Assembly: GCA_030611885.1 (NCBI GenBank)
Contig: JAUWOY010000036.1
Coordinates: 1 to 33,075, forward strand
Direction: 5' to 3'
Length of the DNA stretch: 33,075 nt
Source: Chloroflexota bacterium
GTDB taxonomy: Bacteria; Chloroflexota; Anaerolineae; VGOG01
The translations under genes and the position numbers were made by a program. Numbering within the stretch: the stretch's first letter is position 1; each line of letters starts with the position of its first letter. This document shows positions 1 through 33,075 of the stretch, one piece after another. A model generated the notes under the pieces. It did no database searches. It was not told the DNA's origin and worked only from the letters and a program-made list of their open reading frames with translations.

Positions 1-539
1 GACAGCAGGCCCAGGAAAGTGAGCATGGTGTACATTCTCGCCTCGTGGGAGTACCAGAGGTACAGCGGGGAGATGGCGCCGAAGAGAGCAGCCAACAGCC
101 CTACTCGCCGGTCGCAGAGATGCTTGCCCACGGCGTAAAGCAGGGGTACGGTCAACACACTGAAGACCAGGGAGGGGAAACGCAGGGCGAACTCGCTTTG
201 GCCCGCCAGTTTGACCACGAAGTGCAGCAGGAGGAAGTAGAAGGGAGGGTGATTGTCGAAAGTAATCAACTGCCTGGTGGCATCAGTGAGGATGATCTTG
301 TTGGACAAGACGAGAGGCAAATCGTAGTTGGCCCGCTGCAAGCTCAGGCTCTCGTCCCCCCAGAGACTTTGGGCCCCCAATCCGTAGACCCCTCGAGCAA
401 AGGCCAGGGCTATGAGAAGGAGCAACAAAGCATAGGAGAGCCACTCTCGGCTGGGATGTAAAGATGAGGCGGGGGATACATCCGAGCCCCCGCTTCGCTC
501 AGTCGTTCTATCAGCACTCGATTCCAGAATATCGCCCAT
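1..539 (-). CDS. PMT/ArnT-family (GT39/GT83-like) membrane glycosyltransferase; N-terminal ~180 aa, gene continues past window start
   Basis: Not in the ORF track because it is truncated at the window edge. My minus-strand translation runs without stops from the ATG at 539: MGDILESS...REWLSYALLLLLIALAF...LRFPSLVFSVLTVPLLYAVGKHLCDRRVGLLAALFGAISPLYLWYSHEARMYTMLTFLGLL. Hydrophobic helices plus the R-x-P-S...LLA...SP...W-Y-S-x-EAR-MY pattern are typical of PMT_2/ArnT-type glycosyltransferases. The listed + ORF 45..461 is its antisense shadow. Confidence 0.55.
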   Translation of the reverse strand, partial: MGDILESSADRTTERSGGSDVSPASSLHPSREWLSYALLLLLIALAFARGVYGLGAQSLWGDESLSLQRANYDLPLVLSNKIILTDATRQLITFDNHPPFYFLLLHFVVKLAGQSEFALRFPSLVFSVLTVPLLYAVGKHLCDRRVGLLAALFGAISPLYLWYSHEARMYTMLTFLGLL

Positions 540-542
540 TGT

Positions 543-570
543 CTTTGGAAGTTGGAAGTTGGAGATTGGA
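543..570. repeat. Period-7 tandem repeat (tctttgg aagttgg aagttgg agattgg) directly upstream of the minus-strand start at 539
   Basis: Four consecutive heptamers with consensus WMKTTGG. The same TTGGAAG unit recurs 4x at 9148-9175. Confidence 0.7.
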
Positions 571-672
571 TCAGTCCACGGCTGGGGTTATTATAGCATA
601 AAACAAAGAGGAGGCAAAGAAAAGCGTTGGCGCCTTCCATTGAAGCCAAAATTCGCCATATCAGGCTGGATG

Positions 673-681
673 TGCTATAAT
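673..681 (+). promoter_or_regulatory. Extended -10 promoter element TGcTATAAT
   Basis: The sequence tgctataat at 673-681 is a TGn-TATAAT extended -10. It lies about 22 nt upstream of a strong RBS (gaggagg) and the ATG at 704. The -35 is weak (tcgcca). Confidence 0.4.
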
Positions 682-703
682 AGAATCCGAGGAGGCACAG
701 GCC

Positions 704-835
704 ATGCCCACCTACGACAGCCGCGTGCTGATGCCCAGGCGAAAGTTCGAGAAGAGTGTGAAGAAGCTCCTTAGTCGAGAGGGTGAAGGTCTAACAAGAA
801 AGAGAGCTGAGGGAATCCATTTGTGCCAACACTAG
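704..835 (+). CDS. Small basic ORF (43 aa), possibly a leader peptide or small protein upstream of the O-antigen-ligase-like gene
   Basis: ATG at 704 is preceded by GAGGAGG (spacing about 7 nt) and the extended -10. Translation is MPTYDSRVLMPRRKFEKSVKKLLSREGEGLTRKRAEGIHLCQH, stop TAG at 833-835, 5 nt before the ATG at 840, which has no obvious RBS of its own (possible translational coupling). No homology recognised. Confidence 0.3.
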   Translation: MPTYDSRVLMPRRKFEKSVKKLLSREGEGLTRKRAEGIHLCQH

Positions 836-839
836 GTTA

Positions 840-2411
840 ATGCAAAACTACGCCTACAACCGTCTACAAGCCATTTTCGTGTCCGATAAACGCTGGGTGG
901 TCGCCCTGGCGGTGGTGGCCCTCTGCCTGGTGATGGGGACCATCGGGGGATGGCTCATCGCCTATCCCGGCCCGCTGCTCACTGCGGCCCTGGTGGTGGC
1001 GCTCGTCGGCGGGCTGCTGATGCTGCGGAGCACCCAGTTCGGCTTCGTGGCCCTCATCGGCATCGTCTGCCTGCTGCCCTTCGCCGCCCTGCCAGTCAAG
1101 ATCGGCTTCACCCCCACTTTTCTGAACCTGGTGCTGGCGGTGCTCTTCGCCGTCTGGCTGGCCAGGATGGTTACCGGCCAGCAGAAGGAGTTCGTCACCT
1201 CCCCCCTGGCGCTGCCCATCGTCATCTTCCTGTTCCTGGCCTTCGTCTCCTTCGTGGCCGGGCTGGCCCACGCCAGCCCCACGCCCAACGCCGTGCGCCG
1301 CTTCGCCGAGATCATCCTGGGCATCGCCCTGTTTTTCGTGACGGTCAACTGTGTACGAACCCGACAGGAGTTGGAGCAGTTGGTGCTGATCATCGTCCTG
1401 GCTGGCTTCGGGGCAGCCCTGATCGGCGTGGTGCTCTATTTCCTGCCCCAGGCCCTCACCGTCCGCCTCCTCTCCGCGCTGCGCATTTTCAACTACCCGG
1501 CTGGCTGGGGGGTGCTGCGCTTCATCCGCGATGACCCTCTGCTGCCCATGCGGGCCGTCGGCACCTCCGTTGACCCCAACATCCTGGGCGGCCTGTTGAT
1601 CTTGGTAGCGTCGCTGACGGTTCCTCAGCTTTACACCCGGCGCCCACTCTTAAAACGCTGGTTGGCGGCGCCCATCTTGGCGGTGATGGGCCTTTGCCTG
1701 ATCCTGACCTTCTCGCGAGGCTCATTGGTCGGCCTGGGCTGCGCTCTGGCACTGCTGGCCGTGGTCAAGTACCGCCGCCTGCTGCCAGTGTTGATCATCG
1801 CGGGCCTGCTTATCTTGCTCTTGCCGCAGACCCAGGAGTACGTCGTGCACTTCATTCAGGGGGTGCAGGTTCAGGACCTGGCTAGCAAAATGCGCCTTGG
1901 GGAGTACAAGGACGCCTTCATCCTCATCAGCCGCTACCCCTGGATCGGAGTGGGCTTCGTCGGCACGCCCGACATTGACATCTACCTGGGCGTGTCCAGC
2001 CTCTACCTGCTCATCGCTGAGGAGATGGGCCTGGTGGGGCTGGGGGTCTTCCTGGTCATCATGGTCATCCTCTTCGGCTATACCTGGCGCAGTTGGAAAA
2101 GTATGAGCCACGATCCCTGCCTGGAGGCCCTCTTATTGGGCCTCCAAGCAGCGATAGTGGGGGGACTGGTAGGAGGGATTCTCGATCATTACCTTTTCAG
2201 CTATCCCCACGCCGTGGCCTTTTTCTGGCTATGCATCGGTTTGGCTGTGGCTGCCGCGAGGCTGACAGAAGAAGCTCGCCGCCCCCCCTCAATCCCCCCC
2301 ACCTCTGGGGGGGGGAAGCAGGAGAGGGGAGTCCATTTCCCCCCTCGCCCAGGGCCTGTCCTGAGCCTGCCGAAGGGTTGGGAGAGGGGGTTAGGGGGAA
2401 GAGGGGAGTAG
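840..2411 (+). CDS. O-antigen ligase / Wzy_C-family polytopic membrane protein (523 aa), with Gly/Pro-rich low-complexity C-terminal tail
   Basis: About 10-12 predicted TM helices. The central motif LILTFSRGSLVGLGCALALLAVV (an R-G-S-containing loop) is typical of O-antigen ligase/WaaL/Wzy_C domains. The C-terminal about 45 aa are encoded across C7, C7 and G9 homopolymer tracts (2282-2315). Confidence 0.65.
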   Translation: MQNYAYNRLQAIFVSDKRWVVALAVVALCLVMGTIGGWLIAYPGPLLTAALVVALVGGLLMLRSTQFGFVALIGIVCLLPFAALPVKIGFTPTFLNLVLAVLFAVWLARMVTGQQKEFVTSPLALPIVIFLFLAFVSFVAGLAHASPTPNAVRRFAEIILGIALFFVTVNCVRTRQELEQLVLIIVLAGFGAALIGVVLYFLPQALTVRLLSALRIFNYPAGWGVLRFIRDDPLLPMRAVGTSVDPNILGGLLILVASLTVPQLYTRRPLLKRWLAAPILAVMGLCLILTFSRGSLVGLGCALALLAVVKYRRLLPVLIIAGLLILLLPQTQEYVVHFIQGVQVQDLASKMRLGEYKDAFILISRYPWIGVGFVGTPDIDIYLGVSSLYLLIAEEMGLVGLGVFLVIMVILFGYTWRSWKSMSHDPCLEALLLGLQAAIVGGLVGGILDHYLFSYPHAVAFFWLCIGLAVAAARLTEEARRPPSIPPTSGGGKQERGVHFPPRPGPVLSLPKGWERGLGGRGE

Positions 2412-2420
2412 GGTACAACA

Positions 2421-2491
2421 AAAAGCCACCAGAGGTCTTAACCCCCGGTGGCTTTTCAGAAACCCTAAAGGTCTCGGAGACCTTTAGGGTT
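2421..2491. terminator. Bidirectional terminator region between convergent genes (two hairpins)
   Basis: Hairpin 1: aaaagccacc (2421-2430) pairs with ggtggctttt (2448-2457), followed by tc. Hairpin 2: perfect 15-bp palindrome aaccctaaaggtctc/gagacctttagggtt (2461-2491). The region lies between the + gene ending at 2411 and the - gene (eno) ending at 2549. Confidence 0.6.
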
Positions 2492-2548
2492 TGCCCCCCC
2501 GCCTCCTGACCAGCGCAGCCGTGAGAGCGGCCAGCGAAGCCAGCGCCG

Positions 2549-3874
<1,326 letters not shown>

Positions 3875-4105
3875 CTATCTGAGCAACTGAATAAACTGAT
3901 CGCGGGTAAGGCCGGCGCTTTTGATGATCCGCAGCGTCAGCCCACGTCCCAAATCGCGGTTGTGCCAGGGCACAACCACACGGCGATTGTCGCTGGCACG
4001 CCGCAGAACGATGTGGCTGCCTGTCTGGCGGTCGATCTCGAAGCCGGCGCGCTCCAAAGCCTGGACGACCTGACGCGGCTTTACAGTGGGCAGGCGGGGC
4101 ATCAC
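3875..4105 (-). CDS. hicA: Type II toxin-antitoxin system HicA-family toxin (mRNA interferase), 76 aa
   Basis: LPTVKPRQVVQALERAGFEIDRQTGSHIVLRR...RVVVPWHNRDLGRGLTLRIIKSAGL matches the YcfA/HicA fold pattern (G-S-H, P-x-H). It overlaps the upstream hicB by 4 nt (ATGA). Confidence 0.75.
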   Translation of the reverse strand: MMPRLPTVKPRQVVQALERAGFEIDRQTGSHIVLRRASDNRRVVVPWHNRDLGRGLTLRIIKSAGLTRDQFIQLLR

Positions 4106-4344
4106 GCAGGCTCCAGAGCCACACTCAGCCGTCCGATGAACTGCTCCTCAGCAGACTCAATTGGGATCGGCTCGCCGTGTTTGCGCAAGCTGGCACAGTA
4201 GGCGCGAATGGCGTCGGAGGCCATTTCGTGAGCTTCTTCCAAGGTGCGTCCCTCGGTATAACAGCCCGGTAGGGCAGGTACGGAAACGAGGTATTCACCG
4301 TCGGGCTGACATTCGATGATCACTGTAAACTGGTATTTGTTCAT
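4102..4344 (-). CDS. hicB: HicB-family antitoxin (UPF0150), 80 aa
   Basis: YQFTVIIECQPDGEYLVSVPALPGCYTEGRTLEEAHEMASDAIRAY is the typical HicB N-terminal RNase-H-like fold motif (P-x-L-P-G-C-x-T-x-G-x-T-x-E-E-A). It sits immediately upstream of hicA and overlaps it. Confidence 0.75.
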   Translation of the reverse strand: MNKYQFTVIIECQPDGEYLVSVPALPGCYTEGRTLEEAHEMASDAIRAYCASLRKHGEPIPIESAEEQFIGRLSVALEPA

Positions 4345-4383
4345 AGACCTGTCCTTTCAGTGAGATAAGATTCAGATGTATGC

Positions 4384-4737
4384 TCAGAGGAACCTCCAAT
4401 GACGAACATCCTCCGCTACCACTTGCGCCAGAGCCAAAGCCTCATCCTCCGGCATGTCGCCCGCTACCTCCCGAAGTTGTTGGAAACGCATAAGCCGCTG
4501 CGCCCGCTTGAAAACACGGGGGTCTTTGGGAATTGGCATGAATAGCAGGCTGGAGTCCTCAACTTGTTGAGGTTTGCCGCGCCACACCCCCAACGAGTTG
4601 GGGACTCCGATACTGTGACCCTGCGAAATCCCAAAGAGCCAAACGCGGAAGGTCGCCCGCGCTGTGGCGATCAACTCATTGATATACTCTCCAACTGGGC
4701 GATCCATTCGCGCATCTCCTCGACGTAGAACTCCCAC
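4384..4737 (-). CDS. Hypothetical protein (105-117 aa); true start may be the internal ATG at 4707 or a TTG near 4672
   Basis: Open frame with coding-like codon usage and no recognisable domain. Overlaps the upstream ORF, forming a two-gene module with 4671..5003. Confidence 0.35.
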   Translation of the reverse strand: MGVLRRGDARMDRPVGEYINELIATARATFRVWLFGISQGHSIGVPNSLGVWRGKPQQVEDSSLLFMPIPKDPRVFKRAQRLMRFQQLREVAGDMPEDEALALAQVVAEDVRHWRFL

Positions 4738-5003
4738 TGCTGGAAGTCACGCTCCCAGGTGGGATGGCTTTGACGGAGACTGGCCACATATTCCTCATCA
4801 CCAGTAACACGGGCATAGAAGACTTCGTATGTACAGTCATACTTCTCTTCCCAGGGACGGGTCTGGCGACGTAAATCTGCGATACGCTGGCCGATTCTCC
4901 CCACGGCGTAGTGACGCAATGCCTCGTCCACTGCTTGCTGCACATCACCCAGAGGAGCAAGGATGTCGGCGTATTTCTTGCTCACCGTGACCGTTGACAT
5001 CAA
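4671..5003 (-). CDS. Hypothetical protein (110 aa)
   Basis: Open frame MMSTVTVSKKYADILAPLGD...YDCTYEVFYARVTGDEEY...QQWEFYVEEMREWIAQLES. No family recognised. Upstream partner of 4384..4737. Confidence 0.35.
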   Translation of the reverse strand: MMSTVTVSKKYADILAPLGDVQQAVDEALRHYAVGRIGQRIADLRRQTRPWEEKYDCTYEVFYARVTGDEEYVASLRQSHPTWERDFQQWEFYVEEMREWIAQLESISMS

Positions 5004-5040
5004 GCAACACCTCCTTCACCTTCAAGACATCCCTCAATTG

Positions 5041-7494
5041 CTAGGCCCTCTTGCCTTGAACCGGTGCCGGCAGCAAGGCTGTCTCCAACACTTCCCCCAT
5101 CCGCTCCACGAAGATGAACTCCAGGTCCCGCTTGACCTTGTTGGGGATTTCGACCATGTCCTTTTCATTCCTCTTCGGCAGGATGACGGTCTTCAGACCG
5201 GCCCGGTGGGCGGACAGCACCTTCTCCTTAAAGCCACCGATGGGCAGCACCCGCCCCCGCAGGGTGATCTCGCCCGTCATGCCCACGTCGTGACGGACGG
5301 GACGCCTGGCCAGAGCCGAAATGAGGGCCGTGGACATGGTTATCCCCGCCGAGGGGCCGTCCTTGGGGATGGCCCCCTCCGGCACGTGGATGTGGATGTC
5401 GAGCTTATCGAAGTTCCGCCCCTTGATGCCCAACTCCTTGGCGTGAGAACGAGCATAGGAGAGGGCGGCCTGACCCGATTCCTGCATCACCTCGCCCAAC
5501 TGGCCAGTAAGCATGAGACTGCCCTTGCCCTCCATCAAGGTCACTTCCACGGGCATGATGTCGCCGCCAGCCTCGGTCCAGGCAATGCCCATGGCTACCC
5601 CGATTTCGTCCTCCTTCTCGGCCAGGCCGTAGGTGAACTGCGGCGGCCCCAGGTACTTGGCCAACGACTGGGTAGTGATGCGATGAGGAGTTTGCTTGCC
5701 ATCAGCCACTCGACGAGCCACTTTGCGACAGACATTGGCGATCTCTCGCTCCAGATTGCGCACCCCGGCTTCGTAGGTGTACTCGCGGATGATGTGGCGC
5801 AAAGCTTCGTCCGAGAAGCGGAGCTTTGTATTATCATTGTCCAAGCCATTTTCCACCAACTGCCGGGGGACGAGAAACCGCCTGGCGATCTCCAGCTTCT
5901 CCTCCTCGATGTAGCCGGGGAACTCGATGACCTCCATGCGGTCCCGCAGGGCTGGCGGGACGGGATCGAGGATGTTGGCCGTAGTGATGAACATCACCTT
6001 CGACAGGTCGTAGGCCACGTCCAGGTAGTGATCGGAGAAGGCGTGGTTCTGCTCAGGGTCCAACACCTCCAGCAGGGCGGCCGAGGGGTCGCCTCGGAAA
6101 TCAACGCCCAGCTTATCAATCTCGTCCAGCATGAACAGGGGGTTGATGGTCTCGGCACGCCGCATGGTCTGGATGATGCGGCCCGGCATAGACCCCACGT
6201 AAGTGCGGCGGTGGCCTCGTATCTCGGCCTCGTCGCGGACACCGCCCAGGCTCACCCGCACGAACTTCCTCCCCAGCGCCTGAGCGATAGCTTTACCGAG
6301 GGAGGTCTTGCCCGTCCCCGGCGGCCCCACGAAGCACAGGATAGGGCTGCGCATCTTATCGGCGGCCAGCTTGCGGACAGCCATATATTCCAGGATGCGC
6401 TCCTTGGCCTTGGTCAGGCCATAGTGACTATCATCCAACACCTTGTCCGCGGCCGAGATGTCCATGTTGTCCTCGGTGGCCTCGCTCCAGGGCAATTCGA
6501 TCAACCAGTCGAGATAAGTGCGAATGACACTCACCTCAGGGGAAGCGATGGGCATGGAGGAGAGCCGCTCAAGCTCCTTCTCCGCCTTCTCCCGCACCTC
6601 CTCTGGCATTGCGACGGCCGCGATCTTTTCCTTCAGTTCGCTGACCTCCTGGAACTGACCATCAATCTCGCCCAGCTCGGTCTGGATGGCCTTCATCTGT
6701 TGCCGCAGGAAATACTCGCGCTGGGATTTGTCAACCTCCTCCTGCACCTGAGCGTGGATCCGATCCTCCAGTTCCAGGACGTCCAGCTCCTGGGCCAGAA
6801 TGATGCTCAATCGTTGCAGGCGGATAACCGGCTGAATAGTCTCCAGGACCTCCTGGCGTTTTTCGATATCTACGTTGAGAGCGGAAGCCACCAGGTCCGC
6901 CAGCCAACCTGGCTCGTCAATGTTCAGGGCGATCACGTAAGCATCCTCAGGGAGATTGCGGTCCAGTTGCACACACTTTTCGAACAAAGCCAGCACGGCG
7001 CGCATCAAGGCTTGAGTGGAGAGGGTTTTCTCGCTGGGTTCTACTATGTCCCTGACTCTTACTTTGATATAAGGATCAACGTGCACAAAATCGAGGATTT
7101 CGACCCTTCGTGTACCCTTCCCCCAAATGTTGGTCGTGCCGTCGGGCAGGTGCCACATGCGGGCGATGGACATTGAGGTGCCGACATTGTAGATGTCGTC
7201 GGGGACCGGCTCTTCTACCTCGTCATCCCTTTGGGCCGCCACAACGATAACGCCCTCAGTGGCCATCGCTGCCTCCACTGCCTTCAGCGAGCGATCGCGG
7301 CCCACGAAGAGAGGGGTGACCATGTGAGGGAAGATGACTGTATCGCGCAGGGGAAGCAGGGGATATTCGGCGATCTCGTTGGTTTGTTTAATAAGCACCT
7401 CTCCCAAATCCTGGGGGATTCCTTCGGCTCGCCGGCCACTGACGGCCAGAAAGCCTCCTTCTTCGAGAAGTCTATCCATATCGGTATCCGACAT
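5041..7494 (-). CDS. lon: ATP-dependent Lon protease (La), 817 aa
   Basis: Lon N-domain ([23 protein letters not shown]). AAA+ Walker [50 protein letters not shown]. Catalytic serine motif [19 protein letters not shown] and a lysine ([14 protein letters not shown]). GGAGG RBS upstream of ATG 7494. The + ORF 4963..7176 is its antisense shadow. Confidence 0.95.
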
Positions 7495-7510
7495 CTAGTT
7501 ACGCCTCCAC

Positions 7511-7575
7511 ATTTTGGTTTGGTGGTTCTTGGTCTGGTGGTCAGATGGTCCTTGGTCATTCATCAGTGTCATTAA
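7511..7575. repeat. Period-7 TGGT / ACCA-rich degenerate tandem repeat in the lon 5-prime leader region
   Basis: attttgg tttggtg gttcttg gtctggt ggtcaga tggtcct tggtcat, with the TGGT phase kept every 7 nt. On the lon strand this is a CCA-rich leader. A similar patch occurs at 7636-7670 (cttggtc attggtg attcttg gtgagta). Confidence 0.5.
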
Positions 7576-7582
7576 GGCTCAA

Positions 7583-7616
7583 AGCCCCGTCCCCGGGCCG
7601 CCCCGGGGACGGGGCT
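7583..7616. terminator. GC-rich 14-bp-stem hairpin downstream of the minus-strand gene ending at 7645
   Basis: agccccgtccccgg (7583-7596) pairs perfectly with ccggggacggggct (7603-7616), loop gccgcc. The T-tract is weak on both strands. Confidence 0.5.
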
Positions 7617-7644
7617 CAGAACTTAAGTTGACACAAATGCTTGG

Positions 7645-9243
7645 TCATTGGTGATTCTTGGTGAGTAGTGGCAGGAGAACGGGCTGAGGAGCTCCGGCGA
7701 GGAAGCTGTCCGACCATTCCTTGGTCAACTCCAGGTAAGTAAAACCGTGGCTATCGCCAGGCTCGATGTGGGTGTGCTCCCACCACTCGTTGAAGCTGGT
7801 GATGACGATCCAATCGGCCTGGGACTGAATGGCCGCCTGGAAAGTGAAGCCGTAAGTATCACCGCCAGCCCGATCGAGGTACCAGGAGCCAGGGCGGCCC
7901 AAGAGGGCATCATCGTAGCCGGGCATGACCGCTGGCGCCCAAATCTTCCGCTCAGCGTTTGGGTCTTGCAGAAATTGATAGCTCCTCACCCGGCCCGAAA
8001 CCGAAGCGTATACCTCAGGCATATCTGGGGCATAGAAGCCATAGGCGTGCAAGCCATCGAACACCTCCAGATAGCTGGGGTCAAAGGTCTGGCCGACCCA
8101 CACCGCATCGTAGCCATCGGCCTGGATTTGATCGAGTATGGCCTGCCAGGCCTGCAGAGGGGTTTGGCCGGGATTTCTGGCTACGTGGTCAACGGCGTAG
8201 AGAAAAATCACCGGCTTACCCCGATAGCGCAAAAAGTTGGGGTGACCGCTGTAAGAATCCAGGGCGTACTCCAATTGATGGATGACATCTTGAGTCGTCC
8301 TGAAACGCTCGCCCAGGGTCTCGAAGTAGATGGTCGCTTTGAAATCAGTGCCCTCCGCTGCCGTGAGGAGTTTGGCGAAGTTGGCATCCCGGTAGTTGCC
8401 CGAACCCCACCAGGAGGAGATGAAGCCGTGAATGCCATACTGCTGCGCCCAGTTGACGTGCCTGGTGATAGCCTCCAGGTCGTCGGAGCTGTGAGGAATA
8501 AGAGGGTGATCCTCGAGAACGGGGCTCGACCAGGAATCGAGATCATACCAGGGGTAGTAGAAGGCCAAAACCAATCTGGGCGAGACGTGCCGCAGAGGCA
8601 GAGGGCCACCGGTCGTGAAATGGGAATCGGCTATGGAGAAAGAGAAGGGATTAGAGGGGTCGTCCGGTTTGTCAAGCAGATTGGACCAGGAGGCGATGGC
8701 GGCGGCGGACGATGAGTTGTAGTTATAGAACTCCGCCGTGGTAAGGCCCAAATCGCCCTTCTGATTCTCGAAGAAAATGTGACTGCCGCCATCCAGGCCC
8801 GTCATCACCAAATCGTACTGAGCTTTGACCGTCTGGGCCACGGCCTCGGCCAGCGGCTGTTCTAAATAGAGCTCGTCCTCGTCCCACCCAACTCGAGTCG
8901 TCGCGGCGTGGCCCTGCAGGATGGTGGTTGTGACATAGAGGATTCGCTCCCCGCTGCGGACGTAGAGCCGCGTCCAATCGGAGGACGTGCTGAGCACTAT
9001 CCTGGCCCGATACAGCAGCGAATTGCCATCCCCCCTTCCCCCCAACTCTGGGGGGCTAGGGGGCTGAAGAGCAGGCGACCCCTCCACGCTCAGGGCTTGA
9101 GAGAACACCAGCACCCCCAGGCTTATCAGCAAAACCGCCAGGACAGTTTGGAAGTTGGAAGTTGGAAGTTGGAAGTTAGACGCTTGACGCTTGACGTTTG
9201 ACATTTGACGTTTAACATTTAGAGATAGTATAGCTTTCATCAT
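7645..9243 (-). CDS. Secreted two-domain protein with C-terminal TIM-barrel glycoside-hydrolase-like domain (GH99 / endo-alpha-mannosidase-like is my best guess), 532 aa
   Basis: Hydrophobic signal-like segment TVLAVLLISLGVLVFSQA. Motifs FYYPWYDLDSW, YGIHGFISSWWGSGNY and PAVMPGYDD resemble the YYPWY / SWWG motifs I recall for GH99-type hydrolases. Family assignment from memory only. The 5-prime end of the ORF contains the heptamer array 9148-9224. Confidence 0.45.
   Translation of the reverse strand: MMKAILSLNVKRQMSNVKRQASNFQLPTSNFQTVLAVLLISLGVLVFSQALSVEGSPALQPPSPPELGGRGDGNSLLYRARIVLSTSSDWTRLYVRSGERILYVTTTILQGHAATTRVGWDEDELYLEQPLAEAVAQTVKAQYDLVMTGLDGGSHIFFENQKGDLGLTTAEFYNYNSSSAAAIASWSNLLDKPDDPSNPFSFSIADSHFTTGGPLPLRHVSPRLVLAFYYPWYDLDSWSSPVLEDHPLIPHSSDDLEAITRHVNWAQQYGIHGFISSWWGSGNYRDANFAKLLTAAEGTDFKATIYFETLGERFRTTQDVIHQLEYALDSYSGHPNFLRYRGKPVIFLYAVDHVARNPGQTPLQAWQAILDQIQADGYDAVWVGQTFDPSYLEVFDGLHAYGFYAPDMPEVYASVSGRVRSYQFLQDPNAERKIWAPAVMPGYDDALLGRPGSWYLDRAGGDTYGFTFQAAIQSQADWIVITSFNEWWEHTHIEPGDSHGFTYLELTKEWSDSFLAGAPQPVLLPLLTKNHQ
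9148..9224. repeat. Array of 11 tandem heptanucleotide units (4 perfect TTGGAAG, then TTAGACG CTTGACG CTTGACG TTTGACA TTTGACG TTTAACA TTTAGAG) inside the 5-prime end of ORF 7645..9243
   Basis: Read directly from the sequence. AT-rich relative to surroundings. On the coding (minus) strand it encodes LNVKRQMSNVKRQASNFQLPTSNFQ, just ahead of the signal-peptide hydrophobic core. Confidence 0.85.
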
Positions 9244-9288
9244 AGCTTATCCTCCCCATATCGCTCTCTACCCTCCAGAATCATTGGC

Positions 9289-9389
9289 AGAAACCAGGTT
9301 TTTCGCTGTCGTTGTATGCTCGAAGATCTGGGCTGACCATGTAGTGCTGCAAGCGGAAGTCACTTTCCCAACGTAAAAACCTGGTTTCT
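9289..9389. repeat. Long-range inverted repeat (15-nt arms agaaaccaggttttt / aaaaacctggtttct, 71-nt spacer) spanning the folC stop codon
   Basis: Arms at 9289-9303 and 9375-9389 are perfectly complementary. The element lies between the folC 3-prime end and the 5-prime region of gene 7645..9243. Confidence 0.5.
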
Positions 9390-10729
9390 TAATCGCGCTC
9401 CGGCATCTCCGCCCCCTGCTTCTCGGCCCAGGTTTCGCGAACTTCGGCCACTACGAAGACGGAGCCGGTGGCGCAAATCAGATCCTGCGGGCTGGCCACC
9501 CCCAAAGCCAAACCCAGGGCCTCGGCCACGCTGTCGCTGACCATGACCCCCGGCCTCAGAGCCAGGGCCTTCTCCCGAAGCACGCCAGTGTCCACAGCGC
9601 GAGGATGTTTGGCCTGGGTGATGATGACCTGCTGAGCCAGAGGGAAGAGCTCTCGCATCATCCCCTCGATGTCCTTATCAGCGGAGGCGCCGAAGATCAG
9701 GATCAGGCGGCGGTAGGCAAACACTTCTTCCAGGGCGGCCTTCAGCTTCCCAGCCGAGTCAGCGTTGTGGGCACAATCAACGACCACAAACGGCCTCCGC
9801 CCCAGGATCTCCAGCCGCCCCGGCCAGCGCACCCGCCGCAGCCCCTCCCCGACGCTGGCCTCAGGAACGTTGACGCCCCGCTGCCGCAGCTTCTCCATAG
9901 CGGCGACGGCTACCGTGGCATTATCCAGTTGATGCCTGCCCAGCAAAGGTATCCAGAATCCGTGATTCGTGATCCGTGATTCGTGATTCGTGACTCGAAA
10001 CCATTGACCTTCCAGGTTCGCCTCTCCCGCCTCCCACGTCCAATCCCGGCCGATCACCGTCAACTCGGCATCCTGCTCCCTGCACACCTCTTCGATAACG
10101 GCCATAGCCTCCGGCGCCTGGGGAGCACTGACCACGCAGGCTTCGTCTTTGATAATGCCCGCCTTCTCCCGCGCGATCAGGGGCAGGGTCTCGCCCAGGA
10201 TATGAGTGTGATCGTAGCTGAGGGAGGTGATGATAGCCACCAAAGGATCCACGACGTTGGTGGCGTCCAGCCGGCCGCCCATGCCCACCTCCAGAACGGC
10301 GACCTCTACCCCCTGGTCAGCGAAAAAGAGAAAGCCCAAAGCAGTGATGATCTCGAAGGTGGTGATGCCCTCGATCCGGCTCACCAGGGGCTGCAACCGC
10401 TCGGTGAGAGAAGCTACCGTTTCCTGGGGGATCAACCGGCCGTCAACCTGAATCCTCTCCCGGAGAGTATGCAGGTGCGGCGAGGTATAGAGACCCGTCC
10501 GGTAGCCAGCCGCCCGCAGGATAGATTCGCTCATCGCCGCCACCGAGCCCTTGCCCTTGGTCCCGGCAATGTGGACGGATTTAAAGTGCAGGTGGGGATT
10601 ATCGAGCCAGGCCAGCAGCTTTTCCACGCGAGCCAGATCAAAGTACTCAGGCCCGTACAGGTAAGAGCTTTTCTTCTCGTAATCGGTGAAGCTGTAGATA
10701 TAGTCGAGCGCGTCCTTGTAAGTCAACAT
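9389..10729 (-). CDS. folC: Bifunctional folylpolyglutamate synthase / dihydrofolate synthase, 446 aa
   Basis: P-loop HIAGTKGKGSV, YTSPHL and the Mur-ligase family layout. The C-terminal domain fits FolC. Contains an unusual internal heptanucleotide microsatellite (9956-9997) encoding RVTNHESRITNHGF. Confidence 0.9.
   Translation of the reverse strand: MLTYKDALDYIYSFTDYEKKSSYLYGPEYFDLARVEKLLAWLDNPHLHFKSVHIAGTKGKGSVAAMSESILRAAGYRTGLYTSPHLHTLRERIQVDGRLIPQETVASLTERLQPLVSRIEGITTFEIITALGFLFFADQGVEVAVLEVGMGGRLDATNVVDPLVAIITSLSYDHTHILGETLPLIAREKAGIIKDEACVVSAPQAPEAMAVIEEVCREQDAELTVIGRDWTWEAGEANLEGQWFRVTNHESRITNHGFWIPLLGRHQLDNATVAVAAMEKLRQRGVNVPEASVGEGLRRVRWPGRLEILGRRPFVVVDCAHNADSAGKLKAALEEVFAYRRLILIFGASADKDIEGMMRELFPLAQQVIITQAKHPRAVDTGVLREKALALRPGVMVSDSVAEALGLALGVASPQDLICATGSVFVVAEVRETWAEKQGAEMPERD
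9956..9997. repeat. Heptanucleotide microsatellite (ATYCGTG x5 plus a degenerate unit) inside the folC coding sequence
   Basis: aatccgtg attcgtg atccgtg attcgtg attcgtg actcg. In the folC frame this gives the peptide repeat RVTNHESRITNH. Confidence 0.8.
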
Positions 10730-10762
10730 ACCTTGTTAGCCAGCCCAATGGGTAGCCGTTAG

Positions 10763-10801
10763 ATTTTGGACTTTGGGCTTTGGATTTTGGATTTGATTTG
10801 G
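10763..10801. repeat. Period-7 tandem repeat (attttgg actttgg gctttgg attttgg atttgat ttgg) immediately upstream of the folC start (10729)
   Basis: Five or more heptamer units with consensus NYTTTGG. Same unit family as 543-570 and 9148-9175. Confidence 0.7.
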
Positions 10802-10849
10802 CGCTTATTGTATATCAACTGAGGCAAAAAGTAAAATGCGGGAATGTTC

Positions 10850-10878
10850 TTGACTATTCGCCCACAATCTGGTAAACT
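10850..10878 (+). promoter_or_regulatory. Sigma70-like promoter for the lipoprotein gene (-35 TTGACT, 17-nt spacer, -10 TAAACT)
   Basis: ttgact at 10850-10855 and taaact at 10873-10878. RBS GAGGAGG at 10895-10901, TTG start at 10912. Confidence 0.5.
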
Positions 10879-10911
10879 TCAGGCTGACAACATTGAGGAG
10901 GTACCGCTAAT

Positions 10912-12159
10912 TTGAAATCCGCACCCCTATCCCTAGCATTAATAATCGTGTTGATCCTGGCAGGCCTAAACATGACCGGCTGCTCAGCCCGCCCTCTGCT
11001 CTACGACGTGGAGTTCTACCCGGAGGTAATCTCACCCAACGCCGACGGGCACGACGATGCCGCCAACATCCTCTACAAACTCTCCCGCAACGCCAGCCTG
11101 TCCATCTACTTCGTTGACCAAGCCGGGGAGCGGCATTACCATCGAAATGGAGAGCGACGTTCGGCCCAAGACGAGTCCTACTGGACCCTCTTTGGCGGCG
11201 TGGTGGACGTGGCCGAGAGCGGCCCGATCAGGAGGCGCATGATGCCCGATGGGCAGTACACCTGGGTCATTGAGGCTACCGACGACAGTGGCCACACCGA
11301 GAAGGCAGAGGGCAGCTTAACCATCGTTGACGCTGACACGGCCGTTCCTGAGATGCGGAACTTCAGCGTCTATCCCCAGGTCTTCACGCCCAATCAGGAC
11401 GGCATAGACGACCGGGTGGCCATCACCTTTTACCTGTCGAAAGAGGCCAAGTACCGAGTCTACCTGGAGGATGAGGAGGGCGACCGCTACCCCCTGGCCG
11501 AGAAAGAGAGAGAGGTAAAATCTGGCCAGCCCGGCATGCACATATACGACTACGAGGGTGGGGTGGATTTAGGGGCCACGCCGCCGCCAGATGGCATCTA
11601 CACCGTGGTGGCCGAGGCCGAGGACCTGGTGGGCAACAAGACAATGATAACCAGCACCCTGACCTTCATGGACGGTGGCGTCCCCCGGGCCGACATAGTC
11701 AACGCCGACGTGGACTTCGATCCCATGATCGTGCCCCTGGGAGGCACCCTGACCTTCACCGCTACCGTGGAGAACTTCGGCACAGTGCCCATCCGTACCA
11801 CAGGCCCCCCGCCGGGAACCACCTACGAGAGCGACCAGAACTTCAACAGCCTGGGATGGTACGAGGAGCCGGGAGCCTGGCGGTTGGGCATTGACTTCGA
11901 GACCAACTCCAGCGGGCGGCCCTATCCCTATCGCTTCGCCATCGGAGACGATGACGACCTGGAGATCAGAGTAATCAGAGGCAGGGAATACCGCTATCTG
12001 ATGCCGGGCCAGCGGGCCACCGTGACCGGCCACATCCACATCATGCAAGAGCCCCCTCGCAACCCCATCTACTTCTTCGCCGGCCTCATCCACGAGGACG
12101 TGAGGATTGACGCCTTCAACGACCACGTGGATCCTCAGGAGATATCTATTGGGTTTTAG
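10912..12159 (+). CDS. Secreted lipoprotein with two FlgD-Ig-like (F-x-P-N-x-DG-x-DD) domains, 415 aa
   Basis: Signal peptide with lipobox-like LNMTGC. Two repeats of the motif VEFYPEVISPNADGHDDAANILYKLS / FSVYPQVFTPNQDGIDDRVAITFYLS, which matches the FlgD Ig-like / T9SS-type beta-sandwich motif FSPNGDGxND. TTG start with a strong RBS. Confidence 0.55.
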   Translation: MKSAPLSLALIIVLILAGLNMTGCSARPLLYDVEFYPEVISPNADGHDDAANILYKLSRNASLSIYFVDQAGERHYHRNGERRSAQDESYWTLFGGVVDVAESGPIRRRMMPDGQYTWVIEATDDSGHTEKAEGSLTIVDADTAVPEMRNFSVYPQVFTPNQDGIDDRVAITFYLSKEAKYRVYLEDEEGDRYPLAEKEREVKSGQPGMHIYDYEGGVDLGATPPPDGIYTVVAEAEDLVGNKTMITSTLTFMDGGVPRADIVNADVDFDPMIVPLGGTLTFTATVENFGTVPIRTTGPPPGTTYESDQNFNSLGWYEEPGAWRLGIDFETNSSGRPYPYRFAIGDDDDLEIRVIRGREYRYLMPGQRATVTGHIHIMQEPPRNPIYFFAGLIHEDVRIDAFNDHVDPQEISIGF

Positions 12160-12596
12160 GGTCGCTGTGTGTAAATAGTACATGCGTTCGGTTTGAACAC
12201 TACCCCAAAATCGATATTTAGTCTAAACCCAAGAATTAAATCCCGGCCGTAGAACGTCGTCTGGTGCTCCAACTGGCAGGGGTACCTTAGAAGTGAGATA
12301 CGTTGCTGATGGCATTGGCATACCCACACAGCGCAAGTCGTAGGGCACGACAACTTGTTCAATCTCAACGTCAGCGAACCGATGGGTATTCACTCTACAA
12401 GGCGATCCGTGTTTGCCGTTAGAGGCATAGCGCTGAATTTTACATTTCGCGGGTTATGTATATAATAGAACTGGGACAGCCGGCCACACTGAAGACAGTG
12501 GACGCGAGTGGACACGCTGGTCAATTGGCTGGATCAAAGTTGTAAACGCCTATAGAAAGCACAACCAGTCATAGTTATGGATAGCGGGAGGGTAAA

Positions 12597-13490
12597 ATGC
12601 CAGTTCCACAGCGCGCTCGGATGATAGAATTTGACCAGGGCAGTCATGCATACTTTGCCTTTGTCAGGACGAGCTCCAGTCCAGAAGACATTATATCACA
12701 ACTAAACCTGGATCCGCTTCCAAAGGGAGTCATCTGGATTAGCGGTGGAGCCACAGATTTTCCTCTTGAGATCGTAGAGCCAACAGTTGCATTGATTGAG
12801 GCCGTGATCGTGCCCCTTGTGTACGAACATGATTTGCTGGTTGTTGATGGTGGTACAGAGGCTGGGATCATGAAGATTATTGGCGAGGTATTTGAAAGAG
12901 CTAAGTACCACAAGCTGAACATCATCGGTTATGAGGAAGACAAGCTCCAGGGACAGAACGCTAGATCCTGGGATCCCTTGCTGATGGGTTTTGTGCCTGA
13001 ACCGAAGGTCTCCTATCCCGGAGTTGATCGTTCGCCGCCGGACTATGCTCCGCTTGATCCCAACCATATCTACTTTGTCATGGTGCTCGATGCAAAAGAG
13101 TGGGGTCAGGAAGTTGAGTGTATGTTCTCGTTTCTGGGTTATTTGGCTACCCAGAGACAAATCCCAACCATTAACATTGTCGCTAATGGAGGGCGAGTCA
13201 CAATCAAAGAGGCCTATCATGCGGCACAACAAGGGCGACATGTAGTCGTTCTGGAAGGTAGCAAGAGAGCAGCCGAAGTCATTGTCGCTGCGCTAGATGG
13301 AGTATCTGACAGAACCTTGGTCAGTTTGCTCAGAGCATACGGGATTACAACACAGAGGCACGAGGTAGAAGAGACGGTTTACTGGCTCAATAGCATTGCC
13401 AAGTACGACAAGATTACGCGTTTTGATTTCTTATCACGGCCACCTGGGGAGTTGAGAGAAATCATTCTCTCTAAGATGGGCCTAGTGTGA
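12597..13490 (+). CDS. Standalone SLOG/LOG-like Rossmann-fold nucleotide-binding protein, 297 aa
   Basis: The motifs ISGGATDF, LLVVDGGTEAGIMKIIGE and IVANGGRVTIKEAY follow the LOG/SLOG pattern (GGxxG...GGxG...PGGxGTxxE). Assignment by motif memory, not by search. RBS GGGAGGG 4-5 nt upstream. Overlaps the next gene by 4 nt. Confidence 0.5.
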   Translation: MPVPQRARMIEFDQGSHAYFAFVRTSSSPEDIISQLNLDPLPKGVIWISGGATDFPLEIVEPTVALIEAVIVPLVYEHDLLVVDGGTEAGIMKIIGEVFERAKYHKLNIIGYEEDKLQGQNARSWDPLLMGFVPEPKVSYPGVDRSPPDYAPLDPNHIYFVMVLDAKEWGQEVECMFSFLGYLATQRQIPTINIVANGGRVTIKEAYHAAQQGRHVVVLEGSKRAAEVIVAALDGVSDRTLVSLLRAYGITTQRHEVEETVYWLNSIAKYDKITRFDFLSRPPGELREIILSKMGLV

Positions 13491-16402
13491 TTAAGACGGA
13501 CCGCGAGCACGGGAGGACACCAGATATGAATTCAGATGCATCAGATACGCCCAGAACACTTTTAGCATATTTTAGTCACAGCTACCGTCCCAGCGAGAAG
13601 GAGATTAATCTATTCTTCTGGGAATTGTTAAGCAAGCACAGCCTCTACTTCACAGTCGACTCCGAAGAGAATAGAGATAAGCCGATGGACATCTCCTACC
13701 TGGAGTGGATGATGCGACGCTGCGCATGTTTTGTAGCCGTCATTCCGCGCCGCGATGACTCACCGCCATATAACTGTTCTCCCTACCAGGTCTTTGAAAA
13801 CAGTCTGGCCATTCGCGCTAAGAAACCACGTTTGATCTTTGTCGAAGAAGGATTAGACGAAACCATCTTCGGCGTTCAACCTGAAGAAGTCTGTTCCTTT
13901 CGTCGAAGAAGAGAATTCCTTGAGGAAGGCAAAGACGATTTCATGAAGTTTGCGAGTCGGCTAGCTCAACGAGCGCATGCGCTTGCCACTCCAGATTTGG
14001 GCCTAAGGAAGCCAGTTACTCTGTTAGCAGACACCACACAAGGGTCGGCCTACCGTTCGGCTACAGTCAGAAGCATTCGCCAGATAGTGCGTGACCAAGG
14101 GTATTGGTTCCGAACTGTGAACCCCACAGACTTTGAACAGGATTCTTTGTTTCTGCGAACGATTGAAGGTTACAGTATATTGATCTCTGAAGTGCGGCAA
14201 CCTTACTTAGCGCCTGATGTGTTGGGGTTAGTGCATAGCCGATGCGTGCCCACAATTCGCATTTGCCATCTGGAAGAACATGAGAGCGTGGAAGAGGCAC
14301 AGGCAGCGATGCACTTACCGTTCAATGAGCACAAGTGGACTGATCAAGACCGCAGCAGCTGGCCGCTCATATTCAGCAAGTACCAGATTGACGATGATAT
14401 GGAACCAGTCATCTTTTGGAAACAGCCAGAGGAAATGCACGAGAAGGTCAGAGTGCGTTTAAGGAAAATCACCGAAAAACGTGTTGACCTGATCACAGAG
14501 CAAGAAGCACGCGGCTATTTCCTGCGCATAGGCCGCCTATCTGGCCAGATGTTCATCAGCAATGCCAAAGCGCAGAACGACTTCGTTGACAGGCTCAAGC
14601 ACAGCCTGCAGCGAAATGCAGTGGACTGGTTCCATTACAAAGATAAGGACGCAATCCCTATTGGATCGAGCGATTGGCTTTCCGAAATCATTATGGAGAT
14701 CCGGAACTCCACCATTTTTGTCGCCCTAGTTGACTCCAACTACACAGCAAGCGAGTGGTGCATAAGTGAGTTTAGAGAGGCAATGAATTTGTTTCGCAAT
14801 GGTGGCGAGATAGAGATTCATGCCTATGTGCTTGAGGATGGTGCCCAGTTGCCCGCAGAGTTGTCCATGATGCAGGTAGCCTATATCGAGACCTTGAACG
14901 ATACCAGTAGGATTGAGCGGATTGTGGAGAATGCAGTGGCGTTTCTGGAGACTGGAAAACAGGTCCGTTTGCGTCCCAGAGCCCGGACTCAGCTCGTGAA
15001 CTTATTGGCGAAGCTTCCATCGTTTGCTTCGTCCAATGAGCGTAGAACGCTTCTGCAGGACGCTGGATTACCGGCTCGAGTCCTCCAGAAAGTTCGAACA
15101 GAGGCGCAAACGAGTGCGAAAGCGGCTGCTGAGATTGTTGATGACCTAGCAGGATGGGAGCAAGAGCTCAAACTACGAACAAAAGCTCTTGGACTGCTTC
15201 TGTCACGCACAATGGGACTCGTAGATTCAATCGAGGAACAGATATTCTTGGCAGGCATGATCCGAGGCTATAGGCTCATGCCGGACATCAAGCTGCAGCT
15301 TGAAGCCCGTTCGCCTTTACGGGAGCTTGGCTTGGCCTACTTCCACGAGCGGAAGGAGTTAGGAACCTTCGAATCAATTCAAAAGGGATCTCTCGTGGAC
15401 CGCAAGCTGGATCAGCATGAACTCGATGCCAATTTGTATGCTCTATCAGTAAGATCCAGTGCCGAGCAAGACGATTGGCACAAGATGTTACGAATCATTG
15501 GGAAGGGCTTGTTTCACAACAATATCTTTGACGACCTCCTTGAGAATTATAAGAGAGCGTTGGACTCTCTCGGGATTCGCAACGAACAACTTGGGTTCTG
15601 CTTTGCCACTGATGCACCAGGACTGCGCATTCCATTTGAGTGGGCGGTTATTGAAGGTCAGAGGACTCCGTTGTGCTTAAGGCACCCTGTGCGGCGCTTC
15701 TTGGATGGATGTCCTGAACCCAGACCTACGTTACGCACACTGCTTGAAGGAGAAGTTGCCATTCCATTACGCGTGTTGTTGGTAGCCTCCAATACAGGTG
15801 GAATTCCAGAAGTGGAGAATGAAGTTGAAGAGCTCTACTCGATGCTTCGCGACTTGTTTCATCGGGTAGGATGGCCAGAATCCAACATTTGCAGACTGAA
15901 CTCTCAGACAGCCACGGTAGATAGTATTAAATGGCAAATCAGGCATGGGCATTATCATATTCTTCACTTTGCAGGCCACGGGGGCTATGATGATGAAAAG
16001 CCAGTTCTCCAAGTTTATCAAGATGCAAGTACGCAACAGATTGATCAGATCTCTGCAACCATGTTGAGAAGCTGGATCATTGATTCAGACCTCTGCTTCG
16101 TTTACTTGAGCAGTTGTCGCAGTGCATCCACAGAAGCCCTAGAATTAGCTAGTGCAATTCGATACTTTGAGAACGTTGGTCAAGCAATCGTTGAGGCCCG
16201 TGTACCTGAAGTAATCGGTTTTTTCTGGCCGATTGAAGACAATCAAAGCAGGATTCTGGCTACACGATTCTACGAGCAATTCCTGAAAAGCTTTGATGCA
16301 CCTCTGGCCCTATATCACGCGAGGAAGTCTTTTGAAGAAGAAAACCGCATCTGGGCAGCTCCAGTTTTGATTCAACAACTCGACACCCAAAAGAGAAGCT
16401 AG
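13487..16402 (+). CDS. Multidomain TIR(-like) / TIR / helical linker / CHAT caspase-like protease fusion protein, 971 aa
   Basis: Residues about 355-470 (MFISNAKAQNDFVDRLKHSLQRNAVDWFHYKDKD...SEIIMEIRNSTIFVALVDSNYTASEWCISEFREAM) form a canonical TIR domain, including the S-x-WC-x-x-E catalytic-glutamate region. Residues about 25-140 (LLAYFSHSYRP...CACFVAVIPRRDDSPPYNCSPYQVFENSLA) look like a second, more divergent TIR-like domain. The C-terminal about 240 aa have the CHAT His/Cys dyad context (YHILHFAGHGGYDDE ... DLCFVYLSSCRSAS). Confidence 0.7.
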   Translation: MIKTDREHGRTPDMNSDASDTPRTLLAYFSHSYRPSEKEINLFFWELLSKHSLYFTVDSEENRDKPMDISYLEWMMRRCACFVAVIPRRDDSPPYNCSPYQVFENSLAIRAKKPRLIFVEEGLDETIFGVQPEEVCSFRRRREFLEEGKDDFMKFASRLAQRAHALATPDLGLRKPVTLLADTTQGSAYRSATVRSIRQIVRDQGYWFRTVNPTDFEQDSLFLRTIEGYSILISEVRQPYLAPDVLGLVHSRCVPTIRICHLEEHESVEEAQAAMHLPFNEHKWTDQDRSSWPLIFSKYQIDDDMEPVIFWKQPEEMHEKVRVRLRKITEKRVDLITEQEARGYFLRIGRLSGQMFISNAKAQNDFVDRLKHSLQRNAVDWFHYKDKDAIPIGSSDWLSEIIMEIRNSTIFVALVDSNYTASEWCISEFREAMNLFRNGGEIEIHAYVLEDGAQLPAELSMMQVAYIETLNDTSRIERIVENAVAFLETGKQVRLRPRARTQLVNLLAKLPSFASSNERRTLLQDAGLPARVLQKVRTEAQTSAKAAAEIVDDLAGWEQELKLRTKALGLLLSRTMGLVDSIEEQIFLAGMIRGYRLMPDIKLQLEARSPLRELGLAYFHERKELGTFESIQKGSLVDRKLDQHELDANLYALSVRSSAEQDDWHKMLRIIGKGLFHNNIFDDLLENYKRALDSLGIRNEQLGFCFATDAPGLRIPFEWAVIEGQRTPLCLRHPVRRFLDGCPEPRPTLRTLLEGEVAIPLRVLLVASNTGGIPEVENEVEELYSMLRDLFHRVGWPESNICRLNSQTATVDSIKWQIRHGHYHILHFAGHGGYDDEKPVLQVYQDASTQQIDQISATMLRSWIIDSDLCFVYLSSCRSASTEALELASAIRYFENVGQAIVEARVPEVIGFFWPIEDNQSRILATRFYEQFLKSFDAPLALYHARKSFEEENRIWAAPVLIQQLDTQKRS

Positions 16403-16498
16403 GAAGCAAAGAAGATGCTTTGAGAAAGGTTGAGAAACCCGTCCCGCTTCTGAAACTACTTTGTAATGCTTAGGACGAGTTAGCCCGGGAGGTCAACA

Positions 16499-17791
16499 AT
16501 GAAAAAACTAATCGCCCTTGGTGCCTTAGTTCTTGTAATCCTCTCTTACTTCCTGTTTGGGCTCACAGGGTTTGCAATTGGGGCGGCTATTATAGCCGTT
16601 GCTATTCTCTCCTATCGCCTCGCCCGTGAGCCAGGCTTGGCCCGTGCCATACTTCTTGTTACCCTTATCCTTTCATTTGTGATTGGCGGTTTTGTGATCA
16701 GAACTTGGGGACCAAAGCCGACTGGAATCACTAAAGCTGAGGAGATCGCCTTCTTCGTTATCGGAGGGGCGATGGGGCTTATATCCTGGCTATCGGTGCT
16801 CCTTTCTGCATTCTTCTTATGCTCCGAGATAATTCTTGTTTCTCATGGAGGTGATAGGTGGGGATCTTTTGCCTACCTGGTAAGTTCCTTGTTGCTTGAG
16901 CGTGCGGGGGCTCTTGAGATCGTAGATAGAGGTGAAGTGATAACCATAAAATCGAGAGGCTTGCTCGCTCCCTTTAAAGCGATCGGATACGTGATTATCT
17001 ATCATGGAAATGCTGTTGTCTTTGAACGCTTCGGTCGCCTCAGCCAAGTGGCGGGGCCCGGTCTTGTGGTGAAGAGGTCTTTCGAAACGATACGAGCGGT
17101 CGTTGATTTGAGCATGCAAGTGGAGGAAAGAAGGCAAACACTTGTTACCAGAGATGGAATCCCATTGACCACCTATGTAAAAATACTCTTCCAAATAGAT
17201 TCTGGGGGGCGTGCCCCTACGCCTGATGACATGTTTCCACTTTCCGAACCAGCAGTGCTCAATGCAGTATACCTTGTGCCGGATTGGAAGGCATATACCG
17301 TTGAAACGGCCCTTGCCTTGCTCCGCGATATGATATGCACACATTATCTCGACGACGTCTACGCCCCCTTGAAGAAGGGTTCTCGTAAAAGGGCAGGCCT
17401 AGGAACCCATGCACAACTCCTCCAAGATAACCTGCAAACTTCCTTGAGTGCCACAGCGATCGCGTGGGGGGTGAGAATTCACCGGGTGGAACTTGGCATC
17501 GCGGCGCCGCAGGAAATCGAGGAACAAGCCCTGGCCTTCGAAAAGGCGAGAAAAGAGGAGGAACTCGAATACCAAAGATCCAGAGCTGAGAACCGCCGGA
17601 TTAAGCAATTTGTCTCGCAGACTGGAGGAGATGTCACTGATTATGCTCTCCTCCGCTATCTTGAAAGGATTGGGGAATCCGGCATCCTTCCGCCCTCATT
17701 AGACCGGATGCTCCTTGACGCCATGGAAAAGGGAATGTCACGGCCACAGGGGCAAAAGAAGATCAAGGCCAGTGAGGAGGAGGCGGATTGA
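16499..17791 (+). CDS. Membrane protein with N-terminal 4-TM region and SPFH/band-7 (stomatin/flotillin/HflK-like) domain plus C-terminal coiled-coil, 430 aa
   Basis: Four hydrophobic helices in the first about 120 aa. The SPFH core is IVDRGEVITIKSRG...AVVFERFGRLSQVAGPGLVVKRSFETIRAVVDLSMQVEERRQTLVTRDGIPLTTYVKILFQI. Charged helical tail. RBS GGGAGG before the ATG. Confidence 0.6.
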   Translation: MKKLIALGALVLVILSYFLFGLTGFAIGAAIIAVAILSYRLAREPGLARAILLVTLILSFVIGGFVIRTWGPKPTGITKAEEIAFFVIGGAMGLISWLSVLLSAFFLCSEIILVSHGGDRWGSFAYLVSSLLLERAGALEIVDRGEVITIKSRGLLAPFKAIGYVIIYHGNAVVFERFGRLSQVAGPGLVVKRSFETIRAVVDLSMQVEERRQTLVTRDGIPLTTYVKILFQIDSGGRAPTPDDMFPLSEPAVLNAVYLVPDWKAYTVETALALLRDMICTHYLDDVYAPLKKGSRKRAGLGTHAQLLQDNLQTSLSATAIAWGVRIHRVELGIAAPQEIEEQALAFEKARKEEELEYQRSRAENRRIKQFVSQTGGDVTDYALLRYLERIGESGILPPSLDRMLLDAMEKGMSRPQGQKKIKASEEEAD

Positions 17792-17824
17792 CTATCGCTT
17801 CCTCAATATAAGGAAAAGCATGAA

Positions 17825-17856
17825 GCCCCTGTCGCCTCGACAGGGGCTTGCCTTTT
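17825..17856 (+). terminator. Rho-independent terminator after the SPFH gene
   Basis: Perfect 10-bp stem gcccctgtcg / cgacaggggc (loop cctc) followed by ttgccttttg. Confidence 0.65.
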
Positions 17857-17875
17857 GCCCAGCCGTAAGTATAAT
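17848..17875 (+). promoter_or_regulatory. Sigma70-like promoter (-35 TTGCCT, 16-nt spacer, -10 TATAAT) for the downstream GT2 gene
   Basis: ttgcct at 17848-17853 and tataat at 17870-17875. RBS GGGGAGG at 17910-17916. Confidence 0.5.
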
Positions 17876-17921
17876 TGAACTGTACCTTGGCGGAACATCT
17901 CGCTTTTACGGGGAGGTAAGG

Positions 17922-18923
17922 TTGAACTTGGACCTGGCTATTGTGATCGTCAGTTGGAACGTGCGGGGGTTGCTGGAGGCCTGCCTGACCTCGGTGTACG
18001 AAAGCCTGAAGAGCTCGAATCTGAGGGGCGAGGTCTGGGTGGTGGATAATGCCTCGACGGACGGCAGCGCGGAGTTGGTGCGGGAGCGCTTCCCCCAGGC
18101 CAGGCTCATGGCCAACGAGACGAACGTCGGCTTCGCTGCTGCCAACAACCAGGCCCTGCGAGGGATGGGCTTTACCTCGGCTGGGCCTCACGAACTGCCG
18201 CGCTACGTTCTTCTGCTGAACCCCGACACGGAGGTGCTCGGTGATGCCCTGGCCACGATGGTGCGTTTCCTGGACGGGAATCCCCAGGCCGGCGTCGCCG
18301 GGGCCAAGCTGCTCTACCCCGATGGCCGCCTGCAGCACTCGGCCTTCGCCTTCCCCACCCTGGCCCAGGCCTTCCTCGACTTTTTCCCCCTCCACCACCG
18401 CCTGCTAGACTCCCGCCTCAACGGTCGCTATCCCTGCCGACTCTACGAACGGGGAGCGCCCTTCCCTATTGACCATCCCCTCGGGGCGGCCCTGATGGCG
18501 CGGCGGGAGGCCATCCAAGAGGTGGGCCTGCTGGACGAGCGGTTCTTCATCTACTGCGAGGAGATTGATTGGTGCCTGAGGATGAAGAAGGCTGGCTGGG
18601 GTATCTACTGCGTGCCCAGAGCCGAGGTCGTGCACCACGAGGCCAAGAGCACCAGGCAGGTGCGGGGCGAGATGTTCGTGGCTTTATGGAAGAGCCGCTA
18701 TCTGCTTTTCGAGAAGCACTATGGCCGTTTCTATCAGTGGGCCGTGCGCCGCATTGTGCGGTTGGGGCTGCGAGCGGAGATGCGTCGGACGCTGGCAGCA
18801 TACGAGCGAGGCGAGATCAGCGAAGCAGAGCTGGAGAGCTGCCTGGCAGCCTATCGGACGGTGGCGGAAATTATGACAACGAATTCAAAGGATTTATCGA
18901 ATTTAGGCCTGCCGATTCGGTGA
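17922..18923 (+). CDS. GT2-family glycosyltransferase (rhamnosyltransferase-like)
   Basis: LAIVIVSWNVRGLLEACLTSV ... VVDNASTDGS ... ANETNVGFAAANNQAL is the GT2 A-type N-terminal fold. The listed ORF start at 17715 is inside the upstream gene and terminator. The TTG at 17922, 5 nt after GGGGAGG, is the likely start. Confidence 0.7.
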   Translation: MNLDLAIVIVSWNVRGLLEACLTSVYESLKSSNLRGEVWVVDNASTDGSAELVRERFPQARLMANETNVGFAAANNQALRGMGFTSAGPHELPRYVLLLNPDTEVLGDALATMVRFLDGNPQAGVAGAKLLYPDGRLQHSAFAFPTLAQAFLDFFPLHHRLLDSRLNGRYPCRLYERGAPFPIDHPLGAALMARREAIQEVGLLDERFFIYCEEIDWCLRMKKAGWGIYCVPRAEVVHHEAKSTRQVRGEMFVALWKSRYLLFEKHYGRFYQWAVRRIVRLGLRAEMRRTLAAYERGEISEAELESCLAAYRTVAEIMTTNSKDLSNLGLPIR

Positions 18924-19124
18924 ATCCCCCCGATTCGTTGTCATTTGGAACTGCAACCAATTCAGCAACACTCAACGGGGAGACTATCTCCGTTTTTGCT
19001 CAGCCTGGATCCCTTCGGCAAGATCAGGACAAGCGCCAGATCCAGGCCAAAAGCGGGGATTTGGCAATCCCCTCAGAGCAATTTTGGATTCACCGATTCT
19101 GCCCAGGAGAGGAGGAGGAAGCCA

Positions 19125-19349
19125 ATGAAACTGACAACCGTCGAATCCAGCATGATTCACGCCGTCGGTTACGACGCCGAGACCCAGACCCTGGAGGTTA
19201 TCTTCAACAGTGGCCGTATCTATCGCTACGAGGATGTGCCTCCAGAAGAATACGAAGGCCTGATGAACGCCGAGTCGAAAGGGCGATGCATGCGGGCGAA
19301 CATCATTGATGTTTATCCCTACTACCAGGCCTCGCGCCGACGACGGTGA
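19125..19349 (+). CDS. KTSC-domain protein (74 aa)
   Basis: MKLTTVESSMIHAVGYDAETQTLEVIFNSGRIYRYEDVPPEEYEGLMNAESKGRCMRANI matches the KTSC (lysyl-tRNA synthetase C-terminal-like) domain pattern. The ATG at 19125 follows the RBS GGAGAGGAGGAGGA. The upstream part of the listed ORF 18945 is likely non-coding. Confidence 0.6.
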   Translation: MKLTTVESSMIHAVGYDAETQTLEVIFNSGRIYRYEDVPPEEYEGLMNAESKGRCMRANIIDVYPYYQASRRRR

Positions 19350-20110
19350 TGAAGAAGAAGCCGAAGCTAACCGCCATCATCCTCACCAAGAACGAGGAGA
19401 AGAATATCGCCGACTGCATCGCCAGCGTGCAATGGGCCGATGAGGTGGTGGTCTTCGACTCCTTCAGCCAGGATAGGACAGCGGAGATTGCGCGAGAGGC
19501 GGGAGCGACGGTTTTCCAGCACCCGTTCCGGAACTTCGCCCGACAGCGCAACGCCGCCCTGGATGCCGTTGATAGCGACTGGGTCTTCTTCGTTGACGCC
19601 GACGAGCGAGCCACGCCGGAGCTGGCCACCGAGACACGTCGCGTCATCCAGGACGAATCGCAATCCGGCTGGTGGGTTCCACGCCACAATTATATCTTCG
19701 GCCGAGTGATCCGCCACGCCGGCTGGTACCCCGACTATCAACTGCGCCTCCTGCGGCACGGCAAGGCCCGCTACGATCCCCAGCGGGAAGTCCACGAGAT
19801 TGTCATCCTGGACGGCGAGGAGGGGTATCTGGAGAATCCCCTGATCCACTACAACTACGACACCCTGGCTCAATTTGTCGAGAGGCAGAACCGCTACACT
19901 GATTACGAGGCCAGTATCCTCTTCGACCAGGACGTCCGCCCCAGGCCCCACAACTTCATCTTGCAGCCCCTCAGGGAGTTCAGGCGGCGCTACGTCTCGC
20001 TGGAGGGCTACAAGGACGGCTTTCACGGGCTGCTCTTGAGCCTCTTGATGGCCTACTACACTTTGGTGATGTACCTGCGCTTGAGGCGGTTGTGGCAAGA
20101 CAAATCTTGA
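19346..20110 (+). CDS. GT2-family glycosyltransferase (KdtX/WaaE-like), 254 aa
   Basis: KLTAIILTKNEEKNIADCIASVQWADEVVVFDSFSQDRTAEIARE ... VDADE matches the small LPS-core GT2 family. Overlaps the upstream gene by 4 nt. Confidence 0.75.
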   Translation: MMKKKPKLTAIILTKNEEKNIADCIASVQWADEVVVFDSFSQDRTAEIAREAGATVFQHPFRNFARQRNAALDAVDSDWVFFVDADERATPELATETRRVIQDESQSGWWVPRHNYIFGRVIRHAGWYPDYQLRLLRHGKARYDPQREVHEIVILDGEEGYLENPLIHYNYDTLAQFVERQNRYTDYEASILFDQDVRPRPHNFILQPLREFRRRYVSLEGYKDGFHGLLLSLLMAYYTLVMYLRLRRLWQDKS

Positions 20111-20135
20111 CCTAATTGGAAGGTTGTGTTATAAT
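20107..20135 (+). promoter_or_regulatory. Near-consensus sigma70 promoter (-35 TTGACC, 17-nt spacer, -10 TATAAT)
   Basis: ttgacc at 20107-20112 and tataat at 20130-20135. GTG start of the HNH gene at 20160. Confidence 0.6.
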
Positions 20136-20159
20136 CGGCCATAGATTTGAGAACCAGAG

Positions 20160-20684
20160 GTGTTACGATTGAAAGCCCTGTTAGATGCTCCCGTTCTTGT
20201 CCTCAACTTAAACTACGAGCCGCTGAACGTCTGCAACGTCAAGAGGGCTATGGTCTTGATCGTGGTGGGCAAGGCCGACGTTTTGGAGAACAGCCGGGGG
20301 GTCATCCGTACCCCTTCCACCACCTTCCTGTGCCCCTCGGTGATAAAGCTAATCTACATGATCAAGCGGCCTCGCCCCCGGGTGAAGCTCACCAAGAAAG
20401 AGATCTTCCGGCGAGATAACTACACCTGCCAATATTGTGGCCGACAATCAAAGAACTTGACCGTGGATCACATCGTTCCACGCCACAATGGGGGACAGCA
20501 CCATTGGGAAAACCTGGTGAGCGCGTGCCCGGCCTGCAATCATCGAAAGGGCAGCCGTACTCTCCGAGAGGCCCACATGCGGTTGCTGCAGCGTCCCTAC
20601 GAGCCCCGCGCCACCAGCAGTTACCTCTTTGGCCGATACTTGAAAGAAAACGAGGAGTGGCAAGGGTTTATAGAGGGTTGGTGA
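20160..20684 (+). CDS. HNH endonuclease-family protein, 174 aa
   Basis: YTCQYCGRQSKNLTVDHIVPRHNGGQHHWENLVSACPACNHRKG is a classic HNH motif with zinc-ligand cysteines. Confidence 0.75.
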   Translation: MLRLKALLDAPVLVLNLNYEPLNVCNVKRAMVLIVVGKADVLENSRGVIRTPSTTFLCPSVIKLIYMIKRPRPRVKLTKKEIFRRDNYTCQYCGRQSKNLTVDHIVPRHNGGQHHWENLVSACPACNHRKGSRTLREAHMRLLQRPYEPRATSSYLFGRYLKENEEWQGFIEGW

Positions 20685-20702
20685 CAATAGAAAATGAGAA
20701 AA

Positions 20703-20735
20703 GGGGAGTCCGCCAGCGGACTCCCCTTTAACTTT
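20703..20735. terminator. Rho-independent terminator (10-bp stem ggggagtccg / cggactcccc, then tttaactttt)
   Basis: An A-tract upstream and a T-tract downstream make it usable bidirectionally. It follows the HNH gene. Confidence 0.75.
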
Positions 20736-20764
20736 TCTGAAGTGGACATTCACCTTTTGCTCGC

Positions 20765-20824
20765 GACGGACACTAGTCCGTCGTCCAAAGAGGCGGAAAA
20801 AGCTGCTGGACTAGCGTCCAGCAG
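20765..20824. terminator. Two further hairpins (cgacggac-acta-gtccgtcg at 20765-20784; ctgctggac-tagc-gtccagcag at 20803-20824), the latter the terminator of the minus-strand PTP gene
   Basis: The 9-bp perfect stem at 20803-20824 is followed, on the minus strand, by ctttttccgcc. Both hairpins share a GGAC-N-TAG-N-GTCC core. Confidence 0.6.
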
Positions 20825-20843
20825 GAGCAGGTCTTTAGCCGAC

Positions 20844-21305
20844 TCAGCCCACCAACTGCATGATGCGCGGATAGCCCTCCTCGATTAGCCTTTCGATCTC
20901 GGCGGCGCATTGGCGATATTCATACAAAGGGCTCCCGTAGGGATCACGTATGTCGTAATGCCGCCCGATCATCTCGCTCAGCAAATGGACTTTGTGAGCG
21001 TGTGGGGGGAACTCCAGGCTGATGGCCTCGGCCTGCCCGCGCTCCATGGTCAGGATGAGATCAGCTCCCTCCAAGTCCTGCGGGGTGAGGTCGTGGCTGC
21101 GGTGGTCGCTGATGTCAATGCCTCGCTCCTCCATCATTTCGCGACTGTAGGCCGAGGGCGGTTGGCTCTCCAGCCCCCACACGCCCGCCGAGTGTACTCT
21201 GTACTCTCCCTCCAATCCCGCTCTACGCAGCTTCTCCTGCAGGAACCCCATCGCCATAGGCGAACGGCAGATGTTGCCCGTGCAGACGAACAGTATGGTC
21301 TTCAT
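20844..21305 (-). CDS. Low-molecular-weight protein tyrosine phosphatase family protein, 153 aa
   Basis: N-terminal P-loop ILFVCTGNICRSPMAMG (CX5R) and a DP motif. An ArsC-like arsenate reductase of the same fold cannot be excluded. Confidence 0.75.
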   Translation of the reverse strand: MKTILFVCTGNICRSPMAMGFLQEKLRRAGLEGEYRVHSAGVWGLESQPPSAYSREMMEERGIDISDHRSHDLTPQDLEGADLILTMERGQAEAISLEFPPHAHKVHLLSEMIGRHYDIRDPYGSPLYEYRQCAAEIERLIEEGYPRIMQLVG

Positions 21306-21323
21306 CTACTTTTTGTTCGGCGT

Positions 21324-21860
21324 CTACGCCAGCTCCGGCTCAAGCAGCCCGTAGTTGCCGTCCTTGCGCCGATAAATGACGTTCATCCCGTTGGCGTCAA
21401 CGTTGAAGAAAATGAAGAAGTCGTGGCCCAAGAGCTCCATCTGCTCAATGGCCTCTTCTTCATCCATGGGAGCCACCTGGAAACGCTTAGTCCTGACGAT
21501 GCGGGGTGGCTCTTCCTCCTCGAACTCCTCCACCGGCGGCATCTCACCTGGGCCGCGACCTCGGCCATAACGTTTGCCCTTGTAGCGAACGATCTGGCGG
21601 TACATCTTATCCACGATGGCGTCAATGGAGGCGAACATGTCAGCGGTTCTCTCCTCGGCTCGCAAAAACGTGCCCTTGCTCCGCACTGTCAACTGCGCCA
21701 CCTGGCGATCCTTCGCGCTCTTGGCGCCCTCGACAGAGAGCTCTATCCGCGCCTCGGTTATGGTGGGCAAATAGCGGTCCAGCTTGCCCACTTTCTTCTC
21801 AATGTACTCCTGTAAGCGATCGGTAACTTCCATGTTCTTGCCCTGGATGATCAACTGCAT
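21324..21860 (-). CDS. hpf: Ribosome hibernation-promoting factor, long form, 178 aa
   Basis: MQLIIQGKNMEVTDRLQEYIEKKVGKLDRYLP...ARIELSVE is the S30AE/RaiA N-domain, with the long-HPF C-terminal dimerisation domain (FFIFFNVDANGMNVIYRRKDGNYGLLEP). Confidence 0.9.
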   Translation of the reverse strand: MQLIIQGKNMEVTDRLQEYIEKKVGKLDRYLPTITEARIELSVEGAKSAKDRQVAQLTVRSKGTFLRAEERTADMFASIDAIVDKMYRQIVRYKGKRYGRGRGPGEMPPVEEFEEEEPPRIVRTKRFQVAPMDEEEAIEQMELLGHDFFIFFNVDANGMNVIYRRKDGNYGLLEPELA

Positions 21861-21901
21861 TTGACATCTCCTTTCATTAGTCAGTTATTGTTAGAACTCA
21901 A

Positions 21902-21945
21902 TGGAGTGCGGACGCAAGTCCGCCAGCAGGCTTGCGCCTGCACTC
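21902..21945. other. Compact three-way structured element (7-bp outer stem ggagtgc/gcactcc enclosing two hairpins ggac-gcaa-gtcc and gcaggc-ttgc-gcctgc) between the comF stop and hpf start
   Basis: Pairings read directly from the sequence. The position fits a comF terminator and/or an hpf 5-prime UTR element. Confidence 0.45.
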
Positions 21946-21959
21946 CGGAACCTAAATCC

Positions 21960-22664
21960 TCATCTGGCCCTGGCTAATGTGAAGGCCCAGACGGAACGAG
22001 CACCAACCTGCCGCAAGGCGATGCTACAAGCCTCCAACGTGGCTCCGGTGGTGCAAACATCGTCAATCAGCAGGATCCGCTTTTCCTTCAACTCGGCGTT
22101 TGAGCAGCGGAAAGCGTCACGAACGTTCTCCTTGCGCTCCTGAGCACCCAATTCTACCTGGGGACGAGTGGCCCGCACGCGCGCCAAACTGTTCTCTGCG
22201 ACAGGCAGCCCGATGCTTTTCCCCAACTCTCTGGCCAGGAGGGTTGCCTGGTTGTAGCCACGCTCGCGCAGTCGGTCTGGGTGCAAAGGCACGGGGACGA
22301 TGATTTCAGCAGGAAGGGGGCTGTTCTCCCAATAGTCGCCCATCAACTGGCCCAAGGGGATGGCCAGATCCTGCAGATTGTAGTACTTAAAGTGGTGAAT
22401 GGCTTCGCGCAAAGTTCCATCAAAGTAGGCCACAGCACGAATGCCGTCTATTCGCAGAGGGTCGCGTTGACAAAGGGGACAGAGGCGACCATTGGACCTG
22501 GGGCGACCACAGCGGGGGCAGAGGGGCGGTTCAATCAACTCGAACTCATCAAGGCACTTGGCACAGAGTACACTCCCTCTCTCGCGACAGCTTACGCAGC
22601 GGGGAGGGAACAGCAAATCCAGGAGACCTCTTTTGATTTCCTGCACCAAATCTATAGCGGTCAA
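21960..22664 (-). CDS. comF: ComF-family protein (phosphoribosyltransferase-domain competence protein ComFC/GntX-like), 234 aa
   Basis: N-terminal double Cys pair zinc finger (CVSCRERGSVLCAKC ... CPRCGRP...CPLCQ) and a C-terminal PRTase motif ILLIDDVCTTGATL. Confidence 0.8.
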   Translation of the reverse strand: MTAIDLVQEIKRGLLDLLFPPRCVSCRERGSVLCAKCLDEFELIEPPLCPRCGRPRSNGRLCPLCQRDPLRIDGIRAVAYFDGTLREAIHHFKYYNLQDLAIPLGQLMGDYWENSPLPAEIIVPVPLHPDRLRERGYNQATLLARELGKSIGLPVAENSLARVRATRPQVELGAQERKENVRDAFRCSNAELKEKRILLIDDVCTTGATLEACSIALRQVGARSVWAFTLARAR

Positions 22665-22784
22665 GTTACCCCTGGCCTGCTAAGCTTTCGAGCCTATAAA
22701 CTCAGTATATCCAAGATTTCCAGCAAAGGCGGCTCCCATGCCTGTCCTGAGCACTTCGACTGCGCTCAGTGTAAACTCCGCCGA

Positions 22785-22830
22785 AGGGCCGCCGGTTCGC
22801 GGGCGTGGGAGCCCGCTCTGCTCAGAATTT
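22785..22830. repeat. Copy 1 of a dispersed ~38-bp GC-rich repeat (gccgccggttcgcgggcgtgggagcccgctctgctcag); the inverted copy lies within the hairpin at 30857-30912
   Basis: The 38-nt core matches the reverse complement of 30859-30896 exactly. Both copies lie in intergenic regions. Confidence 0.8.
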
Positions 22831-22893
22831 GGATCTACTGAAACTGGGAAAAAGCAGGGAGTGCCACGTCGTCGAGTGCACGGAGACGACGAG

Positions 22894-23046
22894 TCAACTG
22901 ATGAAGTTAAGAAATTGGTTTAATAAGTCGTAGATCTTATCCCACAGCAACAGCAAGATGGCGATTACGACTATAGCTACCAAAACTATGATCAGGGCAT
23001 ACTCAATGAGCCCTTGTCCTTCTTCACGCGACAGAAATGGTATCAC
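22894..23046 (-). CDS. flp: Flp/Fap-family type IVb pilin prepeptide (50 aa); absent from the ORF track because under 60 aa
   Basis: The minus strand reads GGAGG, 6 nt, then GTG. The translation is VIPFLSREEGQGLIEYALIIVLVAIVVIAILLLLWDKIYDLLNQFLNFIS. The G-x4-EY motif followed by a hydrophobic helix is the Flp pilin signature. Confidence 0.5.
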   Translation of the reverse strand: MIPFLSREEGQGLIEYALIIVLVAIVVIAILLLLWDKIYDLLNQFLNFIS

Positions 23047-23119
23047 CTCTCGACCTCCTATTCAGGTGGTAAAGGATACGCTGCTTATTATACACCATAG
23101 TCGGATTCAGCGCAAAAAG

Positions 23120-23148
23120 CAAGGAATTTGACTTTTGGGGACAATGTG
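23120..23148 (+). promoter_or_regulatory. Candidate promoter for rtcA (-35 TTGACT, 16-nt spacer, -10 TATGGT) in the divergent flp/rtcA intergenic region
   Basis: Motifs read in the sequence. RBS GGGGGAGG 4 nt before the ATG at 23184. Confidence 0.4.
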
Positions 23149-23183
23149 GTATGGTATTTGTATCTGCCACCGGGGGAGGAACG

Positions 23184-24248
23184 ATGATAGTCATCAATGG
23201 CTCTTATGGCGAGGGAGGCGGCCAGGTCTTGCGCACTTCCCTGACCCTTTCCGCCCTCCTGGGTCAACCCATGCGCATCGAGAACATCCGTGCCCAGCGC
23301 CGCAGACCCGGCCTGCAGGCCCAACACCTCACCGGGGTCTGGGCCATAGCTCAAATCTGCGACGCCGAGCTAGAGGGCGCAGATTTCGGTTCCCTGAACC
23401 TGACTTTCAAACCTCGATCGTCGCCTCGAGCGGGGGAATACTCTTTCGACGTAGCCCAGGCCCGCAAAGGCGGCAGCGCGGGCGCAACCAGCCTCGTCTC
23501 CCAAACCCTGCTGCTGCCCCTGGCCTTCGCCCCCGGCCAATCCCGCCTGACCATACGCGGCGGCACCCACGTGGCTTGGAGCCCCCCCTTTCACTACCTC
23601 AAGCACGTCTACCTGCCCACCCTGGCCCGCATGGGACTGGACGCGAGCGCGGAGATCGAGCGGTGGGGCTGGTACCCGATAGGTGGGGGGGAGATGACGG
23701 CTGCGATCAGGGGCCGACGGGATAGCCAGCTCTCTAGCCTGGATTTGGTTGAACGGGGCGAATTGAAGCGCCTGTGGGGCATCTCTGCCACTTCCAACCT
23801 CCCTCCTCACATCAGCCAGAGGCAAAAGAAGCGCGCGGAGGGATACCTGCAAAAGCGTGGTTTCGCCCCCCAGATCGAGATCGTAGATGCTCCCTCGCCC
23901 GGCAAAGGCACTGCCGTCTTCCTCGCGGCCGAGTACGAGCACGCAGTGGCCGGCTTCTCCTCTTTGGGAAAGCGGGGCAAGCCCGCCGAGAAAGTGGCCG
24001 AGGAGGCTTGCCGCGAATTCATCGCCTATCACCAGAGCAACGCCTGCCTGGACAAGCACCTGGCTGACCAGTTGATTCTCCCCCTGGCCCTGGCCCCTGG
24101 TCCATCAGCTTTCACCACCTGCAAAATCACCCCACACCTGTTGACCAACGTTTGGGTGGTAGAGCAATTTTTGGATGTGAGGTTTGAGATAGAGGGCGAG
24201 GAGGGAGAAAGGGGCAAAGTGCAAGTTTCTGCGGTAAGTGATTTGTAA
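23184..24248 (+). CDS. rtcA: RNA 3-prime-terminal phosphate cyclase, 354 aa
   Basis: MIVINGSYGEGGGQVLRTSLTLSALLGQPMRIENIRAQRRRPGLQAQHL is the RtcA N-terminal signature. The listed ORF start at 23151 is upstream of the RBS; the ATG at 23184 is preferred. Confidence 0.85.
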   Translation: MIVINGSYGEGGGQVLRTSLTLSALLGQPMRIENIRAQRRRPGLQAQHLTGVWAIAQICDAELEGADFGSLNLTFKPRSSPRAGEYSFDVAQARKGGSAGATSLVSQTLLLPLAFAPGQSRLTIRGGTHVAWSPPFHYLKHVYLPTLARMGLDASAEIERWGWYPIGGGEMTAAIRGRRDSQLSSLDLVERGELKRLWGISATSNLPPHISQRQKKRAEGYLQKRGFAPQIEIVDAPSPGKGTAVFLAAEYEHAVAGFSSLGKRGKPAEKVAEEACREFIAYHQSNACLDKHLADQLILPLALAPGPSAFTTCKITPHLLTNVWVVEQFLDVRFEIEGEEGERGKVQVSAVSDL

Positions 24249-24396
24249 GCGTCCAGCCTCAGTGCGATCACGCCGGTTGAGTAGACCGCAGGTCGTATCG
24301 AAACCAAGTGATCGCACGGGGAGGCAGCCAAACGTGGTTTCGATACGCCCCTTTCGGGGCTACTCAACCGACGTTTGGCCTACCCCCTGGACGCAC
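24249..24396. repeat. Left 148-bp inverted repeat (IR-L), a highly structured palindrome-rich element
   Basis: The reverse complement matches 29715-29861 at about 93% identity (about 10 mismatches). Internal perfect stems: cgtatcgaaacca / tggtttcgatacg (13 bp), ccaaacgt / acgtttgg, ggttgagtag / ctactcaacc, cccc-tttc-gggg. The listed ORFs 24029..24367(-) and 29743..29997(+) translate this same repeat (MSSPERGVSKPRLAA...) and are artefacts. Confidence 0.9.
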
Positions 24397-24404
24397 ACGG
24401 TGAT

Positions 24405-24433
24405 TTGACCAATGGTTGACTTTGATGTACAAT
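24405..24433 (+). promoter_or_regulatory. Near-consensus sigma70 promoter (-35 TTGACC, 17-nt spacer, -10 TACAAT) driving the RAMP cassette
   Basis: ttgacc at 24405-24410 and tacaat at 24428-24433. RBS AAGGAG 6 nt before ATG 24516. Confidence 0.55.
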
Positions 24434-24515
24434 AGCAACCAAGACACCGGTCAGCGAGGCCGTGTCGCATTTTACCCTCACTCAATTCAAAATAGAGTTG
24501 CGAAAGGAGACTGCC

Positions 24516-27500
24516 ATGATTCTGAAAGGTAAGCTTTATGCAGAATCCCCGATTTACAGGGGAAATGCACGCAAGACCCTCTTCACGAGGGATGGAGACG
24601 GGACTCACCGCCTGGTCTCTCTGGCCGGGGAAATCGCGGGGACGGCCGAGTCCTTGATGGACGCCTTCATCGGCCAATCGCGCCGGGGCAGGAACATCGG
24701 CCTGCTGAATCGAATGTGGCTGCGGTTATACGACTCCCCCCTGCCGCAGGGGCTCATTACCAAAGTAGAGTGCCAGTTGCAAGAAAAGAGCTATCCTCGC
24801 GATCACTTCTTTGGCTTGCGCATGGGCATAAAGTTGGACGAGGATCGCTGGGCTGCGGAAGCGAACGCAAATTACAAGATGGAAACGTTGTTCCGCAACT
24901 CCGTCTTCGATTTCAGCCTGTCTGTAAATGAGTCGGCACTACAGCAAGGTGAAAACACAGCCCGACTGTACTACATCTTGCAAGAGCTCGCCGAAGGGCG
25001 ATTCTGGTTTGGGGCTGGCAAGAGCAAAGGCCTGGGGCGCGTTCGCCTTGAAATGGACCTGTCGCCTTTGATCTCCGAAACGCCTCCCCGCCTCCGCCCT
25101 GGAACCAATCACCTGAGGATGTTCTTGACCTTCAACGCCACGAATCCCGTTTTGGTCGGCTGGAACTGGGGCAAGGTAGACCCCGATGTGCCTTCCTTCG
25201 CCGCTATCGAAGGCCGCCTGTTGGTAGGGGCAATGCGCGATCTGCCAGACCCCATCCGCGAGCGGCTGGAGATGGGGTTGACGGGACCGATCCTCAGCCC
25301 GGCAGACTGGAAGCGCAAGTTCGCCGACTATCTTCCGAGAGTCATCGCCATTTGGTTGAGGGAGCAATCTATCGGAGAAGTCGAGGTTTGGGTTTTGCCA
25401 GCCCAAGCCGCGGCCAAGCTGGGCAAAGGGAAGTACGCGCTTTCCAAGAAAATACTCGCTCAGATTCAACCTCTGGTCGAGCAGCCTTTCTCCAGCAAAG
25501 AAACGGCTGATGCTGCGTTCAGGGAAGCCCTGGGGGAAAAGGCCAACATGGCCAAGCGTATCCTCAAGGTCATGGTGCAACAGCGCCAGACCCGCGAACA
25601 GCTCGATCGCGAAGCCTGGCTGGAAGTCGCCAATGGGCTGGGCCTGGATGTCACCCTGGCCGACCGTCTCGCCGAACAGATTCAAAGCGAAAAGGCCCTG
25701 ATAAAGGTTCTGACCCCCGCGTGCCAAAAGGTCCTCCCCCGGCTCTACCAACAGGTGGATCAACAGGTCAATCTGCTGCAGAGCGACGCCTGGGTGGACG
25801 CGGAGATCGCAGCCCGCGAGGAACACGCCCAGATCAAGAACATGTTGCTCCAAGGCAAGATAGGCGAGCGTCAGTGGGGCAAGCCGGATCTGGTTCCCGA
25901 AGGTATCAGTCCCGCCACGTGGAGGGAATTCGTTGCCGCCCACCGCCGCGTGCAATTCCGCTACATGCTGAATGCCAGGAACTTGAACAAGAGCATCACC
26001 AACGACGAGAACATGATCGCCTTCCTCAAGGCCTATCGTGATCGCACTCGCCAGGAGCTGGCCCAGCCCCACCACATTGACTTTCGAGCCGGCGGCCCGT
26101 CCAATCGAGAGATTTCCCGCAAGTATGGCAAGCCCTACGACACGGTGTTCATGCGCATGTTGGCCTGGTCGCCGTCCTCGCAAGAGCAAGGAGCCTGGGA
26201 GATCTACGTCCCCGGCAGCACGATCAAGGGGGCTTTTAGAAAACGTGCTTCGCAGGTGTTGAAAACCCTGTGGGGTGAATCGCGCCAGACCACCGAGATG
26301 TTGAATCTTCTCTTTGGCGCTCAAGGACAGCGGGGGCTGGTCTTTTTCTCCGACGCCTATCTCACCGATCCGTACGACCCGGAACGGGCCTGGTGCTCTA
26401 TGGACGGGGTCAAGATGAACCCCCGAACAGGGCAGCCGATAGAGGCCGCCAAGCACGACTACCTCTTCGCCTATGGCGACCAGCTCGCCTTCCAACTCCA
26501 GTTGGATATTCAGGACATCGAAGAGCAGGATATGGAGGCGATGTCCCTCCTGGCTCACCTGCTCCACGATTTCAAAAGAGGTGACATCCCCCTGGGCGGC
26601 GAAAAGACCAGCGGTTTCGGTTGGGTCAAGGCGGATGTGTCCAGGCTCACCTGGCTGACGGCGGACCCGGACGGTGTGGGAGAGAAGCTGTTCGGGAAGC
26701 AGACGCTGAGCCAGGATGGCCTGTGGCAGAGGCTGGACTTGGAGGGCGAGGAGGCCGCCAATGCCTTGCAGATCATCCATCCTATAGCTCCCGAGCAAGA
26801 AGTCTCCTCAACTCCGCCCAGGGCCAGAGCCGGCTTTGTCTCGCACCGGGCTTTCGGCGGCCATTGCGGCACGCTGGTGGTGGAAGCAGAGGTCTTGACC
26901 CCTCTCAACGTACGAGAGAGCGGCGAACCGTCCTTCGTAGCCGCCCTGGCGGATGGCCCTGTCAATGGCTGGGACTTCTTCGCCATGGCTCCCCCCGAAG
27001 CCGCCCAGCGTGGTCCCAACAAAGTCTACGCGCTCCCCAGCCGGAGCATCAAAGGAATGTTACGCCACATCTACTCCATCGCCAGCGATTCCAGCGAGCC
27101 GAGCCCCGACATCAGCCGCTTGAACCCAACAGACGGCTTGTTCGGCTGGGTGGGAAGGGGGCCAAACCAGGCCCTCATGGGGCGCCTGTCCTTCAGCTTT
27201 GGCCCGTTCGAGGAACCCGAGCTGGCCTGGTTCAAAGTGCCCTACCCCTACGGCGAGTGGCAGTACACCGGGGAGCAATGGAAACACTTGCCGGGGAGTT
27301 CCGCCGCCCAGATGCTCATCGGCAAGACGTGGCGGGTTTTCCCCCACGCCCCGTTGGCCCCCATCGTCAAACAGGTAGACGATTTCCAGCCCGATACGTT
27401 CCAGGCCCGCTACTTCAGGGCCATACTGCCTGGCGCCCGCGCCCGCTTCACGATCCGCTTCTGGAACCTCGAGGAGCAGGAGTTGCAGAGGTTGATATGG

Positions 27501-27737
27501 TCTGTGGTGCTGGAGCCGGGGCTCGCTCACAAGATGGGGAACAACCGCTACCTCGGCTTTGGCAGCCTGCGCCTGCACATTCTCCCCGACAGCTTTATGA
27601 TTGACTGGGCCAAGCGGTACGCCGACGAGCCTGAGGAGAGCTGGCAGTTGCCCATCCAGGTTGACGAATGGATCGAGCCCGAGGTGGTTTATCATCACAG
27701 AGCACTACAAAGGGCACTGAATGCTAAGCAGCTTTGA
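24516..27737 (+). CDS. Multi-RAMP fusion protein: Cas7-like domain 1, helical Cas11-like insert, Cas7-like domain 2, Cas7-like domain 3 (gRAMP/Cas7-11-like layout), 1073 aa
   Basis: Three RAMP signatures. (1) res about 1-180, G-rich loop FWFGAGKSKGLGRVRL. (2) res about 530-750, IYVPGSTIKGAFRKRA, LFGAQGQRGLVFFSDAYL and G-loop GGEKTSGFGWVKADV. (3) res about 780-1060, VYALPSRSIKGMLRHIYSIAS, GLFGWVG and G-loop GNNRYLGFGSLRLHI. A roughly 330-aa helical region sits between RAMP1 and RAMP2, in the position occupied by Cas11 in Cas7-11. No HD or GGDD (Cas10) motifs. The ATG at 24516 after AAGGAG is preferred over the listed 24462. Confidence 0.7.
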   Translation: MILKGKLYAESPIYRGNARKTLFTRDGDGTHRLVSLAGEIAGTAESLMDAFIGQSRRGRNIGLLNRMWLRLYDSPLPQGLITKVECQLQEKSYPRDHFFGLRMGIKLDEDRWAAEANANYKMETLFRNSVFDFSLSVNESALQQGENTARLYYILQELAEGRFWFGAGKSKGLGRVRLEMDLSPLISETPPRLRPGTNHLRMFLTFNATNPVLVGWNWGKVDPDVPSFAAIEGRLLVGAMRDLPDPIRERLEMGLTGPILSPADWKRKFADYLPRVIAIWLREQSIGEVEVWVLPAQAAAKLGKGKYALSKKILAQIQPLVEQPFSSKETADAAFREALGEKANMAKRILKVMVQQRQTREQLDREAWLEVANGLGLDVTLADRLAEQIQSEKALIKVLTPACQKVLPRLYQQVDQQVNLLQSDAWVDAEIAAREEHAQIKNMLLQGKIGERQWGKPDLVPEGISPATWREFVAAHRRVQFRYMLNARNLNKSITNDENMIAFLKAYRDRTRQELAQPHHIDFRAGGPSNREISRKYGKPYDTVFMRMLAWSPSSQEQGAWEIYVPGSTIKGAFRKRASQVLKTLWGESRQTTEMLNLLFGAQGQRGLVFFSDAYLTDPYDPERAWCSMDGVKMNPRTGQPIEAAKHDYLFAYGDQLAFQLQLDIQDIEEQDMEAMSLLAHLLHDFKRGDIPLGGEKTSGFGWVKADVSRLTWLTADPDGVGEKLFGKQTLSQDGLWQRLDLEGEEAANALQIIHPIAPEQEVSSTPPRARAGFVSHRAFGGHCGTLVVEAEVLTPLNVRESGEPSFVAALADGPVNGWDFFAMAPPEAAQRGPNKVYALPSRSIKGMLRHIYSIASDSSEPSPDISRLNPTDGLFGWVGRGPNQALMGRLSFSFGPFEEPELAWFKVPYPYGEWQYTGEQWKHLPGSSAAQMLIGKTWRVFPHAPLAPIVKQVDDFQPDTFQARYFRAILPGARARFTIRFWNLEEQELQRLIWSVVLEPGLAHKMGNNRYLGFGSLRLHILPDSFMIDWAKRYADEPEESWQLPIQVDEWIEPEVVYHHRALQRALNAKQL

Positions 27738-28599
27738 TTGGCTGCGCCGCAGTCGGACCGGCGCCGAGTTGTTAGCTACCCTGGAATATCTTACCACCAA
27801 GCCCGATCTCTTCCCTACCGGGGAAGAGATCGGGCTGCCTCATTCAGCCCTGAACGGCCCCTGCCAACGATGCTGGATCTACCCCCGGCTGCCTTTCCAG
27901 GATTACTGCGCACCTTGCCAGGCTATTCTGACCAGAGCCAGCAAGCTGGGCCACATCTCTTACCAATCCATCGTCATCTGGGGTTTTGTCAATTACTTGT
28001 CGAGGCTGCTTCGTATGGGTGAGGGATTTGACGCCCATCACATCTTTGGCGCCTATGCCCACGACGAGAATCATTTTCTGCTGGTGATACCCCGACACGA
28101 GTTAAAGCCCTGGCTGCGAGAACTGGGCATCTACCACGGGGCTGACCTGAAGGGAATAATCCAAGTCTTTCCCACCATGGGAGCAGCAAGAGGAATTGGT
28201 ATGGGGGATATCCTCTGTAGAGCCGTTCATCACGAGGCGCGTTTTTCTATGGACCGATTGCGCGTTCGGTTCTTCTCTTCGCCCTATCAACTCCTGAGAG
28301 CCCACGAACGCGACCGAGAGGGACTGCTCACCTTTGAGATCTCCGAATTCCTGAGCCTGCTAGAAATGGCAGCCGTCTTTCGGACCATCCTGCGCCCCGA
28401 AGAACAAGAGTCGCTTCACAAGCTGCTGGATTTGGAGGATGCCAGCGAGGAGCAGTTTTACTGGGGAAGATTCCTGGGGTTCTTGAGTCAGGAAGCCAAA
28501 GACATGCTGAACGCCTGGAGAATTCGACAGTGGCCTGAGAGTCGAATCAAACTGTTATACGAACTCGTTGATTATGTGGCCTTTTATCAAACCCATTAA
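27721..28599 (+). CDS. Hypothetical protein with N-terminal C-x2-C...C-x2-C zinc-ribbon (292 aa), cassette accessory
   Basis: CQRCWIYPRLPFQDYCAPCQ near the N-terminus. The rest is predicted helical. Overlaps the upstream gene by 17 nt and the downstream gene by 32 nt, suggesting an operon. No known Cas or Csx family recognised. Confidence 0.4.
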   Translation: MLSSFDWLRRSRTGAELLATLEYLTTKPDLFPTGEEIGLPHSALNGPCQRCWIYPRLPFQDYCAPCQAILTRASKLGHISYQSIVIWGFVNYLSRLLRMGEGFDAHHIFGAYAHDENHFLLVIPRHELKPWLRELGIYHGADLKGIIQVFPTMGAARGIGMGDILCRAVHHEARFSMDRLRVRFFSSPYQLLRAHERDREGLLTFEISEFLSLLEMAAVFRTILRPEEQESLHKLLDLEDASEEQFYWGRFLGFLSQEAKDMLNAWRIRQWPESRIKLLYELVDYVAFYQTH

Positions 28600-29593
28600 A
28601 CTCATCCGTTACCTGTTGGTGTGGCGGGTCAATAGCTCTTTGGTCTGGCTGCCGAGGTGTCTATCCACCGAGCTATCCCTGACCCTGGGAACCATGATTG
28701 CCAATCGTTTGCCAACTCGTGAGGCCGGTCCCTGGCGCAAAGCTCTGGCTCCCTGGGATGAATGTGGTGGAATCGCCCTCGTGGGGAAGAAAAAGCCCGA
28801 TAGGATACCAGAAGTATCATGGCCGATGGAAGCGGTATTGTTTGCCTATCCGGGCAAGCGGACCTATGGGCAGGGAGAGTTGATCCTGTGGGAACTCAAG
28901 CTGATGGGAGAGAGCGCAGACCACGGACTTTTCCTGGAAGTTATCCTGCCGGCTATGGAGGAAGCGGGGAGTGCTTCTGAGCTGCGATGGCAGCACCGAA
29001 ACGTCCTCTGGGGGCAATTCGACATCCAGGCAGTTTACGCAGCGCGGGGGCAGCAGTGGGAGCCTATAGTGAGTGACGGGCGACTGGACTTGAACTATCG
29101 TGCAAGCCCCACTCAGTGGGCTGAAGGATTGGATTTTGACTCAAAATCAGAGCGAATATTCGACTGTCTGACCTGGATAACTCCGTTTGATTTCAGCGAC
29201 GCAGACCAGATTGGCCGACGAGGCCATCGGCGGACAACCTCGCGAAAGAGAATACCGCCTCACCAAGTGCCAACCTTGCAGAGCATGCTAGAGTCCCTGA
29301 CAGCCCGGATGAGTTCGTTGCTACCGGGCAAACACCACACAGCCGACGATGTGTGGGATGTCTTGAGCGCGGCGGAACAGGCTTCCTTCCAAGCCATTCT
29401 GGAACAGGCTTCCCACATCCCCGTTCATCATAAAAAGCTTAAACGATCTCCCAAGAGCTGGCCAGGGCGCTGGATAGGCACGCAAACCTTTGCCTCCATC
29501 CCGCACTCCATCATCCCCTATCTTGAGCTGGCCTCCATACTCCACATCGGAAAACAGACCCACTTTGGATGCGGCACCTTTGCGATAAGTTGA
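28568..29593 (+). CDS. Cas6-like RAMP protein (C-terminal glycine-rich loop), 341 aa; start possibly at internal ATG 28694
   Basis: The C-terminal IPYLELASILHIGKQTHFGCGTFAI matches the Cas6/RAMP G-rich loop (G-x5-G-phi-G). Ferredoxin-like segments (AVLFAYPGKRTYGQGELILWELKLMGES...LFLEVILPAMEEAG). Lacks the PGSSIKG-type Cas7 motif. Confidence 0.5.
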   Translation: MIMWPFIKPIKLIRYLLVWRVNSSLVWLPRCLSTELSLTLGTMIANRLPTREAGPWRKALAPWDECGGIALVGKKKPDRIPEVSWPMEAVLFAYPGKRTYGQGELILWELKLMGESADHGLFLEVILPAMEEAGSASELRWQHRNVLWGQFDIQAVYAARGQQWEPIVSDGRLDLNYRASPTQWAEGLDFDSKSERIFDCLTWITPFDFSDADQIGRRGHRRTTSRKRIPPHQVPTLQSMLESLTARMSSLLPGKHHTADDVWDVLSAAEQASFQAILEQASHIPVHHKKLKRSPKSWPGRWIGTQTFASIPHSIIPYLELASILHIGKQTHFGCGTFAIS

Positions 29594-29714
29594 TTATGTC
29601 ACCCCCTCCACTGCCCGCCCCAATTCCCCGCCCCTGACCAATTCTCAATCTTCTCCTTCATCAAGAAAACCTCCTCATTGAGGCTACAGTGATCCTCCGA
29701 GACAAAAACAAGTA

Positions 29715-29861
29715 TGCGTTCAGGGGGTAGGCCAAACGTCGGTTGAGTAGCCCCGAGAGGGGCGTATCGAAACCACGTTTGGCCGCCCCTCCGTGTGATC
29801 ACTTGGTTTCGATACGACCCGCGGTCTACTCAACCGGCGTGATCGCCCTGAGGCTGAACGC
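29715..29861. repeat. Right 147-bp inverted repeat (IR-R), inverted copy of IR-L
   Basis: See IR-L. Internal stems: ggccaaacgt / acgtttggcc (10 bp), cgtatcgaaacca / tggtttcgatacg (13 bp), cggttgagtag / ctactcaaccg, cccc-gaga-gggg. The stems are interleaved, so alternative or pseudoknot-like folds are possible. It lies between the convergent Cas6-like gene and the rplI operon. Confidence 0.9.
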
Positions 29862-29935
29862 TTACAAAAACAATACCTCGCCTGGGGCTACCACGACGAG
29901 GTATTTGGTCCTATATCAACTGAATCACGAAGTCA

Positions 29936-30304
29936 TCAGAATTCCAATACCCTGCTACCTCCAAAGAGACCCACGAAATCGCCGTCGAAATCCCTGAGGA
30001 ACTCGTGGACATCGAGAAGATCGTCGGCATCTATCCGGGGCATCTCTCGGAACCTGGCCCACTCCTGGGACGTGAGCTCGTGGACGATCTCCGGCTTCTC
30101 TCCTTCCTGGATCACGGCGAAGACCAGGCTCTGGGTGCCACAGTGATCGCATTTCACCGCCATGATCCAAATCTCACCGTGACGCTCCACTATGCGGACA
30201 TTGTCTGGCTCATGGTAGTGCTGACAAACAGCGCAGGGGATGCTAGCTATCAAATGCTTGACGAGCTCACGCTTTTCGTAGCTTTCGTGCGACCTGGCTG
30301 CCAT
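29936..30304 (-). CDS. Hypothetical Cys-rich (CxxC...CxxC) protein, 122 aa, co-transcribed downstream of rplI
   Basis: Open frame beginning 2 nt after the rplI stop. CAVCQHY...CDHCGTQ zinc-ribbon-like. No family recognised. Confidence 0.4.
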   Translation of the reverse strand: MAARSHESYEKRELVKHLIASIPCAVCQHYHEPDNVRIVERHGEIWIMAVKCDHCGTQSLVFAVIQEGEKPEIVHELTSQEWARFREMPRIDADDLLDVHEFLRDFDGDFVGLFGGSRVLEF

Positions 30305-30306
30305 CG

Positions 30307-30759
30307 TTATTCTTCCTCCCGCTCCACGACCACCGTGATCTCAGGCATCACATCGGTCATCAGCTTGATGGGAACGCGATGTACGCCTAGTTCATGGATG
30401 CTACCTTTGAGTTGTAGCTTGCGCTTGTCGAAAGCATGCCCTGTCTGGCGCTCAAGGGCCTCCACGATATCACCGCTGGTTATGGAACCATAGAGCCTAT
30501 CCTTCTCCCCAGCCTTGGCCTTGAAGGTCAGCGTCACTTGCCACAGAATCTCAGCCAGGGATGCGGCCTCCTCTTCAGCTCGCCGTTGATGCTTGGACTT
30601 GGCCTTGCTCTGCAACTGAGCCTTTTTTACAGCGCCCTCCGTGGCCAGCACTGCCAGGCCCTTAGGAATCAGTAGGTTGCGCGCATAGCCATCGGGCACT
30701 TTTTTGATCTCGCCGGCACTGCCTAAGTTCTCCACATCCTGGGTCAAGAGTATTTTCAT
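30307..30759 (-). CDS. rplI: 50S ribosomal protein L9, 150 aa
   Basis: MKILLTQDVENLGSAGEIKKVPDGYARNLLIPKGLAVLAT is the L9 N-domain signature. The ATG at 30759 follows GAGGA. The listed start at 30783 is likely too far upstream. Confidence 0.85.
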   Translation of the reverse strand: MKILLTQDVENLGSAGEIKKVPDGYARNLLIPKGLAVLATEGAVKKAQLQSKAKSKHQRRAEEEAASLAEILWQVTLTFKAKAGEKDRLYGSITSGDIVEALERQTGHAFDKRKLQLKGSIHELGVHRVPIKLMTDVMPEITVVVEREEE

Positions 30760-30856
30760 AGCATCCTCACTTTCTATCCTCAATTTATCTAATGATACAC
30801 CAAAACGGAAAAAACCTCAAATCAGCCTTGCGGCGACCATCCGCTTGCAAGTTCTG

Positions 30857-30912
30857 AGCAGAGCGGGCTCCCACGCCCGCGAACCGGCGGCATGGGAGCC
30901 GCCTCTGCTGGA
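30857..30912. repeat. Imperfect long hairpin (two 17-nt arms, 14 complementary, loop cccgcgaaccggcgg) whose 5-prime arm and loop form the inverted copy of the repeat at 22785-22830
   Basis: gagcagagcgggctcccacg ... catgggagccgcctctgctgg. The 38-nt core is the reverse complement of 22789-22826. Confidence 0.75.
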
Positions 30913-30932
30913 AATCCCGGAGCTGCTGATTA

Positions 30933-30961
30933 TTGCCTATTAGGGCAAAGTAAGGTATAAT
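30933..30961 (+). promoter_or_regulatory. Sigma70-like promoter (-35 TTGCCT, 17-nt spacer, -10 TATAAT) for the RodZ-like gene
   Basis: ttgcct at 30933-30938 and tataat at 30956-30961. RBS GGGAGGG 7 nt before ATG 31012. Confidence 0.5.
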
Positions 30962-31011
30962 AGCGACTGGCGAATTCGGGTTCGCTAGCAATTTTATGGG
31001 AGGGAAAGTTG

Positions 31012-32004
31012 ATGGGCGATCTTGGTCAGTTGCTACGGGAAGCACGCGAACAAAAGGGGGTGTCCCTGGAAAAGGTCGAGGAGGCCACACGAATACGGCA
31101 GAAGTTTCTCCAGGCTCTGGAGGAGGGGGACTATGGGGCCTTGCCCGCCGAAACTTACGTCAAAGGGTTCCTGCGCACCTACGCCGTGTATCTGGAGCTC
31201 GACCCCGAAGAATTGATAGCCCTCTACGAAGGCCGGGAGAACGAGGGCAAGGCAGCGCTGCCACAGCCTGGCTTCTTCCAGCCGATGGACCTCTCCCTGG
31301 CCGCGCCCTCCTGGCTGACGCCCGACCTGGTGATTGGCGCTCTGCTCATCGTGGTGCTCCTAGCCTTTGGGTGCTGGGCTACCTGGCACTACCTTCCCCC
31401 CACAATCAAGACCCAGTTGCTATTCTGGCGAGCCGCCGCTACCGTCACCCCATCGCCCACTGCTACCACCTCCGCCGTCCTGCCCCGCCTCACCCCGACA
31501 GCAGCGCCCACCACGACACCCACCACGATGCCTACCGCCACGCCCACCGAAATGCCCACCGCAGTGCCCACTGCCACACCTACCGCCATGCCCACCGTCG
31601 CAGTCGTCGTCGAGCCCACCTCCACCCCCACCAGCGTCCCTCCCTCCACTCCCACCAGCACCCCCACCAGCGCCGCCCCCACTGACACCCCCACGCCCAG
31701 GGTCTCCACCGGCATCGAAGTCGAGTTGAGAATCGTCGAGTATGCCTGGCTGCGGGTTATCGTGGACGGGGAGGAGGTTTTCATAGGCTCTCTGGAAGCG
31801 GGCGCCACGCGCACTTTTCGCGGGCGAGAGAGCGTCGCCCTGCGCTGCGGCAACGCCGGCGGCGTGGAAGCCGCCGTCAACGGCGAACCCCTGGGCCTGC
31901 TGGGGGAAAGGGGCCAGGTGGTGGACATAGAATGGCTGGCGGAGGGAGTCACCCCCACGCCTGCCACGCCTGAGGCTACAGCAACTCCCACCGCCACTCC
32001 CTGA
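31012..32004 (+). CDS. rodZ: RodZ-like cytoskeleton-associated protein: XRE-type HTH, single TM, Pro/Thr-rich linker, C-terminal DUF4115-like domain, 330 aa
   Basis: N-terminal LGQLLREAREQKGVSLEKVEEATRIRQKFLQALEEGDY HTH. TM helix LVIGALLIVVLLAFGCWATW. About 90-aa low-complexity TPT/PTA linker. C-terminal IEVELRIVEYAWLRVIVDGEEVF...ALRCGNAGGVEAAVNGEPLG. The antisense ORFs 31389..32201 and 31420..32124 are shadows of the linker. Confidence 0.7.
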   Translation: MGDLGQLLREAREQKGVSLEKVEEATRIRQKFLQALEEGDYGALPAETYVKGFLRTYAVYLELDPEELIALYEGRENEGKAALPQPGFFQPMDLSLAAPSWLTPDLVIGALLIVVLLAFGCWATWHYLPPTIKTQLLFWRAAATVTPSPTATTSAVLPRLTPTAAPTTTPTTMPTATPTEMPTAVPTATPTAMPTVAVVVEPTSTPTSVPPSTPTSTPTSAAPTDTPTPRVSTGIEVELRIVEYAWLRVIVDGEEVFIGSLEAGATRTFRGRESVALRCGNAGGVEAAVNGEPLGLLGERGQVVDIEWLAEGVTPTPATPEATATPTATP

Positions 32005-32016
32005 GCGAGGGATGAT

Positions 32017-32241
32017 ATGAGCATCACAACCCAATTTGAGGACGAGAAGGAATTGATCGAGTCCGCCTTGAGGAAGTTTCTGTACGAACTCGGCCTGGCA
32101 GACATCCGCCGCCGAATACCGCAAGCAGAGTTGTCTAAAGAAGAGGTGGAGGCGGAACTGAAGGAGATCAGGCAGGTTAAAAGGGAGGCCTTACGATACA
32201 CCAGAAGGGATTTAGCTTCACTCGAATTGGACTATGGATAG
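32017..32241 (+). CDS. Hypothetical small charged protein, 74 aa
   Basis: Open frame 12 nt after the rodZ-like stop, overlapping the next gene by 8 nt. No family recognised. Confidence 0.35.
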   Translation: MSITTQFEDEKELIESALRKFLYELGLADIRRRIPQAELSKEEVEAELKEIRQVKREALRYTRRDLASLELDYG

Positions 32242-32938
32242 GATGGAGCTGATCAAAACACTCCTGGACAGGTTGGGCGGGCGGTTCTCGGTCTCCCTGG
32301 GCATCAACCTCGACCAGGCTGAATCACACGAGGTCTTCAAGTGGTTCCTGGCCTCCATTCTCTACGGGGCCAGGATTTCGGAGACCATCGCCAACAACAC
32401 CTACCGAGTGTTCGAGAGGAACAAGGTGCTGAGCCCCGATCGGATCCTGGAGACCGGGTGGGATGGCCTGGTTCTGATCCTGGACGTCGGAGGCTACGTC
32501 CGCTACGACTTCAAGACCGCCACCAAGCTGCTGGAGGCCATGGCGGCCTTGAAAGAAAGATTCGACGGCGACCTGAACGTGCTTCACGCCCAGGCGCAAA
32601 GCCCTCACGACCTGGAGCAGAAGCTGATGGGGCTGGGCAAGGGCATCGGCCCGGTGACGGTGAACATCTTCCTGAGGGAGCTGCGCGATGTCTGGGAGAA
32701 GGCCGACCCGCTGCCCCAGCACCTGGCGGTGATGGCAGCTCGGAATCTGGGACTCATTCAAGCGGACGAACGAAGGGTGGTCTTGAGTGAGCTCAGGCCA
32801 GTGTGGGAGAGGCAAGCCCTGCCAGGCTGGAACTTCGCCGATTTCGAATCCTCGCTGGTGAGGTTGGGTAAGGACTATTGCCGCCGGGAGAAATGTGCCA
32901 CCTGCCCTGTGGCTGAGGAATGTGAAAGAAGTGCCTAG
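32234..32938 (+). CDS. HhH-GPD-like (endonuclease III / DNA glycosylase superfamily-like) protein with C-terminal Cys cluster, 234 aa
   Basis: The helix-hairpin-helix element LMGLGKGIGPVTVNIFLRELRDV and the C-terminal CRREKCATCPVAEEC (C-x4-C-x2-C-x5-C) are reminiscent of the EndoIII Fe-S loop. Tentative family assignment. Confidence 0.4.
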   Translation: MDRMELIKTLLDRLGGRFSVSLGINLDQAESHEVFKWFLASILYGARISETIANNTYRVFERNKVLSPDRILETGWDGLVLILDVGGYVRYDFKTATKLLEAMAALKERFDGDLNVLHAQAQSPHDLEQKLMGLGKGIGPVTVNIFLRELRDVWEKADPLPQHLAVMAARNLGLIQADERRVVLSELRPVWERQALPGWNFADFESSLVRLGKDYCRREKCATCPVAEECERSA

Positions 32939-32945
32939 TACTTTG

Positions 32946-33075
32946 TCAAGTCTGAATTGATGGGTAGAGGCGCTTCAGCTTGATGCGTGCGTCCTCGGTC
33001 GTGAAGCGCCAGTTGACGGTTGCGCCGTTGGCATTGCGCTCCGCTTCCCAAGCCGCTGTCTCCTGCGCCAGCGTC
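32946..33075 (-). CDS. C-terminal 43 codons of an unidentified minus-strand gene running off the window end (possibly transposase-like; weak)
   Basis: My minus-strand translation ...TLAQETAAWEAERNANGATVNWRFTTEDARIKLKRLYPSIQT ends at stop TGA (+ strand 32946-32948). It vaguely recalls a transposase C-terminus but I cannot place the family. Confidence 0.25.
   Translation of the reverse strand, partial: TLAQETAAWEAERNANGATVNWRFTTEDARIKLKRLYPSIQT

What the first reader, a model, noticed from the sequence alone, without database searches (positions are those of the whole stretch)
13487..16402. 971-aa protein with tandem TIR-like + canonical TIR domains fused to a C-terminal CHAT caspase-like protease
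The second TIR (about res 355-470) is textbook, including the S-x-WC-x-x-E segment carrying the NADase catalytic glutamate. An N-terminal region (about res 25-140) has the same beta-alpha order and a C-S-P-Y-Q-V-F-E stretch resembling a degenerate second TIR. The C-terminus has the CHAT signature histidine (ILHFAGHG) and cysteine (VYLSSCRS). TIR-protease fusions echo the protease partners of bacterial gasdermins and Craspase (TPR-CHAT), but here the sensor and enzyme modules are TIRs. Whether the TIRs produce a signal that gates the protease in cis, or the protease processes a neighbouring protein such as SLOG or SPFH, is open.
Basis: partly seen in the sequence, partly recalled or inferred. 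Interest (0 to 1): 0.8.

Follow-up and report, generated by a model that had tools for sequence, protein, structure and literature searches.

The report
Fused TIR–CHAT protease immune gene with SLOG partner
This is a real, rare bacterial gene pair in which a nucleotide-binding SLOG protein is coupled to one large protein joining two TIR-type NAD-cleaving domains, an adaptor domain and a caspase-like CHAT protease; it looks like an unstudied variant of the known TIR-to-protease anti-virus immune systems.

Summary
ORF 13487-16402 is real; the true start is probably ATG 13526 (958 aa).

N1-N2-TIR is a rare, fixed core: 274 of 1.84 billion representative clusters. Its C-terminal slot varies: CHAT, caspase C14, a second TIR, PNP nucleosidase, STAND.

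The LSDAT-type SLOG gene lies directly upstream in all 13 loci of this clade, whichever effector is present, and is fused to the core in one protein. More distant relatives carry a small RyR-domain gene instead (8 loci); none has both. Both domain families bind or process ADP-ribose-derived nucleotides.

SPFH shares the island's base composition but is present in only 2 of 13 loci, as non-orthologous copies, so it is accessory or incidental.

Best reading: a Thoeris-like TIR-nucleotide immune system with inverted wiring. The effector is fused to the TIR protein, and the nucleotide-binding partner stands alone as a regulator. SLOG as a protease substrate is unlikely.

I call it a new variant of a known kind. 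All function is inferred.

The parts
12439..12466 (+). Promoter-like site (TTTACA-16-TATAAT, 11 of 12) in the 437-nt low-GC leader upstream of the SLOG gene
   Evidence: sequence. A consensus match only. No Rfam family in the leader.
12597..13490 (+). Standalone LSDAT-type SLOG protein, 297 aa. RBS GGGAGGG lies 6 nt upstream. Gly-rich nucleotide-binding motifs SGGA, DGGT..G, ANGG..T..E and EGS.RA are conserved.
   Evidence: Pfam LSDAT_prok 1.2e-30. Motif conservation in the 8 full-length partner SLOGs aligned. Only 24 homologues in 5.8 billion sequences, all standalone. Directly upstream of the module gene in 13 loci.
13526..16402 (+). Multidomain TIR-CHAT protein. The probable start is ATG 13526 (958 aa); the mechanical ORF begins at GTG 13487 (971 aa). 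Residue numbers in this report use the 971-aa ORF.
   Evidence: Full-length AlphaFold model pLDDT 89, pTM 0.73.
13559..13984 (+). N1 (res ~25-166): divergent TIR-like domain. Invariant H31, S32, Y33, N41, E73, R89, S98, E104; the E104 codon is 13796-13798.
14015..14524 (+). N2 (res ~177-346): second alpha/beta (flavodoxin-like) domain with few conserved residues and no conserved acidic residue. Its affinity is unknown.
   Evidence: AlphaFold secondary structure. hhalign to TIR or N1 is not significant.
14549..14953 (+). Canonical TIR domain (res ~355-489). Catalytic E428 is codon 14768-14770, within S422-x-W424-C425-x-x-E428.
   Evidence: Pfam TIR_2 2.1e-13. E428 and S422 invariant in 68/68. 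PDB sequence hit to Cat1 TIR, 4.9e-5. Foldseek hits to plant and animal TIRs.
14975..15268 (+). EAD8 (effector-associated domain 8), res ~497-594, predicted as a six-helix bundle.
   Evidence: Pfam EAD8 1.1e-7, 32.8 bits against a cut-off of 27. Helices in the model. L007 shows a core-EAD8 gene followed by an EAD8-Trypsin_2 gene. Adaptor role as proposed in PMC7159879.
15320..16375 (+). CHAT caspase-like protease: an N-terminal beta/helical sub-domain (res ~612-693) and the catalytic core (res ~702-963). H831 is codon 15977-15979 and C877 is codon 16115-16117.
   Evidence: Pfam CHAT 4.4e-16. H831 20/20, C877 19/20. Alignment to 8TL0, HILHFIGHG / VVLNAC. Foldseek hits to Csx29, SAVED-CHAT, DdvA and separase.
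16499..17791 (+). Membrane-anchored SPFH/Band-7 protein, 430 aa, with a hydrophobic N-terminus (three long hydrophobic stretches within res 1-118). Same base composition as the two genes above. An optional or incidental member.
   Evidence: Pfam Band_7 2.5e-8. Hydropathy and GC3 0.517 against 0.70-0.83 for confidently assigned flanking genes. Present in 2 of 13 loci. 43 homologues, up to 87% identical, on contigs without CHAT or SLOG.
17823..17849 (.). 12-bp GC-rich palindromic hairpin with T-runs on both strands, 32 nt after the SPFH stop codon. Likely a bidirectional terminator closing the three-gene unit.

Best explanation
A Thoeris-like, TIR-nucleotide-based conflict (most likely anti-phage, abortive-infection) system with inverted wiring. 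In classical Thoeris, a separate TIR protein makes an ADP-ribose-derived signal, and an effector carrying its own SLOG or Macro sensor reads it. Here the effector (the CHAT protease) is fused to the TIR protein, and the nucleotide-binding domain (an LSDAT-type SLOG) is a separate small protein.

Proposed steps:
1. Inferred: a trigger is sensed by the conserved N1-N2-TIR core, which assembles.
2. Supported only by intact catalytic residues: the TIR (E428), and possibly the TIR-like N1 (E104), cleave NAD+ into an ADP-ribose-type nucleotide.
3. Inferred from conserved gene pairing, one gene fusion and the SLOG/RyR alternation: the SLOG partner binds or processes that nucleotide and so tunes the system. 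I favour a threshold-setting or reset role (a sponge or hydrolase that prevents self-activation) over an obligatory activator.
4. Inferred: once the threshold is passed, clustering of the protein, helped by homotypic EAD8 contacts, activates the CHAT His831/Cys877 protease. It cleaves cellular or viral proteins and arrests the cell.

SPFH is not a core part.
For: Architecture and intact active sites.

N1-N2-TIR is a fixed core and the C-terminus behaves as an effector slot:
- All 70 long representatives have TIR_2; 20 have PNP_UDP_1, 17 CHAT, 1 C14, 1 Trypsin_2, 1 STAND.
- Some members carry a second TIR instead.
- L007 splits the design into core-EAD8 plus EAD8-trypsin, as the EAD coupling principle predicts.

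SLOG is a dedicated partner of the core:
- It lies -3 to 333 nt upstream, on the same strand, in all 13 loci of this clade, whatever the effector (EAD8-CHAT, CHAT, C14, TIR, EAD8-TIR).
- Only 24 SLOG homologues exist, and at least 14 are on contigs that also carry a module protein: 12 by matching contig length and 2 confirmed by look-up.
- It is fused to the core in P0026.

Partner alternation: eight SLOG-less loci carry a small RyR-domain gene next to the module, and no locus has both.

Both partner families handle ADPR-derived nucleotides:
- LSDAT corresponds to TRPM MHR1/2, which forms the ADPR site of TRPM2 (PMC13143021).
- SLOG is the 3'cADPR sensor of type I Thoeris.
- RyR-domain proteins cleave or sequester 2'/3'cADPR (PMC13232231).

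The partner is absent from many complete relatives, which fits a tuner better than an essential activator.

Defence context: SLATT+TIR pairs, ThsB_TIR, an MmeI-type RM gene, STAND, STALD and patatin flank the homologues. In the window there is a low-GC island and a Cas7x3/Cas6 locus 8 kb away.

Precedent for TIR signal to caspase-like protease: type IV Thoeris (10.1101/2024.10.24.620036).
Against: - No biochemical or phage data exist for any member; every functional step is inferred.
- PADLOC does not recognise the system; the only hits are weak ThsB/TIR matches.
- Because the effector is fused to the TIR protein, no diffusible signal is strictly needed. Activation could be purely conformational or oligomeric, with the TIR acting as a scaffold or as an NAD+-depleting effector.
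- The sign of SLOG's effect (brake or activator) is not determined by any result here. The SLOG-first gene order fits either.
- EAD8 is missing from some CHAT forms (L006, P0019, P0020, P0023), so EAD8 clustering cannot be universally required.
- I could not inspect model coordinates, so the domain contacts (N1-TIR, TIR-CHAT) are unknown.
- RyR precedents come from phage proteins that inhibit signalling. Extending them to host-encoded RyR genes is an extrapolation.
Confidence: 0.5

Rival explanations
1. SLOG is a positive receptor, as in classical Thoeris but in trans. The TIR core makes a nucleotide signal. The standalone SLOG binds it, changes oligomeric state, and docks onto the TIR-effector protein to switch on CHAT (or C14, or the second TIR).
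For: SLOG is the activating sensor in type I Thoeris, and the homologous TRPM2 MHR1/2 opens the channel on ADPR binding. Strict SLOG-core pairing and one fusion. The nucleotide-binding motifs are intact.
Against: Many complete relatives with the same core and fused effectors have no SLOG (PNP, STAND and EAD8-only forms). RyR-domain genes take the partner's place, and their only shown activities are to degrade or sequester signals. SLOG has no recognisable docking or adaptor domain, such as a matching EAD8.
Confidence: 0.25
2. No signalling at all. The TIR domains are NAD+-depleting effectors or oligomerisation scaffolds, and CHAT is a second effector activated by proximity, like an inflammasome or apoptosome. 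SLOG would be an upstream sensor of a foreign or stress nucleotide, or an antitoxin-like inhibitor that binds the protein.
For: Effectors are fused in cis, so no messenger is needed. EAD8 is a predicted homotypic adaptor compared in the literature with Death-fold domains. Double-TIR forms exist. The SLOG-first, tightly linked gene order resembles antitoxin-toxin pairs.
Against: Two unrelated ADPR-nucleotide-handling domains alternate as partners (SLOG or RyR). That is hard to explain if no ADPR-derived nucleotide is involved. The strict conservation of a second Glu-bearing TIR-like domain (N1) suggests specialised chemistry rather than bulk NAD+ depletion.
Confidence: 0.15
3. One reading: CHAT's job is to cleave the neighbouring SLOG or SPFH protein, releasing a toxic or membrane-active fragment, as in gasdermin or Csx30-type pro-effectors.
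For: CHAT and caspase-like proteases in Craspase, SAVED-CHAT cascades and gasdermin operons cleave operon-encoded targets. In the window SPFH is co-oriented, shares the island's composition and lies inside the promoter-terminator unit. A TM-SPFH gene lies directly downstream in two loci as non-orthologous copies (27% identity), which hints at repeated recruitment.
Against: SLOG is kept with TIR-TIR forms that have no protease. SLOG shows no variable pro-peptide-like extension. SPFH is absent from 11 of 13 loci. Its 43 homologues, most of them close (up to 87% identity), lie on contigs without the system.
Confidence: 0.07
4. The system is not anti-phage. It could be a regulated-proteolysis or programmed-cell-death module of filamentous Chloroflexota, for example CHAT acting like the DdvA anti-sigma factor or in kin or developmental control.
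For: The hosts are Chloroflexota/Anaerolineae MAGs. EAD-type systems are reported to be enriched in multicellular prokaryotes (PMC7159879). DdvA is a structural hit. The window's immediate flanks are cell-envelope genes.
Against: Patchy, rare distribution, atypical composition and defence-island neighbours point to a mobile conflict system. The protein has no transmembrane or anti-sigma parts.
Confidence: 0.03

Closest known systems
Type IV Thoeris (ThsB TIR + ThsE caspase-like protease; signal N7-cADPR)
   Same: It couples a catalytic TIR domain to a clan-CD (caspase-type His/Cys) protease in a compact bacterial operon. The presumed output is proteolysis-driven abortive infection.
   Different: In type IV the TIR and the protease are separate proteins, and the protease is thought to read the signal through its own C-terminal domain. 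Here they are one polypeptide, the protease is of the CHAT family, there are two extra N-terminal domains (TIR-like N1, and N2) and an EAD8, and a standalone LSDAT SLOG protein is the conserved partner. PADLOC gives no match beyond weak ThsB hits.
Type I and type III Thoeris (TIR proteins + SLOG-containing effectors)
   Same: A TIR-plus-SLOG gene partnership. In type I, SLOG is the known receptor of a TIR-made cADPR isomer.
   Different: In these systems SLOG is fused to the effector (SIR2 in type I). It is described as STALD-type in types I/II and SMF/DprA-type in type III. Here SLOG is LSDAT-type, standalone, and the effector sits on the TIR protein. No LSDAT, CHAT or EAD8 term appears in the text or supplements of the 2025 TIR survey that annotated 29 putative Thoeris types.
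SAVED-CHAT (PDB 8TL0) and Csx29 TPR-CHAT of Craspase (type III CRISPR)
   Same: These are the best structural and sequence matches for the protease part, with the same HxxGHG and C motifs. They are nucleotide- or RNA-gated immune CHAT proteases.
   Different: Their regulatory module is SAVED (cyclic oligoadenylate) or TPR plus Cas7-11. Here it is N1-N2-TIR-EAD8. Orthologous loci have no cas genes. The Cas7x3/Cas6 genes in this window are 8 kb away, across glycosyltransferase genes.
EAD-coupled conflict systems (Kaur, Burroughs, Iyer and Aravind 2020/2021)
   Same: It contains EAD8. Relatives follow the EAD principle (core-EAD8 followed by EAD8-trypsin in L007). TIR, caspase, trypsin, PNP and STAND form the same effector vocabulary. 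P0026 links the core to a SAV_2336 N-terminal domain.
   Different: This locus has no MoxR-vWA, GTPase or STAND core. EAD8 is internal to a single polypeptide with no second EAD8 gene nearby. The N1-N2 module and the LSDAT/RyR partners are not described in the held papers.
Phage RyDEP RyR-domain proteins and the TRPM2 MHR1/2 (LSDAT) domain
   Same: These are the two domain families that alternate as partners of the N1-N2-TIR core. They bind or cleave ADPR or cADPR isomers.
   Different: Those are viral counter-defence proteins and an animal ion-channel domain. Here the genes are host-encoded and operon-linked to a TIR protein.

Membership tests
TIR domain (Pfam TIR_2 / TIR), enzymatic class | Significant match to the TIR HMM above the curated cut-off | tested here: met
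   TIR_2 51.3 bits against 28; TIR 28.7 bits against 21.3.
TIR domain (Pfam TIR_2 / TIR), enzymatic class | Conserved catalytic glutamate in the alpha-C helix (S-x-W-C-x-x-E context) | tested here: met
   E428 is invariant in 68/68 homologues. It aligns within the TIR matches to Cat1, L6 and SNC1.
TIR domain (Pfam TIR_2 / TIR), enzymatic class | NAD+ cleavage or cyclase activity | not testable with these tools
   Needs an enzyme assay.
TIR-like status of N1 (res 25-166) | Detectable homology to TIR, with the catalytic Glu position kept | tested here: met
CHAT / clan CD caspase-like peptidase | HMM match above the cut-off, and a caspase-hemoglobinase fold | tested here: met
   CHAT 59.6 bits against 24. 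Foldseek hits to Csx29 1.3e-8, SAVED-CHAT 9e-7, separase.
CHAT / clan CD caspase-like peptidase | Catalytic His-Cys dyad | tested here: met
   H831 20/20 and C877 19/20. They align to HILHFIGHG and VVLNAC of 8TL0.
Type IV Thoeris | Two separate genes: a ThsB TIR and a ThsE caspase-like effector that carries its own sensor domain | tested here: not met
   TIR and protease are in one ORF. The protease is CHAT, not a ThsE-type caspase. There is no PADLOC system hit.
Type IV Thoeris | The signal is N7-cADPR | not testable with these tools
   Needs metabolite analysis.
Thoeris in the broad sense (TIR signal generator + signal-activated effector) | The effector protein carries the ligand-sensing domain and is separate from the TIR protein | tested here: not met
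   The effector is fused to the TIR protein, and SLOG is a standalone protein of 217-356 aa in all 24 homologues.
Thoeris in the broad sense (TIR signal generator + signal-activated effector) | Protects against phage | not testable with these tools
   There is only contextual support from defence-island neighbours.
Craspase / type III-E (Cas7-11 + Csx29 TPR-CHAT) | A TPR-CHAT protease genetically linked to a giant multi-Cas7 protein | tested here: not met
   No TPR was detected. Orthologous loci lack cas genes. The window's Cas7x3/Cas6 genes are 8 kb away.
EAD-coupled systems (EAD principle) | An EAD domain on the core, with a matching EAD on a separately encoded effector | tested here: inconclusive
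   EAD8 is present above the cut-off. There is no second EAD8 gene in the window. The principle is met in the relative L007.
LSDAT_prok SLOG (neighbour gene) | HMM match above the cut-off and conserved Gly-rich nucleotide-binding loops | tested here: met
   106.7 bits against 25.4. Motifs are conserved in the aligned partner SLOGs. Ligand binding itself is not testable here.

The most novel reading that the evidence does not exclude
The N1-N2-TIR core is a previously unrecognised TIR signalling engine with two Glu-bearing TIR-type domains in one chain. Its ADPR-derived product is read or buffered by one of two interchangeable small partners, an LSDAT-SLOG or an RyR-domain protein. These are the bacterial counterparts of the (c)ADPR-linked modules of the animal Ca2+ channels TRPM2 and RyR. 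The system would then be both a new Thoeris-like type with host-encoded signal regulators gating a fused CHAT protease, and a common bacterial-immunity origin for the nucleotide-sensing domains of two animal channel families.
Probability: 0.25. Interest if true: 0.85.

Novelty: new variant of a known kind. Interest (0 to 1): 0.62.

Why it matters
TIR-to-protease signalling (type IV Thoeris) and CHAT proteases (Craspase, SAVED-CHAT) are recent highlights of bacterial immunity with clear echoes in animal and plant cell death. This family offers several things:
- **A new wiring.** The effector is fused to the TIR protein and the nucleotide-binding protein stands alone. That separates signal handling from effector activation and can be tested with three or four recombinant proteins.
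- **A conserved, uncharacterised module.** In N1-N2, N1 keeps a TIR-like catalytic Glu, so it may have new NAD+ chemistry or ligand sensing.
- **A natural swap of partners.** LSDAT-SLOG and RyR-domain partners alternate. This links the ADPR-binding module of TRPM2 and the cADPR-linked R12 repeat of ryanodine receptors to one bacterial system.
- **A possible self-contained protease switch**, if nucleotide gating is confirmed.

The family is very rare (274 of 1.84 billion representative clusters), which may explain why surveys have not reported it.

Tried and rejected
- **Pfam, NCBIfam and PADLOC on the N-terminal 340 residues:** no hits in any of 20 members scanned. Structure prediction and profile-profile comparison were needed.
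- **N2 as a third TIR:** rejected on sequence (hhalign 2%).
- **The search for related loci with the 68-sequence alignment:** failed because no stretch was conserved enough. I repeated it with the 20 CHAT-type sequences.
- **My first MIDCHAT query:** translated out of frame, which gave spurious ORF hits. Corrected.
- **Early idea that SLOG is specific to the protease forms, and therefore a substrate:** rejected after SLOG was found with TIR-TIR forms.
- **SPFH as a core component:** rejected.
- **A Craspase-like link to the nearby Cas7x3 gene:** rejected, because homologous loci have no cas genes.
- **Mobile-element borders:** no tRNA, no convincing flanking repeats, no Rfam family.
- **Literature:** Burroughs et al. 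2015 (NAR), which defined LSDAT, and van den Berg et al. 2024 (type III Thoeris) are not held. I cannot exclude that the LSDAT-TIR gene pairing was already noted there.
- **Source names or host for the window's proteins:** none on record.

Full report

Yes. The + strand ORF 13487-16402 is open for 971 codons from a GTG. The physiological start is almost certainly the ATG at 13526 (958 aa):
- A GGGAGGA Shine-Dalgarno sequence lies 8 nt upstream.
- The database copy of this protein (P0001) starts there.
- The orthologues align from that methionine.

Pfam gives CHAT (res 767-962, E 4.4e-16), TIR_2 (356-470, E 2.1e-13) and TIR (E 1.4e-6). The quoted motifs sit where stated.

The catalytic residues are conserved. 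TIR E428 and S422 are invariant in 68 of 68 homologues. CHAT H831 is kept in 20 of 20 and C877 in 19 of 20 CHAT-type homologues. The His and Cys motifs align to HILHFIGHG and VVLNAC of the solved SAVED-CHAT protease 8TL0.

A full-length AlphaFold model (pLDDT 89, pTM 0.73) finds Csx29, SAVED-CHAT, the CHAT anti-sigma factor DdvA and separase, followed by many TIR structures.

**2. The N-terminal 340 residues**

No Pfam, NCBIfam or PADLOC model detects anything here in any family member. An AlphaFold model of res 14-351, built on 68 sequences, is confident (pLDDT 90.4, pTM 0.89). It shows two successive beta-alpha-beta-alpha-beta-alpha-beta domains, N1 (res ~25-166) and N2 (~177-346).

The decisive test was profile-profile comparison with broad, de-duplicated profiles:
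- N1 against the internal TIRs: 87.5% probability, E 3.6e-6.
- N1 against independent C-terminal or standalone TIRs: 91.7% probability, E 7.6e-7.
- The first alignment runs from the strand-A motif (YFSHS against FISNA) to the S..x..E helix; the second begins just after that motif and also reaches the helix. Both put E104 on the TIR catalytic Glu.

N1 is the most conserved part of the whole family. H31, S32, Y33, N41, E73, R89, S98 and E104 are invariant. It is therefore a divergent but probably functional TIR-type domain, not a decayed copy.

N2 has the same general topology but no significant similarity to TIR or N1, and no conserved acidic residue. Its affinity is unknown.

**3. The family and its modular logic**

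A word-indexed search found 71 relatives. An exhaustive phmmer scan of 1.84 billion cluster representatives with N1-N2 found only 274 hits at E <= 0.001, and 160 at E <= 1e-10. Among species-representative genomes, only four loci were recovered. The two full-length CHAT forms are in Chloroflexota MAGs.

All 70 long representatives carry N1-N2 followed by a TIR. What follows the TIR varies: PNP_UDP_1 in 20, CHAT in 17, and caspase C14, trypsin and STAND in one each. Other members carry a second TIR.

In L007 the design is split. A core-EAD8 protein is followed by an EAD8-trypsin protein. This is the 'EAD coupling' pattern proposed by Kaur et al., in which homotypic EAD contacts recruit effectors.

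A separate ~510-aa family joins N1-N2 directly to a weakly transglutaminase-like Cys-peptidase-type domain, with no TIR.

So N1-N2-TIR behaves as a core, and the C-terminus behaves as an exchangeable effector slot. In this window the slot is filled by EAD8-CHAT.

**4. The neighbours**

In the window, three co-oriented genes share GC3 of 0.51-0.52, against 0.70-0.83 for the confidently assigned flanking genes:
- SLOG, 12597-13490
- the TIR-CHAT gene
- SPFH, 16499-17791

They are bracketed by an 11-of-12 promoter-like site (12439-12466) and a 12-bp GC-rich palindromic hairpin (17823-17849). I found no tRNA, flanking repeats or Rfam elements.

Comparative data separate the two neighbours sharply.

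*SLOG.* It is LSDAT-type (Pfam 1.2e-30). It lies -3 to 333 nt upstream, on the same strand, in all 13 loci of the clade closest to the window. This holds whether the effector is EAD8-CHAT, CHAT alone, caspase C14, a second TIR or EAD8-TIR. Only 24 homologues of this SLOG exist in 5.8 billion sequences. All are standalone, and at least 14 lie on contigs that also carry a module protein: 12 by matching contig length and 2 confirmed by look-up. In P0026 the SLOG is fused C-terminally to the core, behind a SAV_2336-type N-terminal domain. Its Gly-rich nucleotide-binding motifs are conserved.

*SPFH.* It occurs in only 2 of the 13 loci. The two copies are 27% identical, although the adjacent CHAT proteins are 63% and the SLOG proteins 59% identical. 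The window's SPFH has 43 homologues, most of them close (up to 87% identity), in Anaerolineae-type assemblies. None is on a contig whose length matches a CHAT or SLOG contig. I therefore treat SPFH as accessory or incidental. Two independent TM-SPFH genes at the same position remain a mild hint of recruitment.

**5. An unexpected alternation**

The more distant, SLOG-less relatives often carry a small RyR-domain gene (95-125 aa; Pfam RyR 2.8e-33) next to the module. It overlaps or abuts the module's stop codon in L030 and L031. It is within 1.5 kb in L008, L013, L014, L021 and L032. In L017, the only CHAT-type locus without SLOG, it lies upstream. That makes eight distinct loci, and no locus has both partners.

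Both domain families are tied to ADP-ribose-derived nucleotides:
- LSDAT is the bacterial counterpart of TRPM MHR1/2, which forms an ADPR site in TRPM2.
- SLOG is the 3'cADPR receptor of type I Thoeris.
- A 2026 preprint shows that phage RyR-domain proteins cleave or sequester 2'/3'cADPR. That study covers viral proteins only.

This alternation is the strongest, though indirect, argument that the core's TIR chemistry yields an ADPR-type nucleotide that the small partner binds or processes.

**6. Mechanism**

Shown here:
- intact TIR and CHAT catalytic residues
- a second TIR-like domain with a conserved Glu
- an EAD8 adaptor domain
- obligate SLOG pairing and one fusion
- the SLOG/RyR alternation
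- defence-island neighbours in other genomes: SLATT+TIR pairs, ThsB_TIR, an MmeI-type RM gene, STAND, STALD and patatin

Inferred: the core senses a trigger and assembles, the TIR(s) convert NAD+ into a nucleotide, SLOG tunes that signal, and the CHAT protease is switched on, helped by EAD8 clustering, to arrest the cell.

I favour SLOG as a threshold or reset regulator, for three reasons. Many complete relatives lack any partner. The alternative partner family is known only to degrade or sequester signals. SLOG has no adaptor domain with which to dock. A positive-receptor role is the main rival (0.25).

Two points weaken my model. EAD8 is absent from some CHAT forms, so clustering through EAD8 cannot be universal. 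A fused effector does not strictly need a diffusible messenger.

The idea that CHAT processes SLOG is disfavoured, because SLOG persists with TIR-TIR forms that have no protease.

**7. Comparison with known systems**

The system works most like type IV Thoeris (a TIR signal activating a caspase-like protease) and like SAVED-CHAT or Craspase (ligand-gated CHAT). It fails the membership tests for each:
- The TIR and the protease are one protein.
- The protease is CHAT rather than ThsE.
- There is no SAVED or TPR domain, and the orthologous loci have no cas genes.
- SLOG is LSDAT-type and standalone. It is not a STALD- or DprA-type SLOG fused to an effector.

The 2025 survey that annotated 29 putative Thoeris types contains no mention of LSDAT, CHAT, EAD8 or Band_7 in its text or supplements. 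A term search for TIR-CHAT or CHAT-TIR found nothing. The 2015 paper that defined LSDAT is not held, so an earlier computational note of LSDAT-TIR operons cannot be excluded.

**8. Verdict**

The feature is real and the architecture is confirmed and extended. It is a new variant of a known kind: a Thoeris-like TIR-protease system with inverted wiring and a previously undescribed N1-N2 module. Function is entirely inferred. Interest is moderate to high.

Noticed in passing
window 24462-27737 (+), 27721-28599 (+), 28568-29593 (+), 23151-24248 (+): A 1091-aa protein with three Cas7/Csm3-like RAMP domains (PADLOC Cas7_IIId 1e-25, Csm3 2e-25, gRAMP 5e-17). It is followed by an unassigned 292-aa ORF and a Cas6, and preceded by an RtcA RNA 3'-phosphate cyclase. 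No Cas10 and no CRISPR array were seen in 20000-33075. This looks like a fused multi-Cas7 type III-D/III-E-like locus, and it deserves its own analysis.
   Followed up: partly
L030:4728-5105, L031:10056-10376, L032:3222-3521, L021:2775-3446, L014:10863-11180, L013:10923-11210, L008:7215-7514(-), L017:845-1186: Host-encoded small RyR-domain genes sit next to N1-N2-TIR module genes in eight SLOG-less loci and never together with SLOG. RyR-domain proteins have so far been characterised only as phage anti-Thoeris cADPR glycosidases or sponges (PMC13232231).
   Followed up: partly
L043-L061 (e.g. L050:1747-3288, L044:4740-6329, L055:637-2151): A separate ~510-aa protein family joins N1-N2 (with the YFSHSYR and SPY...E motifs intact) directly to a C-terminal domain with a CGTCID...H motif. 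That domain matches the transglutaminase-like DUF553 only weakly (E 0.008-0.015). There is no TIR domain.
   Followed up: partly
P0026 (1326 aa, Logan contig of 7409 nt): A single polypeptide SAV_2336_NTERM (NF041121, E 2.6e-132) - N1 - N2 - TIR - LSDAT SLOG. It ties this core to the SAV_2336 N-terminal domain family. From memory only, and not checked here, that family belongs to the iSTAND/MoxR-vWA-type conflict proteins.
   Followed up: partly
window 21960-22664 (-): A 234-aa ORF matches the PADLOC PsyrT (1e-16) and ShosT (2e-11) phosphoribosyltransferase-like toxin models. It may be a defence gene or an ordinary ComF/PRTase-type gene.
   Followed up: no
window 10912-12159 (+): The ORF directly upstream of the island has a CHU_C type IX secretion signal domain hit (6e-9). 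This is unexpected for a contig whose other affinities are Chloroflexota/Anaerolineae. Its high GC3 (0.79) marks it as host-like.
   Followed up: no
window 31446-31694: Imperfect 24-31 nt direct repeats rich in CCCACC. They are most likely a Pro/Thr-rich low-complexity coding stretch, not a CRISPR array.
   Followed up: no
L066:4905-5753 and 6001-6882; L064:4777-5946 and 8931-9383; L010:2970-3804: Some SLOG-module loci carry a second LSDAT gene in tandem (L066). Some have adjacent SLATT + small TIR/ThsB_TIR gene pairs (L064, L010; L066 has SLATT_3, STALD and nSTAND1). These may be separate Thoeris-like systems in the same island, or extra components.
   Followed up: no

Follow-up and report, generated by a model that had tools for sequence, protein, structure and literature searches.

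Subtype III-I CRISPR-Cas systems were described in 2025, mostly from Thermodesulfobacteriota and Chloroflexota (PMC12669027). Among insertion sequences, the terminal repeats of the IS66 family begin with GTAAGCG and the family yields 8-bp direct repeats (PMC11946415). The terminal repeat GTAAGCGTCCGGCG... of ISPsk01, an IS66 element, nearly equals the GTAAGCGTCCAGCC of the MITEs reported here (PMC12888890). In the window, the whole 33,075-nt stretch of Chloroflexota DNA that we analysed, a III-I effector cassette is bracketed by a pair of inverted repeats. We consider it highly probable (about 0.9) that the two arms of this pair are independent, complete MITE insertions beside an older III-I cassette, that their interior is built from modules and that the bracketing is coincidental.

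The cassette (Table 1) is an already known III-I locus, vertically inherited and older than both insertions. It is syntenic across Anaerolineae, where more than 475 homologues of Cas7-11i with 66-96% identity are found, and the promoter-like block upstream of cas7-11i is invariant among the relatives. The 33-kb window showed neither a CRISPR array nor adaptation genes, and none were found in four relatives within 10 kb either. The left element (MITE-L) is inserted into the last codons of rtcA, directly 5' of the -35 box in the cassette promoter. The current stop codon of rtcA (TAA, 24246-24248) is element sequence; the original prediction had placed the start of the left arm 1 nt past this stop, whereas the TAA lies within the element (G-TAA-GCG). 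The right element (MITE-R) landed between cas6 and the convergent gene of a 122-amino acid protein (p122).

Table 1. Position and description of the features of the locus in the window.
Feature	Position	Strand	Description
rtcA (RNA 3'-phosphate cyclase)	23151..24248	+	Pfam RTC 7e-81; 3' end struck by MITE-L
MITE-L target-site duplication, left	24237..24244	+	AGTGATTT; 7/8 vs 24399-24406
MITE copy L	24245..24398	+	154 bp; ends GTAAGCGTCCAG...CTGGACGCACAC; contains rtcA stop codon
MITE-L module 1	24275..24305	+	GGTTGAGTAG-ACCGCAGGT-CGTATCGAAACC; 51.8 bits, E about 1e-10
MITE-L module 2	24336..24369	-	GGTTGAGTAG-CCCCGAAAGGGG-CGTATCGAAACC; 55.2 bits
MITE-L target-site duplication, right	24399..24406	+	GGTGATTT; overlaps -35 box of cassette promoter
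Promoter-like TTGACC-17 nt-TACAAT upstream of cas7-11i	24405..24433	+	10/12 match; intact despite MITE-L
Bracketed subtype III-I CRISPR-Cas effector cassette	24516..29593	+	cas7-11i, cas10i, cas6
cas7-11i	24516-27737	+	NCBIfam NF049957, 1943 bits, full length
cas10i	27721-28599	+	NCBIfam NF049958, 472 bits
cas6 (III-I)	28568-29593	+	NCBIfam NF049959, 323 bits
MITE-R target-site duplication, first	29704..29711	+	AAAAACAA; 8/8 vs 29866-29873
MITE copy R	29712..29865	-	154 bp; minus-strand ends GTAAGCGTTCAG...CTGAACGCATAC
MITE-R module 2	29741..29774	+	covariance model
MITE-R module 1	29805..29835	-	covariance model
MITE-R target-site duplication, second	29866..29873	+	AAAAACAA

Several further features of the window deserve mention. 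A second hairpin repeat family (ATTTCCAGCAGAGGCGGCTCCCATGCC-GCCGGTTCGCG-GGCGTGGGAGCCCGCTCTGCTCAGAA) forms an inverted pair of its own at 22706-22840 and 30852-30924, outside the first pair. These copies are insertions as well, since the related contig L150 is without 30852-30924 and L151 without 22706-22840, with a junction overlap of about 8 nt. Together with MITE-L and MITE-R they bring the number of MITE-like insertions to four, from two families, in a 10-kb stretch. Elsewhere (12597-16402) the window encodes an LSDAT-domain protein of 297 amino acids followed by a TIR-EAD8-CHAT protein of 958-971 amino acids, likely a defence or effector pair; no NCBIfam model was found for either protein. 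The TIR-EAD8-CHAT gene is followed by a gene for a Band_7 protein (Pfam) at 16499-17791.

Two MITE copies and their target sites

A repeat search of the window returned a single long inverted pair, with arms of 157 nt (24242-24398 and 29712-29868) that are 94% complementary and spaced by 5313 nt. The inverted pair originally predicted around the RAMP cassette thus exists, with arms somewhat longer than the 148 bp then given, and the internal stems reported for it are all present. They comprise a 13-bp core (CGTATCGAAACCA/TGGTTTCGATACG), stems of 10-11 bp (GGTTGAGTAG/CTACTCAACC), 10 bp (GTGCGATCAC/GTGATCGCAC) and 8 bp (GCGTCCAG/CTGGACGC), and a further short stem, CCCC/GGGG. The two strands of the arm fold with -77.3 and -85.5 kcal/mol (z = -6.7 and -7.8), values equalled by none of 200 dinucleotide shuffles, and the minimum-energy fold consists of two side-by-side hairpins inside a terminal stem. 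The interleaved order of the palindromes (A B C D A'...D' B') had been taken to permit pseudoknotted or mutually exclusive folds; it is instead a product of two oppositely oriented module copies per element, as conserved segments that occur twice in inverted orientation necessarily complement each other. A tRNA search of the window gave nothing at the arms. With the Rfam 15 covariance models, the gathering threshold gave no match in the window, and relaxing the cutoff to E = 10 yielded spurious miRNA/lncRNA matches only.

The ends of the element were set by alignment to 12 full-length copies of its family, which assigns 154 bp to both copies in the window, with ends that read GTAAGCG...CGCTTAC overall. 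Across the family, the left end is GTAAGCGTTCAG and the right end CTGAACGCTTAC, with lengths of 153-157 bp and unrelated flanks. All complete copies start with G(T/C)A(A/G)GCG and canonically close with CGCTTAC. The perfectly complementary terminal repeat (GTAAGCGTTCAG/CTGAACGCTTAC) covers about 12 bp; past these 12 bp the arms diverge (GCC vs GGG), then pairing resumes.

Both copies are flanked by an 8-bp duplication (Table 1), while the outer flanks of the two arms, AGTGATTT and AAAAACAA, do not match. Since each arm has a duplication of its own, each is a whole MITE and not half of a larger unit. The same holds for the family at large: the 8-nt flanks are identical at six or more of eight positions in 10 of the 15 unique complete copies, whereas mismatched pairs of left and right flanks, used as control, agree on average at 2.2 and at most at 5 of 8 positions. 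The flanks of the other five copies show poor identity, and some of these copies resemble metagenome assembly chimeras with one common flank. As judged from the end sequence and the duplication length, the family is probably of the IS66 type. Each 154-bp element inserted separately, giving rise to its own 8-bp duplication, with an IS66-family DDE transposase presumably supplied in trans and acting by cut-and-paste or copy-out.

No autonomous IS66-family partner with matching ends was found in the sequences examined, and in the loci examined there were no paired GTAAGCG ends 0.4-5 kb apart that enclose a transposase. The sole result of the paired-end search was a MITE with a second element nested in its right end (L147, 5480-5935). 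Here, an unrelated repeat of about 300 nt sits within the right terminal repeat, between CTGAAC and CGCTTAC, and the outer 8-bp duplication of the MITE (AACAAAAG) remains perfect (8/8). The junction of this nested repeat, CTGAAC-CTTTGAGGCCCAAAATTC..., is seen again in L132 and L140.

The family is dispersed. About 20 copies besides those in the window lie in unrelated metagenome contexts, scanning metagenomes with a 21-nt piece of the element retrieved 30 stretches with unrelated flanks, and a genome scan revealed a third full copy in a contig of an Anaerolineae MAG (L032). Copies are scattered in intergenic regions and unrelated to RAMP genes, which at the level of the family is the pattern that the original prediction had named as the mark of a repeat merely coincident with the cassette. 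Copies L and R are 93.5% identical to each other, whereas L is 94.8% identical to the copy in L032 and R 94.3% identical to one in L124. Because each is nearer to copies outside the window, the two represent separate arrivals from a pool of copies, and the earlier argument that a divergence of 7% speaks against a very recent duplication is borne out. In two of the metagenome contigs, a real CRISPR array with a period of about 73-75 nt lies about 4 kb from a MITE (L129, about 4424-5164; L139, about 4445-5113); its repeat, which contains GTTACAGTGGGTTC...AGGATACTGAAAGT, is unrelated to the module described below.

Relatives of the window differ in the presence of the MITEs at orthologous sites. 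L150, with a Cas7-11i 96% identical to that of the window, has the same gene order (cas7-11i-cas10i-cas6-p122-L9-RodZ) and is exactly 162 nt (154 + 8) shorter at the right site, with one AAAAACAA there. In L151 and L152 (86%), cas7-11i comes directly after rtcA, GTGATTTG occurs once and MITE-L is absent; the synteny of L151 with the window spans about 17.8 to 32 kb. Because the scaffold of L150 ends at the left site, the left empty site is demonstrated in the 86% relatives only. That scaffold terminates (positions 1-55) in a different repeat (…CTTGAGACTTCCGAAGTCT…ACACACCCA) abutting the same AGTGATTTG target as MITE-L, which suggests that the left target site is an insertion hot spot. A comparison of the rtcA-rplI junction with relatives lacking the cassette had been proposed; what the relatives hold is the rtcA-cassette-L9 synteny minus one or the other arm. 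In this lineage the cassette is always beside rtcA. In a 69% relative it occupies a different locus, between a SNF2 helicase gene and AddB-like/PIN/UvrD genes, with no module within 10 kb.

A hairpin module inside the MITE

Each MITE contains two inverted copies of a module of about 32 nt, which consists of GGTTGAGTAG, a GC-rich hairpin of 9-12 nt and CGTATCGAAACC. A covariance model of the module locates exactly four copies in the window, all of them in the two MITEs (Table 1), and each has an extra outer stem, GTGCGATCAC or GGCCAAACGT. In the central stem, 43-47 double changes per pair were counted and G-T wobbles are almost nil, counts that lean towards structure as the alignment used (A5) was fitted to the model. 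The outer GGTT/AACC stem of diverged copies also shows compensatory changes, from GC to AU in 11 sequences and from UA to CG in 8. The inner pairs GA/TC and TA/TA and three bulges (G, G and GA) are invariant, GAGTAG immediately precedes the covarying stem in 128 of 128 aligned copies, and a C at position -4 and a G at position -3 (89-97%) are conserved upstream without a pairing partner. C-GNA-G triloops make up 58 of 141 module loops. GNA triloops are especially stable in DNA, rather than RNA, hairpins. Hammerhead and hairpin ribozymes, the k-turn and sarcin-ricin motifs, integron attC, hix/gix invertase sites, parS and dif were considered as resemblances and set aside, as upon inspection none agrees in conserved bases or geometry.

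The pattern of the module, with 22 specified bases, matched more than 116 genome stretches, compared to a calculated expectation by chance of about 0.3. The matches listed belong to Treponema, to Microbacteriaceae and other Actinomycetota, and to Anaerolineae, Caldilineaceae and other Chloroflexota, along with one Synechococcus MAG; letter for letter, the module is the same in at least three other bacterial phyla. Only six matches were found in 2.9 million viral contigs, and a BLAST search of a plasmid collection with the consensus module gave chance hits only. Searching the full text of the literature for the motif strings of the module returned chance primer matches only, and nothing relevant was found on RAYT/REPIN in these phyla or on in-frame palindromic elements. 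Of all features of the locus, only the module, which has no counterpart in Rfam or in the literature searched, may be new.

Among the matches listed, modules occur solo or arranged head-to-head (35), in tandem (24) or tail-to-tail (11), and 168 of 230 are intergenic, with ORF calls being heuristic in high-GC loci. Solo modules in this set have no strand bias with respect to the flanking genes (17 same, 21 opposite), and modules are present in 22 convergent regions compared to 3 divergent ones, divergent promoters being avoided. They cluster within tens of bases past stop codons. The 129 ORFs that flank modules fall into 181 Pfam families, none with more than three members, and neither a transposase nor Cas is among the top 25 families listed. 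Likewise, the full Pfam tables show ordinary proteins (M48, PIN, FliJ, GNAT, LacI) and no transposase for the 10 ORFs elsewhere that are bracketed by two modules. At 146 other module or MITE loci, no homologues of Cas7-11i, Cas10i, Cas6 or RtcA were found.

Of the 42 modules in low-GC genomes, 13 are placed in frame within long ORFs. Examples from Treponema are a SufD-like protein (...VYDG-WLSSPEGVSKP-QVL...) and a MetH-like protein of 855 amino acids (...VSIRPSAYSTT...); in two Treponema species an in-frame module occupies an orthologous site, and a module doublet lies within an ORF of 467 amino acids. The MetH-like homocysteine methyltransferases of Treponema (L005 2583-5147 and its homologues P0121-P0160; proteins of 835-894 amino acids) have a hypervariable inter-domain linker that has been repeatedly invaded, by the module (VVSIRPSAYSTT; as doublet VVSIRPAAYSTTGSDGEAVVECPQSGCIETT) and by other GC-rich, repeat-derived peptides. 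A clean empty site for the module was not obtained among these homologues, given this linker.

The lack of strand bias, the rare wobbles and the DNA-type triloops favour a substrate at the DNA level that is probably single-stranded. Most likely, the module functions as a hairpin of single-stranded DNA that an enzyme recognises. It is itself a dispersed REP-like or RPE-like repeat of the form (CGNT)GGTTGAGTAG-variable GC-rich stem, 3-4-nt loop-CGTATCGAAACC. More tentatively, and with rather more doubt than confidence, the module, at about 32-40 nt, might be a mobile DNA hairpin that crosses phyla, made up of CGNT-GGTTGAGTAG, a variable stem with GNA triloop, CGTATCGAAACC and three conserved bulges, which is the substrate of a single-strand-specific nuclease or transposase cutting at the bulged junction (GAG^TAG, GTA^TCG) and spreads without target duplication. 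On the same tentative reading, other MITEs would carry it along, and proteins would tolerate its insertion in frame.

A nested insert of 24-46 nt with the motif GTCC(C)TGAGC...CGAAGG(G/A) interrupts other repeats in several places. It splits a hairpin of the second repeat family in the window (22743-22788), lies at GGTTGAG^TAG in module 1 of the metagenome MITEs L122, L127, L137, L141 and L144, and at CGTA^TCGAAAC in a Treponema module (L020, about 7857-7891). When the module is folded, both insertion points lie opposite one another at the bulged G, which hints at a specific cleavage site.

A module with 22 invariant bases that recurs across Spirochaetota, Actinomycetota and Chloroflexota in lineage-specific shells, the probable IS66-type MITE of the window among them, and in frame in Treponema enzymes points to either repeated horizontal spread or a recognition partner that is conserved. 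Identification of this partner enzyme would define a new REP-like mobilisation system with an unusually broad host range.

Alternative explanations for the arms

Inverted arms that tightly bracket exactly three cas genes invite the explanation, already put forward in the original prediction, that they form the terminal inverted repeats of an IS-like composite vehicle by which the cassette was brought into the rtcA-rplI interval, and a public Logan assembly indeed gives a contig of 5315 nt that is broken at the repeats. We attach scarcely any credence to such a vehicle, in view of the separate duplication of each arm, the unmatched outer flanks and the empty sites in relatives: the cassette is in place without the right arm in L150 and without the left arm in L151 and L152. 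Moreover, the arms are not each other's closest relatives, and L153, from more distant Anaerolineae, has a homologous cassette with no modules within 10 kb. Extremely unlikely, too, is a role of the arms as programmed inversion sites or as substrates for homologous recombination that flip the cassette in a form of phase variation. Inverted repeats of 154 bp with 93.5% identity at a distance of 5.3 kb could recombine in principle, but the cassette promoter lies inside the invertible segment together with its genes, so that a flip would not turn expression on or off. All relatives seen have the cassette in one and the same orientation, no invertase gene is present nearby and both arms are ordinary insertions flanked by target-site duplications, which leaves the earlier suggestion of inversion or recombination sites without support.

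The arms might also encode structured RNAs that serve as substrates or guides for the III-I Cas6 and Cas7-11i and so compensate for the CRISPR array that is absent from the window and from within 10 kb in relatives. There is a superficial likeness between the module and a CRISPR repeat (about 32 nt, with GTAG, a GC hairpin and an 11-nt tail ending in GAAAC), and each strand carries one forward module. Yet cas homologues are absent at the 146 other module or MITE loci, the module is abundant in Treponema and Microbacteriaceae beside unrelated genes, k-mer periodicity scans never showed it in repeat-spacer arrays and solitary modules are unbiased with respect to transcription. Relatives without the MITEs keep intact cas genes. 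With no cas association and a cassette that persists without the repeats, the structured RNA for the adjacent Cas6 that was once proposed is very unlikely. It appears unlikely as well that the host keeps the element for a role between operons, either as a terminator in both directions or as a hairpin that stabilises mRNA, as has been proposed for some REP elements, with mobility being secondary. The fold is very stable on both strands and the whole family prefers gene 3' ends and convergent regions, but a T-tract or intrinsic-terminator pattern is absent (no terminator-like site between 24100 and 24560), close relatives dispense with the element and modules occur within coding sequences too. 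Purifying selection against insertions in promoters would account equally well for the 3'-end bias. A terminating or stabilising role is possible as a side effect. Of the dispersed REP-like terminators considered in the original prediction, the dispersed repeat has thus held, in the form of MITEs, whereas the terminator has not, the signature of an intrinsic terminator being absent.

Two independent MITE insertions beside a resident III-I locus accordingly remain our explanation of the arms, and they provide a caution for calling mobile defence islands from flanking repeats, as a tidy pair can be two unrelated MITE insertions.

Comparison with known repeat systems

With IS66 insertion sequences and the MITEs derived from them, the MITE shares the GTAAGCG start of its repeats (GTAAGCGTCCAGCC here, GTAAGCGTCCGGCG in ISPsk01) and the 8-bp direct duplication; like IS66-derived MITEs, it is small, non-coding and dispersed, with empty sites in relatives. 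In contrast, its perfect terminal repeat measures about 12 bp compared to the 20-30 bp quoted for IS66, no tnpA/B/C partner was found in the sequences examined, and its interior consists of two copies of an independent hairpin module rather than a deleted IS. The host, a member of the Chloroflexota (Anaerolineae), is also not among the groups listed with most IS66 members (PMC11946415).

In the case of the module, repeats of the type I-C or I-G style of CRISPR share the length of about 32 nt, a GC hairpin preceded by GTAG and the 3' ...ATCGAAAC; the module differs in never occurring in repeat-spacer arrays, in being without cas association and in having a tail that pairs with its 5' segment. 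The likeness to REP/BIME/REPIN sequences (RAYT, Y1 HUH) extends further. Both are imperfect palindromes of 30-40 nt with GTAG immediately 5' of a GC-rich stem, both form many head-to-head doublets next to tandem and solo copies and nested mosaics, and both reside at gene 3' ends with no strand bias and no obvious duplication around solo copies. However, REPs are specific to a species or genus, whereas the module keeps the same 22 fixed bases across phyla; its stem is variable and its flanks are fixed, the reverse of REPs. Also, no RAYT gene was seen in the flanks of the module (top 25 families listed; 10 bracketed ORFs), and copies of the module lie within coding sequences too. This last property, in-frame insertion in unrelated housekeeping proteins, as for the modules of low-GC genomes, is shared with the Rickettsia palindromic elements (RPE) (PMC10969869). 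Whereas RPEs are about 100-150 bp long and restricted to Rickettsia, the module is 31-40 nt in length, reaches about 100 nt as a doublet and is found in Spirochaetota, Actinomycetota and Chloroflexota.

What the first reader, a model, noticed from the sequence alone, without database searches (positions are those of the whole stretch)
24397..29714. Array-less, Cas10-less RAMP cassette: triple-Cas7 + Cas11-like fusion, Zn-ribbon protein and Cas6-like protein, bracketed by 148-bp inverted repeats
Gene 24516..27737 carries three unmistakable Cas7-type RAMP domains. The PGS(T/S)IKG motifs, the LFG...FFSDAY motif and three glycine-rich G-x-G-F/L-G loops are all visible in the translation. A roughly 330-aa helical insert sits after the first RAMP, mirroring the Cas7.1-Cas11-Cas7.2-Cas7.3 order of type III-E Cas7-11/gRAMP, but with one Cas7 fewer and a smaller size. 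It is followed by an unknown Zn-ribbon protein and a Cas6-like protein with a C-terminal G-rich loop. Within the window there is no Cas10 (no HD or GGDD), no cas1/cas2, no CRISPR array and no recognisable type III-E partner. The unit has its own near-consensus promoter and sits as a discrete block between rtcA and the rplI operon, delimited by the inverted repeats. It is either a compact type III-E/III-D-like effector module whose array is elsewhere, or a CRISPR-independent RAMP-based system. The latter would be undescribed as far as I know.
Basis: partly seen in the sequence, partly recalled or inferred. Interest (0 to 1): 0.9.

Follow-up and report, generated by a model that had tools for sequence, protein, structure and literature searches.

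The report
Known type III-I CRISPR-Cas operon
This is an ordinary member of the recently described type III-I CRISPR-Cas subtype (Cas7-11i, a shrunken Cas10 and Cas6), and the "inverted repeats" around it are two separate insertions of a small IS66-type mobile element, not the borders of a mobile cassette.

Summary

The inverted repeat is real (157 nt, 94%), but it is two copies of a 154-nt IS66-type MITE. Each copy has GTAAGCG-type ends and its own 8-bp target duplication. Both are absent from intact empty sites in a 96%-identical relative that keeps the same rtcA–cassette–rplI synteny.

There is no CRISPR array in the window. There is also none beside 71 related III-I operons (about 744 kb of flanks), and no cas1/cas2 was found within 4 kb of the operon in the 67 loci scanned. 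Lacking an array in cis therefore looks like a property of the subtype, presumably served by arrays elsewhere in the genome. That point is untested and is the only open question left.

The parts
24405..24433 (+). Sigma-70-type promoter of the operon (TTGACC-17-TACAAT)
   Evidence: 10 of 12 matches. The sequence is conserved in close relatives L003-L008, L030 and L038. An AAGGAG ribosome-binding site lies 8 nt before the ATG at 24516.
24516..27737 (+). cas7-11i: type III-I gRAMP effector, three Cas7 domains with a helical (Cas11-type) insert after the first
27721..28599 (+). cas10i: reduced Cas10 (large-subunit remnant) with a Zn-ribbon, no GGDD motif and no HD domain
28574..29593 (+). cas6i: Cas6-family pre-crRNA endoribonuclease. 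Start is ATG 28574 (339 aa, as called in the Logan contig) or TTG 28568.
   Evidence: NF049959 scores 322.6 bits (cut-off 160) on aa 4-209. Pfam CRISPR_Cas6 and PADLOC Cas6 hit the C-terminal half. The G-rich loop G328-F338 is conserved.
24245..24398 (+). MITE-L: 154-nt IS66-type non-autonomous element. TIRs are GTAAGCGTCCAG and CTGGACGCACAC. TSD copies are 24237-24244 (AGTGATTT) and 24399-24406 (GGTGATTT).
   Evidence: The element is absent from the empty site in L030. IS66 features are documented. It folds into two hairpins closed by an outer stem, z about -6. It replaces the last 3 codons of rtcA and supplies a new TAA stop.
29712..29865 (-). MITE-R: second copy of the same 154-nt element in the opposite orientation. 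TSD is AAAAACAA at 29704-29711 and 29866-29873.
   Evidence: The L030 empty site GAGACAAAAACAATACCTCG is intact. The TSD is an exact 8-bp duplication and differs from that of MITE-L.

Best explanation
The region is a type III-I CRISPR-Cas effector operon, cas7-11i-cas10i-cas6i, sitting at a conserved chromosomal position between rtcA and rplI in an Anaerolineae-type genome.

Shown here:
- All three proteins are full-length members of the curated III-I families.
- The middle protein has a Cas10 fold but lacks the cyclase motif.
- The large protein is a fusion of several Cas7 domains, and is structurally closest to III-D subunits and next closest to III-E Cas7-11.
- The three genes overlap and are conserved in this order in essentially all 80 related loci.
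- No array and no adaptation genes lie next to the operon, here or in the relatives examined.

Inferred mechanism:
1. One promoter drives a translationally coupled tricistronic mRNA.
2. Cas6i cuts pre-crRNA transcribed from CRISPR arrays elsewhere in the genome.
3. One crRNA is laid along the three Cas7 domains of Cas7-11i, with Cas10i capping the complex as a non-enzymatic large subunit.
4. Complementary RNA is cleaved at up to three sites by the conserved aspartates (candidates D26/D28, D542, D820).
5. With no Palm/GGDD and no HD domain there should be no cyclic-oligoadenylate signalling and no DNase activity.

The two 'inverted repeat' arms are unrelated to this mechanism. They are two independent insertions of a 154-nt IS66-type MITE into the AT-rich borders of the operon.
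For: - NCBIfam: Cas7-11i 1942.8 bits against a cut-off of 800, Cas10i 472 against 175, Cas6i 322.6 against 160.
- Relatives: 168 found, 80 loci fetched, including the paper's reference Desulfonema magnum locus L042. Operon order is conserved: Cas10i found in 76 sequences and Cas6i in 74 (counts include the window itself).
- Conserved Asp, Cys and G-loop residues.
- MITEs: empty sites plus separate 8-bp TSDs; a third copy in L178; IS66 hallmarks, namely a GTAAGCG terminus and 8-bp direct repeats.
Against: - No crRNA source was found. There are no arrays in the window or beside 71 related operons, so the guide-RNA step is entirely inferred.
- No experimental work on III-I exists in the searchable literature.
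- The effector model has only moderate confidence (pLDDT 67.8).
- The catalytic Asp positions are assigned by analogy with Csm3/Cmr4. They were not mapped on a solved structure.
Confidence: 0.88

Rival explanations
1. A CRISPR-independent RAMP system. The operon would work without any CRISPR array, for example with a non-CRISPR guide RNA or a house-keeping RNA substrate processed by Cas6i.
For: - No arrays beside 71 operons. 41 of them have at least 2 kb on both sides and 20 have at least 5 kb on both sides.
- No Cas1, Cas2 or other cas genes among 298 flank ORFs from 67 loci.
- Unusually strong conservation for a defence gene: at least 60% identity across phyla, with 26% of positions at least 97% conserved.
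- Stable chromosomal synteny among house-keeping genes in the closest relatives.
Against: - A dedicated, co-conserved Cas6 with an intact G-rich loop argues for repeat-type RNA processing.
- Many type III loci are known to borrow crRNAs in trans, and the paper suggests the same for the array-less III-G subtype.
- Desulfonema magnum carries III-I together with a III-E system whose crRNA structure is solved.
- No conserved non-coding element that could serve as a cis-encoded guide was found next to the operon outside close relatives.
Confidence: 0.08
2. A MITE-bracketed composite transposon. The two inverted 154-nt elements would mobilise the cas cassette as a unit, as the first reader's 'discrete block' implied.
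For: - The only two copies of the element in the 33 kb window flank the cassette, in inverted orientation.
- An independent Logan assembly broke exactly at both copies, giving a 5,315-bp contig.
- Integrons flanked by MITEs are a known phenomenon. This last point is from my own memory and was not checked here.
Against: - Each copy has its own matching 8-bp duplication, (A/G)GTGATTT on the left and AAAAACAA on the right. A unit that had transposed whole would instead share one duplication at its outer ends.
- L030 (96% identical) and five more relatives have the cassette at the same rtcA-rplI position without either element.
- None of the other 79 III-I loci carries the MITE at its borders.
Confidence: 0.03
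3. A divergent type III-E (Cas7-11e/gRAMP-Craspase-like) system, with a protease partner encoded elsewhere in the window (the TIR-EAD8-CHAT protein at 13487-16402).
For: - A CHAT-domain protein lies about 8 kb upstream.
Against: - The III-E model NF041225 scores 52 bits against a cut-off of 700.
- There are three Cas7 domains, not four, and a Cas10 remnant is present.
- The CHAT protein co-occurs with the operon only in the syntenic relative (1 of 80 loci) and is paired with a SLOG protein instead.
- The paper infers that III-I arose independently from III-D.
Confidence: 0.01

Closest known systems
Type III-I CRISPR-Cas (Cas7-11i, Cas10i, Cas6i; Makarova et al., Nat Microbiol 2025, PMC12669027). 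Reference locus: Desulfonema magnum WP_207677910/WP_207677911.
   Same: All three proteins match the curated family models over their full length. They share the gene order, the three-Cas7-plus-helical-insert architecture, the reduced Cas10 without a cyclase motif, the conserved Asp residues and the Chloroflexota host range. The effector is 66% identical to the D. magnum protein (L042).
   Different: Nothing substantive. This copy additionally has two IS66-type MITEs at its borders. The left one abuts the -35 box and clips 3 codons off rtcA.
Type III-E Cas7-11e / gRAMP (Craspase), e.g. PDB 7wah, 7y80, 8d9g
   Same: A single-protein fusion of Cas7 domains with an inserted Cas11-type domain. It is predicted to be a crRNA-guided RNase that cuts at fixed intervals. 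It is structurally similar over about 500 residues.
   Different: III-E has four Cas7 domains plus a large insertion (about 1,300-1,800 aa), no Cas10, and TPR-CHAT/Csx30/Csx31 partners. Sequence similarity is limited to about 70 aa of the last Cas7 domain, and the III-E HMM is far below cut-off. The paper infers an independent origin.
Type III-D (III-D2) effector complex, PDB 8s9t (Cas7-2x, TIGR03986 RAMP, Cas10)
   Different: III-D is a multi-subunit complex with a full-length Cas10. Here the Cas7 and Cas11 parts are fused into one polypeptide and Cas10 has lost its N-terminal half.
IS66-family MITEs
   Same: The terminal inverted repeat begins GTAAGCG (compare the ISPsk01 IR GTAAGCGTCCGGCG), the target duplications are 8 bp, there is no coding capacity, and multiple copies exist.
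   Different: The interior is built from two inverted copies of a hairpin module (GTTGAGTAG-stem-loop-CGTATCGAAAC) that is far more widespread on its own than the MITE is.

Membership tests
Type III-I CRISPR-Cas | Effector belongs to the Cas7-11i family over its full length | tested here: met
   NF049957 scores 1942.8 bits against a cut-off of 800, aligning aa 1-1073 to model positions 1-1076.
Type III-I CRISPR-Cas | Effector contains three fused Cas7 (RAMP) domains | tested here: met
Type III-I CRISPR-Cas | Cas11 domain inserted after the first Cas7 domain | tested here: inconclusive
Type III-I CRISPR-Cas | Extremely diverged Cas10 lacking the N-terminal polymerase/cyclase domain, recognisable only by structure | tested here: met
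Type III-I CRISPR-Cas | Cyclase catalytic motif (GGDD) disrupted, and no HD nuclease domain | tested here: met
   No GGDD or GGDE occurs in the translation. The only acidic residues conserved at 97% or more are D6, E16 and D261. No HD-domain Pfam hit was found.
Type III-I CRISPR-Cas | Conserved aspartate in each Cas7 domain (predicted RNase sites) | tested here: met
   D26/D28, D542 (also D522 and D613) and D820 are at least 97% conserved in 79 sequences. Assignment to the catalytic loop is by analogy only.
Type III-I CRISPR-Cas | Associated Cas6 | tested here: met
   NF049959 scores 322.6 bits against 160. Pfam CRISPR_Cas6 matches at 2.8e-7. Cas6i was found in 74 sequences including the window itself.
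Type III-I CRISPR-Cas | Works with crRNA from a CRISPR array | tested here: inconclusive
   No array in the window or beside 71 related operons. Whole genomes could not be scanned with these tools.
Type III-E (Cas7-11e / gRAMP) | Effector matches the Cas7-11e family model | tested here: not met
   NF041225 scores 52.1 bits against a cut-off of 700, covering only about 60 aa.
Type III-E (Cas7-11e / gRAMP) | No Cas10, with TPR-CHAT (Csx29) and Csx30/31 partners in the locus | tested here: not met
   A Cas10 remnant is present. No recurrent fourth gene was found in 80 loci. The CHAT protein of the window co-occurs in 1 of 80 loci.
IS66-family MITE | Terminal inverted repeats beginning GTAAGCG | tested here: met
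   The ends are GTAAGCGTCCAG and, in reverse complement, GTGTGCGTCCAG for MITE-L, and GTAAGCGTTCAG and GTATGCGTTCAG for MITE-R. The IS66 hallmark is documented in PMC11946415 and PMC12888890.
IS66-family MITE | 8-bp target-site duplication, with an empty site in a relative | tested here: met
   The duplications are AGTGATTT/GGTGATTT (7 of 8 matching) and AAAAACAA/AAAAACAA (8 of 8). L030 has single, uninterrupted copies of both sites.
IS66-family MITE | Short, non-coding and multi-copy | tested here: met
   The element is 154 nt. There are two copies in the window and a 94% copy in metagenome contig L178. The Logan assembly broke at both copies.
Composite transposon carrying the cas cassette | One shared target duplication at the outer ends of the whole unit, and the unit absent from the homologous site in relatives | tested here: not met
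   The outer flanks differ, and each MITE has its own duplication. The cassette is present at the same site without MITEs in L030 and L003-L007.

The most novel reading that the evidence does not exclude
Type III-I operons may be a stand-alone RNA-guided module that never carries its own array or adaptation genes. They are strongly conserved across phyla. They might therefore be loaded with guides from a non-canonical source, or serve a conserved non-defence RNA-targeting role, rather than simply borrowing crRNAs from co-resident CRISPR loci. The uniform absence of arrays in cis (0 of 71 operons) is not discussed in the parts of the defining paper that I could read.
Probability: 0.08. Interest if true: 0.8.

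Novelty: already known. Interest (0 to 1): 0.25.

Why it matters
For this window it matters little, because it is a typical member of a subtype catalogued in 2025 and already covered by NCBI's annotation models. Two things have residual value. First, III-I has no published experimental characterisation in the searchable literature, so the source of its crRNA and its actual activity remain open. The survey here (no array in about 744 kb of flanks beside 71 operons; no adaptation gene within 4 kb in 67 loci scanned) sharpens that question. Second, the MITE analysis is a clean worked example showing that inverted repeats bracketing a gene cassette need not mark a mobile unit.

Tried and rejected
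1. I suspected that the hairpin module inside the repeat arms (GTTGAGTAG-stem-loop-CGTATCGAAAC) was a degenerate CRISPR repeat that Cas6i could use. I rejected this. In more than 120 metagenome contigs it occurs singly, as inverted pairs, or in head-to-tail runs at 37-44 nt spacing, which leaves no room for spacers. It is absent from 78 of the other 80 III-I loci. Rfam gives no CRISPR-DR or ribozyme hit.

2. Apparent arrays in L042 and L052 from my k-mer detector turned out to be plain tandem repeats or LRR-type coding repeats.

3. A functional link between RtcA (RNA cyclase) and the cassette is rejected. RtcA co-occurs only in the 7 closest syntenic loci.

4. A link to the upstream TIR-EAD8-CHAT protein, as a Craspase-like partner, is rejected. 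It co-occurs in 1 of 80 loci.

5. I searched the operon flanks for a conserved non-coding guide-like element. Only close relatives share sequence there, mainly the promoter. Sensitivity was limited because this was blastn only.

6. The supplements of the III-I paper that are held as text contain no mention of III-I, so I could not learn what the authors say about arrays.

7. Sequence search of Cas10i against the PDB returned only a spurious viral glycoprotein hit at E 0.002.
Full report
**Observation**

The region holds three co-directional ORFs with overlapping stop and start codons: 24516-27737 (1073 aa), 27721-28599 (292 aa) and 28568/28574-29593 (341/339 aa). An inverted repeat brackets them, with arms at 24242-24398 and 29712-29868. 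The whole 33-kb window has no CRISPR-like periodic repeat and no Rfam family hit. Pfam annotation of the other ORFs shows house-keeping genes (enolase, Lon, Mur ligase, glycosyltransferases, ComF-like, RtcA, L9), a SLOG plus TIR-EAD8-CHAT gene pair, and no other cas gene.

**Identity of the three proteins**

NCBIfam matches all three end to end, far above the curated cut-offs.

| Protein | NCBIfam model | Bits | Cut-off | Coverage |
|---|---|---|---|---|
| 1073 aa | NF049957, type III-I gRAMP effector Cas7-11i | 1942.8 | 800 | aa 1-1073 on model 1-1076 |
| 292 aa | NF049958, Cas10i | 472.2 | 175 | full length |
| 341 aa | NF049959, Cas6 of type III-I | 322.6 | 160 | aa 4-209 |

- The type III-E model (NF041225) scores only 52 bits against a cut-off of 700.
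- Pfam and PADLOC place RAMP/Csm3/Cas7_IIId hits in three separate parts of the large protein, and Cas6 hits on the C-terminal half of the third protein.
- Subtype III-I was defined by Makarova et al. (Nat Microbiol 2025, PMC12669027). Its features are a Cas7-11-like effector with three Cas7 domains and a Cas11 domain, apparently evolved from III-D independently of III-E. [quoted passage not shown] Each Cas7 domain keeps a conserved aspartate, which suggests RNA cleavage. The subtype occurs in more than 160 genomes, mostly Thermodesulfobacteriota and Chloroflexota.
- No other paper in the library mentions Cas7-11i or subtype III-I, so I found no experimental work.

**Independent structural tests**

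- I aligned Cas10i with 43 database homologs. There were 621 hits at E ≤ 1e-5, and every source that gives a name calls them 'hypothetical protein'.
- The AlphaFold2 model is good, with pLDDT 84.4 and pTM 0.83.
- A sequence profile of the family finds no Cas10 in the PDB.
- The protein has an invariant C48/C51/C63/C66 Zn-ribbon and no GGDD motif.
- The effector model has moderate confidence (pLDDT 67.8). The low-confidence stretches are the loops expected to contact RNA, and the helical domain at about aa 233-515 is confident.
- By sequence, solved structures match only the last Cas7 domain (Cas7-11e) or the second and third (III-D2).
- The Cas11 nature of the insert was not verified specifically.

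**Family survey**

- A scan of 185,579 species genomes found 168 relatives. The 80 loci kept are nearly all full length (a few truncated by contig ends) at 60-96% identity. Most come from Anaerolineae/Chloroflexota and Desulfobacterota MAGs. They include the paper's Desulfonema magnum locus (L042) and a 96% relative (L030).
- The gene order cas7-11i, cas10i, cas6i, with overlapping genes, is kept wherever the contig extends far enough.
- No other gene family recurs beyond the closest syntenic relatives.
- In Cas7-11i, 279 of 1073 positions are at least 97% conserved. These include D26/D28, D542 and D820, which lie just upstream of the PGS-IKG-type helices of the three Cas7 domains.

**Arrays**

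- My k-mer array detector flagged only L042 and L052. Both are plain tandem repeats or LRR-type coding repeats.
- A two-copy mini-array search was also negative.
- 71 related loci carry the whole operon (72 counting the window). Across those 72 the flanks sum to about 744 kb. Among the 71, 41 have at least 2 kb on both sides and 20 have at least 5 kb on both sides. None has an array.
- PADLOC scans of 298 flank ORFs within 4 kb of the operon in 67 loci found no Cas1, Cas2, Cas3, Cas5, Cas7, Cas8 or Cas10, only one Cas4-like nuclease.
- No non-coding flank element is shared beyond close relatives.
- The lack of an array here is therefore the norm for III-I, not a peculiarity of this locus.
- The paper's main text does not comment on this for III-I. 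For the array-less III-G subtype it proposes recruitment of crRNA in trans.

**The inverted repeats**

- L030, L003, L004, L005, L006 and L007 share the rtcA–cassette–rplI synteny with the window.
- Relative to L030, the window has two extra 154-nt segments: 24245-24398 and 29712-29865.
- Each segment is flanked by its own 8-bp duplication of a sequence that occurs once in L030. The left pair is AGTGATTT/GGTGATTT and the right pair is AAAAACAA/AAAAACAA.
- The ends are 12-bp inverted repeats beginning GTAAGCG.
- IS66-family elements are characterised by IRs starting GTAAGCG and by 8-bp direct repeats (PMC11946415). A published IS66 IR reads GTAAGCGTCCGGCG (PMC12888890).
- A third copy, 94% identical, lies in an unrelated metagenome contig (L178), with the same ends and an imperfect 8-bp duplication.
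- An independent Logan assembly of the exact same protein produced a 5,315-bp contig that ends at both elements, as expected for multi-copy repeats.
- The arms are therefore two independent IS66-type MITE insertions. The cassette was there first and has not moved as a unit.
- The left MITE landed in the last three codons of rtcA. RtcA ends ...SDLTNG* in L030 and ...SDL* here, with the stop codon supplied by the MITE. It also sits immediately upstream of the -35 box of the cas promoter, and the duplication regenerates the first bases of that box.

**The hairpin module**

- Each MITE contains two inverted copies of GTTGAGTAG-[GC-rich stem-loop]-CGTATCGAAAC.
- Because this resembles a Cas6-type repeat, I tested that idea. 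It fails.
There are 123 different covarying stem-loops among 179 copies.
- It is arranged singly, in inverted pairs, or in tandem at 37-44 nt, never in a repeat-spacer arrangement.
- It is absent from the other III-I loci except one unrelated copy in L024.
- It is an unexplained REP-like motif and is not part of the CRISPR system.

**Mechanism**

- Shown: family membership, operon structure, Cas10 fold without cyclase motif, conserved Asp residues, and no array or adaptation genes in cis.
- Inferred, from established type III, III-D and III-E biology and from the paper's AlphaFold3 model:
  1. Cas6i matures crRNAs from arrays elsewhere in the genome.
  2. Cas7-11i binds one crRNA along its three Cas7 domains.
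  3. Cas10i acts as a structural large subunit.
  4. Complementary RNA is cut by the Cas7 aspartates.
  5. No cOA signalling or HD DNase activity is expected.

**Verdict**

The entity is an already described subtype, it is not Cas10-less, and it is not delimited by the repeats. The remaining open question is where III-I gets its guides. That question applies to the whole subtype rather than to this window.

Noticed in passing
window 12597-17791 (+): There is a SLOG (LSDAT_prok) protein at 12597-13490. Its stop overlaps the start of a 971-aa TIR + EAD8 + CHAT protein at 13487-16402, which is followed by an SPFH/Band7 protein at 16499-17791. This looks like a separate conflict or defence gene pair. 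PADLOC 2.0 has no model for it. It co-occurs with the III-I operon only in the syntenic relative.
   Followed up: partly
window 24275-24369 and 29741-29835; metagenome loci L082-L201 (e.g. L159 1364-1555): The hairpin module CGnTG-GTTGAGTAG-[variable GC-rich stem-loop]-CGTATCGAAAC-C is widespread in metagenomes (more than 120 contigs). Its flanks are invariant and its stems covary freely. It occurs singly, in inverted pairs, or in tandem at about 37 nt. The GTAG directly 5' of the hairpin recalls REP elements. It matches no Rfam family and its function is unknown.
   Followed up: partly
window 24237-24410: MITE-L inserted into the last three codons of rtcA, so the protein ends SDL* instead of SDLTNG* with the stop codon donated by the MITE. 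It also lies directly against the -35 hexamer of the cas operon promoter. This separates the promoter from whatever lay upstream by 162 bp (the 154-nt element plus the 8-bp duplication).
   Followed up: yes
window 545-563, 9148-9220, 9961-9997, 10765-10795; also L042 56-531, L035 12342-, L045 5214-: Short runs of heptanucleotide tandem repeats, such as (TTGGAAG)n, (GACGCTT)n, (CGTGATT)n and (TTTGGAC)n, lie in intergenic DNA. Similar 7-nt repeats occur in several unrelated III-I-bearing genomes. They are reminiscent of the STRR repeats of filamentous cyanobacteria. That comparison is from my memory and was not tested.
   Followed up: no
L001 (Logan SRR12623521 contig, 5315 bp), corresponding to about window 24360-29674: An independent short-read assembly containing the identical Cas7-11i protein ends at both MITEs. 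This shows how these repeats fragment assemblies and can make a cassette look like an isolated unit.
   Followed up: yes
window 28568-29593: The NCBIfam Cas6i model NF049959 (207 positions) covers only the N-terminal 60% or so of this roughly 340-aa protein family. The C-terminal RRM with the G-rich loop is detected only by the Pfam and PADLOC Cas6 models.
   Followed up: no
window 20160-20684 (+): There is a stand-alone 174-aa HNH endonuclease with weak similarity to PtuB (Septu) and PDC-M01B models. No partner gene is evident. It is conserved in the syntenic relatives.
   Followed up: no
window 31009-32004 (+): This ORF encodes a long Pro/Thr-rich low-complexity stretch (PTPT and ATPT repeats). 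That stretch produces the 12- and 36-nt tandem repeats at 31519-31671.
   Followed up: no
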